Shown here piece by piece: positions 1-64,000 of a DNA stretch of 64,000 bases. This DNA is from Trypethelium eluteriae (taxonomy: Eukaryota). Where the stretch lies: positions 1 through 64,000 of the forward strand of contig JAVECL010000024.1 in assembly GCA_051942245.1 (NCBI GenBank). The letters are read 5' to 3'. Numbering within the stretch: position 1 is the first letter of the stretch; each line of letters starts with the position of its first letter. The notes below the pieces were generated by a model, which worked only from the letters and a program-made list of their open reading frames with translations, had not been told where the DNA came from and searched no databases. The translations under genes were made by a program, and so were the position numbers.

Positions 1-996
1 GAGTCGCTTACCCTTGAGCTCTTCAGCCTCGGATACCCCCCGGGATGGCTCACCCAGCTCAGTCGGCGACTTCCCAATACCAAAGATCTAGTCGTCTATA
101 GCCAGCTGCTGGGCGGTATCACGGCCGAGAGTCAGGCCGACGCAGAGCGCTTCTTTGAGAATCTGCGTGGGCTGCGGGGCCTGCACCTGCTGGATGTGTT
201 TGCGAAGCCTGGATTCTATGGCGCGATTGGTGATATCCTGTGGGCCGAGAGGGACACGGAGCAGCAGGCGGGGGAGTTAGGGGTGCGGAAGAGATTACTA
301 TTTTTGGAGGTCAATTTCACGTTTCAGCCGCGGCAAAAGGAGTTTTTGGGGACGTTGCCTGGGAAAGAGTTGCATAGATTGGTGACGCCGAGTTTGGTGA
401 CATGCGCATTCAATGTGAGTCCTGCGGATGTCACAAATGATCCGCAGGATCCGACGAATTTGACGGAGGAGGGTGAGGAGCTGGCGAGTGGGAAGGAGGA
501 AGGCGTGAGGACGCTGGAGGGGAATCTGGCGGAGAAATTGGTGGAGGCATTGGTGAAGGATGAGTCGAGGCCGAGAGGGCTCAAGGTGCTGAACACAACG
601 CTATATATTCTGACAGTGACACAATTTGGGAAGCTGCTGGAGGCGCATCAGGGCTTGCTAATGGTAAGTGCTTCAATCAAAGAAGACGGAAGTGCAGAGA
701 AGTGGAAGAAGGATGTCCGAGATGCGGCGCTACACTGCCCAGAGTTGGAGCAGATTGAAGTTGTGGTCGTACCAGAGACGCAAGATGCTTCGGCAGAACA
801 TCTGAAGAGCACATCAATAAATCTAGTTTCTAGTTGGAAAAGGGAGGATATTGTAGAGCTCCAGGAGAAATGCCCGAAACTGACGGGCGTAAAGGTGAAT
901 CTGCTTCGTATGCAGTCGGCCGGAGTCACAGACTGGATCAAGGAAGAGGACGGATCTTGGACAAGTCAACCCGAAGGCACGGTTAAATCAAAATGA
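1..996 (+). CDS. Hypothetical fungal protein, 5'-truncated by the window edge
   Basis: Frame +1 is open from base 1 (ESLTLELFSLGYPPGWL...) to TGA at 994-996; no recognised catalytic motif. Confidence 0.7.
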   Translation, partial: ESLTLELFSLGYPPGWLTQLSRRLPNTKDLVVYSQLLGGITAESQADAERFFENLRGLRGLHLLDVFAKPGFYGAIGDILWAERDTEQQAGELGVRKRLLFLEVNFTFQPRQKEFLGTLPGKELHRLVTPSLVTCAFNVSPADVTNDPQDPTNLTEEGEELASGKEEGVRTLEGNLAEKLVEALVKDESRPRGLKVLNTTLYILTVTQFGKLLEAHQGLLMVSASIKEDGSAEKWKKDVRDAALHCPELEQIEVVVVPETQDASAEHLKSTSINLVSSWKREDIVELQEKCPKLTGVKVNLLRMQSAGVTDWIKEEDGSWTSQPEGTVKSK

Positions 997-1243
997 ACGT
1001 CAGAGTGCGCCCTCAAAAATTCAGGGCATCGATGAAACGGGCGCAATGAGAGCCCTTCCAACGTTTCTTGCCTCCATGAACATTACCAAAAATCGACTTT
1101 GGTCTCCCTAAACCTTACTGTTCGCAACAGCAAGGAGATGGCTCGAGCGAAAAGCCAGCGCGGAAAACGAAACCCCCTGTACATAGTATACTACATGAAG
1201 CAGAACGTAAGAGACACAAAAGTTTGTCAACGAGGATTGCAAC

Positions 1244-2663
1244 CTAAGAGCGAGTAACTTGAATGTGGCCAATGGCTTCGATCAAATGTGGAATGAAGCG
1301 CTCAGGGTTCTCAGTCGCTGGAAAATGTCCTAATCCTGGCATAGACTTATGCTTCGCCCCGGGAATTTTGTCAGCCGTGGCCTGGGACATGGATGGGGTA
1401 TTACTCCAGTCGTATTCGCCGTTAAGCATAAAGACTGGGCATTTTTTGGTATCGATGCTTGCCATACGTGAGCGACCATCCCAGCCCCCGAAGTAGAAGT
1501 CTAAGTCGCCGTGAAACATGCCATAGGCTTGTGCACTATAGGTGTGCCAAACAAGTTGCTTATTGGGAAGAGGAGCAGTGGGACTCATCATCTGGGCAGT
1601 GTCAATCTGCGTTGTATCGTGTCATTCAAGACGGACTGCCACTCACTCCGTAGATCCATTCCGGGTTGAAAAGTGACTGGTTTACATAAGGCGATCGGTC
1701 GTACCATTGCCGCTCCATGTTGAGATATTCACTCCTAATTTATTTTAGCCACTCTTACTGTAGAAGAGCTTGGGCTCATGCTCACCCCTGGAGAGGTATA
1801 GAACCACCAGCACCAACTTCCTCATGTCGGATAGCTACGGCCAGACATACTTGACCTGCCATCGAGGCACCACAAATGATAGGCTTGTCCAATCCGAGTG
1901 CCTTGACAAAAGAGGCGATGCACCCTACGTAGCTTTCTTCGGTATTCGTGTGAGCACCTGGGTAATAGCTGCGAGATGGGAAATTCCTTCCATGACCAGG
2001 CAAATCGAAAGCGTACATCTTACACTTCTCCAGCATCCGAGAGTCATTCATGACGCCATGATATTGTCTTGAATCGGAGCCAGCAGTATGAAGGAAGACA
2101 ATTGGTTGAGAACCACTGCCGGACGTTTCGTAGAAGACCTTGCATTTTCCCCAGATAGGGGCTGAGATGTAGACATACCGGCCCACAAGATGATCTTCAG
2201 TAGGCTCTTGGTAAGAATCTTCTTGCATAGGACCGCAATAGGCATCATGAATGAGCTCGAGAGTGCGCCTCCATACGTGGGTCCAATGCGCGAAGGCATT
2301 CTGATCACCTTGCACTTCAATACCCCTTTGCTTGATGTTCATCCCAAACATTCCCCAATAGCTCTGATGCGGCGGGGTAGGTACCGGTTTGAAATGCTCT
2401 TCCCATTGCTGGGATAAGGCTGAGAGTGTGAATTGGGCTGCTGATGGCTTGCCTGTAGACACCTCTGCTTTGCCATTTGTCATTGTTATAAGTAAGGTAC
2501 TATTTGAGCCACTGCTCTTGATGCCGAATGTTGCCGGAGCGTTAATAGCATTGGACGTAGTGAAGGCTCTGAGCTGTCCATCTGACTGGAGAAGCTCTTT
2601 GAATTTTGGAAGAGATGCGCTAAGGGCTTGTGGAAAATCATCCCAAGTACCTAGAGAGCCCAT
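1244..2663 (-). CDS. Alpha/beta hydrolase with an extra ~140-aa N-terminal domain (possibly SCP2-like); 3 exons
   Basis: VFLHTAGSDSRQY, AFDLPGHG, nucleophile elbow GASMAG, LNGEYDW, GLGHFP; two GT-AG introns (about 1735-1786 and 1592-1645) join ORFs 1782..2663 and 1244..1591. Confidence 0.85.
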
Positions 2664-2822
2664 GATGATGGAAAATTACGGGGGGCCAGTAATGAGATGG
2701 ATGGTGAAAATAGATTTTTGACATCACTTCATGGATGAGGTTGCTTTTAAAGAGCAGTATACAAACCTTTCAGAGCTATCATCGGACCTATGGGTCTGCC
2801 AATCTCAAATCGGCCACCTTTT

Positions 2823-2956
2823 GCGGGGTACTAAGGCGATCAGTTGCAAGGCGTCTTGTAGCTTGAGCTCCAAAGGCGGAGCCAATGGAGTTAACCATCC
2901 TTCGGTTCGTGGTTTATGTGCGGGGACCAGTTACAATGGAAGTTGCTGAAGCGGAG
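2823..2956. promoter_or_regulatory. Four CreA/Mig1-type SYGGRG sites upstream of the 1244..2663 hydrolase
   Basis: GCGGGG 2823, GCGGAG 2876, GCGGGG 2920 and GCGGAG 2951, all within 134 bp. Confidence 0.4.
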
Positions 2957-3308
2957 GCTTGATTTGCGTCGTCAGAGGCTTCAGCCTTGTCAAGAACCCG
3001 ACGTCTGATGTGGCGAATAGCGACGTTGCCGGTTGGGAATTTTCACTTGGTACAGTCACGTCGAGTTGGGAAGTAGTACGAGCAGGGTACGAGCCTAGAG
3101 TAGAGGTAGAAGCAGACGGGAGTAACTCGCGGTAGCACGTGACTAGTGCGTGTTTGGTCCGGGATTTCATCCTGGTTCCCGGGTATGAGATGCAGCAATG
3201 AATTCTCATTCTGATATCTCAACCGCTGCTCAATTGCTGCAGTACTTCAAATTCCGTTGAGCCTTTTGCCCGGCTCTGGGATAGCTAACTGATTGTCTAC
3301 CAGTTAGG

Positions 3309-4422
3309 TTACCTCCCTATGATGGACTCAAGGAAATCAAATCCTTTCCGCTGAAGATCCCACGTTCTCGACCCCTTACTCATTTTGCCTGCAAAGGTAT
3401 GTCCCTCACCTGGCACATCGATGAATTGGCTTCGAACCCCTTCCTCCTCGAGGCGTCTGCATAGCGTTCGACTCAAAAAAGGAGGAACCATCTTGTCTTC
3501 GAGCCCATGAACAATACACGTTGGAGGGAACTCTGGAGCAACATTTAAACATGCGTCAATCTTCTTCCAATCCTTGGAAGGATAGCAAACATCCAAAAGT
3601 GTGCCTTTCGCGATATGCGTCATGGTAAATGCAGTTCGTGGACCCATTGGTGGCGGCTTTCCATCTTCTGTTTGGCCCTCCAGTGACAGTCCGCCCTGGA
3701 TTGGCACGGGCTTCTCTTCGTAGACTTGGCTCATGAAGGACTCGGAGCATTCCGGTGGCTTCATAAACGTCAGAGACTGGGTCCAGAAAGAATCTTGGAA
3801 GTTGGTGGCGCCGTAAAGATCTAAGATGGCTACAACTGGACGTTTAACATCGAAACCCTGCTCAGTATCTTTGAGTCAGCTGTAACGCATCTCAAGACCT
3901 TCTCTTCAGTTTTACAGGTAAGCTACGATAGGCTAAGAACAAGATACATACCAGGGTCAGAGCCAAAGTACCACCGGACGATGTGCCAAAGGTCACAACT
4001 CTTTTGTCATCTACCTTGAAGGGCGAAGTAGCTCCGCTCGAGGCCAGTTCCTCATCTAACCCGCCTGCATAAATCCAGTCAAGCAAGTCCCGGCAGTCCG
4101 AGACAGGACCTTGCAGTATATCAACTTGCGGGCAAAGGCGATGTTCGGGAACCACAACAATCCAGCCGCGTTCCTGACAGTCTTCGATCTGGTCTGCGGA
4201 CACCATTCCCGAATGGCCCAAACAAAAAGCCCCTCCATGGATGCCAATGACTATGCTGTCGTTAGATACAATTCTTCATTTTCTGTGCAGATACTACATT
4301 CCTACTGGAACTTTCGATGTTTGATGGGTAGTATTTGCAGGTAAGTACACATCAGTGTATATAATGCAATCTTCGACTCTTTTATAGATGCACCGTAAAT
4401 GAGGACGCAATGAAGGCGCCAT
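3309..4422 (-). CDS. HGG-type (Abhydrolase_3/BD-FAE-like) esterase; 3 exons
   Basis: ATG at 4422 (MAPSLRPHLRCIYKRVEDCIIYTDVYLP); IHGGAF oxyanion motif, HRLCPQVDILQGPVSD, GTSSGG nucleophile, PPTCIVHGLEDKMVP, VPGEGHTF; introns near 4255-4300 (exact sites uncertain) and 3860-3951. Confidence 0.85.
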
Positions 4423-4915
4423 GGTTGGCTGAGAATAAAGCCCTACTTAGGAATATAGAACAGCTCAAAAGTCTGCTCCAAGGAGCTAACCACCCATTAA
4501 GGTGACCCCCGAAGCAATTTTATTACTTGCTCGTGTCAAATCCTGCCGAGAATCAGAGTATTTACATGCTCGATTAGACCAAAGTTCCAAGCGCGTCCAT
4601 CTCGGGTCTTGCGGGGGCGGGGGCCGTGGAAGCACCGCGGACCCACAGCCTCCACACGAGTCGTCGCCATTTTCTTTTGATGAGCTTGGCTGCCGCTCAA
4701 ATATGCCGCCTAGTATTAAAAGTAGGGTTCTATTCATGTTTCGTAGAAGCGCAGATGGCGTTGCTCGGCCGTCGACGCGGTGGGAACCGAACATATATAA
4801 GATAGCTGCGAGGTAGGCTAACTGCACAGCAATAATTCCCCAATCGAATCATTTCTTCACGCGGATACCATTGATTGTTTGAAGACAAGAGTCCTGACTA
4901 GCCTGCCTCACGAAA

Positions 4916-6033
4916 ATGGCAAATGGTACCGCTTCAGTTCCCCGATTGCAACAGCCACCAAAGGATGGAGGGAGCTACGTGATTCCGCAATTAGAGGGTG
5001 AAATGATAACGATACCGGGCAGCAAGGGCGTTTTCCGGGTCTTAGCATCCTCTCTCCAGACTGGCGGAGCGATGTCTGTATTCACGAGCGGAGGAGTCCT
5101 GGCAGACGCGCCGGGATTTCACCACCACAACGAAGCTCATGATATCTTCATTGTCACCAAAGGATATATGAAAATTTGGAACGGAGATCGTTGCAAGATC
5201 CTTGGTCCAGGTGATTTCACATCAGTGCCTCCAGTATGTCCAAGGAAACCTCGACACAATCTATCACAGAAGAAATTAATTGTCTTACTCAGGGAGTCAT
5301 TCATAATCCCCACACCCTGGGCCCTCACTCCGAAAGCTTCGGTGTGATCACTCCCGGTGACTGGCTCGACTTCTTTCGCTATATAGGCGAGTCTTATGAC
5401 GGCATTGTTGTCCCCGAATCCGACTCTCGGAATATTTTGGAGCACTTGATTCCTAAAGTCAAAGCCGCAGCAGGCAAATACGATGTCGTCTTCCATCCGG
5501 AGCATAAAGGCTGTGCTGTCAGCGAATGGACCACTGAGGACGAAGTCATCCCGGACACCACCAAGTCATACTATCTGAGGGCCAATACCGGTCCGCGGTG
5601 GATCCTCGGCGGTGTGATTTCACGTCCATTTATCACCACGAAGCAATGCGATGGCAAATTTGCCATTTCCAGTATTGAGTCTTCTTCGGTGCACAAGGCT
5701 TCTTGTCCGTTCCAACGCAAACTGACATTTCCTCGCACACATCATTGCTTTGCTGTGCAAGAGGGCGTGCTGGACGTCGTTGTTGGAGATGCTTCGTCAT
5801 GTCGTGTTGCGGAAGGAGAGGCCATATTCGTGCCGGCCGGTATTCCCTTTCAGCTGAACTTCTCGAGCAAGTTCGTGAGAGTCTGGACTTTCACAACTGG
5901 CGATGGGATAGAGTCCTTGATTCATCATGCCGGAATACCATTTGGTAGCTATGTGCTTCCAGACAAGTCGAAGCCTTGGGAGGAAAGGCAGTTGTTGGAA
6001 GCATGCCAAAAATTCTCCGTGCAGGTGTCATGA
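4916..6033 (+). CDS. Quercetin 2,3-dioxygenase-like bicupin; 2 exons
   Basis: Cupin metal motif GFHHHNEAHDIF...GDFTSVPPGVIHNP, YYLRANTGPRW, second cupin GEAIFVPAG; intron 5234..5292 (GTATGT...CAG). Confidence 0.85.
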
Positions 6034-6498
6034 CAGTATTCTTTCCCGAAAATCTCATAAATCCCACAGAACATCATGCGTAATTTTCATGATCAATAAC
6101 GGAAACGGTACTATCCAGCGATTCAACTTGGGACAATGCATGAAATGGCAATCGCATTTTGCGATCACTTGGACAGAAAGAGCACAGCCGAACAACATTA
6201 CTTATACCATTCCTCACGTATTGAAATATTTGCGCGAGATCGTCGATGACTGACAAGTGGTACGAAAGTAGGTAGAATGAGTTACGCATGTTAAGGACTG
6301 TGTATTGTACTACGCAGGAATCTTGAATCTTACAAGATCACGTGAATACAGTCGACCGCTTGTGTGCTATCTCTGCCGATCAAGGACAGGAATGTGATAA
6401 ACAAGGCTTCGCAAAGACTTTTCCATTGGTTGACACAACAGCCCGTGTCGACGGCTGGTGCTTGGTGTGTAATCTAGTTCACAACTCGAACACTCAAT

Positions 6499-9400
6499 CT
6501 ACCATCTCCTCTTCTTTGGCCGTTCAGCCCACTGCCTTTGTCTCCACGCCGCCAGACCAGTCACTGAGAAGAGTCCTGCTCCAACGATGAAACAAGGGCC
6601 CATCCATAGCTGAGCTCCAAGGAAATTGTTTGATGCTCCTGATGCAGCAGTAGCGACCGGTCCCGAAATGAGAGCGCCAACCCCTGCCGCAGCGTAAACC
6701 ATGCCCATTCGCGTGCCCAAGACGGCAAGGGAAGGGCAGACGTATGGAAGCACGACTGCAGGGAGGGTTGCTAACATGCCGCTAGCAAAGCCATAGAAGA
6801 CGAGAAAGCCAACGAAGCCACCAAGATTGTGAACTGCGATCCATGAGAACGCGAGGATGCCGCTGAAAAGCTGAGCGGTGAAGAGAAGGGCTTCCCCGCC
6901 AATGAAGTCGGACATGAAGGCCGGCACTGTGCGGCCAAAGAATTGAGCTGCATTGATGACGGCTACGAGATAGAAAGCTGTACTTTGGCTTGCGTGGAGC
7001 TCCGATGTTGCATACACAGTCGTGAGAAAGAAGGGTACGAGGAAAGCGCAAAAGATGAAGAAGGCAGCAGCGATGAAGAATACCATGGGGAGCTCCTTGA
7101 ATGCCGACATGTCCAAAAGTTGCCGTGTTGGCTTCTTTATGTGATCGAGCGGGCGGATGATGAGCGCGGCAACCGCAAGAGTGATCAGTGCAATAAACCC
7201 CATGATACGTGTTGCCCACGCAAAATCAAGCTCGACTAGGAGTCTTCGAAAGACGATGGGGTAGATGACGCCTCCTACAGAGCCACCTGCAGTAGCAAGT
7301 CCGAGAGCCAGTCCCCTTCTATCTTTGAAATAGAGAGGCATCAGTGCTACGCTTGGAATGTATAATAACCCACAACAGAGGCCAGTTAAAATGCCTTGTG
7401 TAAGCATGATTTGATAATATTGTACTGAAAGGCTGAGCATCATTTGGGAGAACACTACTCCCACACCGGCAATGATGAGGATGAGCTTGAAGTATCCTTT
7501 ATCGAAGAGTGGTCCGGAAAAAGCACCAACGACTAAAAGAAGGGCTGCCTGTACGGTTCCGATCCAAGCGATTGAAGACGACGAAAAGTTCTTGAGCACA
7601 CTGGTCTCGTAGTATGCTTGATATATGCCAAAGCTGTTTACGAGACCCCAATTGTTGACGTTAATTAAGAATGCCGCGAGTACTTGAAGCCAGGCTGTGA
7701 TACCACCGTCGGGTGGTTTTAAAGAGATGAGAAAGTCTTCATCTATGAGTGTTGGGTCGCCTTTCTCGGGTAGCTCCCAAGAGACAGTGGGCCTTAGTGG
7801 CGGAGCTAAGGTGGCTGTCCGAGAGATTGACGTCGGTGCCATACTTTTCACGGATTTAGCTTTCAGCGACTCGTCGGATGACTTCCGCGCGTCAGGAACG
7901 AGCGTTTCCTTGGAGTCTGCACCATGTCTGGGCCACTTTCGCGCAGCTAGCAGCTGTCGTCCATTCGATTTTCGAGAAGATCGGTGGGGCAAGTCCCAAG
8001 TTGCGAGTTGAAAAACCTGCTGCATTTGAATCCACGTTTCTACTTCCTCTTCGTCGGAGTCGTAGCCGTTCTGGGTAGGAGGCTCCTCCGAGAGAAGGAA
8101 CGACACTAATCTTTCAACCGACGGATGCTCGTAGACTTGCTTTGGCTCGATGCTGTTTTGGCCCTGAACGGAGTTGATGGCACGGACAAGATTAATGAGT
8201 TGAAGTAAATCCATTCCATTCTGGAAGAAATCATCTTCACTGCAAAGCTCTCGGATCCCCAATTCGAACCGAATAAAGTGCAGAATTGAAGAATACGCGG
8301 CTGATCGGGAGTTTAGATCGAGTTTGACTCTAGAGTCTTTCAGATGAGCATCATATTCATCGAATAGATGTTCGATCTCTTCTTTATAAATGGCATTTCC
8401 TCGTTGGCGTTGGATCGTTCCTTTACCTGCACGTGGAAGAGGCTTTTCTGGACTTGTAAAGAAGATTAGATCGCTGACTATTCGCCCGTGTTTGACACAT
8501 GTTTCGTTCGCGCGCTCCACGTAAGGCCAGATAAGGGCCTTCAAGCTCTTCACCTCGACTTGGAATATCGGTGATCTTTTTGCTTCAACAAGAAGCGCGG
8601 CCTGGAATTTACCCTGCCCAACGATCAAGCATCCAGTCACGTCGGGACTACTTGTAATTATACCTTCCATTGTAACGGGATTCAATTTTTCACCGTTGCT
8701 GAACACAATGACGTCGTCCAACCGGCTCTCATATTTCCAGAGGTCTGGCTCTGTTGGGTGCTTCGAGAACAAATCTTTCGTGTGATACTCTTGCAAATCT
8801 GGGAACGTAACGAAAATCGCTTGCATGAGATCAAGGTGCGGCCTTCGAACAATGACCAATTCATGGAGGCCCCCATCCACCTCACGAAATTCCAAGCCAG
8901 CCCATTCGGCATTGAATTTAAAATAGTGCCAAAATTGAGGGTCCTTCCTGATGAGAGGTAAAGCAAAGAATTCTGTTGCGCCGAGAGAAGAATTCAGTGA
9001 TACGTCGTCAATAAGGATATCGCCAGTAGCTTTCGAGAGCGGTCCACCTGCGTAAGTGAGACCACGTAGCCTTCGTAGGTTTGAGAGAAAAGATTTATTC
9101 TTAGCCAGCTCAACAATGATGGATGGAGGGATGGCACTGTACTCGATCTGGCCATGGATATGGACTGCGTCGATAAGCTCAGCTGTCATTGGCCCCACTG
9201 GCGGAAGGACTATCGTGCTATCGCAGTATATTACTGTAGCAATCGAGTATATGACACCGGCCACGTGAAAGGGAGGGAATGGTGCTAGCAATCTCATGTT
9301 GCCGCACCGTTCTGCAACTTCATTGCCGAAAAGCCAATTTGCGTCCATTGTTGTCGGAACCCCATGTCGAATTGGAACAATCTTTGGAATGCCAGTAGAG

Positions 9401-9991
9401 CCAGATGTATGGAGAAGAAGCCAAGGCTTCATCCGATATTCTTCGAACGACTTCGTAAACGGCCAGTGCTCGACCGGCGCTTCATTAAGCAATTCCGCGA
9501 GCTCTGGTATGATCAGGTGCGTGATTGGGTACTCTTTAAGAATGGATCCAACAATTGGTGGAGCATCCGCTGGGGAAATGAATTTGGTCGCGCCAGCCTC
9601 ATTTAGTAACGATAGATGAGCATCCATGCTGTTTCTCGGAGAAGGGAAGAACATCTGCCGCAAAGTCAGGAGTGGAGGTGATTTGAAGGATTACACTCAC
9701 GACATGGCCAGTCTTGACAGCAGCCATACATATTATTTGATAACGGAGATCGCTATGTCCAAGATATACCAAAGGCTCAAAACTTGAAGAGGTTCCACAA
9801 TTTTCTTTGATCCATAGTGCACAGCGATTGATTGCATTCGCAAAGACGCGGTAAGAAATATTTCGAAAGCCATCTTCCGCGTTCTTAGAACGGGGTATAG
9901 AGGCATATGGTCTTTGATGATCGGCTTCGGCGCGCTCATCTATTAATGCAGAAAGTAGTCGTTTGCCATACGGGAGAGAAGACTCTGCCAT
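6499..9991 (-). CDS. NRPS-like adenylation + thiolation domains fused to an MCT/Mch-family MFS transporter (about 1148 aa); 2 exons
   Basis: Exon 1 9701..9991, intron 9655..9700 (GTGAGT...GCAG), exon 2 6499..9654 stop-free. A-domain motifs LHTSGSTGIPK, YAGGPL, GATE, YHTKDLF, RLDDVIVFSNGEKLNP, LPRAGKGT. T-like DDFFQNGMDLLQL. MFS start PPDGGITAWLQVLAAFLINVNNWGLVNSFGIYQAYY followed by about 12 hydrophobic segments. Confidence 0.85.
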
Positions 9992-10759
9992 AGCTCTTCT
10001 GATAGTGCAGTAGAGATGTTGAGAAACTCAGGTCCATAAGAGGCAGCAAGAAACGGCTAGAGATGCGTATGTGTGAATGCGGCGACCGAGGCGAAACCCT
10101 GTTGAGAAGAAGGACGATAAGAGAGCCAGCCAAGCTCATGAGCAGAACACATAAGAAACATGAGAACTTGGGGCTGACAAGAAGCTTCTTCAGTTTATCC
10201 TCAAGCATAGCGCTTAGCAGGCCGACTACAGTCCGTCAGGCTGTGCGTCATAGTGCAATGATTTCCACACCTAGCTTCGAACTGAAAATCCACACAGGGG
10301 GAATTAGGACCGCTATTCGTTCAAATTCCATTTGTCCAGTTTAGTATGGGTCAGTGCTCTCAGAAAAAGGCAAATCGACGGCCGAACATGGAGAGTACCT
10401 GCACAGCCTACGCGCTTTGGTATTGCTGAAAAACGACTAAGTAGCGAGCTGTGTTGAAGGTGGGACGGCGTGGACAAGTGGGTAATTTTTAGCGTCGTTG
10501 GTTAAGTAAGACATTTCGCGCCTAGTTGTAGATCGACTGTGCTTCTGTTCGATTTACACGTTTGCTAGCCTCGTCGTAACATCTCGGTCAGACCTATTTT
10601 TAGTCGGAAAAGCACTCTAGCTTATTTAGGGAGCAAATTTAAATGTGGAATCCTGATGACACGGCGCGATGCTTCATCGACGGCGACCCTAATTTCCTGA
10701 TTTTCAAATGAGATATGCGGAAGCAGCGAGAAGAGGCATAAGAAAATATGACGCCAAAT

Positions 10760-11977
10760 TTAAAACGCCCATTGCTGCATCCAGAGATCCATCCATTCAA
10801 AACTGACCTTGTTAAGTGCTCTCAATGTCGGACTATACTGAACTGTCTGTTTTGTTTCCAGGGTGACTGAGCGTGCCTTTGGGAACCGCACGGCCTTATC
10901 GGCCAAATTACTGTAAAACTCGAAGAGTTTTGCTGCTGGATTCAGAGCGTAGTCGGGTGTTTCTGACATGTTTTTCTGGAGCGCGGTGACCCATTCTGTA
11001 AATTCTACAATGGCCACGTCGCCGCCCAGATGCTTGACAATAGCCGGTAGCAAAGAGTGCCAAGAACAGGTCCGCGGGTTGACGATGTGATACACTGCAT
11101 TTGAAGAGGTCTGACTCTTCGACCGCCTCTGCGAAAGCTCCATTTGGCAAGGTAGAAGATCCACGACAACCTGCGCGAGCAAATCGACGGGGATCCAGTC
11201 AATTGTTTCCAGTGGTCCAAGAGAGCTTGGCAATAGCTTCAAGTGTTTGGAGGATGCAATGAGACTCGGCAGCCACTCCTGCTTGTTCCATTGGCCATTC
11301 TGCCCATGCAATACAGGTCCGCCAACTTGACCGACACGACAAATCGCAGTCTTGACGCCAGTTGTTTTGCTCGCTTCGGCAAGAAGACGTTCGCTTACAA
11401 GCTTCGACTGTCCATAGCCCATACTTGCCACGCGCCAGTCCTCGATAATCTTTTCTGGCACTCTTTCCCGAGATCCCGGTGTTGCGCCCCATCTTGCTGC
11501 GACACTGATGGAGGAGATGAAAAAGAAGGTCACATCGTAAGTGCAGCGGGTTGCGAAGTCGAGAAGCTGCTTTACGCCACGGATCTGGGGTTCGAATGAT
11601 GTGAAAGCGCGATTGAAGTCTACCGGCCATGCATTATGTAATATGTGTGTCGCTTCGCTTGTTAAAGAGCTGTAGACAAGCTCTGATAGTCCCAGAAAGT
11701 CCTTTGTCGTGTCACATTCAAGGAACTCGATTTTGGGAGGACCCAATTCCGTAGAAAGACCGCGGGCGCGATGTGACTTCCATTGGCGCTGTTCTGCATC
11801 GCTCGACCGATTGAGACATATTACTCGTTCAACTTTCGAGCTGCGTACGAGGGTATCTAAAAGATAGCTCCCAAGAGATCCGGTCGAGCCAGTCAGAATA
11901 ATCGTCATCCGAGACTTTGTAGGTTTCTCCGGTGGCGCGTTCACCTTCTTTGTTCCGAATGATGTGAAAGATGGCAT
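10760..11977 (-). CDS. Stand-alone thioester reductase (NAD_binding_4 / R domain), 405 aa
   Basis: Rossmann IILTGSTGSLGSYLL, HNAWPVDF, FISSIS, catalytic GYGQSK (YxxxK), CRVGQVGGP, WNKQEWLPSLIASS, DWIPVD; in-frame TAA four codons upstream of the ATG. Confidence 0.88.
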   Translation of the reverse strand: MPSFTSFGTKKVNAPPEKPTKSRMTIILTGSTGSLGSYLLDTLVRSSKVERVICLNRSSDAEQRQWKSHRARGLSTELGPPKIEFLECDTTKDFLGLSELVYSSLTSEATHILHNAWPVDFNRAFTSFEPQIRGVKQLLDFATRCTYDVTFFFISSISVAARWGATPGSRERVPEKIIEDWRVASMGYGQSKLVSERLLAEASKTTGVKTAICRVGQVGGPVLHGQNGQWNKQEWLPSLIASSKHLKLLPSSLGPLETIDWIPVDLLAQVVVDLLPCQMELSQRRSKSQTSSNAVYHIVNPRTCSWHSLLPAIVKHLGGDVAIVEFTEWVTALQKNMSETPDYALNPAAKLFEFYSNLADKAVRFPKARSVTLETKQTVQYSPTLRALNKVSFEWMDLWMQQWAF

Positions 11978-14061
11978 TGCGTGCTGTTAGAGTAGTCTCC
12001 GATCTTTTTGACGAAATCATAGCATTATTTTCCGTGAAAGGGGTACGACCGAGTTTGAAGCCAGATTGAAGTCTGAAACAACCCTGTAAGAAAACGGTGG
12101 ATCGTCGCGATTTGATTTAGTGTTACACATTCATGATCCATACTGTATCTGTTGACCGACTGAGCGACGCACGCGAAGTGTGGTGCTCGTTGGTGACGTC
12201 GACGGATGAAAGTTGCATCTTGCTGATTGCTATTTAGAGCCACTTTTCAGCGGCTGCAGCACGGGTCAGGTGTGGCGGCAAGGCATGTGGTTTAGCTTCC
12301 CGCCGGCTCTTTTCAGCTCTTTTGTTGGTGACTGCAGAGCTCTGCTTGTTGGGGCCATGATACTTAGATACGATTTTCTAAGGGCGAAGCTATGCGTAGC
12401 GTCCTATGACACCCTTTTCGAGCAACAGTCTCTTTGTCTCGGCGCATCCGCTATTCGTCAAAATATACACTGGTTGCAAAGATGACGGTGCATTCGTGTA
12501 GCAAAGATGTGTATACCCAAGGTGCTGGACAGTGGGAGAGGAAGAAGTCCGGGAGGCAGATGCAGGCGCCGGCAAGATGCGGCAGATGGCTACGATAGCA
12601 CGTGCCCTACCGTACCAATTGAGGCTGAGGGGCCACCCGTAGAGTAAATATCGTATTGTACGCGAAGAATTTGTGCAGCTTCCCACGTTTGCCTTGCTCT
12701 CGGTCATCCCTTCCAAGGTTGGCGATACAGTTGTTGGCATCAACGGTGAGTGTCGCGAAACAACAAGGGGAACATGCTGGCAGAGTGCTGCAATTGTCTT
12801 CAGCGGGTATGCTTGTCTAATCCCAGAGGTGAGCTACTGGTGCGGTGAAATAGGTCATCGGCGACTCCGAGAGATTATGCCTGATGTTGAGGGCATGAAG
12901 GACGCGATCCGGCCATCGGTTTTCGCACGGAAATCCCAGGCTTATTTGCGCAATAAGCTACAAACAGCCAGAATTGTGCACCAAATAGCGGCAGAGTGTC
13001 GGGAACCGTCACTGTAAGTCTTTCATCTTACCGCTTTTCAACGAACGGATTTCTCCCGATCCGGGACAGTACATTATCATGTATGTAGTATGTGTCGTGC
13101 AAGGGTACCCCAGAGTCAAGGTCTCAAAAGAAGCGATGAAAGTTGCTGTGTCGTAGGTTAAGTAATTAGATTTCTAATAATTTAGTCTATCTAGCTGGTG
13201 TGTAAGAAGTGCGCAGGTAGAGGTACGGTAGTTTTAGTCCTCGTTCTCGGTTCGTCTACGATAGCGGCGACCCTCGACTCTCCCTTCAACTACCTCTATA
13301 GCTACTTGCCCGAGTACGGCCGACATGAAGGTCCAAAATTTCTGCACTTTAGACAGACTCGGCTCGCTTTGCCTCACAAGCGATCTCTTCTCCTGGCGAT
13401 TGACGTCGAGTCAGGAGCCTAACGCAAAAAAGCGCAAGAACAACCGGCATGGAGTCGGCAGGAAAAAACCGCACACAGCCTTTGCGTGCCTCCACGTCCA
13501 CTGCAATTCAAGGTCAGACTTGAGATTGGACTGGCAAGAAGTCAGCAGCTTGCAGCCTGACTACGTAGTTCTCCCTCCTCGGCCGAGACTACATTTGTAT
13601 TACTGTGGTCCGTCAGCCGCAGATCCCCATGACACATCCTTGAAATCATCCCAAGGCTGTGGAACGCGGCCCGGGGCACTGCACTTACAATGCAATGCAG
13701 CGCAGCACTTCACCTATTGACCTAGTCCGATCCACTGAGCTCGACATAGCTGTGTGGACCCAACGATTACAGATTACAGCGCCGTCCCTAGTCCTTGGTC
13801 CTTTGGGCTCTGCTAGCGGGTCCACGGCCCACTTCTCTCCATGGCTTGCCAGTGCATTTAGGTAAGGTAAGATTGCGTATGAGCGTTAGAGAGAGTAGAG
13901 CTATTGGCAGCTCTAGACAGAGAGTCATTTATACGATGTCGCCAACATCGAATGCATTACATCGCTACTTTCAAGACTCGATCGCTCAGATCGCCTCACA
14001 GAAATATCTCCATTAATCCTTTCTTGAGTACTCCGTAAAGAAACTGCGTCTGCCCCTCACA

Positions 14062-15425
14062 ATGTCTTCTGCTCTGTTTCTCTGTAAGGAACGAATAGCT
14101 CCGTGTCAGCATATTCGCAACTACCCCCGGGCTACTGCAGGCACCCAGGAGGATATTTTTCATCTCGCGATAAAGCAATACATACCATTGGGCAATCTCA
14201 ATCCATCTCCCGGAGATGTTACAATCGTTGCAGCGCATGCTAATGGATACACTAAAGAGCTGTATGAACCATTGTGGGATGATTTACTCCTTCAAAGCAA
14301 GAACAACGGTACACTTCGCATCCGTAGTATTTGGATTGCGGATGTTTCCAACTCAGGAGCCAGCGGAGTCATGAATGGGTCCCAACTCGGCAATGATTGT
14401 AATAGCAAAGATCTAGCGATATCCAGGGACCATTACTAACCGAGCATCCAGTATCATTTTTCGACCATTCGCGAGATCTTTTGCATATGATCAACCAATT
14501 CCGTGACCAGATGCCCCGCCCACTGGTTGGACTTGGGCACAGTATGGGCGGTACGAGCCTTGTCAATCTTGCGACTATGCATCCTCGGTTACTAACAAGT
14601 GTAATACTCATCGACCCTATCGTACTCCCAGCTCCTTCGAAAGGTGGTCGTAACCTTCTCCCGGCCTACGCCGTCATCCATAAGCGAGATAAATGGCCAT
14701 CCCGTAAGGCTGCCGAGTCTTACCATTGTCGGAACAAATTCTTCCAATCCTGGGATCCGCGCGTCCTGAGCCTCTTTCTCGAGTTTGGGATTCGGAAGGC
14801 TCCGTCCCCTACTTCCCCTACCAATACGTCATCGGACTCAGAGTCTGTTATACTCACGACTTCCAAGTATCAAGAGGCCCTTGGCCACGTCCGCGCCGCA
14901 TATCCTCCACGCAACCAACCCTTTACTGGTACCCCGCCTCCACGTAAAACCCATCCAGATGTTTTCCGCGATCGTCGCCTTGAAGTCCCCTTCTACCGTC
15001 CAGAACCCTTCCTCGCCTTCACCCAGATCCCGTATCTCTTGCCCACCGTGCTCTACGTTACTCCGGCCTCCTCTCCCGTCACCACGCCCGATGCACGCGC
15101 TGCCTGTATCAGCACGATTGGGACGGGTCTGGGCGGAAATGGAGGCGTGAAGGAGGGTGCGGTGAAAGAGGTTGCACTGCCAAACTCAGGGCATTTCGTG
15201 CCATTTGAGAAGCCGACGGCGGTTGCGGAAGTGGTGGCGTCATGGTTGGATGAGCGGCTGGCCGTTTGGCGGAAGGACGAAGAAGAGGAGAGGAGAGCAT
15301 GGGCGGAGGTCAAGGCGGAGGATAAGAGGAAGGTTGATGAGGATTGGATGTTCTGGATGGAGCAATTTGCGGGGAAAGGGGGTCAGGAAGAAAGGCCGAA
15401 GACTGTTTTACAGTCTAAGCTATAA
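14062..15425 (+). CDS. Abhydrolase_6 family hydrolase (MpaH/Lpx1-like) with C-terminal PTS1 (SKL); 2 exons
   Basis: HANGYTKELYEPLWDDL, IRSIWIAD, DHSRDLLHMINQFR, GHSMGG, GHFVPFE; ends QSKL*; intron 14399..14451. Confidence 0.85.
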
Positions 15426-15637
15426 TATTGGACTCACAACTCGGGCGTGAATCGTTCGTTATTTCTCGTAAATTCATGTCTATCTGCAAGATTGTTGCAC
15501 GGTGAGATGTTAAACGAATTCATTTCCTATTACTACATTGAAAAGAATGTGCTCGTAAACCTCAAGAAGAATGCAGCGCTGATCCGGCTATGCTAAACAC
15601 TTGCACCTATGTAAAGAAACTCGTCTCTCATATCACT

Positions 15638-16567
15638 TTAATTCCTTTCGAGAGTTTCGCTTTCTGTCCCGCTCTCAAAATCTTTTGCCCGCTTGGATGC
15701 CTTCTCTCTCACCAAAGGCACTCTAATGCCAGCATTTTGCTCCTGTCTTTTGAAATCTGCCAGAAGGTCGCCCGGATTGCAGATATTGAACGCCAGCAAG
15801 GCAATTATCATCATTGCCCCATCAAGTGCAATAAAGAATCTCTCCGTCGAAATCAGGTAGCCCTCCCACCCCTGAATCAGTTCGATCGAGCGGTACACAC
15901 CCCTCGTAATCATACAACCGACCGCCAGAAACGTCGCTCCCGTAATCAGCAACAAAGAACGATCCTTCAAAATTTGGGCCCTCCCTTTCCACGCCACCCA
16001 ATCCAGCAGCAACGAAAACACACACGTCGACACGAGCTGGAACACAATCCCCACCACCATAGTCGTCGTCCCCGGCTGTGGCGACTCTCCCTCATCAACC
16101 GCCGACGCCGCCAATCCACCCCCAGTCGCCTGCAGCGTGCCGCAAATAACATCGATGCCAAAGCAGATACCCAGATACGTCTTGGGGGGAACGGGGCTCA
16201 CTTCTCGGCCCAGGATGACGACGAGGACCCACAGCACGACGTAGATGCCGGCCTGGGTGAAGGCCGGAGATAGGATGAGCACGGCGATCTGCAGGGTGAA
16301 GAGAGTGGAGCTGTAGGAGCAGTAGTGGGCGGCGAGGCGGGCGGCCCAGCCGAGGAGCTCGCCCAGGGCGCCGCAGACGAAGAGGAAGAGGAACCATAGA
16401 CGCGGGTGGGTGAGGGCTTTCCAGAGGTGGAGGGCCAGGGAGAGGGCGAAGAGGATGGTAAAGATGAGGCCCGGGGCGAGGGAGGGGAGGTAGTTGAAGG
16501 AGTTCGAGATGGACGGATCATAGGCTGTGCAGCTCGGAGGGGTGGGACTGGGACTGGCGTTTGGCAT
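15638..16567 (-). CDS. RTA1-like lipid-translocating exporter (7-TM)
   Basis: FNYLPSLAPG, ELLGWAAR, LILSPAFTQAGIY, LQATGGG, RGVYRSIELIQGWEGYL, ERFFIALDG; intronless. Confidence 0.9.
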   Translation of the reverse strand: MPNASPSPTPPSCTAYDPSISNSFNYLPSLAPGLIFTILFALSLALHLWKALTHPRLWFLFLFVCGALGELLGWAARLAAHYCSYSSTLFTLQIAVLILSPAFTQAGIYVVLWVLVVILGREVSPVPPKTYLGICFGIDVICGTLQATGGGLAASAVDEGESPQPGTTTMVVGIVFQLVSTCVFSLLLDWVAWKGRAQILKDRSLLLITGATFLAVGCMITRGVYRSIELIQGWEGYLISTERFFIALDGAMMIIALLAFNICNPGDLLADFKRQEQNAGIRVPLVREKASKRAKDFESGTESETLERN

Positions 16568-17424
16568 GATTGAGACTGTGACTCGCCAGGCTGCAGTAGT
16601 AGAGGGAAGTTGAGGATTGAGATATAACGAATTTATATTCCACGGTGTTCTTTATGCCCCGTATACATAGGATGACGAGTTGGCTATGACTTGTTATGGA
16701 GCCGCGTGCAATAGATGAGATGAAGGAAAAGAGGATTGGAGATGAGGGCTTTTGGATATCTTCATATACACAGACTTCTCCCGTTGTCGCAAGTATACCC
16801 TAACGCTGGACACACAAACATTGCACCGTCCAATGCTCGATCCAGCAAAGACAGGAGACTCGTCCCGTCCCATTTCCCGTGTCCGCTGCTTCGTAGCATG
16901 GTCAAGCCACAAGGAGGATGGAGCGAGGACGTTAAAGCCACAGCCATGACACGGCAGAGAATGTTTGAAGAGTGCTGCAGCCTTAAAATCGCATCCGGAA
17001 CTGTGGTAGCGAGTAGATGTGCCGTGCCGTGCGGACGAACAATGAAGCCGACTGTGGCTAAGTTTTGGTGTTTCGTGCATTGTGCATTGTTCAAGCGCGG
17101 CAATGACGTCTCACGGCGCCCACCGCGCCTTTGACTGTCCGCCTCAATCGAATTCCTGAAGTTGACATCGGCGCTAACAGCAATCTGAAATCCTACAGAA
17201 GCTGAACAGTATGAATTGGCTAATGACTCCATTTTCCGAGCATGCAGTCACACGTGGCTACTGGCAACATTTATACTCTTGCCACTAGATTAATCTGCGC
17301 GGTAAGCACATGGCCCTGGGCAGTAACACCTCTGAAGGCAATTCCTGTGTTAATCAATGCTATTCAGTGTCAAGCTTGATACCTATTCAGATCCTAACTG
17401 AGAAGTTCTATCAAATCCGAGGGA

Positions 17425-20400
17425 CTAGGCTTTTGCTGAAGCGAATCCCGCGATCACTCTAATCGTTCTAGCCTCTGGCAGCTCTCCGTCGGTCCAATCC
17501 ACTTCCTTAAAGCCTGCCTCCATCATACACCTCTGCCATCGATCCTCACTAGTGACTGCATGCTCGCGCCCGTCCTCAAACAACCACCATCCTTCGAACA
17601 GCCCGACTGCGATATCCAGCCAAAACATATTATGAGTTATCTCCACAAGAGTCAGGACACCATCGTCGCGCAAGAGTCGACGAAGCATTGTCAAGGAACG
17701 AGTTAGGTTCCGTGTCGCATGGATACAGTTGGTGGAGATGATCACGTGGAATGAGTTGAGCCACGATGGCTTGGGCTCAGTCTCAATGTCCAGGACGGAA
17801 AACTCCATGTTGGGGACATTCTTGAACGTGCGTTTGGCTTGCGCCACCAGCGATGCTGAGAGATCTGTGAAAACATAGCGGAAGGGGATTCCGAGTTTCT
17901 GGAGATGTTCGACAATGTATTTGGTGGTGCCACCAGTGCCTGCTCCGACTTCGAGGATTGAAAATTTGCCCGGTGTCTTAGGCCTGGAAAGGGCTCTTGC
18001 CAGGAATTCACCAAGAGCGAGAGTAGCGGAGCGTACAAGCGGCCAGTTCTCGTAAACGTCGTCAAGGTTTTGCTTGTTCGCTTTATCGCCGAAAACGAGC
18101 TGCAATCCGTCTTTGGCGCCGGTCAAACACAGTGCCAGCTCGGATCCTGTTACTTGAACAAGCTTGTGGACGTTAGCGTGCTGAGGATACTCTACAAGAA
18201 TTTGGGTAAAAATGCTGCTGGCTGGTGTAGGATCCACGGGTTTCGATGTTCGGATAAATTCTCCCTGATCATTGCATTTTATGAGCTTGGCGTCTTCAAG
18301 AACGCGGAAGAGCTGGCGGACGAGCTGCTTGTGTCTTGGTAAGTGGGAAATGCTTGGTACGACGTCATTGGCCTTGAGCTGTGCCATGTCACGTCCCAAT
18401 ACAGCAAAGCCTTCGACGACGTAAGCAAGAACAAGACTTGCCTGACGAGGATATGCGTGCTCCCAGAATCCAGCAGCCTTGGTTTCGACAGCGAAGCGGT
18501 CGTACTCAAATTTACTCTCTACGAATGCCTCGTGGGGTCGAATCGTTCCTGGCAGAGACTGCGTGCTCTCCCCAGGAGGTTGTATGTTTTTGGCCTCACC
18601 CGATCCCTGAACTGTTGCGAGATTCGCCTCATCGGGTCCTGTCCTGTCAGACCCAATACCTAAAACAGAGTCAATGTGGGTACAGATTGCCCGCACATTG
18701 GGGAAGAAAAGGATTTTGTTCAGATCAATCTCGATTCCAAACGAAGCTTGAAGGTCATTCAAGAGTTCCATAACAACGAGCGAGTCAATCCCGAGATCTT
18801 CAAGCGTGGAGTCATCACTGATTTCGTCCGGAGGAATGTCTGTTACACGGTGCAAAATTTCTCTCAGCTCCTGTCTCTTACTACCTGCGCGAGGTTCTAA
18901 GGGTTGTGATCGATCTGACACTGGCTCTGGAGGCGTAAATTGCGATTGAGCTGGAGTTGAAGCTCCAGAGTCATCTTTCGGTGCATCCACGCTATTCGAT
19001 ATACCGGTGTTATTTGCACTCTGCAACGCCTGGGCTAGAACAGACATCGATGTCCTCGTGAATTCAAATCCTAGGAAGGCAATCGCTACTCTCTCCTCCT
19101 TTGCATCGAAGATGTAAACGTCGCATTCGGTGCGCTGATCGGTGTCCTCTGTCAGGAGCGCATAAGCCAACCAATCTCCAGCATGGATGTCAAAGCTACC
19201 GCTGGTAACGATCTGCTTTATACCTAAGCATACGAGGACCTCTTCGGTGCTTGGGTGGCAAAAATAATTGACAAGAATGCCAGCAAACTGCATGAGGCTG
19301 TCGATCACCGGTGTATCGTATAAGTTTTCGCTGGAGTCGAGCCGGGGATTGACTTTTGCGACTACTCGTCCTGCTGCTTCATGACCCATGCAGGAAATGC
19401 TTTTGATACCTTGGTACATTTCGTCAAAATGCACTAACCGTTGGATGGCCTGGTAAATGTGCTTCCCCTGCATCTTCTCTCCATCAGTAGCATTGAGGAT
19501 GGAGAGACACCGATTAAATCCAATTAAAGAACCATAACGCTTCATCTTTTGACCAAGTGCAGGATCACCGCGTCTCTTGAGTCCAACCTGACCCGTTGTG
19601 TGGATAGCATCATTGGTTCTGCCATCCTTGGTTCGGCTCGATACCACAAAAGACCATAGAAGCTGCTCGTCGCCTACGCAGCTCAGCGTGAAGAAGATAT
19701 CTTTGTTTTCGTCAAGTCCAATTGGGCTCCTCATCTGCAGCGATTTGATCGAGGTCACATGGGTCTCGTATGTTGCCGACGGGACTAACGCCATTGCAGT
19801 ACGCGAAAGAAGCTCAATGTACAGCGAGACGGGAGCAAGGGCCTGTCTCGAGGTAATGTGACCTTTCAGTAGCATCTTGTAACGCTCACTCTGAGGATCA
19901 ACAAGGAAGACAGCAACTTTCTTGCTTTCGTCTTGGAAGCCAATAAAGGAAAAGAACTCATGGATCAGACGAGGCTGCGCAAATGTATCTGACTCCACGG
20001 CAGGCTTTTCTTCGACTCGATCAACAAATGGAAGCCAGTGTTTGGTCTTTTCAAATTGATACGGAGGCACGTTCTTGTGATCATATTGGTGTCTCTGAAG
20101 GCGATGGAAAGGCCAAAATCGGAGCGCATAGCCAGTTTTACACAACGCAACGGTCAATTCTGCCAGCGCATTCATCACCTCGGGCGACGATAGGACAGAA
20201 GGACGGTATCTTTGTGGTGATGCAGACTTGGAACCCATGCAGTTTTGGACCAGCGAGATTACAGAAGTTCTTTGGCCAGCTTCCAACCACGTGCAGTCAC
20301 CAAACCTCTCAGTCAGCCTACCAATCGCTTCTTTAAAAAAGACGGGCTTTCTAGTATGTTCCGGAATCAACCAGGGCCCTGGATCTGTATTGGTGGACCC

Positions 20401-23400
20401 TTCGGTGCTCAGCTCTATGTGGACTTTCGGCTTCTCTCATCTGATACTAGAAGCCAGGCCGTAAAGATCCGGAAGTAGTGGGTCGGTGAACGCAGAATGA
20501 AAACCGTGTGTGACCTTCAACCGTTTAGCAAGAACAGATTGGTTGAGCTTTGGGTCGTTTGCCACAAAATCATCAAGGGATGAAACAGCTTTCTCGGACC
20601 CTACTATAACATGGTTCAACGGGTGGTTGAAGCAAGCTATCTCGAGCTTGTCCTGATTCTCACCGTCGGCATTGAGAGAGGCAAGAATACTGGAGGTAGT
20701 CTCGAAGTCGGCTTGTAAAGAGATCATGGATCCTCGCTCAGCACCCCATGAGCTGGTAATCAGCTCTGCACGCCGAACAACCAATATAAGGGCATCGGAG
20801 AGCGACAGACATCCGCATATACACAATGCAGTCAGCTGCCCGAAGCTATGGCCAACCACTGCTTTAATGTCCAGTCCACAATCAATCCAGCATTTAGCAG
20901 AAGAATACTGAATGGCAAAGAGACTCGCGTGAAGGGTGGGCACATGAGAAATGGTCGAGCGCTGAAAAATAGCGGGATACAGGCTTCGTTGACCCAACAA
21001 GCGCAAGTAGGTTTCGCATTGATCGAGATGGAATCGCAAAATAGCAGCGTTTCTAAAGAGCTCTTCTGACAAACCCACGTAATCGCTTTCTTGGCCTCCA
21101 AAGACCATGATGACCGAGGGAGGGTTTGGTGATGTGGCGTCCGGAACAGACTCAGGATTTCTAGCAGTCTCTTCAAGTTTCTTCTCCAAATCATCGAGGT
21201 CCGTCACCGTTTCTATGAGGGTGTAAGGCAGTGCTTGATTTACCCGATCCGCAAGGTTAAACAGCAGAGAAGAAAGCAGAAATCTGGAATCAGTACAAGT
21301 GGCTCGCTCCGATCTTATAAACTCCAGAAGCTTCCTGGAGTACATCGACAAGCTTTTCCTTGAAGCAGCGGACAAAATAAGCGGTTGCTTCGATATGACG
21401 ACGGGTGTTCGCTTAGTGTCACCAGTTAGCTTCGGAGGAGCCTGACGCACGGCAACAGCAGCATTGCTTCCAGCTGCACCATAGCTGTTGATGCAGGCTA
21501 GTCGCGAGGATCCTTGCCATGACAGACTCTTTTGCGGGATCTCCATCTTGTCAGGCTCAAGCGCGGGAATCTTCGGGTTGAGGGAGTTGAAGTTGGCTTG
21601 ACCCAGGATTGAACACTTCTGCATCATGAGGAGAACCTTGATCAAACCCGCTACCCCCGATGAAGCCTCTGTATGACCAATATGGCCTTTGACAGAACCA
21701 AAATATAGTGTTTCTTTGCGATCAGGCCCTGAGAACCCCTCTCGAATACTCTGACACTCAATTGGGTCGCCAATTTGGGTGCCTGCGTTACCGACGAAGA
21801 TAAGCTTCTATACGCACTGGGATACTATACAAGAACAGCTTACCGGTGCCGTGTGCCTCCACGTATGATACTTGCGATGGTGCTGCATTTGCCATGTGCA
21901 AGACATTGCTATAAACCCTCGTCTGTGACGTTGAGCATGGAACGGTGATGTGGGCATCGTTCAAATTCTGGTTAACCGAGGAGCCGACGATAACTCCTAG
22001 GACATTGTCATGCTCTTCCAGAGCAGCTGATAGTGATTTGAGCACAACGACTCCAACGCCTTCGCCTCTACAGTAACCGTCAGCTGAAGCATCAAAGGGT
22101 TTACAAGCGCCCGTAGGGCTTAGAAACCCGGCGGCAGCTAGGTTTTGGTAGTCAAAAGGGCTAGTGAAGATATTAGTCCCACCCGCAAGGGCTCGGGTAC
22201 ATTCTCCGCTTTGGATTGCTCGGCACGCAGCATTGATTGCAACAAGTGAAGATGAACATGCTGTATCAACCGTCATAGCAGGGCCTGTCAATCCAAATTG
22301 ATGGCTGATTCGTCCACTGAAAAAGGCTCGGGAAGTACCCAGCATCGAATATGCTGTTGGTGGATGACATACGACATTGTCATAATAATTATTCGCGACG
22401 GCGCCAAGGTAACAGCCGTAGTCTGTTGGCACAGACCGAGAACCTGATCCTGACCCAAAGAATCCAGCAGATTCGAGTGTTTCATACGCTACCTCAAGCA
22501 AGACGCGCAGCTCAGGATCCCATGAAACTGCCTCGCGCGTTGTCTTTTTAAAGAAGCGATGATCAAAAGCATCGGGATCGTCAATGAAATTGCCCCAGAA
22601 CTGGGTCTCAGGACGATCCGCAATACGTTTACTGTTGAGGATCAATCGGGTAGGAGGTTTCTGTACTGTGGAGACACCGGAGGCCAAGAGCTCCCAAAAC
22701 CTTTCGATAGAATCGGCTCCAGGAAAGCGGCAGGCCATGCCAACGACTGCGATCGAATGGGGAGGATATTGACCATTCAAGTCACGTACCGTCCCAGAAG
22801 ACTGCGGAACACCATTGGTCCCATTGGCGGCCTTTGCCATTGGCGGTGTGGACTTTGCATGTCCATTCGATATTCGTCGGGCAAGACTAAATGGAATGAT
22901 ACCTTCTTCACAACCCAGGACCACCGTCGTCGGATTCTCTGTTGGAAAGTCGTCTAGTGATGCTTTCACTGTTCCATACCAATCTGATGCGTGAAGTAGG
23001 ATACTTTCAAGGGCGACCTTAAAGACTTCATCGCCATGTCCAATTGGCTGACCAGTAGCATTGCGACGTAACGATACCTTCAACCTAGCAGGATCGGGGA
23101 ACTGAAATCCATCCGTTGCGCGACAAAACGCATCCAGGTGCTCCACGGCAGTCGAATAAACCGCGGGGCAGTGATAACGAGCGGTAATGCTGACAGGTTT
23201 GACGCGGAAGCTAGCCTTGCGAAATGACATTGCCAGTTCTGCTCTGAAGTTGGCTGATGTCGTGACCGTTGCACATGTGTCATCAGTGATGCACGAAACA
23301 TATGTCTATTCTTGTCATCAGTAATGGATTCAGGGGAGACAACTAACGCTAGGTGCCTTATGAGACTCACACCCGGATAGCGATTTGAGATGGTGTCAAC

Positions 23401-24015
23401 GTCGTCCCTTGTCAAATCTTCCTTGCTCCATCGGACTGACAACGTACAGGCCAGATCTGGTGGGTCAGCATACATACTGTCGCAGTCTACGTATGCGCCG
23501 ATGCACATAGCTAAACGGATACTAATGGCCACCATATCCCCCAAGTCCTGAGTGCTTCCAGAGAAAGCAATAGCCGCTGCAGTGAGGAAGCCAGCGCAGA
23601 ACCCCTGCACATCATAATGCCTCCCACCTTCAAGCACAGACTGGTACCATGTGTCACCTCCATCCTCGTGAAGATACTGTAAGAATTGTCCTATCTGAAG
23701 AATCGCTGTCAGAGGCAAAGCGATAATGCTTGGTAGAGTTTCTGTAGAGATTCCCAGATCTCCAGAGTCCAGCCAGTGTCTCAGACAATCGAGCTTGTCA
23801 AGTCCAGGCACCCTGCTCAATTTTTCGTCCCTGCTGGCGAGTCGTTGGAAGACATTTGGGAAATCTTTAACGGTGGGTAATAGTCTCTCAGCCATGCCAT
23901 CGCGCACTAAAACCTGATGAATCCGTCTCACATCGCCTGGAGGTGGTAACTGAGCTTGAGGTCCGCAAAGGATCAAAAGCGGAGGTCGTGATTCTGCGCT
24001 GTTCGTTGCCGTCAT
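17425..24015 (-). pseudogene. Non-reducing PKS SAT-KS-AT-PT-ACP-CMeT (2154 codons) with one in-frame TGA at 20437-20439; possibly pseudogenised
   Basis: SAT GFCAG and RYH; KS DTACSSS, EAHGTG, GHIGHTEASSG; AT GHSFG, THGFHS; PT GHITS, DSLMQF; ACP LGIDSL; CMeT LEVGAGTGG, TNCIHAT. Introns 23306..23370 and 21783..21843. ORFs 20437..21645 and 17425..20370 share a frame, and the TGA is the only interruption. Confidence 0.8.
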
Positions 24016-24899
24016 ATCTCTTTTTTCTCATTCAACTTCGAGGGAACTTTGAATTTACTCTGCGTATCATCAAATTAACATCAGATTAATACATCATTTT
24101 CTCTACCATTCTTCTCACCTCGTCAAGTTCGTCGGCAGCAACTGTTCTGCCTATGAAGTTTTCTGCAGTTTCAATCAACTCTTTTCATTTTGTATGGTGG
24201 ATTGTATGCCTGGTAATACCATGCAACGCTGCTTAGTTAGGTCACAATAAGCAATTCATAGCTTCTCCATTTAAAAAGCGGAATGATTGGCACATCTGCA
24301 AACAACTTGTCAATGCGGGCTTACTTCTTACAAGCTACATATCACTGCAATAACAGGGCCGACTATCTGTTCAAGGCGATTGACCCGTCTACAAGGATAC
24401 AGTGCGAGTGGACTAATCGATTTTACAATTCGACGATATGGTAATTCAACAGAAAAAATTTGCTGATCGAGGCTAGACGATCCTACACAAGATTCCTCTG
24501 GAGATTCACATGCTAGTAGTACTGTCGACTATCTTGAAGAACTGTAGTGTACCGTCGGCCCGAATTGCAATCGCTCTGACGAGTTCGCAGTGCGTCTTAC
24601 TGCGCTTGACATCTGTCGCAGTTCTAAGTGGGGGTAGGTTTTCATTTTTTCTACGTTTGTTTTTTGGTGCGGAACTGAAGACTTATCCCGTTTTTTCAGT
24701 TCATCACTGCTCTAGAGTGGTCATGTTATCTAGTTGAAGCGGATCTCCTCTTTTGGCCGTAATTTTGGGCAGCTGAAAGCCACTGCCCGATCCCTGGACG
24801 ATAAGAACAGTATAACGGTATGTATGTTTCGGCCTCTGGTGCCATTAGACATAGTAAGATGCTGCAGGGTGACTCGTTTGGCTTCTGGCGTTGTCGTGA

Positions 24900-25715
24900 T
24901 CAGTCGGTGACACCGGTCTCTTTACCGAGAGCTAGAATTTGAGCTGCGACGACGGCAACGTCTTTCGTCTTGATCGGTACACGATGGTCTCCGTCCCACT
25001 CAACCACACGAGTGGTTCCAGGCTTGCAGTAGTCCTTAAGCAGCTGGCGATGCAATGCAAGGCCGGGATCCTTCATACCATGCACATGGAGAGTAGGCAA
25101 GCACAGTACATGCTCGTCACCCTGCATGAAAGGGCCGCTGACGTTAGCGAAAGCGCCCGTTGTGAGTTCGTTAGCATCGACAAGGGCAAGCGAGTCGGTA
25201 ACCTCAACATCGAGCGACAGTAGTGGCGCGCGGCCTGCCAGAAGCACAGCAAACTTGAACTTGGAGCCAGCCATGGTCGCGCCGAGCTTTGTCGTCCGAA
25301 TCTGTTGTCGCAAGAGCAGGCTGGCACAGACTTTAGCACCTTGACTGAAGCCCATGAGTGCAACCCAGTCCCCTGTTCCCCCCTGTTGGTCGTCGCGGTC
25401 CATGGCTTGGTGCAGGTTCTCATCAATTTTTTCGATCATTGCATCAGGTCCTGGGTCTGGATGCTCGGGTGACCAGCGAAGCCAACGGCGGAATGTTTGG
25501 ACGTGTTGGAAAGTGGGGATCATGCCTGGGCCGGGGGTTGAGGGAAACGGGCCATCTGCGAAGCAGAAGCGGAATTTGTGTCCAAGGTGTTGGATTAGAG
25601 TACGGCATTGGAGCGAGAAGACTTCGGCAGTAACGCCGCCTCCGTGCAGGCAAAGAATCCGTGGAAGGTGTAGCGTGGAACCCGGCTGCGACGAATTGAG
25701 CGGTGAAGAAGGCAT
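24900..25715 (-). CDS. FSH1-family serine hydrolase (CitA/LovG-like)
   Basis: PRILCLHGGG, GFSQGA nucleophile, PTLHVHGMKDPG, WDGDHRVP; intronless; immediately upstream of the PKS on the same strand. Confidence 0.9.
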   Translation of the reverse strand: MPSSPLNSSQPGSTLHLPRILCLHGGGVTAEVFSLQCRTLIQHLGHKFRFCFADGPFPSTPGPGMIPTFQHVQTFRRWLRWSPEHPDPGPDAMIEKIDENLHQAMDRDDQQGGTGDWVALMGFSQGAKVCASLLLRQQIRTTKLGATMAGSKFKFAVLLAGRAPLLSLDVEVTDSLALVDANELTTGAFANVSGPFMQGDEHVLCLPTLHVHGMKDPGLALHRQLLKDYCKPGTTRVVEWDGDHRVPIKTKDVAVVAAQILALGKETGVTD

Positions 25716-27644
25716 CTTGAATGCAGGCTGAGGCGGTGGATCGACAATCAGGAGAAGGCTGGATGGCAGACAAAGAAAGAGCGTTCAAAAGACACGAGAT
25801 AAGTATTCTTGAGATGATTTATCGATTGCCTTCTCAAACTTATGGTACCCCACCCCCAGTCGCCATTTCCGTGATCAGGTCCAACGTCGCGGAAGCTAAC
25901 TTCGGGAGGACGGATATGCGCCGTGCCGCAAGGCTGAGGCTACCTTACCTCTGGTGCTCTAGTGCCTTAGGTATCTACAGTAGAAGTCTGCCTGTTGCTT
26001 CGCATGCAAGACATGGGGGTAAGCTTTGACCTCTTCACGTCGTTATGTTCTTTCTACTGCTCGCACCGTTCTCACATCGGTGCTCCCGTCCCGAAAGCCA
26101 GCAGATCGAAATCTCACGGTTTCTGTGGGGTATTCGCTTCTGGGATAGGGCACTCCGTAGAAGACTCCGTTCTTCGACTAATGTGCGACGTCATGAATCC
26201 CTGCCGCTCGGGTCATCCAAAGCATGCCCGGTAAAGGCGTATTCTGATCGCTGGGCGCCGCAGCCAAGGCATAAACATTTTCACCAGTCAAATTTTCGTG
26301 AAAAATCCGGCAAGATAGAAGATCAAGAGCTGGTGGAGTCGTTCTAGAAGGTGAGACGCCACTATTACTGTGTACGATAACAGCTTCCCAGCTCACACTA
26401 ACTTGTAAAGCCGGCGGATACGATGGCGCTGCGTACAATTAGGTAGATTGAAAGACTGCTTTAGGAAGCTCCGCATCAGACCTTAACAAGGCGGGCCTTG
26501 ATCTTCCGCTGGGTGATGATTTTGGTTGTAATGTGAGGTTGCGACACTTTTCAAGATGACAACACGTTGACTCAGCAGTAGTTATTCGGTTAGATTGAAC
26601 CAATCTTCTTCACTAATCAGATCGGGAGGCCCAAGCACGCAACCGCTGCTACCATTTCGTAAAGAGTATATGTTGCTGCGTCTACCTAATGGATGATCGA
26701 ATCACCGTGCGAGGTTTCTTCCGTTTGGAATGTTGTGCGTGTGACGACGCATCCAGCAGACCAACAAGATCCTTGCTTATACGTGGGACAGCTGACAGTT
26801 TCCCCCAAGCTCAGATTACATCAAATTCGGCGCAGTTGAGTTTTTCGTACCCTCCAAACTTCAGCAACACTATTTCGGCTAAAGCTGGCTTATGTATGAG
26901 TCTGACCTTAGGAGACTAAAATACAGAGGATTGTTGGCCTCGGAGTGAGATGAGAGCTTCGACAGTTCTGCCCCTTTCCCAGGTGCCTTGTTTTGTAAGT
27001 GACCAGTTTGCACTCATCAGTGTCTAGAGTTCAGCGCGGGACCTCATACACAATATCTCTTTCCTACTCAGTGTTAAGAAACCTTTGCCAGTAAGGAGGT
27101 CAACCATCTGAGTTTTGAGCAGAACGAGTTAAATCTAGATGCTTTGCCGTACTTCCATTACAGTAGATCTGCTTGAAGCTTCAGAGCTTGGCACTCGATA
27201 CGATGTGCTCGCAAAAGGTACCTGATGTTTTCTCTCAAGCAATGGGTCGATTGCTGATTCTCGCATCATACGCACGTCCCAAAACTAGACGCAGTGGACT
27301 ATCTTGTGTAGGAGGGCTGTACGAGATCGGTTTTCAGCTCGTGTGATCAGTCCGCGTGGACTTCGTCGCGCTGAAGCTGTGCAGGAAGCTGTGTAGAGTT
27401 AGTGCAAACTAGCAATATTGTAACAGCCATCCATCCAGCCGAAGTGCGTTAGACGGAGATTTAAGCTCGCATCTTCTGAGGCACTGATCAGTATAAGTTG
27501 ATCCGCTTGGAAGAACTACTCATGGTGGATTTCGTTCTTTGCCATTGAGCTCCATGAGTTATCTGATATCGTGAAAATTATCCTAGTCATCTGTTAGAAC
27601 AGACAAAAGAAAAGGTCTCGCAGGCGTTAAGCCTGGCTCCACCA

Positions 27645-28383
27645 ATGGATTCTACAACGAGGGTTCTGGCCGCAGTGCTGCTTCTTGCAGGGGTTTCCAC
27701 AGCCAGTACACCGACTAGATTTGCACCTGCGGTATCACAGGATCTTCCTCTCACATATGCCAACGGCGTGGAGGTCTCTCCGCCGGGACTTACATTATCT
27801 GAAGCTCGTACGTAAGCCTTCTTTCTGATCTATCCATTACTATTGCAGCGTTCTTTATCTCGTATGCCTTGGCGTTGCGTATCGAGAGCTAATGGGGAAC
27901 CTACCAACTTCAGAAGTAGCAGAAGCTCCGACTCTAGGCAATCCCGGTTTGGTCGAAGCTGGCAGCAAATATACTCTCGTTATGGTTGACTACGACGTCG
28001 ACGTCAGTGGTACGCAAACTTCAGTCCTGCAGTGGTATCAGCCTGACTATGCCCTGGATTCGTCGGGTAACAACCTCGTCGTGACCAATACATCGGCGAC
28101 CAATGCTTCATATATTTCCCCTCAACCAAACCAAGGTTCTCCCCACACCTATGTGGCTATCTTGTACCAACAACCTTCTGACTACGAGCTTCCTAGCTGC
28201 CTTGACACGCAGCTATCGGTACGTGGTGGACTCGATCTTCGGGACTTCACAAACGCCGCAGGTCTAGGCCAGGCCGTCGCAGCGGACTGGTTTCAAGTCC
28301 AAAACCCAATTCCCGCGACGACAACCTACCCAATCACTTCAACATCGGTGTTGAGTTACGACTGTAGTCGAACTGCGCATTAA
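27645..28383 (+). CDS. Secreted PEBP-like protein with diverged motifs; 2 exons
   Basis: ATG 27645 MDSTTRVLAAVLLLAGVSTA (signal-peptide-like); intron 27808..27913; YTLVMVDYDV, YISPQPNQGSPHTYVAILYQQP. Confidence 0.8.
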
Positions 28384-29390
28384 AAACGGTAGAGAAGGTA
28401 TGGACTGCCTTGGACAGCAGTACATGTGATATAGGGAATGAGCTAAAAAGGAGGATCGGATGAGCTTTTAGATAATGCGGGGTTTCTCTTTTGCTAGTTA
28501 GAAATCAAACCACTCTATTGACGGCGTGCATCGAGCTGTATCTTACTTCGACAGATTGTAAATAATTAAATCGCTCCGGATATTTTCTTTAGATCAATCA
28601 CTTTTTGTCTCGTGACCTTCAGCAGCTTCTCGCTTAGTTGATACAAATTCTGAGTGGATCTTCTTCGCTTAGCATTTTGACGGATCTATTCTGAGAGCTT
28701 GTATGCTTCCGAGCGAATGAAGGTTAGCAGAGCCTCCACAAGTACTAGCACGTGTAGGCATTAGTAGTTCTGCTACTTTCCTTCAGTAGATATGCCTCTA
28801 GAGCGCGTTCTAAGCTCGAGTAGGTAGATTTCCCGGTTCTCGAAGGTACATGTAGCTTTCGACAAAGATAACCTTACGTACATGAGTTAATAGTTATGGT
28901 AGTGGGTGAATACGCCCTTTAGAGATTTGGATACTCAAATACGTAGTTAGAACTCCCGAATTAGCGTTCTACTAAGCACCGAGTCCGCCTTGGCGGCGTG
29001 TCTAGTTGGAACTGGTCTGACCTGGTTCATAGCTTCTGATTGGCTGTTCACCGGAGCTCGGAGCATGCCGTGATAGCGTCCAGTAATGTGGCGTCAGCTC
29101 CTGCCTTCCAGGTGACTGCATCATAGTCAAAATTCGCCGACTACGCCGTACAAAGTGCCAAGCGTGAATCTGGAAAGATGAGAAAAATCAATAAGTGCCA
29201 TTATTCGTAATGGTCCTATGATAGCAAGGCTGCCGGGATTACCGGAGTTAATGCGTCACGTTGCACCACACCGAATGGGAAGCATGGACAGGGGGTAGGA
29301 GTCTTATATATTCATTCGCGATATCCACTTTCCTCATTTCTCATCCTACAAGTCATCGCGTCCCATCTTGCTAGGAGCCTTGAAGCCACC

Positions 29391-29998
29391 ATGCCTAGCA
29401 ATACCAGCGTCAAGCAGGGGTTGAAGCTCATCGAGGATGATAAGTCGAAGGTGCTAGGGCTTACTGTGGGCAATCGGTCGATCTCAACAGGCGAATTTGT
29501 TCCCAAGGCTGGTATGCCCCGCTGCGCGACTACCTAGCCTTCCGAAATTCCCGCCGTCAACCTCTTACTGACTTATGTAACCTTCTTATAGATGCTCAGT
29601 CAGCACCAGAAGTCTCTTTTGGGGTGCCCTCACAGTCAGCCACCTACTTGGTCGTCGGTCTGGACCTCGATGCCCCTCTACCTTCTTTTGGCGTCCTTGG
29701 GCCCATCCTACACTGGATTCAGCCTGGTTTCAAGGCATCGCCATCCTCAAACACCTTAGCTTCTTCCGAGCCGTTCGTTGCAAATTACATCGGTCCGGCC
29801 CCTCCTCCATTCAGTGGCCCCCATCGCTACGCATTTTTCTTGTATGAACAGCCCGAGGGTTTCAGTGGCAAGAAGTATGCACCACCGAACGGAAAGCCGC
29901 TGGGAAATATGAATAGGATGAGATACGATTTGGATGCTTGGGTGAAAAAGGCTGGTTTGGGTGAGCCACTTGCTGTCAATTACTTCAAGAGCAATTAA
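29391..29998 (+). CDS. Cytosolic PEBP-like (Tfs1-type) protein; 2 exons
   Basis: ATG 29391 in GCCACCATG context; intron 29512..29591; DLDAP, ILHWIQPG, YIGPAPPPFSGPHRYAFFLYEQP. Confidence 0.88.
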
Positions 29999-30755
29999 GA
30001 GTGGAAGGCTTGATGGACTCGAGAAAGCTACTAGAATGTTGAGCATATCCATACGGATATGGACATGATACCCACAGAACCGCATCTCTTTGTCAGGTTT
30101 AGGACATGGAGTTGATCTGTAATCCAATAATCCTATTGAAGAGAGGTGACAAGAGAGACAAGATAGTCGCATAACAAATCAACAATTCATACACTTGTAC
30201 GTCAGCATGTGAAAGTCCTATTCGATGAGCTCGATCTTCGAGCGAAAGGTACAATGAAATGAATACTCCCCTGCAGTACTCGGAGAGTACCTTAGGCACG
30301 TTTGAAACAGTAGACAAGCTCTGAACCCTGGCAGCCATGCCATCTGCACTGTATGAAGAGAATTAGGATCGGCCTATATTGCAGCCAGGCAGCCACCACA
30401 CAAGGAATTGTCATGCGAAACACCCATGTTCTAAATTTGGACTGTCCTCCAACTGAAATACCTCATATTCACGAGTCGTGCACTTGAATGCAGGAAATTC
30501 ACCAAATCTTCGAATTGAGAAATCAATCAGATTCATGGAAGAGCGAGCTCTCGCGAATCTTCGTCGTACACAGACAATCTTTGTTCATGACACAACATCC
30601 ATGGAATACCCAGACATAGATACAATGATAACCGAGACACAAATTCAGTACCGCCATCTACATTATTTGATTTCACACGTCATGATTACGGCTACGGGCA
30701 GTGCATATGCAAGATAGATTCCAGTTGGTTCCCGCTCTGATCCTGTCCAATTCTG

Positions 30756-32283
30756 CTAAATGCTGTCCGGCTCCGTCCTGCTCGATGCAACCGTCGCAGC
30801 AGAGCTTTGCTTCTCCTGCGTGTCCAGTAGCGTACTGCCCCACTCGGGATCAGGCTTCGACGTGCTTGCGTTGTGGCTACCGGAGTATTCCTGGGATCCG
30901 AAGCTGCTATAGGGTTTAGAGCGGAGCCTGATCCACTGGGTAAAGACGACACGTTCCCAGAAGGCCGGGAGGACAAGAGCGCAAACGCAGATCAGGCCGA
31001 GATTTAGCTCGAGGACGCTAGTCTTTGTCAATCTCAAAGCTGTATCGAAGGATATGGATAGAAAGAAAAGAAATATCCCGAGAGGAATGGATCTTGTCCA
31101 ACGTACATAAAGAGGGTAAGTTTGAAGGTCTTCCAAGAGATGTCCTTATCGTCGGCGAGGATATAGGTTAACGCGAGACGGGTAATGCTTGCAGCATTAA
31201 CGCTATAAGTTGAAGAGGGCGTTAGTCTACATCCTCTTGTTCATCCTGGGGTCGATGCTGGAATCAGTAGCACAAACGAAAGATAATATCTTACAATGCT
31301 CCCACTCCAAACAACGCCATTAGCTTCAGTTTAGGCCCTAGTTTCATTTGAAGCTTCCATAGAAAAGGCAGAGGCAAGACTAGAATGTAAACGTCGCTGA
31401 TAACATTGAAGATTCCGGTGACAGAGCCGCCAACGCCGCTAGGCAAGCAGTGCCCACTCAGCCGCGGATCCCAATCCTTTTGTACAGGGATGCAAATGAA
31501 AATGTCATGGAAGATTTGGGAGATGTAAAGACCAGTGCAGACGAAGGCGCCGCCGTAGCATAGCCATTTCATAACTCGACTAGGGTAGAAGATCCGCTTG
31601 TAGGACCAGAAGAAGGCCAATTTGACCAAAAGCCAGATAGGCCTAGTCTCGATGGCGGTTATGTAGAGCCACTGTAGTAGGGTCAATGATCCGCCAATGG
31701 AAACTCGTGTCGGACAGGTAGGTACTGGCCTCGCCGAGTGGAATGACTTGCGACTTGGGAATGTCCCAGAGATGCCGACCCACACCAAGAGTCATTGCTG
31801 CTCAAAACAATTAGCTGTTGTAGATCATTATAGTAGCAGATCAGGTCGAAAGAGGACCAAAGTCCAAGGATGTCAATGAAGACAAGGATTAAATGTCCAT
31901 TTCGTACCTTTCAGCATACAACACGAGAATGCGACTGAGAGTGCCTTGTTACTCGAAAGTCAGTATGATGGAGTGTCGAGCAGAACACGATTTCTCTTAC
32001 CCAAGCACCTAGAATAAATCCTATTCAAATGCTCGTGAGTAATTTGAAGCATTCCAAGAATTTGGGTGCAATTCAACTCACCATCATCCCAACCGACTTG
32101 ACGCAAAACAAAGGCGCGAACCCCAACCCTCATGCCGACGAAGAAGGTAATGAGCGTAAGGCACACTGTATGTAATGCAATCGTATTGGCATCGTGGTTA
32201 GGGGGATTCACGAAATTCGGGGTCACGCCTGGTGGAGGAGGTAATGCTCCGACAATCCTGTTTGCCGTATAAGGGTTCGACAT
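30756..32283 (-). CDS. Pth11-like / fungal rhodopsin-domain integral membrane protein (no CFEM); multi-exon
   Basis: GALPPPPGVTPNFVNP, VGWDD, VKLAFFWSYKRIF, CIPVQKDWD, NVISDVYILVLPLPFLWKLQM, ELNLGLICVC; internal exon boundaries only approximate. Confidence 0.82.
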
Positions 32284-33594
32284 TGTTTCGCAGAGACCTT
32301 TCCAGGGACAGTTGTTTGGCTCGAATTGTGTTCGTGCACTTACGAAGAGTGACGGTTGAATTTTTTCCTGGCTTAAAGAGTATCCACACAGACTTGGCAA
32401 TGGCAAAGATCAGATATAAGACCGATTCATGGTCAGCCGCACAACGGCCAACGCCGAATACGGGCGTGAAAAGCTGCAGGGAAGGGAATTTAGCAACACA
32501 GCCCATCACGGCCATGTGCGTGTTTCAGCCTCTTGAAGAGAAGAATGATCACTTTTAGCAGCCTGGGTTACATAGTTCCCAGTCCAGCACTATGGCGATG
32601 CAGTAGTAAGGGGATGACGGGACTTTGCTATCAAGCCAGAAGAACTCCCTACATACCTTCTCGACTCCTTTTCTTACATCAAAGTCTGTTCTGGTGATGA
32701 GCCTTCTACTACCATGCCGATGACATTACTAGGCAGTCATCTTAAGGTTGCATAGGGTTAAGCACCGGGCGCTTCCAAATTTGGCGAGGGCGACCCCGAA
32801 TTTTCTGCACGCCCGACGCCAGTGTATGCAGGCAGACATACAAGAGGGCGTCGAGGTGAAGGAAAGCCGGGGTAGCTGGGCAAGGACTTGGGCATACCTT
32901 TGACCAGCATCAGGCAAGGCTGTACGCCAGAGCAGCTGAAATGCACGGTCAAGGAACGCAAGACACCTTCCTGACGAATTCGGTAGTCAGCCCCCACCAC
33001 CGCTTTGATGGTGAACTGTATGTACGCAGAATCGCTTGCAAAGACGACTTTCACATAACTCTCATTGGATATCAAGGGAATGGTAATGAGTGTTGGTGAT
33101 CCATGCGGGCAGCCTTGAAGACTTAGAAATCCAGATCGCCCCTTCAAAGCCGATTCGTTTGCGCTTCTTCCGCCCGGTGAAGCCTTGCAATACGATAAGT
33201 AACTTCCGGAGTGGCTGGCGTGACGGCCATCTGACGTAGTCAGCGCCGCAAGCGATGAACTTGTATGGCGAGGGCAGCTGAGGGTGGTGGAACAAAGCGA
33301 TTTATACACCGCCAGAGTGGTGGAAGTTGAGTACTCCGTACGATACGATACTCCGTGGTTAGAGTATCGTATTCTATTTGGTGGTCGAGTTACCACGGCT
33401 TAGTCAGCACAGCTTCCATACTTAGCTCCTGAACTTCAGGTGCGTAAATCTTCACCAAGAATCAGATGTTCCATTTCCTGCTCTAGCTAGTCTTTACCTT
33501 ATATCGTCAAGGTGTAACCAACTCCAGTCAATAGGCTCTTTCCAACCGGCACAGTCGCGAGTGTCGACCTCTTGGGCGAAGCCTTTTGTCCAAG

Positions 33595-35132
33595 ATGGAC
33601 CTCCTGAAGCTTGTCCAGAAGATCCCAAATCACCCTCCATTCTTCAAGGAGGAGATTTTGGACAAATATGGAGAGAAGGCGATCATTTCACGGACAATAT
33701 TTCCAACGCGTAAGTAAATGCGAATGCTGGCTCATCGCCGTTACCCTTTAGCGTATGCCGAGGAATGCCGTGGAAGGTCGCACTCTAGTACAACGAGGCG
33801 TTGCACCAGTCCCACAAGAACCATACGCTCGTTATGAGTTCGTGGAGCGCATCATACGAAGAGGATTTATCCCAAACAAAGCTAATGATAAAAGCACTGC
33901 TGTCATCGACTTGACCAAGTGATGTGCTCTCTCAATAGTCTTATTTCGTCACCTCGTTCGACTTTGTCATCGTGTATTTGTGATTGTGACTTCTGCAGGA
34001 TTAAATTGAATGAGCTTCTGCTGATAATTCCCTATAGCAGCTTTCGCCTCAGCTTTCCTTGACTCACGTGGCAGACGCTTACCTCAAGTAATTGCCCATC
34101 GAGGTTACAAAGCCAAATGTCCGGAGAACTCTCTAAGCGCTTTTGAGGCAGCTGTCGATGCCGGAGCCCATGCCGTAGAGACCGACTTGCACCTGAGCAA
34201 AGATGGCGTTGTGGTTCTTTCCCATGTAAGAATCGCATCCTGTCGAAAAGTCACTACGTTTCTCCGATCTCTGATCAGGTTAACAGGATCCAGATCTTAA
34301 AAGATGCTTTGCCATAGACAAAAAGATCAGAGACTGCGATTGGGACTTTATCAAGACATTACGAACGACTCGGGTGCCTAACGAGCCCTTGCCTTGTCTT
34401 CAAGATCTATTGGAGCTTTTTAAGAAACCTCGTTGGAAGGGCGTCTGGTTGATGTTGGATATCAAGGTCTTTCATTCCGCGCTAACCAAAGCACGCATGC
34501 TCACCTCCCGCTGATCAGATCGATGATGACCCTGAGGAGCTCATGCATCGGCTAGCGGAGACATTTACAAGAGTTGATCCAGGACATGATGGTCACTGGA
34601 AGGACAGAGTGATGCTCGGTTATTGGACGGTAATCTCCCTACTCCTCCCAGCCGCCAGCCGCCCGCCACCACTCACATTCAATAGGCCAGGTTCATACCA
34701 CTCTGCGACAAGTATCTTCCGGGATTCCCTATCACCAACATCGGCTTTTCCCCAACCTATTGCCGCCAATTCCTAGCCGTCCCGAATGCCGGTTTCAACT
34801 TTTTCCAACCCGCTCTTATCTCTCCGTCTGGCCGCTATTTCATCCGAGCGGTCAAGGCGCATCGCCGCCAAATTTACGCCTGGACGGTCAACGATGAAAA
34901 GAACATGGATTGGTGCATCAGGCGAGGAGTCGACGGGATAGTCACGGACGACGTTGCCAAGTATTTCGAAATATGTGACAAGTTCAATGAGCATACTAGG
35001 TACGGCTGGCCGATGAAGATGTTGCTTCAGTTCATGTACTTCAATGTCTGGGTTTGGGTCTTCGGGATTATTTTCTCCAGACGATACGGTTCGTCTATAG
35101 AGAAACGCACCGAGAGCGAGAAGGATGAGTAG
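33595..35132 (+). CDS. Glycerophosphodiester phosphodiesterase (GDPD, Pgc1-like) with C-terminal TM segment; multi-exon
   Basis: Mostly missed by the ORF track. Spliced translation gives [68 protein letters not shown]. First exon 33595..33709 (phase-compatible), intron 33710..34037. Confidence 0.85.
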
Positions 35133-36231
35133 CTTGGAGCAAAGATGTGGGTATCAAACTACGTGCGGACCCAGTGAGATTTCACTAATCTTTTCTCAGT
35201 CCTCAATGCCTATCGATTGGCGATCCCATACTGAAGGGTGGTGATAAGTGAGGTGTACACTATTCCAACAGTATCATAGAGTTTGAGATAGATGAGGAGA
35301 TGCTCCATGCGACTTTGCATTGTAAGATATATGTTTGCTCCTGCGCAATTTTACACAAAACCTTGCAGGAAGGAAAGCTTATACAGCCTCCAATGTTACG
35401 ACTTCATGGACAATTCTTGGTATAAGTCATAGAAGCGTATGGCTTTCCTAGCTGTTCCTTCAGGCATTGGAGCAATGTTAGACTTGAATCACTTGTCGCA
35501 TGCACAGCAGACCGTTTCCCTCTTCCTTCGTCATCACCGAATGCATTCAGTGTCGTGAATACTCGTCGCGAGAAGATTGAATCCCTAATAAAAGGATCTA
35601 CCGCTTAAGAAGATACCTAACAACCATGGGCGATCCACGCACGGCCAAGCTCGAAGTTCGGCCATCAATCTGGACTCAGATAGTCGTACTGTGAACTTGA
35701 AGGGTCATTCCAGGAGCACGAAGATATTTACCTACAAAATTGATGACATATCTCGTGAAGTCACGCTAGATGACGCGGATGAGAGAGCAGATCACATCGT
35801 ACACCACTTTCCCCAGGAGGTAGAAGTCGTCCCCATAAGTGTCGCCTAGCGTAGAAAACCTTCATCTCGAACCGACAACGTATGGAAACACTTCAGGACC
35901 TCAGAGGCATGCAAAGAGGAAGGTCAATCCAACGAAGCTTATTCTCCTACCATCCCTAAGAATGGGTTCAAAACGCATGATTTAAAAGTTTTGTCGTGAA
36001 ATGCATAGTTTTTCATTACATCGATACCTCTTGTTATTATTACAAAATGAGACCCGTTGTAGCCGTTTATAAGCCGTGTATGTACATACCAAATTTAGGA
36101 GATGTGCCTGGCCTCCATGTCTATCGCACTAGTATATTGACCACGATCCTCAACACCAAGCCGCGTGGTTACTGTTCACCTGCCCATCCTGGCTATCGTA
36201 CAATAATATATTTCAACGCATCTGCATCCTC

Positions 36232-37533
36232 TCACGCGTCATGATTCTTCTTCCTCCTAAGACTGCCAATCCTTTTCCTTAAACTCTCGCCCTTTTTTGG
36301 TGATGAGCCGGTTCGCCTAATATCAGCTTCATGCTCCAAGTCCACCATCTTACTTGAGCTTCCTACGACCTCAACTGGATCTCTGGGGTCTACACCCGAG
36401 GCGGAGGCACGAACACCTTTAGGTGTCTCGGTAAGCTCGATAGCACCGTGTTCCTCGCCGAGCTCATCAGAGATCCTGTGGTTTTTGATGGCTTTCTCCA
36501 GAGAATAGAATGGCTCGCCTTTGCCGTGGATGTCATCGGATTTATAGTCCTATTGCATTTATTAGCATCGTATGATAGGCGAAGAGATAAATAGGCAGTG
36601 TAGTCCTACAACACCAGGCCATCTCCTATAGCTCCCACCAGCGGGATCGTTATCGACCATCAGATTCCCATCTTCCTTATAATCAAAGGTGCGTCCGAAA
36701 CGATCTTCCTCGCCAGGAGGCACGATAGCAGTGCCATCCAGGGGGCGATGACTTTTAACAGAATTGTTGATATTCTCCTGCGGAGTGGCCTTCAAAGTCT
36801 CGTTGATGGAGTCACTAACTGCAGCAATGGGACTGTTTGTATACGAGGTATTGCGTGCGAGAAGCGCAGCGTCGTAGGGACCCTCGTGGTGGTAGCGACC
36901 GCCGACGATATCGAGTCTGTCGACTAGATCGGCACCTGGCATGTGCCGCTTGCTTAGATGAGGAGAACGATTGGCTTTCTTGCTCTCCTTCCGGATGACA
37001 CTGAGCGGCTGATTGGACTTGTCGCCTGGGTAGCGCTCCTTAAGCGAGCTACCGCGACGGCGGGTAGTCGTTGTGTTGGCGTCAGAAGATCTGTTCAAAG
37101 AGGACTGGTCAAGACTTCGGCGCTCCCGAGGCATGGAGTCGGCCTGTTTCTCCTCGCGAAGGGTGGGAAATTTTTCACGCCGAGGACTGCCTGAACCCGG
37201 TGGAGAAGGGTATTCCGCGGCAGCGACGTTGACTCCATTTCTTTTCTCGTCAACTGAGCGTCGGAACGGATTTGTCTCACGCTTGGGAGAGGCAGTAAAA
37301 GGATTGGTGTCTCGCTTCGGAGAGCCGGATTGGGGAGGAGTCGGATATGAGTTCTCTTTGGGAGCAAATGAAGAACCGTAGTGAGTATTGAGACCTGAGT
37401 CGGCATGCGGTTCAGGCTCGGTAAGAGGGTCAATTAGATATCTCGTGGCCTGAGATGAAGTCAGCAACTGAGCTTAAATATGACGAAAGTACGTGTAGTG
37501 CTGGCTAACATCTTTCGCTTCTGTGGTACCCAT
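36232..37533 (-). CDS. Pal1 cell-morphology family protein; 3 exons
   Basis: DLVDRLD...YHHEGPYDAALLARN, HRPLDG, NPF motifs, last exon KGEPFYSLEKA...; ATG 37533, stop 36232-36234. Confidence 0.82.
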
Positions 37534-37937
37534 GATGGACGAATTGGAGCAACCGAAGATTGATAAGGCTTAGGGTCGATTTTTATGTTTCAAAACAACG
37601 GGTGATGACTTGGAAGACAATTGAATGATTGGTAGCGAGGAGGAGAAGATGTATATGAAGTCAGACGGAGCCAAGAAGAAGATAGAAGCTTACGAGTCCT
37701 CTCAGGCATCCTTACCCACCTGGCACTTACCCGTCGTGATCCGCGCTTTCCATGGCAGATTGCTGTGACATCACAGCCGGCGGGTCCCTGCATCATTGGT
37801 GACGTGAGTGGCCCGTGCATCTCCAATTCTCACCCGACAATTCTTGTTCCTGGCTTCAAATTTACCATCCTCCAACCTGGTTAACCTCTTCCACCAATCA
37901 ATCTCATTGGCTCTTTTCTTGCAGTGGGGACATAACC

Positions 37938-39590
37938 ATGCAGCTGGTAGATTACTCAGACTCGGAATCTGATCACTATGACGATACTTCTCAGGTCCAG
38001 CAAGAAGATGAAGCAGGCGCAGGAGTTGTCAAAGTGCACCCGGTAGAAGACGATAAGAAGCGCAAACGCTCCAACGAGACTAGCGGGATACATAAAGAGC
38101 AGAAGCAGAAGCAGCCCCAGCCAGTTCTGGCAGAAATGGGCGTACCAAAGTTTCACGACATGTACACCGTGGAGCCGCGTTTTAGCGCGTTTGATGATCC
38201 GAGTCTGCACAGTGGGATGAAGCGCGCCAATCCTCACATCGTAGGAAACTGGCCCAGCTTCGTATACTTAGAATGTAGGTCCTGTTTTCCTCCTTGAGCA
38301 ACACTTCAACAGCTTGTTCGGTTTCTACTTTGTAGAAGTTCTAGGGTTTGGCGCGCTTTCACATCTAATTAAATTTCTAAGAATTGGCCACATCTTGATA
38401 AGGTCAGGCTCTCCAGGTTTGCACCTTTGAGTACTTATCTTTACTCGAATGAAGATAATTATATCATACTCAAAGAGACTAATTGAATATCTCTGCACCA
38501 AATGTCTTACGACTTCAGAAGCTTGGAGCTTGAATCAATCCAAGTGAGCTGCTTTGAGATTGCGCCTGCTCTACTACCCCCCCCGATTGACCTACAAAAG
38601 ACGTTGTATACATGTGTCGAGCTCTGTAGACTGACTGAACGAGGGTTTCTCCATCAAAATCAAAGCGAGGCCATCAGTACTCTCCTATTAAAACTCAAGT
38701 CAACGTTCGCGTCTGGCCCCTGGTCCGGAACTGCCTCATATAGGTCAGATGCCATCAAACCCCTCTTCGTCGATACACTAGATCATTTCGCAACCCCTCG
38801 GTCATTACACATCTCGCTCTCCTCTACCTTGAATATCAAAAGCGAGCAACGAGGGGACTTCGATGGGCGGATGCGAAGTGCTCTCAAGGCAGAGCCATTT
38901 TTGCTACGCTTCACGGGCGTGCGATGGGTCTCTAATCAGCTCGGAACTCGCTGGTTCCTTGTTCTGACATGCCAGGAAGATGAGTCCCTAAAGAAGCTTC
39001 TGGATGGCGCTAGTTCAGTAGCCGACTATTATGGGCAGGAACTTCTGTACCAGAACAGCAACGAAGTGAAACAAGAAGGCCAAAAGTCAACAGATTCCAA
39101 GTCTGCGTTTGCCAAGGTCGAAACTGGCGGAAGCTGTGTGGATCAAGCCGACGAATCTCAGGAGCAGTCGTCACTCTGGGTCTCCGTAAGTGATCGTTCG
39201 AAGCGGGCAAACAGGTTACTGTCAAAGTGCCGTGAAGAGGGAAGGGATACACTTGATGCGTTGGATGATACAGGGCGGCAGACGAGCGATATATCCTTTC
39301 CCTTTCACATCTCCATTGCTTGGTCTTTGGTTCCACCAGCGTCCTGCATTCGTTCGCCCATGAGCATTCCAGAGATTAAAAAAATCTTCGATGACGATAT
39401 TGCAAATATCCATCCCATATTCGATCGCGTCAAATTTAGAGTGGGCGATCGAGTTTCCACGCTACCACTTGGCAACGACCGAGTAGCGAGACGTGTCATA
39501 TATGAAGGTCAGAGCATCGGACTTCCTCCCTGGAATCCTGATCTTAATGACACTACTACTGCCGTCGGCCGTCAGAAACGCAATTTATGA
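37938..39590 (+). CDS. USB1: U6 snRNA phosphodiesterase Usb1 (2H family)
   Basis: [10 protein letters not shown] start, [28 protein letters not shown], two HxS motifs LHISLS and FHISIAW; probable intron 38275..38643. Confidence 0.85.
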
Positions 39591-40051
39591 CATTCACAAT
39601 ATTCAAGTCGGGAAACTCAGGCTTAACCCCTAAATGTCGACACTCCGTTTGCAAAGAACGAGGAGCATACCCTGTTTGCGAAGAGCGAGCCGGAGTAAGT
39701 GATAACGAGCAAGATGTCATTTCCGAACCTACGCCGCGCAGGAACACTATGCTACTATGAACAGGAGAAAAGGACAAACACAGTAAGATTATGTGGAGAC
39801 GTGCAACATCCAGAGCTTTCGTATCTAGTCCCATTCATTTCCCATTAGTGCATCACAAGCTTCACCACAAGCTTGAACGCCCTGCCGCTCGATACGTGTC
39901 ATTGGACGAGCTTCAAGATGTTGTGCAGAATTCCCTTCTTCCTCCCCTCAGAACACACCACAACTTCCAACACCTCCATCTGCCCTTTGACTATCGCTTC
40001 CTGTCATGGAGGATTTTTTTTATCAGAGGGACGCACTTCAAGTAACAGCGT

Positions 40052-40733
40052 TCAATGGGTCGGAGCTTGGTAGTTAATAGGTCGCCTACAACCCAGTTAG
40101 AATGCTCCATTTCAACTTCGTATTTCCTCACTCTCTACACGAAACCAGGCTATACAATAGCATGATCTGATAGCTTGTATCATAGTGGATGATCGCAGAA
40201 GATACGTTGGCTTGCTCACTTACTTGAATAATAAAATGTGCGGCTCTGGCTCGTGCACCTCGTAATGCTCCCATCCAAGGCTCTGCGTGATACCTAACCC
40301 CCGCCATTCCTCCTCCCATAGAAGCTTTAGAGTCTGCCGCTGCTGGTCAAAGTACTCCTTCGGTATGGCCTTGAGCATCTGTTTGGGGAGTTGGACGTGA
40401 CGATATTCGTATTCATTGTCGGAGTAGCTAATGACCGCCGGATTCCCCTGTCAGCACTTTCCGTACGCTGGAATCACGAGTCGGTTTGAGATTCATATTC
40501 ATATCGCTGAGTCAGAGAATGCAAGGAGTCAGGGCTTGAAGAAGCACCACCGTGTTCCCATCCGCCAATAGGAAATGTGTGACAAGAACGTGAGAAATTT
40601 TGCAATGAGAAAAGGAAACGCGTATATACCGAGCACTGTAATGAATTGCGTCCACAAATTCATCCAACCTCTCCCTCTCCGTCTCGTTGAGCGGGCGTGG
40701 CTTTTTATTACGGCGCGTCATATCCACATCCAT
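40052..40733 (-). CDS. CKS1: Cyclin-dependent kinase regulatory subunit; 3 exons
   Basis: Spliced: [15 protein letters not shown]...[21 protein letters not shown]...[41 protein letters not shown]. Confidence 0.95.
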
Positions 40734-42046
40734 GACTACTTGCTTCTGCTGCTGCCTCGCTAACTGCACCTGCTTCCGTCCCGGATCTTGAGTCGAGCCC
40801 CGTCCTTTCTTGCCTCTTATATCTTTTCTGTCCGGAGAAACTTCCAACTCGCAGGATTTGGAGTCAGGAATAGGTAGAGGGGAGGCCACCTTAGAAGATT
40901 TTAGGATTCGAGGGTTTTTAGGTTGATGTTTGGCGGGGTACGACACCGGCGGAGGACGTTGGCGGTTAGTTGACAGGGTCGACGATGCTGGAAATATTTA
41001 ATTCAGATGCACGGTCCAATTAGGTAAGTAACTGTAGCGGAAGAAGATGCGAGTGAGCTGAAAGCGTCACAGTAGCTGTGGTATATGGAGCGGTTTTGAA
41101 TACGCAAGGGCAAGAAAACGTCTCGGTCGAATGTTTCGCGGAGATGTTTATGTTGACATCGCGTGGGCGGTCAGCATCTGCGATCGGCATCCCCCGCTAC
41201 GGAAAGTGCCCTCCACTGATGCATGACTAAGATGAACAGGCTCGTGCGCTTCAACGGCGCGACCGTGCGCCGCATATGTTTGCACTCCATGCCATCTGAT
41301 CGAGCGTTCGTCTTTGCTCAGGGTTATTGCTGGCTATCAATTCCTGCGAACTGGTCTGCGAGGACACACCTTGCAGTTCGAACACCTCATGCCTTAAGGT
41401 TAGCGTTCGCGACGCTTATTGCTTTGATCCTCGAACGTATGCGTCATGCTGCGTTCATTACATGTTCATGACGGCTTATGTCACAGCTTCACCAGGGCAT
41501 GCATGTTCTTAATAGGGAACCCCGTCGATCAGAGTGATAGTAGCAAAAACTAATCATTTCATTTCAGACATTGAGGATGCTGTAAGTAAATTGTCATTGA
41601 GGTTCGACCATATCCTGAGCAGATGGAAAAGCCAGTAGAGAAATATGGGAAATTTGACCTTGATACCCTGAAAATCCCATCTTTGCAGCCAAAGCAAAGA
41701 TTGGAGCAGATCCCATCGCAACCGCCGCCATCCCCTTGCACACACTCCTCTAAAGTGACTCACAACCCTCCGACGCAAGAGCGGATGATGGGGTCAAAAA
41801 GCTCCCAAACAAGGTAAAGATGCCATCGACGCCCAAGCACCGTCTAGCATCCACACCAAACCACAAGAATGGTCCGTTAAGGAGAGTCATGAATATTACG
41901 GAAAAGAAAGGAAATTATTCACAAGGAAGAGAACTCGAGAAGGAGCATCGGCGAGGAAAGTTTGCGCCCTGAAAGATCGGATAAGAGAGCCCGTCTCTTA
42001 GATAGCAGCGATTTGAAATCTGATCCAAGTCAGCGATAGCCTTCTC

Positions 42047-42922
42047 CTAGATCCAGGCTGGCTCCACAACAGCGATCTGGTCCTCGAAGCGGGTTGAGTA
42101 GAGGCCTGAGATTTCGAGCATGTAGGTATTTGCGTCAAAGCGGCCAAGACCGCGAGTCTGCATAAACGAATAGTCCTCATCTAGCTCAATATTCCGAACT
42201 GCACCGTTGAATTCTTCAGCAACTTCCATCAATTGGTTGAGTTCCTTGCCGAAGGGGTGGTTAGGCTCGACACTTCCACGAGCGAATACCTCAGCCGGGG
42301 CACGAGCGCTGTCTTTTGAGTCACGGAAGTTGGGGACGGATCCATGGTGATTGAGTGATCGTTTCCGAGCCATATCCTGATGAGCACGTTTACTATGAGA
42401 TGGTGCGCGCTGAGGGATCGACGGCACACTTTCGACGGAGAGCGTTTTGCCGTGTGATGCCTTGCTATGTAGAGAGGTAGTTGATCGAGAACGAGGAAGA
42501 CCCTTCACTGGAGCCTGGAAGTACGTGGACAAGTGATTCGGCTCAGGGGATGGTGGGCCAGAGTCGGTGACGGATGAAGCATCGGTCATGGTATCCGGGG
42601 ATGTATTCCCGTTCTCCGATTCAGGGATAGACCTGTGAGATGAAGATGAGGAGGTCGAAGTGGTCCGTATATTGGGCATATCCGTAGCAGAACCGGTGGA
42701 AGCGTGACGGATACGCGGGGTCCCTTGAATATCAGGTGCGTTATACGATAGCATATTTGTCGTGGACAGCAATGCAACTGGGCCGGAGATTTGGTGTCCA
42801 GTAAGGGATTGTTTACCTGGTGCTCGAGTACTGAATGCTCTTGCCATGCCAGTCGTATTTTGCGGTTCCGAAATCTCCGGGCGCTTGGCCCGGCGAGTCG
42901 TGAAAGCGCGAGCGATCGACAT
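42047..42922 (-). CDS. Hypothetical Ser-rich fungal protein (291 aa)
   Basis: Intronless ORF with conserved-looking blocks MSIARAFTTRR, ISGPVALLSTTNMLSYNAPDI, SPEPNHLS, HPFGKELNQLMEVAEEF. Confidence 0.75.
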   Translation of the reverse strand: MSIARAFTTRRAKRPEISEPQNTTGMARAFSTRAPGKQSLTGHQISGPVALLSTTNMLSYNAPDIQGTPRIRHASTGSATDMPNIRTTSTSSSSSHRSIPESENGNTSPDTMTDASSVTDSGPPSPEPNHLSTYFQAPVKGLPRSRSTTSLHSKASHGKTLSVESVPSIPQRAPSHSKRAHQDMARKRSLNHHGSVPNFRDSKDSARAPAEVFARGSVEPNHPFGKELNQLMEVAEEFNGAVRNIELDEDYSFMQTRGLGRFDANTYMLEISGLYSTRFEDQIAVVEPAWI

Positions 42923-45086
42923 TTTCAGTCAGGACTGTTCGAAGTGAAGTGGATGATGACGGGTGATCGCGTGTGACCTCGGTTCCACGAGCGAGAGTTT
43001 CGTCGTAGAACGGAAGAGATAGCTTCCAGCGGCTTGTTCAAAGGGATGAGATTATCGTTCCTTGTATGCCACTCGTATTTGTAAGAAGGCAGAGCTGTGT
43101 TTGTATTCTTGATCAAGGCGGAGCCGATCCGACGCAGAACAGTGGAAGCCGGTAGATAGTTCTTTGTGGAGTTCCCTTTATTGCTAGATCAGGCGTCCGT
43201 TGTAGCGTACCAGCAAATGAGCCTGTGACCAAAGCAGGTGAATCTTTGTTCCACTGAGCCAAACGAATCTGGGCGTGCCGATTTCCTTTTTCGCTGTAGC
43301 TGACTGGCAGCGATGTGACAGAGGGCGCGATGAGAAGAGACAGACGAGAAATGAAGTTGCAAAGCAAGATACAGACACGGTCTTGGTAGGATAGTAGAAG
43401 AAGGGTCAAGTGTGCTTGACAAGGAATGTAGGGAAGACCGGCCGATAATGAGTGAATAAAGCACCTGACGCAGCAGGCGAGAGATGCAATACAGAGGCGA
43501 GCGTTTAGCTCTTGTGATAAAAGAAGGGATGGAGCAGCGTCCAGCGGTAATATGGGTGTTGCAGAAGGAGCGAAGGGCGAGAGCGCGCGCAGGAGAGAGA
43601 AGTGCAGGATGGCGTGAATGGGATGGGGGGTCGCTCGAAATCGTTCATGCGGTCCAAGCTCATGGTTGCGTGGATATGCGGAACCTCTCTAGGATCACAC
43701 GCCAAAGAGATGCTCCTCCTTCTCAATTGGTCCCTCGCTGCCGGCCGTGCCTCTGACTGGCTACAAGGCCTCTCGGAATTTTCGCCCGCTATCCCCCAAT
43801 GGTTCGTCCAGCTTGTGATCACGAACTAAGGGGCCTGGTCGCCCTTCCCCCATTCAGTCTCGCTTGTCTGCATTGAAACCGCTCGAGAGTCATCTTCAGC
43901 CATGATTGGTGTTCCTTGCCGCGTCCCGGCTTACCATCTGGCCCATCTGCAGGCCAACGTGGTCTGGTCAGTTTCATCCTAAGCAGCACTTCCTAATCAT
44001 CCTCGATTCCGAGCATCTGTTCGAAACAAGGGTAATCAAAAAGCACTTGCCGTTTCGTTTAGACCGAGACCAGAACAAATTGCGATTGAGAAAGAATGAC
44101 GCAGCAGTTGGCTCCCTTGCCTCAGAGTAGCGATCGGGAGCGCATGATGAGATGCATTCGCTTATTGTTGTTACTGCCACGCTTATCTACAACGCATCTG
44201 CAGGTGCTCGATATGTACCGGTATCTTAGGTAAGGTAGGTAGATAGCCAACAGGTGCAACATTCCGGTCTGGCCGATGCGCGGGAGCGTGTCCGCGATTA
44301 TGGAGTACTGTACCCACTTGATTCATGTTAAGATCCTCCTCGGCTCACATCATTCCACTGAATCTTAATCGTACCAAGTCTACGCGGAAGGGAGACAGTA
44401 TTAGCCGAGCCCTTCCTCGGTCGGTGCATCAAGGCCTCAACTGATTCATGGTACGGTGGCCTTCTTACACTCTAATAATGCAGTACTGTAATTGCAAATA
44501 TCGCAAAGTCCCTTTCCTCTCCTGTTTGCCCAAACTCAGTTTGATGAGCCTTCCTCATGCAGATGATCTGCTTAGCTACAGAGCTTTGCCCTTATGATCT
44601 TTGATCGACCAACGGAAGCTTTGAATTGCGTGAGCCGCATTCATATAGATCTTCACGAGAGCCTCGCCACGTGTGCTTTCTGAAACACTCTTGACGAAGA
44701 GGCGCAGTGTGTTCATGATGATGGTTCTATCATGGTATGGGTATCTCTAGTACATACAGTAAGTCGCAGAATACTCCCCATTCGGCACTGCAACTTGCTG
44801 CAGTATACTTCTTGAGTCGCTTCCTGGGCTTTCATATCTTTTTTGAGGAGCAATGAATCATGATCTCATAAACCCTCCAATCCTAGTATGCCCCTAATCT
44901 CAAGATGGGTAGCCAGAAACCGAGAACATCAGAGTGTCAACTGGACCGACATTAATAATAGACTTGAGCATGATCCTGTGTCGAGCCAGGAGTCCAGTAG
45001 CATTATCTTCCGCTGATGTGGAGGGTTAAGTAGATGCACCTTTCTTGGAAGTACAAAGTATCTTCCATTATCCTTGTGACACTTCT

Positions 45087-46741
45087 TCACTCTTCCATAG
45101 CGTTGCCTTGTTCTTCGCCATCTTCCCCATCTTCGGATTCGTCCCCGCTTTCGTCAAGAGCGATCATACGCTCCTTGACTGGATCAATCGCCCCATTTGG
45201 AGCTATACGACTTCCAAAGATTCTTCGAACTGCTGCATTTGTGGAGGTATCCCAAACCTGCACCGAGCCTTTACTACCTGCAACTGCGAGACGGAATCCG
45301 ACATTGGTATCAGGGGCAAAATTTGTAGAAAAGACTTTGCCGACACCCAAGTTACGAGAAACGACCATGCTAGGTCCAGACGATTCGACGTTCCAGAGCT
45401 TCACAGTCTTGTCACTCGAGCCTGTGGCCAGAAAGCCCGGAATCGTTGGATTGATGTCGAAAGAGCTGATCGACTGGTCGTGAGCCTGGAGCTTCCACAA
45501 GGGGTTCGCTTTTGCTGGGTCCGCCACGTCCTGGCGAAAATCATAGCAATGCACTATCCCGTCATCCGTATTGACATAGAACGTGGTGGAATTATGAGGA
45601 TCGAATTGGGCTTTTTCAACATCTGATGTAAAATTCCACCGCAAAGGCTTTTGGTTGGGAGAACGAGCATCGGCCATGACCACAGTTTTATCGTAACTAC
45701 CGGTAATGAAGCAAGACTCTGTTCTAGGGTCCCAGGCCACAGAGGAGACCTTGTCGCTGTGAAATTCATACGAGTGGGCGCAATCCATCATATTCAGATT
45801 CCAAAGTTTGACGGTTGTATCAGCGGAGGCAGAAGCGAGAAGATTTCGATGGAGACGATTCGATGCTAAGGAGAGCACCGCATCGACGTGAAATTTATTA
45901 TTGGGATATCCCTTCCGGACCTTTTTCTTCTTTTCCCTTTGCTTGTTGAATGCTGTTGGACCAAGGATTCCATGAGGGTACATGCAGTCCACCGTGTCAA
46001 TATCCCAAAGCTCGATATCTGGTTCCATCATGCCTACTGCGGCTATGTTCTCGGCTGGATTTTTGCCCGTACGTAGTACTTTGCTACCATCGTGCCCAGG
46101 AGGCAAGCTCACCCATTCCACCGCAAGCGGGATTGCAGGAAGCATTATATCATGGTGTACATACAAGTTATCAACGTCATCTTCGTAGACGTAGACTTCG
46201 AGATGGGCGACCTCGTCCTCGACTCTCCCAGCCAAGATCAAATTGTCCGTTTGCAGTATCTCGAGTTCTTCTCGCTCTTCGTCCTCGTGATCTTGCTCCT
46301 GGATGGTGATATATGGATCTTCTGTATTCGACTTGTGATAGGCAAGCGATCCGACGTTTCCCATCATACTCAGCGGGTCCCCAACACCACCACGATCGCC
46401 TTCCTCATCGTAGTGTTCCAGATCATACTCCTTGAGATCGTCGTCATCGTAGCTATAGTGAATGCGAGGTTAGCAAGTTCTTAAAGTGCAAAGGCAATAC
46501 ATTCTTACCTTCTCGGATTTTTCTTGAAAGCAGTAGGTACTTTCACTCCAATTCCCAGCTCTCCAGCATCCTCGTCATTCAGTTTCTCTTGTGCTTCTGC
46601 TAGGTCATCCTTTGCTTCATCAAGCTGCACACGTGCAAGTTTCGATATTCTGTTGTATTCATCCTCATCGAAATCGTACTTTATAGGATATCGCGCTGCA
46701 AAACCCTGTCGCACCCAGCTTGTCGCCGTAATCATGGACAT
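45087..46741 (-). CDS. PWP1: Periodic tryptophan protein 1 (WD40, rRNA processing); 2 exons
   Basis: MSMITATSWVRQG start, DDLKEYDLEHYD, NLYVHHDIMLPAIPL, WD repeats (LASASADTTVKLWN, ATGSSDKTVKLWN); intron 46453..46508. Confidence 0.92.
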
Positions 46742-46998
46742 TTCGAAAGTGAAAAAAGAGTTAGGAAATTGGCCTCGTTAATCTCGCGCACTGGTGTCCA
46801 TCCGTCGGGCTGCATGAATTCAGATATAAAATGAGTGCTAGACGGCAATTGCTCTAAACCAACGTGGGGTAGGTAGGCAGGGCAGGGCAGCCCCAGAAAT
46901 TTTTTTTTGGAAGGCAGCGGCGGCGGCGGCGAACGTCCAAGTCCCTGCAATCCCGTAATGCAACAACGCTTTTACAACATCTCGAGATTGCAAGTGCT

Positions 46999-49992
46999 AT
47001 GGACGGCCATACGAATGGGCAGAATAGCCCAAAGCGACGAAAACTAGATCATGACGAAGATGGAGAGCAACCACAATTCTCCATTCGACGGCGGGGAAAG
47101 CCTCGTACGCAGCAGCTCCGCGATTCCTCTTCTGCCTCTCGAAACGGCTCAAACGTCAAAAGGGCTACCACACCCGCACAGACCGCGCTCGAAGGCACTG
47201 AACGTGACTTCTTTGATGACGAAGATGCAGCAGCACTCGACCGCGACTGGTACGGCGGCGAAGAAAACGGACATGTCCTTGGTGACGACTCACACAACCC
47301 GTTTGGTGGCGCCGAAAGCAGTTGGCTCGATGCTCAGCGTGAGGCCGCCTTGGCCGAGAAGAAAAAAAATAGAGGCCTTCTCAACCATCGCCAAGCACAG
47401 AAGCAGAAGGATAACGATGCATGGGAGACCAACCGTATGCTTACGAGTGGCGTCGCGCAGTGGAGAGACTATGCCGCCGAAAATGATTTCGCCGACGATG
47501 ACGAAGGCACACGGGTACATATTCTTGTGCATGATCTCAAGCCGCCTTTCCTAGATGGCAGGACTATTTTCACGAAGCAATTGGATCCGGTCCCGGCGGT
47601 GAGGGACCCGCAGAGTGACATGGCGGTTTTCTCGCGGAAAGGGAGCAAGGTTGTAAAGGAAAAGCGGCAGCAAAAGGAGCGGCAGAAACAGGCGCAGGAG
47701 GCGACAAGTGCGAAAGGAACAATTTTAGGGAATATTATCGGGGCCAATGAGGACGATACCGATGCGGCGGGACCGGCGCCAGAGGGAGAAGGCACGCAGA
47801 AGGGCAAGGGCAACAAGTTCTCAGACCATGAGCCGAAGAAGAGTAAGGGACAAAGCGCCTTTTCGAGGAGCAAGACCTTGCGAGAGCAAAGGGAATACCT
47901 CCCTGCTTTTGCGGTCAGGGAGGAGCTGATGAGAGTAATTCGAGAAAATCAAGTTGTTGTTGTTGTTGGTCAAACGGGATCAGGGAAGACCACGCAACTA
48001 ACACAGTTTCTTTATGAGGACGGCTACGCGGAACAAGGCTTGATTGGTTGTACGCAGCCACGAAGAGTGGCAGCAATGAGCGTGGCCAGACGTGTGAGTG
48101 AAGAGATGGAAGTGAAGCTTGGCGGCTTAGTCGGATATGCAATTCGATTTGAGGATTGCACGAGTCTAGAGACGAAGATCAAGTATATGACTGATGGTGT
48201 TCTCCTCAGAGAGACCTTGACTGAGCAGGATCTGGACAAATATTCTTGCATTATCATGGACGAAGCGCATGAGAGGGCACTGAATACAGACGTGCTGATG
48301 GGCCTCATCAAAAAGATTCTGGCTCGACGGAGGGATTTGAAATTGATCGTCACGTCAGCGACCATGAACTCTGAGCGATTTTCGAATTTCTATGGAGGAG
48401 CGCCTGAGTTCGTTATCCCTGGACGGACCTTCCCAGTCGACATACAATACTCGCGATCGCCCTGTGAAGACTACGTGGAGAGTGCAGTCAAGCAAGTCCT
48501 TGCCATCCACGTTTCCCAGGGTGCAGGGGATGTGCTGGTATTCATGACCGGACAAGAAGACATTGACATCACTTGTGAGATGATCCAAGAAAGACTCTCG
48601 TGGCTCAATGATCCTGCTCCAATGATTGTCCTTCCCATCTATAGTCAAATGCCCGCCGACCTTCAATCCCGAATTTTCGACCAGGCACCGCCGGGCGTCC
48701 GCAAAGTTGTGGTTGCTACAAATATTGCTGAAACCAGCTTGACAGTAGATGGCATTATGTACGTTGTCGATTGTGGCTTCTCCAAATTGAAGGTCTACAA
48801 TCCCAAAATGGGCATGGATACCTTGCAGATCACACCAGTCTCACAAGCCAATGCCTCCCAACGAGCGGGTCGTGCCGGGCGAACAGGGCCAGGGAAAGCA
48901 TTCCATCTCTACACAGAGCGTGCATTTCGAGACGAGTTCTATATTCAGACCATCCCAGAAATTCAACGCACCAACCTCGCCAACACGGTATTACTTCTCA
49001 AATCCCTCGGCGTTAAGAATCTCCTCGAGTTCGACTTCATGGACCCGCCCCCTCAAGATGTCATTTCAACTTCGCTGTTCGACCTCTGGGCTCTCGGCGC
49101 TATCGACAATCTGGGTGAACTTACGGACCTGGGCCTCCGCATGACATCCTTTCCCATGGACCCACCCCTCGCCAAACTCCTCATCACGAGCGTCGAGAAC
49201 CACTGTAGTGAAGAAATGCTCACCATCGTTAGCATGCTCAGCGTCCCCAGTGTCTTCTACCGCCCGAAGGAGCGACAGGAGGAATCTGATGCCGCGCGCG
49301 AGAAGTTCTTTGTTCCGGAGTCGGACCATCTGACTCTGCTGCATGTGTTTAGCCAGTGGAAGATGAACGGGTATAGCGATGGATGGTGTGTCAAGCACTT
49401 TTTGCATCCGAAGAGTTTGCGAAGGGCCCAGGAGATTCGGCAGCAGCTCGGTGATATTATGACGAAGAAGGAGATGGAGCTGGTGAGCTGTGGTACCGAC
49501 TGGGATATCTTGCGACGATGTATCTGCGCGGGCTTCTACCACCAGGCGGCGAAGGTCAAGGGGATTGGCGAATACATTAATCTACGCACAAGTGTGACGA
49601 TTCAGTTGCATCCTACCTCGGCATTGTATGGGTTGGGATATTTGCCTGACTACGTAGTGTATCATGAACTTATCCTCACCTCGAAGGAGTACATGAGCTG
49701 TGTGACCGCGGTAGATCCGCACTGGCTGGCAGATCTGGGTGGGGTATTTTATTCCATCAAGGAGAAAGGGTATAGTGCACGGGATAAGCGCGTGACGGAG
49801 ATGGAATTTAATCGGAAGACCGAGCTGGAGGCGCAGATGCGCGAGGACCAAGAGAGGGAGGCAAGAAGGCTGCAGATGGAGGAAGAAATGAAGAACAAGA
49901 AGCAGGGAACCGAGGCAACAAACGGACTCAAAATTTTGAAACGGGGAGCGGTGGCTAGGCCTGTGGTGAAGAGGAATCGCAGGGGTTTCTAA
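46999..49992 (+). CDS. PRP16: Pre-mRNA splicing DEAH-box helicase Prp16
   Basis: [33 protein letters not shown]; Prp16-type N-terminus ([24 protein letters not shown]); intronless, 997 aa. Confidence 0.95.
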
Positions 49993-50407
49993 GAAAAAGG
50001 TCTAGGTGAAGCCATAGATCTAGGGCCGGCTTCTGTTTTGACTGCTTTGGATCATTTTGAAAATTTCGCAATTACGTAGATCTAGAGACTCTGTATATAC
50101 TTGAAAGGGCACACCTCCCAGCTGATGGTGTAGCACCATGCACACATTGTCCACAGTGGATATATACGATAACGGCATGATATTTGATACATACGCTCAA
50201 GAAGCAAAACCGTGTACGTAATGGAGAAAGCATGGACTTCAGTAAGGTATGTACATGAACAACAGGGAGGAGGATGCTGACGCTAGAATCGATCTGCAAT
50301 GTTATATGCCTTGATGTAATCATCCACCAACGCCATGCTTCGGAACCGTTTCCATGCTTGACTGCAATTGCAGCAAGGTGTGCAAAAAGATGAAGGAGGA
50401 AAGAGGG

Positions 50408-52380
50408 TTACAACTCGTCAAAGTTAGGATAAAAGTCAAGTTTCCACCGCCTGGGTCCAACAGGGATGCCGAGAAAATTGTCCCACAGACGACCCAGTTC
50501 ATGGGCTGAAATCTGGATCCTAAATACAAGCATGGATGTTAGCTAAGAAAAGTAGGTGTAAGACTACCGAATTTGGTCACAACTCACATTTTCCCTGGCA
50601 GCGCGGCCCAGCTTGAGAGTACGAAGCCAAAAGCTTTCCAAACCCGGCGCCACTCCTCCCAGAATATCTCAGATATGTCCAGTTCCTCTTCATCATCTTC
50701 TGTCTCATCGAATCCTAAGTCTTCGTCAAACCCGTCGTCCACGTCTACTACCTCCACCTCCCTAGTGGCCGCCTCGTCAATCTTCTCAACAACCTGGCCG
50801 CCCATAGGCTTACCCTCCTTGTCTCTCCTCTCAATCATCGCCTCGAAGTCCGCGATCGCTGACAAACTTGCACTGATCTTATCTAAGGTATTCACCAGCG
50901 CCACCAGCTCCGTCCTCCTAAGAGGGGGATTCGTGTCCTTGCCACCCTCTCCCTCCTCGAACTCGAAGAGGACTTTTAGTGCCGTGCCCAACCCACTCGT
51001 CTGTAGCTTACCCCACAGCCGACACTTGTCGCAACCCACACAGTCCATGATGCGACTGACATTCCGAAATCGGTTTTTGAAGTCGTCTTTTAGCGCGATC
51101 GCGGTCGCATCGCTGGCGGGAAACATGATGCTCTCATCAAACACCTTCTTTGCGCCATTTGGAATGTTCTGCGCCAGATACGTCACCATGTCCTTCGTCT
51201 GCGCATCCAGTTCCAGGTCGCCCGAGCAGAATGTATACGACTGCAGATGATGCCGCAGTTTCCCGAACGCTCGCAGCAACAGTGCATAATTGAAGTAGAG
51301 GTTCGATATGCGCTCCGGATGTGAGTGTAGTCGCTGCTCGTAGCAGGTCAGATTCGGGCCCCAGGTGCCCGTGGACTGGTTGAGGTAGGAGTGGCAGAGG
51401 TGAGTGGAGATGCTTGCGTGCATGCCGCTAATGACGCGGTAGAAGACGCGCTTCTCGAGGCACTCCTCGGTCTCGTAGATGTCGAAGCCATCGTCCAGCG
51501 CTGCGGGACTATCAGGGCCGTGAATTGCTAGGGCTTGTTGGCGGCCGTGTTCCCGCATGACGCTGCGGAGATCTTGAGCGGCTTGGGCTTGGTTGCCCAT
51601 GATCAGATTATTGGAGGGGGGAGAGCCAGAGGATGAGGCGTGGGGAGAGGGCTTGGAGAAACAATTCTCCCGGTAGATAGCTTCCCAGACTTGGTGTGCG
51701 GAAGGACCCGAGTATCCAGTGAAGCGCTCGGGGTTGTCTACAAGGCTGACGTAGTCGCCCTTGGCGGTCGCGGATTCATCTTCGGGGACGCAATAGTCCC
51801 TCTCATCGCACTCATCGTCATATTCTACCACGCAGCTCTCGCCCACGTTTTCCCCTAAGCTACCCTGCAATGGTCGTTGCTGGCGTTCTTTCTGCTGCTT
51901 CTTTCCTGGATGTTCTGCTTTCGGGCCCTCTAATTTTCCCAACTCTTCTGCTCGCCATATGAGCGGTATATCCTGCTCGTCCTCAATGGTATTGACTGCA
52001 CATGCAATGTTGCCACACATGCCCGCCTCGTCTGACCAGAAAGGACATTTCTTATTATAGAGGTTCAGTCTGTAGTAGGAAAAGAAGTCGGTCTCGTGTG
52101 TCAAAGAATGTATATATGGTTGGAGATCATTGTTTAGTTGGTCGAGGGTTCCGTACGATGCGCAGGCGTCGGAGACAATGGCTCGGGGTTCAATCTGGAG
52201 TTGCCGGTATTTAGGATGGATGGGTTTAGTGGAAGATTTATATCTGAGTCTTACTGCGCAGACATCTGCTCGAGCAGTCTTCGGCTTGGTAGCATTCACG
52301 GATCTCCCATTGCTCGCATGCCCAGTTGTGGCAAGTAGCCCAAAAACAGCGAGATAGAAAAGTTTCGCAGCTTTCCGCAT
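50408..52380 (-). CDS. ERO1: ER oxidoreductin 1; 3 exons
   Basis: Signal peptide MRKAAKLFYLAVFGLLATTGHA, CGNIAC, NPERFTGY, SGMHASISTH, MDCVGCDKCRLWGK; introns 52195..52254 and about 50520..50587; last exon ends ...YPNFDEL*. Confidence 0.93.
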
Positions 52381-54998
52381 GCTTGCACCTTTTGAAGCCT
52401 TCGAAGATGTCAGCGCATTCTCTTCATGGTGTTTTCGAGAGAACAGTATTGTGCGAGAGGAAATCTGGCGTGATATACCTACCCTTGACGACTTTTGTTT
52501 TAAGCAAATGATGCTGAGATGAGACCACCTAGCAGAGGCGTGAAACAGTATGTGCTTAGAAATGAAGAAAAAGTAGCCAGACCAGAAACAGTGGTCATAT
52601 CCAGCCACATCGGGGGTATCTTTCATGTACAAAATTGGAGTGAATGAAAGATGATTATCTCCTTTCTCTCTTATTCATGAGTCTACAATAAAGACAGATT
52701 TCCGTACGGAAAGCGGATAACGGAGCCCTCCGCATAATTTAGGTAGACCATGGAAAAATCAGGGGTCTGTGCCACACGAACGTCACGCCAATGTGGCGCA
52801 ACAATGTGGTACGGAATAGTGCTGTCCCAGTCATTACGCCCCCTCCTGCTAACTAATGTCCATGGCATTTTGAACTCTAAGCTTGATTACAATTGAAGCT
52901 GCAATGTCAAAGCGTTCGTTCCCAAGAACTGCCTTCGTTTCATCTCCTGGTCTGATATTTGGCCTGAAGCGGTTACCCTGCGCTCCTTTTCACGTGACCT
53001 TACTGAATCCCTCACCCGCTTGGGCTTTGCACCTCAACGACAGCCTCTGCATCCGTCACCACCACGCGTCAATCCATCGCTGGAGGGTACCTCTTGACCG
53101 CTGAAGCCTCGTTCTATTTGTGCGGAAATCACTTCTAGTCTACGAGACGTGCCTCCTCACTCCCCCGATGCGGCACCCGTCCAAACCCGGGCACATGAGC
53201 GAATGAGCCTCAATCCGCTTCGCCATCAGTGCGCGTATCGACGGAAGACCAGCGCTGTCCGAAACTGCTGTCTTGGATTATAAAGTCTGTGGATGAATGA
53301 TCGTGGGATAGGAAAAGATGGATACGCCATAGTAGAGCACTCGAACTACACACCCGGTCCGTTTTGGCAGATGGATTGGAACGTGGACTACTCAAGAAAA
53401 GACCAAAAAATCGATCGTATCGTAGAAATGGACGGCATGTTCAATAATTTAGCCGTTTTGGCTAGCATATACAGAGATTGCGGGGTCAGTTGATCGGGAG
53501 AATTTAGGAAACAAGACGAAAACCAGCCACTGCATTAGGCCATAAGGCTTTGTATCGTGATGAAGACTAGCATCATCTGGATACGTAGGTACGTCCAGGG
53601 CACGTTGGGTCCATTATGCGTCACATACAGGACACTTCTCATCTTTCGCCAATCCGCCTTCTTATCGACGTCTTGTGAAGAATTTTCCCTTTTTTCTCCG
53701 TCAAGTGTCGAAATTTTCATTTGCGTATCTGAATTCGCTCAGTTGTTTATTGTTTTCGATTGAGAACGTCGAAGTCATTAAGCTCATATTTCACACAAAA
53801 ACTCCCTCCTTGAAATTTCCTCTAATACGCAAGTGCGTTCCTTTTACGTGCTTTTCGAGACTGATATAAGGGACGAGCATTTCGGGGTTGCTTGATCGTG
53901 GAACCGCTAGAACGGGAATTCGATGCTACTCTTTCAGGACCGCCGAATTTTGGTAGTGGTCTTGCAAACCCGCCACCTCTGTAGCAAATACGTCGAGGAG
54001 AATCCTTGGTAAGGTCCAGAACCCAGTTGTTGTTATTTGGCAGGAGAGGCCGATACTGACCATTTCGCACAGGAAGCACCTATCAAATTGTGCGGTGTTG
54101 GTCAAAGCTATGATAAGATGCGGCGGGGATGCTTGGGAGCAGCCCTATCAGGTCCAATGGCCGATTCAGAGACTGCTTGATTCTGGATGAAACGCATTCA
54201 ATTAGCAAAGGGAACAGGGACAGCTCAACGATGAAGATTCTGGGCAGTGAGCGTGAGCCTGGGGCCGACCGAGGCACAGTCCCAAGCCACTTGGCACGTT
54301 GCGCCCGTGGGGTACGACGCGAGCTCCAGCGATCAACGGCTTCAACGCTGACCAGAAGGACGGGCAATGGGACTGAGATGCGTCAGTTCTCCTTGCGAGT
54401 TCAGATCAGCCTCACTGGCCATGCCACGGCCTCGGCCGGGCAAGACGTGGATGGCACGCGGACGGAGCGAATCCAGGACTGCGTTGTCGGTCGGCAGGGG
54501 TGGGTCCGGCCGCTGCTGCTGTGAGCCCGCGTTCCTCCTCTTTGACCGACACCCCCTCATCGATACTTTGCTTGTCTCCATCACTCCAAGATACTCCTCA
54601 ATTCAATTTCACCGTCTTCGATTTGTCAAAGACTCGATCCTGACGATTCAGTGAGGTGGCTGGGCCAATCGTGACTGTCCGGGCCTTGTGTTTGGCATCC
54701 TCCACCCTCCCCAACAGGGTTAGGCGGTCCGTGCAGGCCTTTCCGTCAAAGTTCTCTCCGCCTCTTCCTGCTCTTCCCTCCCCTTCACCTCTCCGCTAGC
54801 TCAGCACCAATCTTCCTGTGGCATCTCCACGGCATCAATTTCATCAACTTGCATCATTCTGATCATCTCCCCATCCCTTCCCGCAACCACATTCACGCGC
54901 GCACCGCGCATTTCGCTGGGATCGCGCCGCTAGCCAGTCCAAAACGCGTCACACAGCCAGCACAGTGACTTTCACCAACTACAAATTACCCGCTCGTC

Positions 54999-56872
54999 AT
55001 GGCTGATGGCAACAATGTCATCGCTATTGCGCCCACTGCTGAGGTAGTTCGGCCCTGACGAGTGCGCAGGGCTTCGTGCTGTACTGACTACCTACAGAAA
55101 CCCGCTGACGTGAAGGATACCGATGTAGTAACTGATTCGGCTGAAGCGGCAGTCAATCCCGCATGTGAGTTGTAGATCAGCATACTTCCAATACACTCAA
55201 ACTACACAATACTAACATCGATCATCTTGTTTAGCCACCGATCCTGCCGCTCTTGAAGACGCAGACACTGGCGCTGAAGCCGACACGAACGAGCAAGAGA
55301 AGGCTCAAGATACCAATATGTCTGATGACAAGGCCAACGCTCCCGGTGAGGAGACTGCTACTCCTCAAGCAGAGTCGGCAGCTGGTGCTAAGGCAACCCC
55401 AGCGTCTGCAAACAAGAAAGAGAAGCGAAAGTCAAGTGGAGGCGTGCCTGAGCACAAGACCAAGAAGCTCAACAGCAAGAAGTCTAAGCCAGACCTACAC
55501 CTCGACATCCAGGCAGGTGAATTCTGGTGGGCTCGTATGAAAGGCTATCCACCTTGGCCTGCTGTCGTCTGCGATGAGGAGATGTTACCCGAAACACTCC
55601 TCAAGAACAGACCTGTTAGTGCTGCACGCACTGATGGCTCTTATCGCGAAGACTTCTTGGAAGGCAATAAGAACGCCAAGGAGCGTACTTACCCTATCAT
55701 GTACTTGGGTACCAATGAATTGTCAGTCTCACATATTCATTCAAGGCCATGTCGGCCTCTAGCTGTCGACGAGGCTAACATTTACATCTAGTTCCTGGAT
55801 CAAGAATACCGATTTAAGCAAGATCGACCTGGAGCAGATCAAAAAGGAAGAACAAGGCAAGAAGCCGAAGCACCTTTGGAACGCCTATGAGATATGTGCT
55901 GAGGAGCACGACCTTCAACACTTCAAGGATGTTCTTCGTGAGCACGAGAAAGCCATGAGCCGTGACGCAGAAGAACGTAATCGGAAAGAGGCAGAAAAGG
56001 AGGAGAAGGCGGCAAAGAAGGCGGAGCGCGCCGAGAAGGCTGAAAAGCGTAAGTCCAAAGGCAAAGCTGAAGATGAGGATGAGGAGATGGAGGAAACAGA
56101 ACCGAAGCCAAAGACACCTGCTTCTAAGAAACGCAAAAGCCGCGGTGAGCCTGATGCCGAAGACGAGAAGGTAAACATTTCGCCCTTGCAACCATTTGGA
56201 GGTCCAAATCCGAATAAGCTGACTGGTATATAGCCTGCCAAGACTCCCAAGATTAGTACGAAGCTGAAGCTTGGTTCCAAGCAAACTCCTAATGGTGAAT
56301 CTTCCACCACAAAATCTGGCAATAAAAACCGGAAGGTTGTCACGAAGCCCTCTTCTGATGATGACACTGAGAACAAAGAGGGCGAGAAGCCTCTTACCGA
56401 GGCCGAGAAACTCGAAAAGCGTCGCAAGACTGTGCTCTACCTACGCCATCGCCTGCAGAAGGGCTTCCTGGCGCGCGAGGCACCGCCGAAGGAAGAGGAA
56501 ATGGAAACCATGAACGACTTCTTCACGCAGCTTGAGAGCTACGCCGACCTAGAGCTGAGTATTCTCAAGGCAACAAAGATTCACAAGGTGCTCAAAGCCA
56601 TTCTCAAGTTGTCCTCTATTCCCAAGGAGGATGAATATCACTTCATGGATAGGAGCAATCGGTTGCTACAGGGTTGGAATAAGGTGCTTGTGGGTGACGA
56701 AAAGGAAGACGATGTCGATGAGAAGGCGGAGGGTGCGGTGAATGGGGAGAAAGGGGAGGCAGTGACGGGGTCCACTGGTAAGGAGGACGGGGAGAAGGCC
56801 GAGGGAGACGGCGACGTGGAGATGAAGGAGGCGAAGGAGGATGCTGGTGAGGGAGAAGCTACTGCCGCGTAA
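54999..56872 (+). CDS. PWWP-domain chromatin protein with C-terminal helical domain; multi-exon
   Basis: WARMKGYPPWPAVVCDEEMLP, YPIMYLGTNEF, VLYLRHRLQKGFL, TKIHKVLKAILKL; several short GT-AG introns. Confidence 0.88.
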
Positions 56873-58741
56873 AGGCGAGACTGAACTTGCGTCCGGATGG
56901 CGGACTCCTGGATGTCTGATAGGAACTGACCGGCAGTCTACTGACTCCGACTTCTGAAGCTCCCAGAAGGCATTTCTGCTTTGACTTTAGTATATTCGGT
57001 GAAGCTGTGTATACATATTACCAGTAATGAAATGAGACTTTCAGTGGCAAATTACTCTATCTACTTAACCCCAGCGGAATGTTGTGCCTTGGCAGCCAAC
57101 CCGATTATATTCGCGAGAAACAGGGTTGAAATATCATCTAAAGTTTACGGACTGTTAATTGAAGGTAAGTATTCAAGTCCAACAAAGTCGAGATGGGTGA
57201 TATTATAATGCAACGGACTTTAAGTTGATAATTTCGTATTATGCAAGCCATGCCCAGCCGAGAAGCCTTTCCCCAGTGCGACTGCATCAACTGGACGCCA
57301 CTGGTTCACGCCAGTTACAAGACAACCTTTATACCTCACCGGGACTCTCTATGTGGGTATTACTACTCCAGGTCAAGCAAAACTTTCTAAGTCTGCTCTT
57401 CTTGGTAGTTAATGTCTTATCCGTTCGACGAAGCTGAAGATAGTTGCTTAGTCCGTTCTGTGAGACGACTGCTATATCTATGTTTGTTAAATTCTTATAG
57501 CTATTATTACTATCACATCAGCCCATACAAGGCCTACCCTGTTTGCAAGGCTTTTCTCAGCCTGAGCTGATGCTTAAGTGAGCAGATACTTGTCGTTCCT
57601 CTCAGTGTTGCTCAGTAAGCAGAAGTTGCTCTTGTTCAGTTTCGATACAATTTAGCGATGAGGATGACATTCATCCTCTACTGAAAGGATTTATCTGGTG
57701 AACGAGTCCAGGCAGTAATTAGTAAGTTTAGACACTGTCATATGTGATAGCGCTCGCGAGCTTCTGTGACAGCAAAGATCAATTTTTGGAAGCAGCGATT
57801 GCGAGTTCCTCGTGGAGGGCCTGGAGGCTGTTTATCGCTAGAGGTATCTAATTTCGCGTCTTAGAGCCGACGATGATAACACTGACGCTCTTATATCTGG
57901 CTTAAACTAACTAATAGAATTTATTAAATAGCTAATTAATGACTTAAGAATCATTCTTTGACGAGCAGTACGACTATCCAACAATACACACTCATCACTT
58001 ACCAGCAAGGCCCCTAAAAATTTTCTGGGAGAAAAACAAATCGGCAAAGCATCGCAGATACACGGTGCGCATAGACTGCGAAGGATATACCAACGACACG
58101 ATGATCTGTTGGAAAAACTTCGGCCAAGAGGGTGAAAATCATGGGACCCATTCCCAATGAATGGACGAAGAATGAAGATACAGGTGAAAAAGATGATGAT
58201 CTGGGTAGGGACAATGTTACGGACTGGAATCAAGAGGCTGAGGCCGGTAGCTAGCATTGACAACGTGAGAAAAGGCAGTGTAATACGTCATAGCCATCGT
58301 CGCCTTTTGTATTGAAAAGATAGTATGCAGCGAATGGAAGAATAGAATTTGACAGACCAAGGTCACCGAGGCCCTAACTGAAGAGCAGTGGCTCGAGAGA
58401 ATCTAATAGTCTACAGCGTAGCAAACTCCTCGCTATACTGAATGGGGTAACTGGGGGCGAAGGCGACCGCCATGCTTCGACCTGTCTGCCTGTCGACCTT
58501 CGGTACCAAGTACCCAATATATGCTTGTTAATTATAATGGATACAAAATCTGTCGAACCTCGAGCTTTCAACCCTAAAAATTTGTCAGCTTGTACGGTTC
58601 TTCCGCCGAGGAGATTTCTACATTTGTTAAAAAATCTCATTGGCCTAACGGCAAATCAATTACTACCATTGGGTATCATCAATGTAAAGATACAGACATG
58701 TTTCAAAGCAGAAATATGCGAACATCGAAGCACAATAGCCC

Positions 58742-61686
58742 CTATGTCAAGTAGTACAGTAACACTACGGCAACGGCCGCAAACCTCAGCCCTGCTCCAC
58801 CGACCAGCCGGGCCCCCTTCCCCAGATGTGCGACAGGAGCCGACGTCGTTCCCCCACCGACTCCGCTATTAATATAATACCCTACTCCTCCACCTGCTCC
58901 CGTGTCTCCTCCCACACTCCCTATCGTGCTTGTCATGCCACCACTCGCCTCCACGACGTCGCCACCCGGCGCTTCGCTAATCGTAAATCCACCCGTAACC
59001 ACGGCCTCACCCCCCGGAACCAGTGTTGCGCCCCCAACGAAGTACTCTCCAACGCCCGTCGGACTCAGCGTCAAGACGACTCCATTCGGCTCCGTTAGCA
59101 GCGTTTCGCCTGCAGCCAAGCTCTGCGTCACGCCATTGACGACGCCGACGTAACCGCCGTCGGCCAGGCCGTCAGCGGGAACGGAGATGGTCTCGACCTG
59201 TCCGTCTTGCGTGACGGTGATAGCGTGGCCGGGGAGAAGGGTCTGGCCGTCGATAACGAGCGCGGAGCCGGCGGTGGGTATTGCGGGGATCACGGCGGTG
59301 CCGAGGGTGAGGGCCGTGACGTCGCCGGAGGTGGGATAGCTATATTCGGGGCCCAGGGGGAGGGAGGAGATGGTGTGGCCGTTTATAATGGCGACGCCGG
59401 AGGGGAAGAGAGAGTAGGTGTCGCCAGAGATGGTGATGGGTGGGCCACCGGCGCGGAGGGTTTGGCTGCCGATTGCGTAGGCGTTGGAGCCGAGCGGGGT
59501 GGCGATGGCGTTGCCGAGTGCGATAGTAGTGGGGCTTGAGTAAGCAGAGAGTGTTGACACTGTTTGGCCGTTCACCACTACAGCGCTGGATGGACCCAGA
59601 GAATAGGTCGTCCCTGAGACTACCACTGGCGCCCCGTTCACACTAAGCGTTTTTCCCCCAATGGCGAAAGCATTGGGTCTGAGCGGAACAGCAATCGCAT
59701 TCCCAAAGTTTACAGTTCCTTGTCCTGGCTCGTAAGCTGCAAGGCTCGAAATGGTCTGGCCGTTGACAACGACTGCTGCTCCCGACGCGCCTAATGAGTA
59801 TGTTGTCCCTGCTGCGACCACTGGAGCGCCGCCAGCAGTGATTGTGAAGCCGCCTAGGAGGGCATACGCACTGGGAGCCGCAGGGGTAGCGATTGCACCT
59901 CCAATTATGACAGACGCTGGTGTCGTTGCTGGTACTTGCCCTGGTTCCTCTTGGCCCGGAACAGAACTGTGACCTGAGCCACCATTACCCCCTCCCGCAG
60001 GACCTATAGTTGAGTATCCTCCGGCTTTATAGTTGTTTCCTCCTCCGGAAGGCCTCAAAGCAGATACAACGTCTACTCCTGCTCCACTGGCTACTTGAGA
60101 AATGCGACCGACATTGGGATTTCCACCAACACTGCTTCCAGAGTCGACTGCTGGAAGAGATGGTACTGCCGCTTGTTGTGATCCTTGGGGTTCCGCGCCA
60201 GCTGCTTGCGATGCTTTCCCGCCAGAGCCTAAACCAGAACCACCACCGGAATCGGACCCAGAGCCATCGCCAAAGCCAGACTCAGGGCCATTACCTGGAA
60301 CGTGACTAGATCCTTGAGATTTTGATTGTCTGGCACCTGCATCTCCTATTGAGCTCGATGGGCCTGTTGATTGCGGCTTCGCTTGAGATACACCGTTTTG
60401 GGGGTCTCCCGACGATGATGAAGCTGGGGAAATGGAGTCTGAGCCCATGGGTAAGGTCGAATCGAGACTGTACTGAGCTGTACTAGTCGGCGGTGCAACT
60501 ACCTGCGTTGTTGTACGAGGTTGCGCAGGCTGATTTATTGACGAAGGATTTCCTGCCGCTGTGGTCACATCACCACCGGGTACTCCTTCAGTTTTGCTTC
60601 CCGCACCACTGCCTCCACCTACGCCACCGTAATTTCCGCCTAATGGTATTGTGGTCGCTCGCTCAACAGTCAATTCTGCAACGGGAATGTGAAGCGTAGG
60701 AGCGCCCGATCCGGGGACGGCACCGCATTGGGTAAGGAATGGGTATTGTGATTTGACACTAGGCTGGGAGTCGATGAATGAGACTAATTCTGGAGAGAGA
60801 TTGAACTCTCTTTCTGTTCCCCCATAGGTCCAATTGCTAATGAAGTCCAACCCTGGAAGCCAGTACCAGGGCGGATTGAGAATTATGGCCGTCAGGTAAG
60901 GATTGCCGGAGTCCTCTCCGTCTCCGAAGCTATCAGGCCTGAGGGGGGAGAATCCTCCAGACCATGCTGGTTCCGTATATGTGCTACCTGCAATGTAGTC
61001 TGTCGTTCCCGAAGACGTTGATACCCGTCCTGGGCCTAGAGTATAGGTTGCAGGCGGATGTGTTCTAGACCATGCAGTCACGGTACTTGTATAAGCTGCC
61101 TCGCTATAGGTGGCTAGACATTCGGTATCTGAGGAGATTCCTGCCATTAAATAAACCGTAGACACAATCGCAAAAGGTGAAGGAGAAGCTCTGATAAGAA
61201 ATTAGTCTTGCGATGACGATGGTTGGGGAACATTCCTAAGCTGAGTACTTACATAGATGTATGGTTGTCTTGCCAAATCGTTGAGGAATCGAGTGCGGTG
61301 GCATCATACCATGCTGCATCACGCCCGAGGATATTCGAAATATAAGTAAACAAGCCCTGTCCCCCGTCACCAAAATCGAAAATCGTACTATAGCTAAAAG
61401 GACTGGTTGCATTGTTTGCCACCGTGACAGTGGTGGAGGACACAATCGTGTTATTGTACTGGGCAAATTCGGTGATGATAGTCTCTTTGGTATATTGCAA
61501 AGAACTATTGTACCAAATGTTGAGCCCCACGAAATCCGCGTATATGAAGCAGCAAATTTGTGAGGTGTTGATAGCTGTTGTTATGGTTGATAGACTTGAT
61601 GAAAGCCTCGTAGATATTTTGGTAGCATTTGTGACAGGTTTTCCAGCCGCCAGCCTTGCAAGGCACAATGACATTAAAATCAACAT
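58742..61686 (-). CDS. Secreted Gly/Ser/Thr-rich, probably GPI-anchored cell-surface protein with internal repeats; 2 exons
   Basis: Signal peptide MLILMSLCLARLAAG; intron 61191..61252; repeated units like GGAPVVAAGTTYSLGASGAAVVVNGQTISSL; hydrophobic C-terminus FAAVAVVLLYYLT*. Confidence 0.82.
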
Positions 61687-62112
61687 TATCGCATCGATTC
61701 ACTGAGAAATAGCTGTTTCTGGGGTGTCACTGACCCGAGCCTGATAGATCGTGGCCTTGCGATGGGAGGTAAAAGAAAGATACACATATTTAGATATGCA
61801 GTTGGCTCACTCTTATTGACTGTCAGCTGGGGAAATCACGCTAAACCTCTTCGTGAATTCAAAAAGCATTGTGGACTGCTCCGCCGCTCGCACTAGCTTC
61901 CAAAAGCTGGCCGTCTTTGGCTCTCAAAACCACTGGCTGGAGTTTAAGGGAGAGTGGAGACTGCCAAAAAGAAAGGTGTAGCCGAAGTCTGATTGCAGTA
62001 TAAAAAGCTCGTTTATTGGTAAGAGGAGATGCAGATCTGAGGCTGAGGCAGGGTTCTAGACATTGAGCAAAGGTCGAGCCGTGGAAAGGTTGCTCAGCTA
62101 TAACGCCCTACA

Positions 62113-62256
62113 TGACCGTTGCCTGAAAGCCTATCTCGCAAAAACGTGGATAGAGTATTGCGTCCTAATTTTGGCACCTTAGTGACCGTTGCCCGAAAGT
62201 CCACTTCCAAGAACATGAACATTATGCTTTCAGTATTCTAGTTCTAGCACCTTGGT
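62113..62256. repeat. Degenerate tandem duplication, about 70-bp unit x2
   Basis: TGACCGTTGCCTGAAAG at 62113 vs TGACCGTTGCCCGAAAG at 62183; unit ends CTAATTTTGGCACCTTAGT vs CTAGTTCTAGCACCTTGGT. Confidence 0.6.
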
Positions 62257-62647
62257 AGAGAAGCTGCCTGATGGGATTTCATTCTTGCACGAGTACGGAT
62301 CAGATGATAGAGTAATGAGGAATTTTAAAGGATTGAAGGAGACGTTCGGTGTGTTGCAGTGAGTCGTGCAGAATGGTCCACTTCTGACCGGAGTTTGCTA
62401 ACTGCATAAGGTATCGTGAGGTAATTTTCATTCGCTGGTCCATCGAGGAATCGGTGGACCCCTGAATATTGAGCGGCCACTGCGCCCACGAACGTGTCGC
62501 GTGAGAAGACATTGTTTAGTGCTGCATTCAAATGAGCATTCGCCTTTGAAGCCGACGTTCCATTGCTCTGCCGTTCGTTGCGCAAATCTGCCAAAATCAG
62601 ATGTCTCCATTCGTACCCCCTCCGCTTGGCTGTACACGGTTGTTGAC

Positions 62648-63976
62648 ATGGAGGTCCCAAAACACTGGCTGCTTAGGTTTGGACCATGGCAGTCTTTAAT
62701 ATTTGTCGGATGCCCGATCTACCTATCTGTCGTCCAAATTCTACGTTTCCAGCGGGCCAGGGAGCTGCCAAGAAGATTCAACATGACAACTCGGGAGTCC
62801 TTCAAGAATATGACGGTCGAGCAGGCACAGTCCATTCTCAAAGAGTTGACTGAATTAGAGTCCCCTAAATTCATGGCCTTCTCAATCGTCTTTGCACTTT
62901 TCAAGGTAGCTCGATGAGACGAGGCATAGTACAAAGTACGCCTCTTACTAATCCAACTATAGACGTACGGCATACCTACCGTGTCATCTCTATTGGTTTC
63001 TACAGGGGAACTGTCTAGTCAAGAAGCTGCTTCGAAGCGAATAGCAGATACTGGTGTACTTCTCCTTGAGTTTGCATTCAACAAGCCTTCATCTCCGCGA
63101 GCTTCCCAAGCCATAGCAAGAATGAACTTTCTCCATGCCCGATATCAGAGGGCCGGAAAGATCCTCAATTCCGACATGCTCTACACACTAGGCGTCTTTG
63201 CCCTGGAACCAGGCCGGTGGATCAATCAGTACGAATGGCGCAAACTGACAGACTTCGAAAGATGTGCAAGCGGCACTTTCTGGAAAGCCACGGGCGACGC
63301 AATGGAAATTGACATGTCAGTCTTGCCCTCCCATGCTTCGGGCTGGCGAGATGGTCTACACTGGCTCGAAGAAGTGGAAGCGTGGACTCTCGAATACGAA
63401 GAACACCACATGGTGCCAGATGAGGAGAATGCTAAGTTGGCAAATACTCACTTGGACGTGATCTTCTTCAATCTACCGAGGTCGCTGAGAGCCGTGGCAA
63501 GAAGTTACGTATCCATAATTGTTGGTGAACGACTTCGCAAGGCAATGCTATTGCCACAGCCCAGTGTCTTGCAATGCAAAGTGTTTAGGGCCGTCTTGCT
63601 TATCCGCCGTTTTTTCCTACGTCACGCCTCGCTGCCGCGCCCGGAATTTCTTCGTAAAGATTACATTGCTCACCAACCCGAAGGTGGTACTGACCGCTAT
63701 AACCTCAAAGAATATCTGTCTTTTCCATGGTATGTCAAACCGACGTTGGAAAGGCGATGGGGTCCAAGGGCTTGGCTTCTACGACTGATAGGACGCAAGC
63801 TTCCAGGTGACGACAACGACATGTATGCTCCAGAAGGCTATCTGATTGAGGAGGTAGGGCCAGCTTCGCAAAGAGGGAAAGGGGTTGACCATATGGAAAA
63901 CACAAAACTTCGGCTCCGCGGCAGAGGTGACTGCCCTTTTCTAACAGATCGAGAATCTTGGGCTGGGGTAATGTGA
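62648..63976 (+). CDS. ER-bound oxygenase MpaB-like (DUF2236) protein; 2 exons
   Basis: N-terminal TM segment, FALFK|TYGIPTVSSLL, SKRIADTGVLL, AIARMNFLH, DMLYTL, PWYVKPT; intron 62906..62962. Confidence 0.88.
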
Positions 63977-64000
63977 TTCGACCGCATGTGTAAAAATCTC

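What the first reader, a model, noticed from the sequence alone, without database searches (positions are those of the whole stretch)
6499..9991. Adenylation-thiolation module fused in-frame to an MFS transporter in place of its reductase domain
Seen: after one 46-nt intron, a single stop-free frame carries a complete A domain, a T-like domain, a pre-R-type linker (...QMQQVFQLATWDLP, about 7987-8025), about 90 aa of low-complexity spacer, then a full MCT/Mch-type MFS permease. Known: this A-domain family normally forms A-T-R carboxylic-acid reductases, such as the A. terreus ATEG_03630 aryl-acid reductase paired with an NR-PKS. Bacterial Aas-LplT fusions are a precedent for joining an acyl-activating enzyme to an MFS carrier. 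Inference: a membrane-tethered acid-activating enzyme that couples transport of a carboxylate (perhaps the PKS aromatic acid) to its adenylation. I do not know of a characterised fungal A-T-MFS protein, but I cannot search for one. An internal ATG in good context (AAAAGTATGG, 7842, MAPTSISR) could also yield the MFS alone.
Basis: partly seen in the sequence, partly recalled or inferred. Interest (0 to 1): 0.9.

Follow-up and report, generated by a model that had tools for sequence, protein, structure and literature searches.

The report
Acid-activating enzyme fused to a membrane transporter
This fungal gene really does join an acid-activating enzyme to a membrane transporter, the join is conserved in many ascomycete fungi, and the reductase that seemed to be missing is a separate gene next door that probably docks back onto the fusion.

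Summary
On the minus strand, exon 1 (9991-9701), a 46-nt intron and exon 2 (9654-6499) give one 1148-aa protein. It reads adenylation domain, thiolation domain, a conserved linker helix, a disordered spacer, then an SLC16/MCT-type MFS permease.

The fusion is not an accident. 55 of the 120 listed relatives (42-81% identity, several ascomycete classes) have the same architecture, and 6 of 6 metagenome loci keep the frame open across the junction.

The reductase was split off, not replaced. A stand-alone CAR-type R gene lies 768 bp upstream (11977-10760). At least 26 of 54 fusion relatives have such an R on a contig of identical length. Trees place the fusions' A-T parts and the stand-alone R proteins in mirror clades, each with support 1.0.

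A complex model docks the linker helix (549-570) onto R: score 0.80, best control 0.00.

A hydrolase like MpaH' that ends in -SKL, a peroxisomal signal, is also conserved nearby.

The window's own copy has Leu at the phosphopantetheine serine. Near-identical DNA (run X1) and a Viridothelium virens protein have Ser.

I read this as a split carboxylic-acid reductase tethered to a membrane. My literature searches found no description of it.

The parts
9701..9991 (-). Exon 1 of the A-T-MFS gene (ATG at 9991-9989; 97 codons, N-terminal part of the adenylation domain)
   Evidence: tblastn of the 1148-aa public model P0496 maps residues 1-98 here.
9655..9700 (-). 46-nt intron (GTGAGT ... CTGAC ... 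CAG)
   Evidence: The splice joins ...KTGHV to MFFPSPRNS, matching relatives such as P0024 (...KAGYIVFLPSPRNS) and the model P0496.
6499..9654 (-). Exon 2: the rest of the A domain, the T domain, linker helix, spacer and MFS permease. The stop codon is at 6499-6501.
8356..9654 (-). Adenylation domain within exon 2 (P0001 residues 13-445). The ANL core residues are invariant in 32 sequences: SGSTGxPK at 96-103, E240, D306, R323/D325/D326, K423.
   Evidence: Pfam AMP-binding and AMP-binding_C_3; invariant columns. The motif roles are recalled, not from a call.
8086..8328 (-). Thiolation (carrier) domain, P0001 residues about 455-535
   Evidence: Pfam PP-binding at 18.5 bits; folded helices 462-532 in the AF2 model.
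8206..8208 (-). Codon TTA (Leu495) at the phosphopantetheine-serine position. It reads TCA (Ser) in the run X1 contig and Ser in the public protein P0496.
7981..8055 (-). Conserved linker helix after T (residues 546-570; W553 and M556 invariant), proposed docking site for the free R protein
   Evidence: Invariant columns; helix 546-564 in the AF2 model; predicted interface residues 549-570; W..M motif in 59 of 60 fusion sequences.
7726..7980 (-). Low-complexity, disordered spacer (residues 571-655). It is long only in this subclade.
   Evidence: alignment; pLDDT below 50.
6502..7725 (-). SLC16/MCT-type MFS permease (residues 656-1063). It has about 12 long helices, a DGGxxAWLQV motif and an invariant TM8 Arg920.
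10760..11977 (-). Stand-alone thioester reductase (R) gene, 405 aa, single exon. It has TGSTGSLG and Y191-x3-K195.
   Evidence: The closest solved relative is 8aep (1.3e-110).
14062..15425 (+). Alpha/beta-hydrolase like MpaH'/AKT2 (two exons, about 436 aa), ending in -SKL
17428..24027 (-). Neighbouring non-reducing PKS (SAT, KS, AT, ACP, C-methyltransferase). No release domain was detected. It is a possible source of the acid substrate in this genome.
   Evidence: Pfam on ORF pieces. I did not map its exon structure.

Best explanation
The locus encodes a split carboxylic-acid reductase tethered to a membrane.

An ancestral A-T-R gene of the fungal CAR / NRPS-like type was broken once, between the linker helix that follows T and the Rossmann fold of R. 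The A-T half, still carrying that helix, became fused through a flexible spacer to the cytosolic N-terminus of an SLC16/MCT-type carboxylate permease. The R half persists as a free protein encoded beside it.

Proposed working (inferred):
1. The permease brings a carboxylic acid across a membrane.
2. The tethered A domain adenylates the acid and loads it on the T domain.
3. The free R protein docks on the retained helix next to T and reduces the thioester with NADPH to an aldehyde.

Shown here: the fusion, its conservation, the co-inheritance of R, and the single origin of both halves.

Inferred: transport coupling, the substrate, and the reduction in trans. The substrate may be a methylated orsellinic-type acid from the adjacent NR-PKS in this genome.

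The allele in this window has Leu in place of the carrier serine. If that base call is right, this copy cannot be loaded.
For: Conservation of the fusion:
- 55 of the 120 listed relatives (229 hits in all) combine AMP-binding-type domains with MFS_1, at 42-81% identity and up to 99% coverage. Named sources span Dothideomycetes, Leotiomycetes, Sordariomycetes and Arthoniomycetes.
- 6 of 6 fusion loci among the 80 metagenome loci kept have an open frame across the junction.
- In the A-T tree, all 50 A-T-MFS tips form one clade (support 1.0). The clade also holds 7 models called 'A-T only', all of which carry the first MFS motif, so they are truncated fusions.

The R partner:
- R lies 768 bp upstream in the window.
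- Orthologous R genes (47-50% identity) flank the fusion in L005 and L007, the only 2 independent loci with enough flank.
- In Zasmidium cellare the locus tags are adjacent: PRZ48_010318 and PRZ48_010319.
- 77 of 111 stand-alone R proteins form one clade (support 1.0) nested among the R domains of A-T-R proteins.
- R hits are of A-T-R type. None of the top 150 is longer than 1169 aa.
- The R catalytic residues are conserved: Y191 and K195 are invariant and the TGSTG motif is nearly invariant.

Docking:
- The model of R with fusion residues 455-580 scores 0.80 (runs 0.78-0.81) against a best control of 0.00. That mark was reached by 51 of 78 solved complexes and 2 of 108 mismatched pairs.
- The runs agree in at least 50% of their contacts, and the partner's pLDDT is at least 71.
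- The interface is helix 549-570 against R residues 127-146 and 184-210.
- W553 and M556 are invariant.

The permease:
- 13 of 13 PDB hits are MCT carriers.
- The invariant R920 aligns with R371 of MCT8 in TM8.
Against: - No RNA or protein evidence exists. No RNA run was listed, which is not evidence either way.
- The window's own T domain has Leu at the serine position.
- One diverged relative, P0051, has Thr there.
- The docking score may reflect likeness to solved CAR and NRPS R-domain structures (8aep, 5msv and others). Halves of a split gene tend to pass this test.
- The contig-length matches are indirect evidence that two genes share a contig.
- Nothing here shows that the permease transports the same molecule that the A domain activates, or which membrane it sits in.
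- One A-T-R protein (P0130, Dothistroma septosporum) nests inside both clades. So the split is either not universal or that gene model is wrong.
Confidence: 0.6

Rival explanations
1. The permease is only a membrane anchor or localisation device. It places A-T (and the docked R) on an organelle or the plasma membrane but no longer transports the substrate.
For: AF2 gives no fixed contact between A-T and the MFS part (pTM 0.47; disordered linker 536-660). No transport evidence exists.
Against: The MFS half is the best conserved part. It holds dozens of invariant residues in transmembrane helices, including the TM8 Arg that aligns with MCT8 R371 and the DGGxxAW motif. A mere anchor would not need them.
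Confidence: 0.13
2. A-T-MFS does not work with R. The loaded acyl group goes to another acceptor or is released by the neighbouring hydrolase. This would resemble an acyl-carrier shuttle of the Aas/LplT type.
For: Bacterial fusions of MFS with an AMP-binding domain and an acyltransferase exist, and so do clusters with PP-binding + thioesterase + MFS_1 (Atlas leads, scores 0.82-0.86, all below 0.9). A thioester hydrolase homologue is conserved nearby.
Against: No acyltransferase or condensation domain is present. R is co-inherited and co-diverges with the fusion. The helix that precedes R in canonical A-T-R proteins is kept invariant. The hydrolase carries a peroxisomal matrix signal, whereas an N-terminal A-T part of a membrane protein should face the cytosol (inference).
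Confidence: 0.1
3. In this particular assembly the gene is a loss-of-function allele (S495L), or the Leu is a base-call error. In neither case does it work as a carrier-dependent enzyme as written.
For: The window reads TTA. The run X1 contig (depth 416) reads TCA at 8207, and the public protein P0496 has Ser. 57 of 58 non-window fusion sequences have Ser. The other three differences from X1 are ordinary: two are synonymous and one (P634L) lies in the spacer.
Against: The rest of the ORF is intact, with no stops or frameshifts. So any inactivation is very recent.
Confidence: 0.5
4. The fusion is a chance in-frame juxtaposition or a mis-assembly of two separate genes, an A-T remnant and an MFS gene that starts at the ATG at 7842.
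For: The 48 codons between the linker helix and the ATG at 7842 are low-complexity. Such a stretch could stay open by chance about once in ten (my estimate, (61/64)^48).
Against: The fusion is conserved in 55 of 120 listed relatives down to 42% identity. 6 of 6 loci are open across the junction. Most relatives have a linker of about 35 aa with no internal Met, and the Met is Gln in the two closest relatives. An independent contig spans the junction with no indel.
Confidence: 0.03

Closest known systems
Fungal NRPS-like carboxylic-acid (aryl-acid) reductases, A-T-R, e.g. A. terreus ATEG_03630 paired with NR-PKS ATEG_03629 (PMC4274970, passages read); solved fungal R domain 8aep
   Same: Same A-domain family (AMP-binding + AMP-binding_C_3), same T domain, and same linker helix between T and R. 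The neighbouring R matches 8aep at 1.3e-110. An NR-PKS lies next door in the window.
   Different: R is a separate polypeptide. The A-T half is fused to a 12-helix permease. The nearest intact A-T-R proteins are no more than 41% identical over A-T, apart from P0130.
Bacterial Aas-LplT type fusions (MFS permease + acyl-ACP synthetase + PlsC acyltransferase)
   Same: An ANL acyl-activating enzyme is joined to an MFS carrier, with the idea of activation coupled to transport. Such clusters are the nearest feature-space neighbours in the Atlas (scores 0.84, leads only).
   Different: The window protein has no acyltransferase domain. It has its own carrier domain and a reductase partner. The permease is SLC16/MCT-type, and the family is fungal.
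PaaT / PenM with phenylacetyl-CoA ligase in penicillin biosynthesis (PMC9134587, passages read)
   Same: An MFS carrier moves an aromatic carboxylic acid across an organelle (peroxisomal) membrane to an ANL-family activating enzyme within a secondary-metabolite pathway.
   Different: Those are separate proteins, the ligase makes a CoA ester inside the peroxisome, and no reductase is involved. I did not test homology to PaaT.
MpaH' (mycophenolic acid) and AKT2 (AK-toxin) peroxisomal alpha/beta-hydrolases
   Same: The conserved neighbour at 14062-15425 matches MpaH' (7dbi) at 1.4e-55 and ends in -SKL. MpaH' is a peroxisomal acyl-CoA hydrolase with a C-terminal GKL (bioRxiv 10.1101/524025, passages). 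AKT2 is peroxisomal through its tripeptide (PMC9134587, passages).
   Different: The substrate is unknown, and so is any link to beta-oxidation here. This is the neighbour, not the fusion itself.
SLC16 monocarboxylate transporters (MCT8, MCT10, MCT2, MCT1, SfMCT)
   Same: All 13 PDB hits of the permease part belong to this family. The TM8 Arg is conserved.
   Different: E-values are only 1e-16 to 1e-5. The protein has a 650-aa N-terminal enzyme extension. Whether the proton-coupling residues of MCT1 are present was not tested.

Membership tests
Fungal NRPS-like carboxylic acid reductase (A-T-R) | ANL adenylation domain with intact core motifs | tested here: met
   Pfam AMP-binding and AMP-binding_C_3. 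SGSTGxPK, E240, D306, R323/D325/D326 and K423 are invariant in 32 sequences. The motif roles are recalled.
Fungal NRPS-like carboxylic acid reductase (A-T-R) | Carrier domain with phosphopantetheine serine (GxDS) | tested here: not met
   The window has GMDLL. The feature is met in the run X1 contig and in P0496, and in 57 of 58 non-window fusion sequences.
Fungal NRPS-like carboxylic acid reductase (A-T-R) | Thioester reductase domain at the C-terminus of the same polypeptide | tested here: not met
   An MFS permease follows T. R is a separate 405-aa gene at 11977-10760.
Fungal NRPS-like carboxylic acid reductase (A-T-R) | R with NADPH-binding TGxxGxxG and a catalytic Tyr/Lys | tested here: met
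   This holds for the neighbouring gene: TGSTGSLG, with invariant Y191 and K195 in 28 sequences; 8aep at 1.3e-110.
Fungal NRPS-like carboxylic acid reductase (A-T-R) | Reduction of a carboxylic acid to an aldehyde, dependent on ATP and NADPH | not testable with these tools
   Needs an enzyme assay.
SLC16 / monocarboxylate transporter family of MFS | MFS fold with 12 transmembrane helices | tested here: met
   Pfam MFS_1 at 7.9e-21. The AF2 model has long helices from 664 to 1062 with pLDDT mostly above 85.
SLC16 / monocarboxylate transporter family of MFS | Closest solved relatives are MCTs | tested here: met
   13 of 13 hits are MCTs; MCT8 scores 1.8e-16.
SLC16 / monocarboxylate transporter family of MFS | Substrate-binding Arg in TM8 | tested here: met
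   R920 is invariant and aligns with MCT8 R371 in 539-aa numbering. Its role in carboxylate binding is recalled.
SLC16 / monocarboxylate transporter family of MFS | Carboxylate transport activity | not testable with these tools
   Needs a transport assay.
Bacterial Aas-LplT fusion | PlsC-type acyltransferase domain | tested here: not met
   No PF01553 hit at E <= 0.01.
MpaH'/AKT2-type peroxisomal hydrolase (neighbour gene) | Sequence similarity, GxSxG nucleophile and a C-terminal PTS1-like tripeptide | tested here: met
   7dbi at 1.4e-55. GHSMGG is present, and the protein ends in -SKL. The orthologues end -AKL and -AKI. Of 120 family hits, 51 fit the strict pattern [SAC][KRH][LMI], and nearly all end xK[LIM].

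The most novel reading that the evidence does not exclude
The three conserved genes form a hand-off machine at the peroxisomal membrane.
1. The luminal hydrolase, which resembles MpaH' and ends in -SKL, frees an acid from its CoA ester.
2. The MCT-type domain of the fusion exports the acid across the peroxisomal membrane.
3. The A-T domains fused to the permease's cytosolic N-terminus capture the acid at the pore.
4. The free R, docked on the retained helix, reduces it to an aldehyde.

This would be the first case of an NRPS-like enzyme physically fused to an organelle transporter so as to channel an intermediate between compartments.
Probability: 0.2. Interest if true: 0.85.

Novelty: new variant of a known kind. 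Interest (0 to 1): 0.68.

Why it matters
Fungal NRPS-like reductases are treated as soluble, single-chain A-T-R enzymes. This locus defines a conserved clade of at least 57 sequences, found in several ascomycete classes, in which the enzyme is split.
- One half is welded to a carboxylate permease.
- The other half is free, and probably returns through a retained docking helix.

If the model holds, it gives three things:
- a natural example of activation coupled to transport in eukaryotic secondary metabolism;
- a ready-made docking pair (helix and R) for engineering split reductases;
- a marker trio (fusion, R, PTS1 hydrolase) for finding pathways that cross an organelle membrane.

Public records label these proteins only 'MFS general substrate transporter', 'FUB8' or 'hypothetical', so genome mining currently misreads them.

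Tried and rejected
RNA evidence: no RNA holder was listed for 6400-10100. The transcript structure is therefore untested.

Own genome: none is held, so I could not look for paralogues.

Earlier findings of this scan: three look-ups returned nothing.

Literature: eight searches.
- Six looked for the fusion: 'NRPS-like' + 'major facilitator' + 'fused' + 'adenylation'; 'a-t-mfs'; Pfam names; 'NRPS-like' + 'transmembrane' + 'monocarboxylate transporter'; hyphenated architecture names; 'adenylate-forming reductase' + 'major facilitator'. None gave a paper on an A-T-MFS protein. The passages I checked in PMC8070225, PMC10967133, PMC11515665 and PMC13706108 were irrelevant.
- Two were for context: MpaH' and ATEG_03630.
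- Subscription-only papers and supplements were not searched.

R as a detached PKS R domain: I considered this because the adjacent NR-PKS ends after its methyltransferase. I rejected it because none of the top 150 R hits is longer than 1169 aa and the best multidomain hits are A-T-R.

R spliced to A-T as one gene: rejected for this locus. R lies upstream of A-T in the window and on the opposite strand in L005 and L007.

'A-T only' relatives as evidence for unfused forms: rejected. All 7 inside the clade carry the first MFS motif and are ORFs cut by an intron or a contig end.

Whole-protein AF2 model: it gave no defined arrangement of A-T relative to the permease (pTM 0.47). It says nothing about channeling.

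Run X2: it holds only a 346-nt identical fragment and an unrelated 41-nt match. I drew no conclusion from it.

Atlas search: it returned no cluster for the fungal family itself, only bacterial analogues with scores below 0.9.
Full report
THE OBSERVATION

On the minus strand the frame 6499..9690 is open for 1063 codons (P0001). Exon 1 starts at ATG 9991 and ends at 9701. The 46-nt intron 9700-9655 begins GTGAGT, has a CTGAC branch-like site and ends CAG. It joins ...KTGHV to MFFPSPRNS. The product is 1148 aa. A public protein of exactly that length and splice (P0496, named 'MFS general substrate transporter [Viridothelium virens]' by its source) differs from the window's translation at two residues only.

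Pfam finds AMP-binding (81-240), AMP-binding_C_3 (325-445) and MFS_1 (669-915, 7.9e-21). PP-binding (484-532) is weak at 18.5 bits, below the 20.8 cutoff. The permease half hits only SLC16/MCT carriers in the PDB, 13 of 13, with MCT8 at 1.8e-16.

An AlphaFold2 model built on 32 sequences has mean pLDDT 75 and pTM 0.47. It folds the A and T domains and shows a lone helix at 546-564. The stretch 536-660 is disordered (pLDDT below 50). The MFS part is confident from 664 to 1062.

A 13.9-kb contig assembled independently from public run X1 covers 6400-10100 in one piece, with no indel or joint.

THE FUSION IS A FAMILY, NOT AN ACCIDENT

A search with the whole ORF gave 229 hits, of which 120 were listed. 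55 of the 120 combine the adenylation-type domains with MFS_1, at 42-81% identity and up to 99% coverage. One of the 55 is the window's own ORF. Named sources include Bathelium, Zasmidium, Septoria, Dothidotthia, Lachnellula, Lecanicillium and Coniocarpon, which span several ascomycete classes. Many of these records are plain ORF calls without splicing; the window's own entry P0004 is one. So their frames are open in the DNA.

Among the 80 metagenome loci kept, six encode the fusion (L001, L002, L003, L004, L005 and L007). All six are open across the T-to-MFS junction.

In most relatives the linker is only about 35 aa, running from an invariant W..M helix to the DGGxxAWLQV start of the permease. 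That leaves no room for a separate start. The window's Met at 7842 is Gln in its two closest relatives.

A 405-aa single-exon gene lies at 11977-10760, 768 bp upstream on the same strand. It is a NAD_binding_4 thioester reductase (4.5e-36).

Its best matches in a library of 1.84 billion proteins are stand-alone proteins of 400-450 aa (47-52% identity). Next come the C-termini of A-T-R proteins of about 1040 aa. None of the top 150 is longer than 1169 aa, so it is not a PKS-type R. Its closest solved relative is 8aep, at 1.3e-110. In 28 stand-alone relatives Y191 and K195 are invariant and the TGSTG motif is nearly invariant.

The pairing with the fusion is conserved:
- L005 and L007 are the only two independent loci with enough flank. 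L004 is the same sequence as L005 with less flank. Both carry an orthologous R (47-50% identity) upstream of the fusion.
- In Zasmidium cellare the two genes have adjacent locus tags, PRZ48_010318 and PRZ48_010319.
Cluster members add three more, making 26 of 54. This is indirect evidence and a lower bound, because only 120 R hits were listed and many contigs are short.

ONE ORIGIN FOR BOTH HALVES

I built trees with MAFFT and FastTree. Sequences with A-T alignments shorter than 480 residues or R alignments shorter than 340 residues were dropped, as were the window's duplicate entries.

In the A-T tree (163 tips) all 50 A-T-MFS sequences fall in one clade with support 1.0. The clade also holds seven 'A-T only' models and one A-T-R protein. 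All seven carry the first MFS motif, so they are truncated fusions. 104 other A-T-R sequences lie outside.

In the R tree (286 tips) 77 of 111 stand-alone R proteins form one clade with support 1.0. The other 34 stand-alone R sequences lie elsewhere. The same single A-T-R protein is the only non-stand-alone member.

That protein is P0130 from Dothistroma septosporum. It is 66% identical to the Zasmidium A-T and 60% identical to the Zasmidium R, and it lacks the linker helix. It may be a secondary re-fusion or a gene-model artefact. I could not tell which.

THE BREAK POINT AND THE DOCKING HELIX

Canonical A-T-R proteins (P0067, P0135 and P0139) carry a helix of the form ..QM..L......LP between T and the Rossmann fold. 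The fusion keeps this helix, with W553 and M556 invariant in 32 sequences and the W..M motif in 59 of 60 fusion sequences. The free R begins just after the helix.

A complex model of R with fusion residues 455-580 scored 0.80 (runs 0.78-0.81), against a best control of 0.00. That mark was reached by 51 of 78 solved complexes and 2 of 108 mismatched pairs. The runs agree in at least 50% of their contacts, and the partner's pLDDT is at least 71.

The confident interface is the helix 549-570 against R residues 127-146 and 184-210, beside the Y191/K195 motif.

Caveat: related R domains and T-R constructs have been solved, and halves of a split gene tend to pass this test. The result shows likeness to the cis arrangement. 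It does not show binding.

THE PERMEASE LOOKS FUNCTIONAL

The MFS half is the most conserved part of the alignment. R920, in the motif NAAQFFGR, is invariant. It lies in the helix 902-930 and aligns with R371 of MCT8. From memory, that is the TM8 arginine that binds the substrate carboxylate in SLC16 carriers. This favours a permease that still handles a carboxylate, which would be the substrate of the A domain rather than the aldehyde product. That last step is inference.

A THIRD CONSERVED PARTNER

The gene at 14062-15425 on the plus strand has two exons and encodes about 436 aa. It matches the acyl-CoA hydrolase MpaH' (7dbi) at 1.4e-55 and ends in -SKL.

Orthologues at 36-40% identity lie between R and the fusion in L005 (ending -AKI) and L007 (ending -AKL). 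Family members share contig lengths with fusions or their R partners in five more cases: 56600, 22467, 11993, 9585 and 6833. In Trypethelium subeluteriae the hydrolase and R have adjacent locus tags.

Of 120 family hits, 51 fit the strict PTS1 pattern, and nearly all end xK[LIM]. MpaH' is a peroxisomal acyl-CoA hydrolase whose GKL tripeptide is needed for its localisation (bioRxiv 10.1101/524025, passages). AKT2 is peroxisomal in the same way (PMC9134587, passages).

R has a PTS1 in 1 of 119 sequences, and the fusions have none.

This prompts the bolder reading: hydrolase in the peroxisome lumen, permease in its membrane, A-T and R on the cytosolic face. I give it about 0.2.

THIS COPY'S CARRIER SERINE

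The window reads GMDLL, with TTA at 8208-8206. All 31 aligned relatives have Ser, as do 57 of 58 non-window fusion sequences. P0051 has Thr.

The run X1 contig (depth 416) differs from the window at four transitions in 3701 bases. One of them, at 8207, turns TTA into TCA (Ser). The others are P634L in the spacer and two synonymous changes. The public protein P0496 shows the same two residue differences.

So the Leu is private to this assembly. It is either a very recent null allele for thiolation or a base-call error.

CONTEXT IN THE WINDOW

A non-reducing PKS lies at 24027-17428 on the minus strand (SAT, KS, AT, ACP, C-methyltransferase). No release domain was detected. An FSH1 hydrolase and an RTA1-like gene lie nearby. 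This recalls the ATEG_03629/03630 pair, in which an A-T-R enzyme reduces the aryl acid made by its neighbouring PKS (PMC4274970, passages). However, L005 has no PKS within 21.7 kb. So the module is not tied to a PKS.

VERDICT

The fusion is real and conserved. It is best read as a split carboxylic-acid reductase tethered to a membrane: an A-T-helix-permease protein plus a free R. It is a new variant of a known enzyme kind. My searches found no description of it. No expression or biochemical evidence exists yet.

Noticed in passing
window 17428-24027 (-) and 24903-25784 (-): A non-reducing PKS (SAT, KS, AT, ACP, HTH_51 + C-methyltransferase) whose last long ORF ends about 26 aa after the methyltransferase, with no TE or R domain detected. 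An FSH1-type serine hydrolase lies beside it. Release may be in trans.
   Followed up: partly
P0130 (Dothistroma septosporum EME42645.1; no locus held): A 1044-aa A-T-R protein nests inside both the A-T-MFS clade and the stand-alone R clade. It is 66% and 60% identical to the Zasmidium pair, and it lacks the linker helix. It is either a re-fusion after loss of the MFS part or a gene model that spliced across the MFS.
   Followed up: partly
window 7790, 8207, 8731, 8761: Four transition differences separate the window from the deep contig of run X1. The hydrolase gene is only about 93-97% identical to the public V. virens protein, while R is 100% identical. Divergence along the locus is uneven.
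   Followed up: partly
Atlas clusters: A cluster of 51 proteins of about 1253 aa carries PP-binding + Thioesterase + MFS_1 ('amino acid adenylation domain-containing protein'). Several bacterial clusters carry AMP-binding + acyltransferase + MFS. These look like independent fusions of carrier-dependent enzymes to MFS permeases.
   Followed up: no
P0019 (Septoria, 1357 aa) and L005:2527-3567: One public model adds short-chain dehydrogenase domains to the A-T-MFS protein, and L005 has an SDR gene beside R. An SDR may be a further recurrent neighbour, perhaps reducing the aldehyde to an alcohol, or the model may be over-merged.
   Followed up: no
L002 and L007 (about 1124-1154 and 5754-5784): In these relatives an intron interrupts the permease just after the FLIN motif of the first transmembrane helix. 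The window has no intron there.
   Followed up: no
window 27829-28380 and 29444-29995 (+): Two neighbouring ORFs both hit the PEBP (phosphatidylethanolamine-binding protein) family. They look like a local duplicate pair.
   Followed up: no
window 5215-6030 (+), 3312-3875 (-), 1785-2675 (-), 15641-16651 (-): Other possible cluster members flank the fusion: a weak cupin-like ORF, a prolyl-oligopeptidase-type fragment, another alpha/beta hydrolase and an RTA1-like membrane protein.
   Followed up: no
run X2, window 6964-7289: A 346-nt contig from a run labelled as a different organism is identical to the window (depth 6.9). This is probably carry-over, or the same fungus at low abundance.
   Followed up: no

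Follow-up and report, generated by a model that had tools for sequence, protein, structure and literature searches.

Gene organization of the locus

The window, i.e. the whole stretch of DNA analysed here, comprises 64,000 nucleotides of Trypethelium eluteriae (assembly GCA_051942245.1, contig JAVECL010000024.1, positions 1 to 64,000 of the forward strand). On its minus strand it contains a gene of two exons (9991-6499), whose 1148-aa product combines an adenylation (A) domain, a carrier (T) domain and a monocarboxylate-transporter-like transporter of the major facilitator superfamily (MFS). Further in this text it is referred to as the A-T-MFS gene. Exon 1 (9701..9991, 97 codons) encodes the N-terminus of the A domain. 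It is separated by an intron of 46 nt (9655..9700, gtgagt...cag) from exon 2 (6499..9654), a single open frame of 1051 codons and a stop, in which the A domain is completed and followed by the T domain, a linker and the transporter. The intron is confirmed by the sequence of an annotated 1148-aa protein, referred to as P0121 (NCBI accession KAF2234983.1, "MFS general substrate transporter", Viridothelium virens), with which the exon join agrees letter for letter. All three domains lie in the same reading frame of one ORF (9654-6499), with no stop codon or intron between them.

The core and the C-terminal subdomain of the A domain occupy 8347..9654 on the minus strand. In the exon-2 ORF the Pfam profile AMP-binding scores 49.3 bits, rising to 65.9 bits when exon 1 is included, as in P0121, and AMP-binding_C_3 scores 113.9 bits. 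The motifs TSGSTG, SRLDD, GEKLNP and GKGT were found, so that the domain qualifies as an ANL adenylation domain with core motifs. The carrier domain core follows at 8095..8241. Its match to PP-binding (PF00550; ORF residues 475-523) reaches 18.5 bits, below the gathering threshold of 20.8, whereas proteins with the attachment Ser score higher: 25.5 bits for P0121, and 35.3 and 37.6 bits for the orthologs P0002 and P0003, respectively. A variable linker (7738..8085) connects the T domain to the transporter (6502..7737). The latter passes the MFS_1 threshold (74.8 bits, with a cut-off of 33.4), and the C-terminal 433 residues of the protein match solved chains of SLC16 monocarboxylate transporters (MCT) over nearly their full length: MCT8 with E-value 2.9e-16 (query residues 16-385, the alignment extending to 408), as well as MCT2, MCT10 and MCT1 (E-value 2.4e-8 for the last). 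The transporter thus belongs to the MFS by its profile and to the monocarboxylate type by its similarity to solved MCT chains. The Pfam search of the protein yielded no NAD_binding_4 domain, i.e. no thioester reductase (R) domain in the same polypeptide, and no acyltransferase PF01553 (E-value up to 0.01).

We compared the window protein and 59 homologs at 126 alignment columns conserved in at least 90% of sequences. The window protein deviates at two of them, having F431 for Tyr and L483 for Ser (numbering of exon 2), which places it near the low end of the range for the 60 sequences. Apart from the second of these residues, the gene is, as judged from its sequence, intact and not decaying. 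Pfam profiles, core motifs and conserved columns bear out the initial annotation in that the A domain is intact.

A stand-alone gene for a thioester reductase of 405 aa (10760..11977) lies on the same strand, 768 nt upstream of the A-T-MFS gene. Its product matches NAD_binding_4 (PF07993) with 124.8 bits, retains the motif GYGQSK, and is 46% identical over 385 aa to the R domain (residues 656-1033) of P0065, a relative with the A-T-R organization. At a larger distance, 7.4 kb from the A-T-MFS gene, a non-reducing polyketide synthase (PKS) with the domain order SAT-KS-AT-ACP-CMeT is encoded at 17425..24027, also on the minus strand. Its product P0243 (2046 aa) has the methyltransferase as its last domain and carries neither a reductase nor a thioesterase for release. 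The attachment motif of its ACP, LGIDSL, was found at 18792-18778 and is intact, as had been noted before.

The attachment codon in the record and in the family

The minus strand at 8235..8200, with the codons GAT GAT TTC TTC CAG AAT GGA ATG GAT TTA CTT CAA, translates to DDFFQNGMDLLQ. This is the phosphopantetheine-attachment motif of the carrier domain, and the codon at the attachment position itself (8206..8208) is TTA, which makes residue 483 of exon 2 a Leu; in the reference genotype this codon is TCA for Ser. Hence the Ser of the (G/M)xDS(L/I) motif is replaced in the window protein. The re-read sequence agrees exactly with the initial annotation, which had reported TTA in codon 8208-8206 of the T domain. 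The Leu is truly in the record, and it is a genuine departure from the family.

Homologs were collected by a protein search. Among the matches listed there are 51 further A-T-MFS proteins from several classes of ascomycetes, 15 proteins containing only A and T domains, and many A-T-R proteins, the latter being the next-best homologs with 36-45% identity. In the alignment of the window protein with 59 homologs the attachment column contains Ser in 58 of the 59 and Thr in one (P0047). In the wider set of 120 homologs it contains Ser in 118, the same Thr, and one gap in P0070, which is truncated at this site. The consensus DFFxxGxDSL, on which the initial annotation had relied, thus holds in the relatives. 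The two closest orthologs, P0002 (81% identical) and P0003 (77%, named Bathelium mastoideum), both read GMDSLQ. Given Ser in 118 of 120 homologs, including these two orthologs, the Leu is to be regarded as derived and as private to the window record; one C-to-T transition in the coding strand turns TCA into TTA. The ortholog alignment had been proposed as a way to tell decay from repurposing; with Ser elsewhere and Leu in the window record alone, it falls on the side of decay.

The phylogenetic tree of the A-T region was built with FastTree (120 tips, midpoint-rooted; P0045 was dropped as too short). Fifty-two MFS-fused proteins, 15 A-T-only forms and one A-T-R protein (P0065) form a group with support 0.81, and the other 52 A-T-R proteins are placed apart from it.

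Genes for R homologs accompany the fused genes. Using contigs of identical size as an indicator of co-location, we found an R homolog together with at least 17 of the 51 MFS-fused homologs and with at least 4 of the 15 A-T-only forms. As only the best 120 of 319 R matches were considered and many contigs are a few kilobases long, the count of 17 among 51 is a minimum. In Zasmidium cellare, the R gene and the fused gene have adjacent locus tags, PRZ48_010318 and PRZ48_010319. The stand-alone R protein is therefore found beside the fusion both in the window and, by co-location, in relatives, and is likely the trans-acting R partner of the A-T-MFS protein. Since the cognate R gene adjoins the fusion and travels with it in other fungi, the T domain would normally need its Ser.

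Divergence from the reference and the probable origin of the Leu codon

P0121 is 99.8% identical to the window protein and belongs to the same 90% identity cluster as P0001, the product of the window's own ORF. The Leu form is known from a single record, the cluster having two members of which the other has Ser. Two of 1042 aligned residues differ between them. One is the attachment residue, apart from which the T domain is identical to that of P0121; the other is residue 622 of exon 2, in the linker (codon 7791-7789), where the window has CCC for Pro and the reference has Leu. The column of residue 622 contains Ser in P0002 and Arg in P0003 and is unalignable in more distant proteins, so that no polarity can be read from it. 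Both DNA-level differences in the gene are non-synonymous and affect second codon positions, a pattern compatible with errors, albeit with n=2.

The same two sites were seen in sequencing data. X1 was the only public run found for the stretch (Logan contigs); its share of window words is 0.93. A single X1 contig with word depth 416.5 covers 7700-8700 and differs from the window twice, at 7790 (G to A) and 8207 (A to G). The G at +8207 gives TCA, i.e. Ser. As these are exactly the sites where P0121 differs, X1 carries the reference genotype. The initial annotation had suggested that reads with G at this position would reveal a sequencing error. Such a G was indeed found; still, it does not prove an error in the window's own isolate, as X1 has the reference genotype at both sites. 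It would do so only if X1 were the source of the window sequence, which is probably not the case.

We extended the comparison with the reference to five genes (of ten predicted ORFs, five were absent from the cluster collection, and two clusters contained window sequences only). Proteins from the window ORFs are recorded on a contig of 94,397 nt, and the named reference proteins, on a contig of 372,172 nt. In total 7 of 2964 residues differ: 4 of 937 in the PKS exon, 1 of 309 in RTA1, 2 of 1042 in A-T-MFS, and none in R (405) and in the FSH1-type hydrolase (271), the last two values following from exact sequences recorded on two contigs. All but one of the seven are single transitions, some in one direction and some in the other. 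Counted in 31-letter words, the X1 share of 0.93 translates, by our own arithmetic, into a base divergence of about 0.2%, and the long ORFs of the window (1051, 997, 937 and 801 aa) are unbroken. Such few differences, mostly transitions in unbroken frames, are what a further isolate from nature, or a very closely related sister, would show, and the window looks like such an isolate rather than an error-ridden assembly.

We consider it probable, at roughly 0.6, that the Leu is a recent, private, strain-level loss-of-function allele and not the mark of a repurposed domain. Strain-level inactivation had been one of the options in the initial annotation, and it fits the Ser of the closest orthologs, of 118 of the 120 homologs and of the 99.8%-identical reference, as well as the intact remainder of the gene; the caveat is that Leu stands in a single record and X1 reads Ser. 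These last observations are what would be seen if the A at +8207 were an error of consensus or assembly, or a minor variant taken up by the assembler, the organism itself having TCA and a normal T domain. The deep X1 contig with G, the Ser in P0121, and the Ser or Thr retained by all relatives with a residue at this site agree with this explanation. It is nevertheless the less likely one. The X1 run also differs at 7790 and matches the reference at both sites, and thus reports the reference genotype. Moreover, if all seven differences were errors, the assembly would have about one wrong base in 1000 and yet no frameshift, even in an ORF of 1051 codons. Substitution errors at such a frequency in the absence of indels are unusual for any current assembly method; hence most differences between the window and the reference should be real, and the Leu is a priori among them. 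Two considerations count against a real allele: the attachment Ser is the most constrained residue of the T domain, where a consensus error would stand out, and true mutations at it are expected to be selected against. U-to-C editing of mRNA, which would be needed to restore Ser, is not known to occur in fungi.

Two further explanations accept the Leu as real and differ in its cause or consequence. The initial annotation had pointed to the context typical of repeat-induced point mutation (RIP), and literally it was right: read on the coding strand, the step from TCA to TTA turns CpA into TpA. Still, a RIP footprint on the A-T-MFS gene is hardly tenable, as the gene carries no RIP signature. 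RIP-mutated sequences have TpA/ApT above approximately 0.89 and (CpA+TpG)/(ApC+GpT) below approximately 1.03, while the gene has 0.58 and 1.40, respectively; failing both thresholds, it was rejected as a RIP-mutated sequence. All 4-kb bins of the window are similar, save for a mild rise at 56-60 kb, and the GC content around the gene is 47-50%. The linker codon differs in a CpC context and in the opposite direction, and one lone transition cannot be assigned to RIP. The second explanation, also raised initially, is a vestigial or repurposed T domain with a dispensable Ser, in which case the A domain would serve as a free CoA ligase or would load another carrier such as the ACP of the PKS. The A domain is intact, the PKS with its intact LGIDSL motif and lacking release domain is nearby, and the homolog P0047 has Thr in place of Ser. 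Set against this, Ser is present family-wide and in the sister isolate, the R protein conserved beside the fusion in trans needs a thioester substrate, and the T domain shows neither secondary decay nor adaptation in addition to the attachment residue. Besides, none of the 69 non-self homologs of the PKS exon lies on the same contig as one of the 51 fused proteins; being based on equal contig size and on proteins of 515-1640 aa, a range outside which full-length PKS models fall, this is a weak negative result. We regard repurposing as very improbable. A functional link between the A-T-MFS protein and the PKS within the window's cluster is possible.

Putative function of the module

A mechanism for the normal module may be proposed by analogy, from the domain content and the known A-T-R carboxylate reductases (CARs). 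The cytosolic A domain would adenylate a carboxylic acid, which would then be loaded as a thioester onto the phosphopantetheine arm of the T-domain Ser and reduced to the aldehyde by the separately encoded R protein. The fused MCT-like transporter would tether the enzyme to a membrane and might also supply the acid or clear it. With Leu for Ser, the T domain could not be phosphopantetheinylated, and the module of the window isolate would stop after adenylation.

A-T-R enzymes of the NRPS-like type are described as carboxylate reductases, with the Ser essential in CARs, in PMC9605436. According to PMC5826065, NcCAR and NiCAR lose their activity when the equivalent Ser is replaced by Ala, and neither the Tyr nor the Lys of the GYxxxK motif, the counterpart of GYGQSK, is dispensable in NcCAR. 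Since the R substrate is the thioester on the T-domain phosphopantetheine and the Ser-to-Ala change abolishes the activity of these enzymes, the Leu form should be null for the reductive route.

The family shares with the fungal NRPS-like CARs (NcCAR, AtCAR/ATEG_03630) the Pfam types of the A domain, AMP-binding and AMP-binding_C_3, the T domain with DFFxxGxDSLQ in the relatives of the window protein, and the R domain with NAD_binding_4 and the GYxxxK motif. In contrast to these enzymes, in the window R is a separate gene, an MCT-like MFS transporter takes its place at the C-terminus, and the Ser is replaced by Leu. Thus, from its domain composition, the family looks like a carboxylate reductase with R split off as a separate protein and with a transporter gained by the A-T half.

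A transporter and an adenylate-forming enzyme are likewise joined in one polypeptide in the bacterial MFS permease/acyltransferase/acyl-ACP synthetases of the LplT-Aas type. Among the feature clusters of the ESM Atlas such fusions came closest, with a score of 0.87, which is below the guide value of 0.9 and serves as a lead only. A coupling of transport to acyl activation is an idea associated with LplT/Aas. Those proteins carry PF01553 and use free ACP, whereas the window protein yields no PF01553 match, brings a T domain of its own and carries the transporter at the C-terminus; the likeness is one of analogy. The matched SLC16 transporters also differ from the window protein: known MCTs are free-standing, and the matched ones have neither an adenylation nor a carrier domain.

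Taken alone, the Ser-to-Leu change is an ordinary event, be it a base error or a private null of a gene of secondary metabolism; it demonstrates no new use of a carrier domain. Of more interest is the combination of A-T-MFS with a trans-acting R, which recurs in many ascomycetes (51 fused homologs among the matches listed); a description of the A-T-MFS fusion was not found in the full-text literature, with supplements and subscription journals outside the coverage. We tentatively suggest, as a speculative reading, that the module is a widely conserved split carboxylate reductase of fungi in which the passage of an acid across the membrane is directly coupled to its activation and reduction at the membrane face, and that the window isolate is a natural Ser-to-Leu null beside a wild-type sister. 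If the fusion does couple transport to carboxylate activation, it would represent a new way to organize a carboxylate reductase, and the Ser and Leu isolates would offer a natural on/off comparison for finding the product of the module. Database names for the fused homologs do not go beyond "MFS general substrate transporter" or "NRPS-like".

A conserved pair of reductase and fusion genes

The gene for a stand-alone thioester reductase and the gene for the A-T-MFS fusion (adenylation, carrier and monocarboxylate-transporter-like domains in one protein) form a pair on the minus strand (6499–11977), with the reductase gene upstream of the fusion gene, and homolog searches with both proteins show this pairing to be conserved. 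Among the matches listed, the fusion architecture was found in at least 51 homologs, and for at least 17 of these 51 a homolog of the reductase is present on a contig of equal size. In Zasmidium cellare the locus tags of the two genes are adjacent. Full-text literature searches turned up no description of this architecture.

Variation within the fusion family

The A-T-MFS homolog P0047 has threonine at the phosphopantetheine-attachment position of the carrier domain (motif GLDTLQ in the alignment). Since, besides this threonine, it deviates at 25 of 132 conserved columns, P0047 may be a copy that is decaying or has diverged. Another homolog, P0016 (1357 aa), combines the A, T and MFS domains with domains of the short-chain dehydrogenase type (PF00106, PF13561), which suggests that the scaffold is able to take up another type of reductase by fusion. 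In the part of the linker directly before the MFS domain (7738–7800, minus strand), a stretch FLISxxPPDGG lies ahead of the first transmembrane helix, is conserved in the closer fused homologs and may be a fusion-specific element; the remainder of the linker between the T and MFS domains could not be aligned among fused homologs.

Polyketide synthase, adjacent hydrolase and other features

The minus strand also encodes a non-reducing PKS with the domain order SAT-KS-AT-ACP-CMeT (17425–24027; reference model of 2046 aa). Its last domain is the methyltransferase; neither a reductase nor a thioesterase follows. Just upstream lies an FSH1-type serine hydrolase gene (24900–25715, minus strand), whose product is a candidate and could be the PKS release enzyme. 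In a search among proteins of 515–1640 aa, the top non-self homologs of the ACP-CMeT exon were only about 60% identical. At 18148–19200 (minus strand), the PKS exon differs from the reference isolate, deposited as Viridothelium virens, at 4 of 937 residues (G/S, L/P, H/Y, T/I), a higher density of differences than in each of the four other genes compared.

Two neighbouring plus-strand ORFs (27829–28383 and 29444–29998) match PF01161, the phosphatidylethanolamine-binding protein family, and look like a tandem pair. Within the 64-kb window, RIP-like values are approached only in the 4-kb bin 56001–60000, where TpA/ApT reaches its maximum of 0.91 and (CpA+TpG)/(ApC+GpT) its minimum of 1.12.

What the first reader, a model, noticed from the sequence alone, without database searches (positions are those of the whole stretch)
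10760..11977. The missing reductase domain is a separate gene upstream: a split, order-permuted A-T / R system
Seen: a 405-aa R-only gene with intact TGSTGSLG and YGQSK motifs lies 768 bp upstream of the A-T-MFS gene on the same strand, and its Rossmann motif begins about 25 aa after its own ATG. By recall, its motifs (HNAWPVDF, CRVGQVGGP, WNKQEWLPSLIASSKHL) match R domains of A-T-R NRPS-like enzymes better than NR-PKS terminal R domains. Inference: an ancestral A-T-R gene was split at the T/R junction and R now acts in trans. Possible substrates are the T domain, a CoA thioester, or the ACP of the neighbouring PKS, which lacks a release domain; the last would give an aryl aldehyde. A CTAACAG just before the ATG leaves an upstream exon possible.
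Basis: partly seen in the sequence, partly recalled or inferred. Interest (0 to 1): 0.8.

Follow-up and report, generated by a model that had tools for sequence, protein, structure and literature searches.

The report
Split fungal acid reductase with transporter
In many fungi an enzyme that normally turns acids into aldehydes as one protein is made as two neighbouring genes, one half fused to a membrane transporter and the other a free reductase that probably clips back on through a short conserved helix.

Summary
Observation confirmed: an intron-less 405-aa reductase (R) gene, minus strand 10760-11977, 768 bp upstream of an A-T-MFS gene. It is not a local fragment. R-only proteins form a clade (67 of 68 R-only), A-T-MFS proteins form a clade (58 of 64 with MFS), and the two travel together: 25 of 62 clade R proteins share a contig length with an A-domain hit against 0 of 60 other R hits; 8 of 8 pairs with visible accessions are neighbours; gene order varies. 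The helix that precedes R in intact A-T-R enzymes stayed on A-T-MFS, gained a WxxM motif (61 of 62, against 0 of 54) and is the predicted R-binding site (score 0.81, best control 0.02; may reflect likeness to the intact fold). Best reading: a two-subunit, transporter-tethered carboxylic acid reductase. Direct release from the neighbouring PKS is unlikely: no PKS relative shares these contigs and its closest relatives carry an FSH1 hydrolase. Substrate, transport direction and expression are untested; fission from one ancestor is unresolved; this genome's T serine is mutated.

The parts
10760..11977 (-). Stand-alone CAR-type thioester reductase (R) gene, 405 aa
   Evidence: member of a 68-sequence clade, 67 R-only
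11870..11893 (-). Rossmann NADPH-binding motif TGSTGSLG (residues 29-36)
   Evidence: conserved in the clade
11402..11512 (-). Catalytic Ser156, Tyr188, Lys192 (aligned to NcCAR Ser815, Tyr844, Lys848), with the clade motif DWR (180-182) between them
   Evidence: alignment, roles in PMC10168641; S/T 68, Y 68, K 68 of 68 and DW[RK]xAxxGYG 65 of 68 against 0 of 171
10880..10900 (-). Clade-specific C-terminal motif DKAVRFP (360-366), role unknown; not in the confident predicted interface
   Evidence: 56 of 68 against 0 of 171
11984..11990 (-). CTAACAG, acceptor-like sequence six bases before the R ATG; at most a 5'-UTR intron on present evidence
6499..9991 (-). A-T-MFS fusion gene (exons 9991-9701 and 9654-6499), the partner subunit; MFS of the monocarboxylate-porter type with 12 predicted membrane helices
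8206..8208 (-). Phosphopantetheine site of T: Leu (TTA) in this genome, Ser in relatives
   Evidence: Ser in 62 of 64 aligned relatives, Thr 1, Pro 1; Ser codon in run X1 and in P0242
7981..8046 (-). Post-T helix EVETWIQMQQVFQLATWDLPHR, candidate docking element for R (W 62 of 64, M 64 of 64)
14062..15425 (+). Alpha/beta hydrolase ending in SKL; a 39% homologue lies between the two genes in L048; possible accessory gene
17425..24015 (-). NR-PKS SAT-KS-AT-(PT)-ACP-MT without release domain, with an in-frame TGA at 20439-20437; neighbour here but not conserved with the pair
24900..25715 (-). FSH1 serine hydrolase, the likelier release enzyme of the PKS
   Evidence: 62% to the FSH1 part of the gene model P0251, which joins FSH1 to a close PKS relative

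Best explanation
The gene encodes the reductase subunit of a two-subunit fungal carboxylic acid reductase. The partner A-T-MFS protein sits in a membrane through its MFS domain; its A domain adenylates a carboxylic acid (probably aromatic) and loads it on the phosphopantetheine arm of T. The free R protein is held next to T by the amphipathic helix that follows T (acidic run, WxxMxxxF), which fills the groove on R that the same helix fills in intact A-T-R enzymes. R then uses NADPH (Ser156, Tyr188, Lys192) to release an aldehyde, perhaps on to the alcohol, next to a transporter that supplies the acid or removes the product. Shown here: stand-alone state, catalytic residues, clades, co-occurrence, motifs. 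Inferred: physical docking (model only), chemistry (by homology to NcCAR), substrate class and coupling to transport. In this window's genome any PKS-derived acid would reach A as the free acid, released by FSH1; but this genome's T serine and PKS are both mutated, so its pathway may be dead.
For: R clade of 68 with 67 R-only, FastTree support 1.0; 98/96 in IQ-TREE on 18 of its members against 22 A-T-R and 3 PKS R domains. A clade of 64 with 58 carrying MFS sequence, 5 without, 1 with R; 0 of 80 outside have MFS. Contig-length match to an A-domain hit: 25 of 62 clade R (14 of 19 on contigs of 40 kb or more) against 0 of 60 other R hits; two more matched through cluster members. Accessions adjacent in 8 of 8 visible pairs, 7 consecutive and 1 with one gene between, from 5 named fungi. 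Distances of paired R and A domains correlate, r 0.86, 0 of 2000 permutations as high, 23 pairs. T serine kept in 62 of 64 partners that lack their own R. WxxM after T in 61 of 62 partners against 0 of 54 A-T-R. Complex model 0.81 in three runs, best of 3 controls 0.02, at least 58% contacts shared, partner pLDDT at least 69; the mark was reached by 51 of 78 solved and 2 of 108 mismatched microbial pairs, 39 of 65 and 2 of 126 eukaryotic; confident contacts are only helix 634-655 on R 124-143 and 181-207, including W638/M641 against W181/R182. Alone, that helix is flanked by segments of pLDDT under 50. An isolated NcCAR R domain reduces benzoyl-SNAc (PMC10168641).
Against: No RNA, protein or activity data. 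The complex pass may come from likeness to intact T-R folds: 39 of 53 A-T-R proteins have the ancestral form of the helix, most interface residues on R are shared with A-T-R (1 of 24 was clade-specific by my cut-off), and a pass cannot tell family members apart. The partner chain in that model was P0242, 1049 of 1051 identical to the window's exon 2. Contig-length matching is indirect, and 35 of 62 clade R proteins remain unmatched (17 of them on contigs under 6 kb; one search listed only the best 120 of 945 A hits). The distance correlation partly reflects shared species history. One clade member, P0158, is annotated as an intact A-T-R. 21 of 64 aligned partners have a partial MFS and 2 have none. 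The T serine is Leu in this genome.
Confidence: 0.72

Rival explanations
1. R is a trans-acting release enzyme for the neighbouring NR-PKS, reducing the ACP-bound aryl thioester to an aldehyde.
For: The PKS lacks R and TE and lies 5.4 kb away; stand-alone thioester reductases beside synthases are described in bacteria (Zmn14, PMC3547906 passages); an AU test did not reject joining the R clade with PKS R domains (p 0.26).
Against: 0 of 118 listed PKS relatives with a contig length share it with any R or A hit, although 20 clade R proteins lie on contigs of 30 kb or more. L048 holds the pair with no PKS in 14.7 kb. Two close PKS relatives are annotated with FSH1 in the same gene model and the window has FSH1 beside the PKS. 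R motifs are HNAWPVDF/GYGQSK, not HNAWPMS/GYxxAK of this genome's PKS R domains; the best 150 profile hits contain nothing over 1169 aa. Caveat: the PKS search lists only the best 120 of 1134, so other PKS types near the pair would be missed.
Confidence: 0.07
2. R and A-T-MFS serve one pathway but do not form a stable complex: R reduces a diffusible thioester (CoA or pantetheine type) or a free aldehyde, or meets T only transiently; the conserved helix has another job.
For: The isolated NcCAR R domain accepts benzoyl-SNAc, aldehydes and ketones (PMC10168641); the complex model may be from likeness.
Against: The T serine is conserved (62 of 64), so the acyl group is normally T-bound; the helix methionine is invariant and the tryptophan new to the clade, and they fall on the predicted interface.
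Confidence: 0.13
3. The pair is real but did not arise by fission of one gene: an A-T that had swapped R for MFS recruited an R fragment from another A-T-R paralogue (same mechanism today, different history).
For: Sister groups of the A clade (6 proteins, support 0.98) and of the R clade (11 proteins, 0.91) share no member among 103 A-T-R proteins; closeness in A and in R correlates only weakly (Spearman 0.25).
Against: An MFS insertion behind the linker helix is the single event that yields both products; both clades have the same depth (49% mean identity each); the R sister group may be a long-branch effect of midpoint rooting.
Confidence: 0.2
4. The R ORF is the last exon or a remnant of a longer gene.
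For: CTAACAG before the ATG; some R-only database entries outside the clade are such fragments.
Against: No A, T or other homologous sequence in 11978-17400 (246 queries, one weak off-target hit at E 7e-4); four donor-like sites within 1.5 kb have no ATG-led frame joining in phase 0 (other phases not tested); four close relatives are predicted to start 28-31 residues before the Rossmann motif and 14 start within 7; L042 and L057 have the A gene pointing away from R.
Confidence: 0.03

Closest known systems
Fungal type III carboxylic acid reductases, A-T-R (NcCAR, PDB 8AEP, PMC10168641; A. terreus ATEG_03630, PMC4274970)
   Same: Same R fold (TM-score 0.81, 38% identity), same Ser/Tyr/Lys, Gln and Glu; partner has the same A and T type; ATEG_03630 reduces an aryl acid released by a neighbouring NR-PKS.
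   Different: R is a separate protein, an MFS transporter stands in its place, and the linker helix stays with T and carries a new WxxM motif.
Stand-alone thioester reductases of bacteria (Zmn14 of the zeamine cluster, PMC3547906)
   Same: R-only gene of about 410 aa beside a synthase, proposed to act in trans.
   Different: Bacterial, tied to a PUFA-type synthase; no transporter fusion or retained helix was seen in the passages read.
CrmA isocyanide synthase-NRPS-like enzymes with an added transporter domain (PMC9381783)
   Same: Fungal A-T enzyme with a fused transporter domain, mainly in Dothideomycetes.
   Different: Has isocyanide synthase and transferase domains, no reductase, no separate subunit; transporter role untested in the passages read.
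ATRR glycine betaine reductase, A-T-R-R (bioRxiv 10.1101/559534)
   Same: CAR variant with an altered domain set; excised T and R2 domains work as separate proteins in vitro.
   Different: One polypeptide, extra SDR, no transporter.

Membership tests
Fungal CAR (A-T-R) reductase domain | Rossmann NADPH motif and Ser/Tyr/Lys catalytic set | tested here: met
Fungal CAR (A-T-R) reductase domain | Extended-SDR thioester reductase fold | tested here: met
   model pLDDT 90; top Foldseek hit 8AEP, E 1.6e-33
Fungal CAR (A-T-R) | A, T and R in one polypeptide | tested here: not met
   R-only in 67 of 68 clade members; partner ends in MFS
Fungal CAR (A-T-R) | Phosphopantetheine serine on T | tested here: inconclusive
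   met in 62 of 64 relatives, not met in this genome
Fungal CAR (A-T-R) | ATP- and NADPH-dependent acid-to-aldehyde activity | not testable with these tools
   needs an assay
NR-PKS terminal R domain | Fused to ACP-MT of a PKS, HNAWPMS/GYxxAK motifs | tested here: not met
NR-PKS terminal R domain | Phylogenetic grouping with PKS R domains | tested here: inconclusive
   best trees keep them apart, AU test p 0.26 does not reject the grouping
Trans-acting PKS release enzyme | Conserved linkage to a release-less PKS | tested here: not met
   0 of 118 PKS relatives share a contig length; no PKS in L048

The most novel reading that the evidence does not exclude
A widespread, undescribed two-subunit 'transport-coupled carboxylate reductase' of ascomycetes: an MFS insertion split a CAR, the old linker helix became a dedicated docking domain (WxxM) for the freed reductase, and acid activation and reduction are coupled directly to movement of substrate or aldehyde across a membrane; the helix would be a portable natural docking tag for split CARs.
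Probability: 0.4. Interest if true: 0.85.

Novelty: new variant of a known kind. Interest (0 to 1): 0.68.

Why it matters
Carboxylic acid reductases are described as single A-T-R chains. A natural split form, seen as a gene pair in Dothideomycetes, Arthoniomycetes and Sordariomycetes (and its A-T-MFS half also in Leotiomycetes and Eurotiomycetes), would show how an intramolecular linker becomes a docking domain, give a simple handle for mixing A-T and R parts in aldehyde biocatalysis, and make enzyme-transporter coupling testable with two small constructs. It also warns annotators that these R-only genes are not fragments and that these 'MFS transporters' are enzymes.

Tried and rejected
RNA evidence: no RNA holder listed, so expression and the 5' end are open. 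Metagenome scan: of 80 loci most were intact A-T-R; five were clade loci, only L048 long enough for context; L023 and L038 are too short to hold the partner. The rest of L048's contig could not be fetched. In one search the KS, FSH1 and RTA1 probes were out of frame; repeated correctly, which is the result used. Idea that the basic DKAVRFP motif binds the acidic run before the helix: not in the confident interface, so unsupported, not excluded. Same-ancestor test: unresolved. The window's own PKS did not appear, so that search lacks its positive control. Hydropathy scan found only 7 segments at my cut-off; the 12-helix count comes from the model. Atlas search of the T-MFS part gave only generic MFS clusters under 0.9. 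The L048 hydrolase is 39-40% to the window's and 35% and 26% to two other copies in this genome: orthology is only suggested. Literature: searches found no description of an A-T-MFS plus R pair; two further searches failed without answer; the library lacks most subscription papers, and supplements (for example the CrmA domain tables) were not read. Earlier findings by sequence: none.

Full report
Observation. The minus strand of 10760-11977 is an open 405-aa frame with only thioester-reductase and SDR family hits. The next gene on the same strand starts at 9991, 768 bp after the stop, has one 46-nt intron and encodes A, T and a complete-looking MFS. The window is fungal; named relatives at 76-99% identity are Trypetheliales.

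What kind of R. The nearest solved sequence and fold is the Neurospora CAR R domain 8AEP (E 2e-88; TM 0.81). By that alignment Ser156, Tyr188, Lys192, Gln217 and Glu234 match the NcCAR residues tabulated in PMC10168641 (first two of four parts of the text read), and they are invariant or nearly so in the clade. This genome's PKS R domains are 34-35% identical and carry different motifs. A length-unbiased profile search put R-only proteins on top (12 of the best 13) and A-T-R proteins next, with nothing over 1169 aa among 150. Against this, an AU test could not reject a tree joining the clade with three PKS R domains (p 0.26, long branches), so the root position is not settled.

Two matching clades. 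In a tree of 239 R domains the window's protein lies in a clade of 68 of which 67 are R-only; IQ-TREE on a 43-row subset gave 98/96. In a tree of 144 A domains the partner lies in a clade of 64, 58 with MFS sequence, and none of the 80 outside has MFS. The single A-T-R in both clades, P0158, is nested beside a Zasmidium pair and is joined exactly where the linker helix should begin; it is a gene-model join or a re-fusion, which I could not decide.

Co-occurrence. Where both accessions were visible, 7 pairs are consecutive and 1 has one gene between (8 of 8; Bathelium twice, Zasmidium, Septoria twice, Coniocarpon twice, Lecanicillium). Paired distances correlate (r 0.86, 23 pairs, nearest neighbour the same in 16 of 23), which shows co-inheritance, not binding. 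Orientation varies: tandem here, divergent in L048, L042 and L057.

The docking helix. Intact A-T-R enzymes have a helix between T and R (39 of 53 match its pattern). The A-T-MFS proteins keep it, with an invariant Met641, Trp638 in 62 of 64 and an acidic run before it; WxxM occurs in 61 of 62 against 0 of 54 A-T-R proteins. The R clade has its own motifs (DW[RK]xAxxGYG 65 of 68, D[KR]xx[RH]FP 56 of 68, both 0 of 171 outside). Folding R with residues 545-660 of the near-identical relative P0242 gave 0.81 in three runs, best control 0.02, with at least 58% of contacts shared and partner pLDDT at least 69; the confident contacts involve only helix 634-655 and R residues 124-143 and 181-207. The mark was reached by 51 of 78 solved and 2 of 108 mismatched pairs. 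Halves of a split gene can pass by likeness to solved T-R structures, so this shows that the parts still fit, not that they bind. In the model of the whole partner the helix stands free between two low-confidence stretches.

The PKS. It lacks a release domain, but none of 118 close relatives with a contig length shares it with the pair, L048 has the pair with a Zn2Cys6-type regulator, a hydrolase, an SDR and a P450 (names read from the sequences) and no PKS in 14.7 kb, and two of the ten closest PKS are annotated with FSH1 in the same gene model, matching the FSH1 gene beside the window's PKS. That FSH1-type hydrolases release fungal polyketides is recalled; one search found no paper. The known route, acid release followed by CAR reduction (ATEG_03629/03630, PMC4274970 passages), fits better if the PKS is involved at all.

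State of this genome. The T serine is Leu and the PKS has a TGA in place of a conserved Trp. Run X1 and P0242, which may be one isolate, have the serine; X1 shows no difference inside the R gene. These are private mutations or errors and do not touch the family-level reading.

Substrate and transport. The A domain's closest solved relatives are 4-chlorobenzoate-CoA ligases (weak, E 1e-5) and the MFS's are MCT8, MCT2, MCT10 and MCT1, which points loosely to an aromatic carboxylate. Direction of transport is unknown.

Literature. Eight answered searches on the architecture found no description of this pair; the ninth was for NcCAR. Seen as passages only: 10.1101/559534, PMC8857579, PMC3547906, PMC4274970, PMC9381783, PMC8403587. 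Partial precedents are CrmA with a transporter domain and Zmn14. Subscription papers and supplements were not covered.

Verdict. Real, conserved and apparently undescribed: a new variant of the CAR family with a concrete, cheap test. Confidence 0.72 in the two-subunit reductase, interest 0.68.

Noticed in passing
window 8206-8208: T-domain phosphopantetheine serine is Leu in this genome; Ser in run X1 and P0242.
   Followed up: yes
window 20437-20439: In-frame TGA in the PKS AT domain where three relatives have Trp.
   Followed up: partly
P0158 (Dothistroma septosporum gene model): Only A-T-R inside both clades; lacks the linker helix at the join. Gene-model artefact or secondary re-fusion.
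   Followed up: partly
P0149 / P0246 and L048 11143-12186: The Septoria A-T-MFS model carries an SDR at its end that is 38% identical to the SDR next to R in L048; an SDR may be a third member in one subclade (aldehyde to alcohol).
   Followed up: partly
window 14062-15425 and L048 6726-8199: Alpha/beta hydrolase beside the pair in both, ending in SKL and AKI (peroxisomal-signal-like, recalled); found in 1 of 80 loci, the only long clade locus.
   Followed up: partly
P0251, P0256 (Lachnellula): Gene models join FSH1 to the N-terminus or body of a close relative of the window's PKS; real fusion or model join not checked.
   Followed up: no
L061 8681-11131: A highly reducing PKS ending in an R domain with NRPS-like motifs (HNAWPVDF) that groups among A-T-R reductases rather than NR-PKS R domains.
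   Followed up: no
P0147 (Pleurostoma), P0160, P0161, P0164: A-T proteins of the clade with little or no MFS that keep the WxxM helix; loss of MFS or truncated gene calls.
   Followed up: no
window 1244-6033: Two alpha/beta hydrolase genes and a two-cupin gene downstream of A-T-MFS; not found in the 80 loci.
   Followed up: partly
G000:C137:32768-34072 and G000:C128:24023-25327: Two other A-domain frames in this genome (440 and 463 aa) that end without T or R in the same frame; introns or further stand-alone forms.
   Followed up: no

Follow-up and report, generated by a model that had tools for sequence, protein, structure and literature searches.

An in-frame TGA in a non-reducing polyketide synthase gene of Trypethelium eluteriae, probably a recent nonsense allele

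Results

The window is the whole 64-kb stretch of Trypethelium eluteriae DNA that was analyzed. On its minus strand lies a non-reducing polyketide synthase (NR-PKS) gene with three coding exons (24015..23371, 23305..21842, and 21780..17425), preceded by a hydrolase gene. The features of the locus are listed below.

24900..25784, minus strand: FSH1-family serine hydrolase gene (Pfam), directly 5' of the PKS gene on the same strand
17425..24015, minus strand: NR-PKS gene from ATG to the terminal TAG (17427..17425), SAT-KS-AT-PT-ACP-CMeT, without TE or R
23371..24015, minus strand: exon 1, 215 codons, with a Pfam SAT match at about 23485..23730
23306..23370, minus strand: intron 1, 65 nt, GTGAGT...TAG
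21842..23305, minus strand: exon 2, 488 codons, with the N-terminal and the first C-terminal part of KS from about 22756
21783..21843, minus strand: intron 2, 61 nt, GTAAGC...CAG; these bounds are 2 nt off the peptide mapping and give the same protein
20314..21105, minus strand: AT, Pfam Acyl_transf_1 match, containing the TGA
20023..20436, minus strand: remainder of AT and post-AT linker, aligning to solved KS-AT didomains; about 135 residues lost after the stop
19048..19485, minus strand: PT region, a weak PS-DH match (20 bits against a Pfam cut-off of 23.7)
18673..18873, minus strand: ACP (PP-binding, Pfam), 3' of the stop
17506..18519, minus strand: C-methyltransferase (HTH_51 and Methyltransf_12/23, Pfam), 3' of the stop

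Pfam matches above the cut-off were SAT, the N- and C-terminal ketoacyl-synt domains, Acyl_transf_1, PP-binding, and HTH_51 with Methyltransf_12. With PT placed by its weak match, the domain order is that of fungal CMeT-containing non-reducing iterative type I PKSs. The original prediction had described the catalytic motifs as intact, and DTACSSS, EAHGTG, KGHIGH, GHSFG, GIDSL, and LEVGAGTGG were indeed all readable in the translations; we take these to be the KS cysteine and two histidines, the AT GHSxG, the ACP DSL, and the SAM-binding glycine motif. The protein ends at the TAG, 20 residues past the methyltransferase match, and has no C-terminal TE or reductase domain. Three relatives (P0001, P0005, and P0009) likewise end after CMeT. 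The public annotation of the gene (P0052) is 100% identical and terminates at the TGA. The public gene model also contains an extra 369-nt "intron" (22435..22067), which we rejected as unsupported; homologs align straight across it.

The sole break in the PKS frame is a TGA at 20439..20437 of the minus strand (t-c-a at 20437-20439 of the plus strand). The minus-strand codons at the site are GCT TCT AGT ATC AGA TGA GAG AAG CCG AAA GTC CAC ATA GAG CTG, as originally quoted. The TGA is codon 1151 of a coding sequence that, if read through, has 2154 sense codons and the terminal TAG, also as predicted. It parts two stop-to-stop ORFs, 20437..21807 and 17425..20436, which share one frame. The TGA is located inside the Acyl_transf_1 match, 41 residues short of the match end, and upstream of PT, ACP, and CMeT, so that the frame is not open through the ACP as a holo-competent PKS would need. 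Alignment to the KS-AT didomain structures CurL 4mz0 and CTB1 6fij runs about 135 residues beyond the stop.

The whole window was scanned for pairs of ORFs in one frame, each 110 aa or longer, with a single stop between them. Four such pairs were found, two of which are antisense to long genes. A further pair, split by a TAG at 56231-56233, resembles an ordinary in-frame intron of 63 nt (GT..TAG). The PKS pair is the one case in which a conserved domain is truly interrupted. Elsewhere in the window, long genes have open frames, among them those for a DEAH helicase (1039 aa) and ERO1 (696 aa).

A comparison of 120 proteins was used to examine the stop column. All 119 proteins covering it have Trp, with no gap; the 120th is P0052, the window's own annotation, which lacks the column because its model stops at the TGA. 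In the full-length MAFFT comparison, the window PKS differs from the consensus at 14 of 397 highly conserved columns, the median among 74 sequences being 0.76%. This excess of departures may only reflect a long branch.

A conspecific allele was found in X1, the one public run that contains the locus; it is stored as contigs, a form that loses rare variants. One 16,908-nt X1 contig with a word depth of 423 spans window positions 17000-26000. It includes both introns and intergenic DNA and is therefore genomic. At 20437 it has C on the plus strand (T>C), which gives the codon TGG. The original prediction had placed the stop one base from TGG, and X1 carries precisely that codon at 1151. It had also looked to reads showing TGG; TGG has now been seen, but in another data set and not in the window's own reads. 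The one-base repair that it proposed is not needed for studying the enzyme, as X1 has a natural open allele. An exact-pattern scan of metagenome contigs around the site, with A or G at the variable base, returned 0 loci.

Over 17000-26000, X1 and the window differ by 15 substitutions (12 transitions and 3 transversions) and one 7-nt deletion, with no single-base indels. Zero differences fall in the FSH1 gene (24900..25784). C>T or G>A changes in the window direction number 5 and those in the opposite direction 7, so there is no directional excess. The differences look like natural polymorphism. RIP and DNA damage were both dropped as causes: the change at the site is C>T on the plus strand, where the context is CpC and not CpA, and neither direction is in excess among the 15 differences. 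X1 is most likely a different individual from the window's source, because about 15 other differences separate them, although it might be the source sample itself with two genotypes.

Nine of the differences are in the coding sequence, and with 6 missense changes and 1 nonsense change against 2 synonymous ones, pN/pS is 1.09. If omega were 0.2, 7 or more non-synonymous changes among nine would have a probability of 0.022. Under neutrality, 3-4% of coding substitutions are expected to be nonsense, and the probability of at least one in nine is 0.23-0.30. Polarized with homologs of at most 66% identity, A491T and W1151* are departures from the homolog consensus on the window side, and H398R, G1564S, L1618P, and H1908Y on the X1 side. 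This pattern, drawn from nine substitutions only, hints at weak constraint on the PKS gene.

The invariant Trp in 119 of 119 homologs and the TGG in X1 both fit the first choice of the original prediction, either a base error or a nonsense mutation that arose recently. We consider that the TGA is probably a real, recent G>A nonsense variant in the source individual of the metagenome-assembled genome, with a probability of about 0.72.

The main rival is that the consensus of the metagenome-assembled genome is wrong at this base and the source individual truly has TGG. The record is labeled a MAG, and the sole other data set, X1, reads TGG. Errors would also strike codon positions evenly, and the nine coding differences are spread 3:3:3. 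However, the window and X1 are separated by 16 differences over 9 kb, with transitions outnumbering transversions 4:1 and no indel of a single base; this pattern points to real polymorphism, not a noisy assembly. Four or more of these positions have changed in X1, at a word depth of 423, and the other long ORFs of the 64-kb window are unbroken. We therefore regard a base error as rather unlikely, at a level that still makes it a serious competitor of the nonsense variant.

A second rival accepts the TGA as real and has it corrected or bypassed, by A-to-I editing of UGA to UGG or by readthrough with a near-cognate tRNA-Trp, so that the full-length enzyme is sometimes made. Either would restore exactly the conserved Trp. 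In the predicted fold the A is unpaired, in the apical region of a hairpin whose closing stem has 7 bp, but the local fold is no stabler than shuffled sequence (z = 0.48). For readthrough, the leaky UGA context is UGA-C, but here a G follows the stop. Nor has the A allele become fixed in the species, X1 having TGG. Restorative editing of premature stops does occur in fungi, according to the accessible text of PMC10776026 and PMC11156358. In that of PMC11156358, U precedes the edited A (position -1) at more than 70% of the sites edited in fungi, the known corrections are from UAG to UGG, and editing is reported for Sordariomycetes and a single Pezizomycete; an Aspergillus and a Botrytis yielded none. 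The site here is U-G-A-G, with G and not the favored U at -1, and the fungus is labeled a Dothideomycete. Correction or bypass of the stop is thus very improbable. The original prediction had also ranked editing as less likely, with Sordariomycetes in mind; in a Dothideomycete and with G at -1, its case is weaker still. A special form of this explanation, in which certain lichen tissues, such as fruiting bodies, convert the UGA to a Trp codon in the RNA or read it as Trp and the PKS is made only there, appears slightly more doubtful again.

A short frame-keeping intron that excises the stop is barely credible. GT..AG pairs of 33 and 63 nt (GTATCA..AG) do flank the stop, and a 63-nt in-frame stop-carrying intron is probably present elsewhere in the window, at about 56231. 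However, all 119 covering homologs are ungapped over these 11 or 21 residues, which include the invariant W and a conserved K-P, and X1 has identical flanks and an open frame. GTATCA is unlike the gene's real 5' sites, GTGAGT and GTAAGC; CTRAY is absent from both candidates, and the introns of the gene, at 61-65 nt, are longer than 33 nt. The dismissal of both skips in the original prediction was correct.

That TGA encodes Trp or selenocysteine in Trypethelium eluteriae has a negligible chance of being right: the stop does occupy a Trp column, but several ORFs of the window with Pfam support, among them FSH1 hydrolase, ERO1, WD40, and HVSL, have TGA as their stop, the conspecific X1 has TGG at codon 1151, and a search of the whole 64-kb window at Rfam gathering thresholds gave 0 matches, SECIS included.

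Discussion

The preferred reading is a recent nonsense allele. A G>A transition would have turned TGG to TGA and Trp1151 to a stop, with another conspecific individual keeping TGG. Translation would then end after Arg1150, within the acyltransferase domain, and the truncated product would be without the last part of the KS-AT core, PT, ACP, and CMeT. Without the carrier domain it should make no polyketide, and the stop would therefore create a null allele of a biosynthetic gene that is intact in all other respects. Three points here are inferred: the source DNA really carries this base, the gene has lost its function, and it is weakly constrained in this species. Judging from the near-neutral pattern of the nine coding differences, the PKS gene may be dispensable in Trypethelium eluteriae.

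The site is an ordinary knock-out variant or base error in a pigment-type PKS gene of a lichen fungus, and its direct importance is small. For genome mining it serves as a warning: because the public model ends at the TGA and contains a spurious 369-nt intron, the cluster would be rated as a fragment. Should the base be real, open and null alleles of a TE-less CMeT NR-PKS coexist in the species. Individuals with TGA and TGG would then offer a natural test of the enzyme's product by chemistry, and the two alleles could be a basis for a lichen chemotype difference. If the stop were instead corrected in particular tissues, the range of restorative stop correction would widen, both to a Dothideomycete that forms lichens and to a UGA whose A has G at -1.

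The FSH1-family hydrolase is likely the release partner of the TE-less PKS. In a Lachnellula relative, an FSH1 hydrolase domain stands in front of the PKS and the two are annotated as one protein; the order matches that found here. The SAT-KS-AT-PT-ACP-CMeT order is shared with CMeT NR-PKS relatives. The best named relatives, with 50-55% identity in the searched part, bear the automatic labels "methylphloroacetophenone synthase" (Lachnellula) and "Type I iterative PKS" (Claviceps); none of the close relatives in the comparison is known to have been experimentally characterized. The first label comes from the usnic-acid enzyme, which has a terminal TE/Claisen cyclase domain. The C-terminal release domain (TE/CLC or R) of usnic-acid-type or citrinin-type enzymes does not occur in the window PKS, and the label is not transferable to it because the TE/Claisen cyclase is lacking. 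A literature search for the SAT-KS-AT-PT-ACP-CMeT string together with a hydrolase found none. The accessible portions of the literature on Trypethelium eluteriae polyketide synthases held none on this gene, and those on premature stops or pseudogenes in lichen polyketide synthases held nothing relevant.

A comparable NR-PKS allele is described in the accessible part of PMC5005231, which cites Ehrlich and Cotty 2004. In Aspergillus flavus AF36, pksA contains a single SNP-induced stop. As in the window PKS, the stop is due to a SNP, the cluster is otherwise complete, and other conspecifics have an open allele. A difference is that the product of the AF36 gene is known and its loss was demonstrated, whereas for the window PKS a loss of product is predicted. 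The Fusarium graminearum and Neurospora crassa editing cases, as far as the accessible text of PMC10776026 and PMC11156358 describes them, are similar in having an in-frame stop at the Trp of relatives, one A>G step away. Those stops are UAG with U at -1, are fixed in the species, and are edited in Sordariomycetes during sexual development. The Trypethelium eluteriae stop, in contrast, is a UGA with G at -1, is polymorphic within the species, and belongs to a Dothideomycete.

An in-frame stop at an invariant tryptophan codon

The PKS gene lies on the minus strand, and the forward-strand bases at 20437-20439 are t-c-a. The minus-strand string quoted in the original prediction (AGT ATC AGA TGA GAG AAG CCG) matched the window sequence exactly, and its codon number, 1151, was confirmed in a three-exon CDS of 2154 sense codons plus a terminal TAG. 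Only the TGA parts two same-frame stop-to-stop ORFs, 20437..21807 and 17425..20436. Pfam assigned SAT, KS, AT, a weak PT-type match, ACP and C-methyltransferase (CMeT) domains; no TE or R domain was found in the PKS by Pfam.

The AT-to-PT part of the PKS was used as the query for a homolog search, in which 120 proteins were listed. All 119 proteins covering the stop column have Trp there, and none has a gap across the 55 residues around it. Therefore, the TGA stands in place of an invariant Trp codon and is a single transition from TGG, in line with the prediction that it is one base away. The 120th protein is the window's own shortened annotation. Among the matches listed, the closest other relatives showed 66% and 63% identity, followed at ~55% by Talaromyces, Lachnellula, Claussenomyces, Sclerotinia and Claviceps.

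The shortened annotation, P0052, is labelled a hypothetical protein of a Trypethelium eluteriae MAG. It was placed on the window peptide by peptide, with 100% identity across its covered part. Its exons are:

24015..23371, minus strand, first exon of P0052
23305..22436, minus strand, second exon
22066..21842, minus strand, third exon
21780..20440, minus strand, last exon, ending at the TGA

The 369-nt gap 22435..22067 was rejected as an intron because full-length homologs align right across it. Judged from these alignments, this intron of the P0052 model appears spurious; at 22067-22435 (minus strand) the model drops 123 codons of the KS region though the frame is open.

A conspecific allele is open at the stop codon

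One public run containing the locus was listed (X1, apparently DNA, stored as contigs totalling 36.4 Mb), and no RNA run was among the entries for it. A single X1 contig of 16,908 nt, with a word depth of 423 and no joints, spanned window positions 17000-26000. It contains both introns and intergenic DNA, indicating that it is genomic. At 20437 (forward strand) X1 has C and the window has T, so the X1 codon is TGG. Fifteen substitutions and a 7-nt deletion at 17075 separate the two sequences. This divergence of ~0.17% suggests that X1 comes from a different conspecific individual; less probably, X1 could be the window's source sample with two genotypes. In the non-coding flanks, the 7-nt indel lies 3' of the PKS, and four substitutions (24020-24734) lie in the spacer that separates the PKS start from the FSH1 gene.

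Explanations of the stop

We consider a strain-specific nonsense allele the most probable reading (about 0.72). The main rival, a base error in the assembly, is unlikely: the differences are clean, transition-biased (12 of 15 substitutions) and free of single-base indels (0 of 16 differences), unlike those of a noisy assembly, and neighbouring genes are intact. Read from X1 to the window, 5 of the 15 substitutions were C>T/G>A, 7 were T>C/A>G and 3 were transversions, with no damage-like or RIP-like skew. The stop-creating change is in a CpC context, not CpA.

Rescue by RNA editing is improbable. As described in PMC11156358, over 70% of the sites edited in fungi are preceded by U at -1, hairpin loops are favoured, and premature-stop corrections are UAG to UGG; in the PKS the base at -1 is G. 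The candidate A is unpaired near a predicted hairpin tip, but the fold does not outperform shuffled sequence (z = 0.48). The organism carries a Dothideomycete label, whereas the same paper (see also PMC10776026) places editing in Sordariomycetes and one Pezizomycete and describes Aspergillus nidulans and Botrytis cinerea as species in which none was found. An intron removing the TGA is very improbable. GTATCA..AG candidates of 33 and 63 nt are present, but the arguments already raised against them held: they lack CTRAY, and splicing them out would cost 11 or 21 aligned residues, among them the invariant W. Nor do they resemble the real PKS introns of 65 nt (GTGAGT..TAG) and 61 nt (GTAAGC..CAG), and the X1 frame is open with identical flanks. 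Recoding is negligible in probability, as several Pfam-supported ORFs of the window terminate at TGA, and a scan of the whole window found no Rfam element.

Constraint on the gene and consequence of the stop

The nine CDS differences comprised 6 missense, 2 synonymous and 1 nonsense change, giving a pN/pS of 1.09 (4928 non-synonymous and 1531 synonymous sites). Seven or more non-synonymous changes among nine would arise with a probability of 0.022 if omega were 0.2, and of 0.08 if it were 0.3. If the PKS CDS evolves neutrally, 3-4% of its substitutions create stops, and one or more stops among nine then has a probability of 0.23-0.30. The differences were polarised by homolog columns from distant outgroups. 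A491T (A in 75 of 76 homologs) and W1151* were assigned to the window, and H398R, G1564S, L1618P and H1908Y to X1; T1914I was ambiguous. Both alleles seem to gather changes at conserved positions, which hints, from small numbers and distant outgroups, that the gene is under weak constraint.

The window protein was aligned with the 73 homologs that reach 1850 aa; P0052 and the 46 proteins below this length were excluded. The window protein departed from consensus at 14 of 397 columns that were at least 97% conserved (3.5%; median 0.76%; rank 7th of 74), as could result from relaxed constraint or merely from a long branch. Besides the stop, 13 such columns of the protein (encoded at 17428-24015) differ, including codons 885 (H885Q), 1250 (W1250C), 1707 (T1707M, adjoining the ACP serine), 1833 and 1841. 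Among these 13, A491T alone falls where X1 differs from the window; the others, at sites without such a difference, are presumably common to both.

The Pfam AT match covers residues 235-498 of the exon-3 translation, and the stop, residue 457, is inside it. Solved KS-AT didomains (CurL 4mz0 and CTB1 SAT-KS-MAT 6fij) align ~135 residues past the stop, through the post-AT linker. The first Met after the stop is codon 1218. A protein ending at the TGA would be missing some of the KS-AT core and the whole of PT, ACP and CMeT, and the TGA allele is probably a null allele, judging from sequence.

Gene neighbourhood and comparison with known systems

The genes around the PKS are:

24900..25784, minus strand, FSH1-family serine hydrolase (Pfam), directly 5' of the PKS
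10763-11986, stand-alone NAD_binding_4 reductase, farther downstream of the PKS
Also farther downstream: an RTA1-like gene, several alpha/beta-hydrolase genes, an AMP-binding gene, an MFS transporter and a cupin

Genes past ~27 kb look housekeeping. One 1063-codon open frame (6502-9690, minus strand), just downstream of the NAD_binding_4 ORF, encodes AMP-binding, AMP-binding_C_3 and a carrier-like stretch, which reads GMDLL in place of the expected serine, and then an MFS transporter. It could be a real fusion, or two genes joined via a chance-open spacer. PEBP (phosphatidylethanolamine-binding protein) family matches in adjoining ORFs 27829-28380 and 29444-29995 (plus strand) suggest a tandem duplicate. 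Downstream of a PWWP-domain ORF, a TAG between two same-frame ORFs closes a ~63-nt GT...TAG stretch near 56233 (approximately 56171-56233, plus strand). It looks like an ordinary frame-preserving intron, with which the PKS stop can usefully be contrasted.

The FSH1 gene is identical in X1 and the window, with no differences in its coding region. In a Lachnellula relative, the same hydrolase domain is annotated as fused ahead of SAT-KS-AT-ACP-CMeT; the relatives checked end after CMeT, as the window PKS does. We infer that product release from this TE-less PKS is carried out by the FSH1 hydrolase.

The PKS stop is a real but ordinary finding. Its practical value is a natural open/null allele pair and a corrected public gene model. 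The closest known case is the nonsense polymorphism in an NR-PKS of Aspergillus flavus AF36 (PMC5005231).
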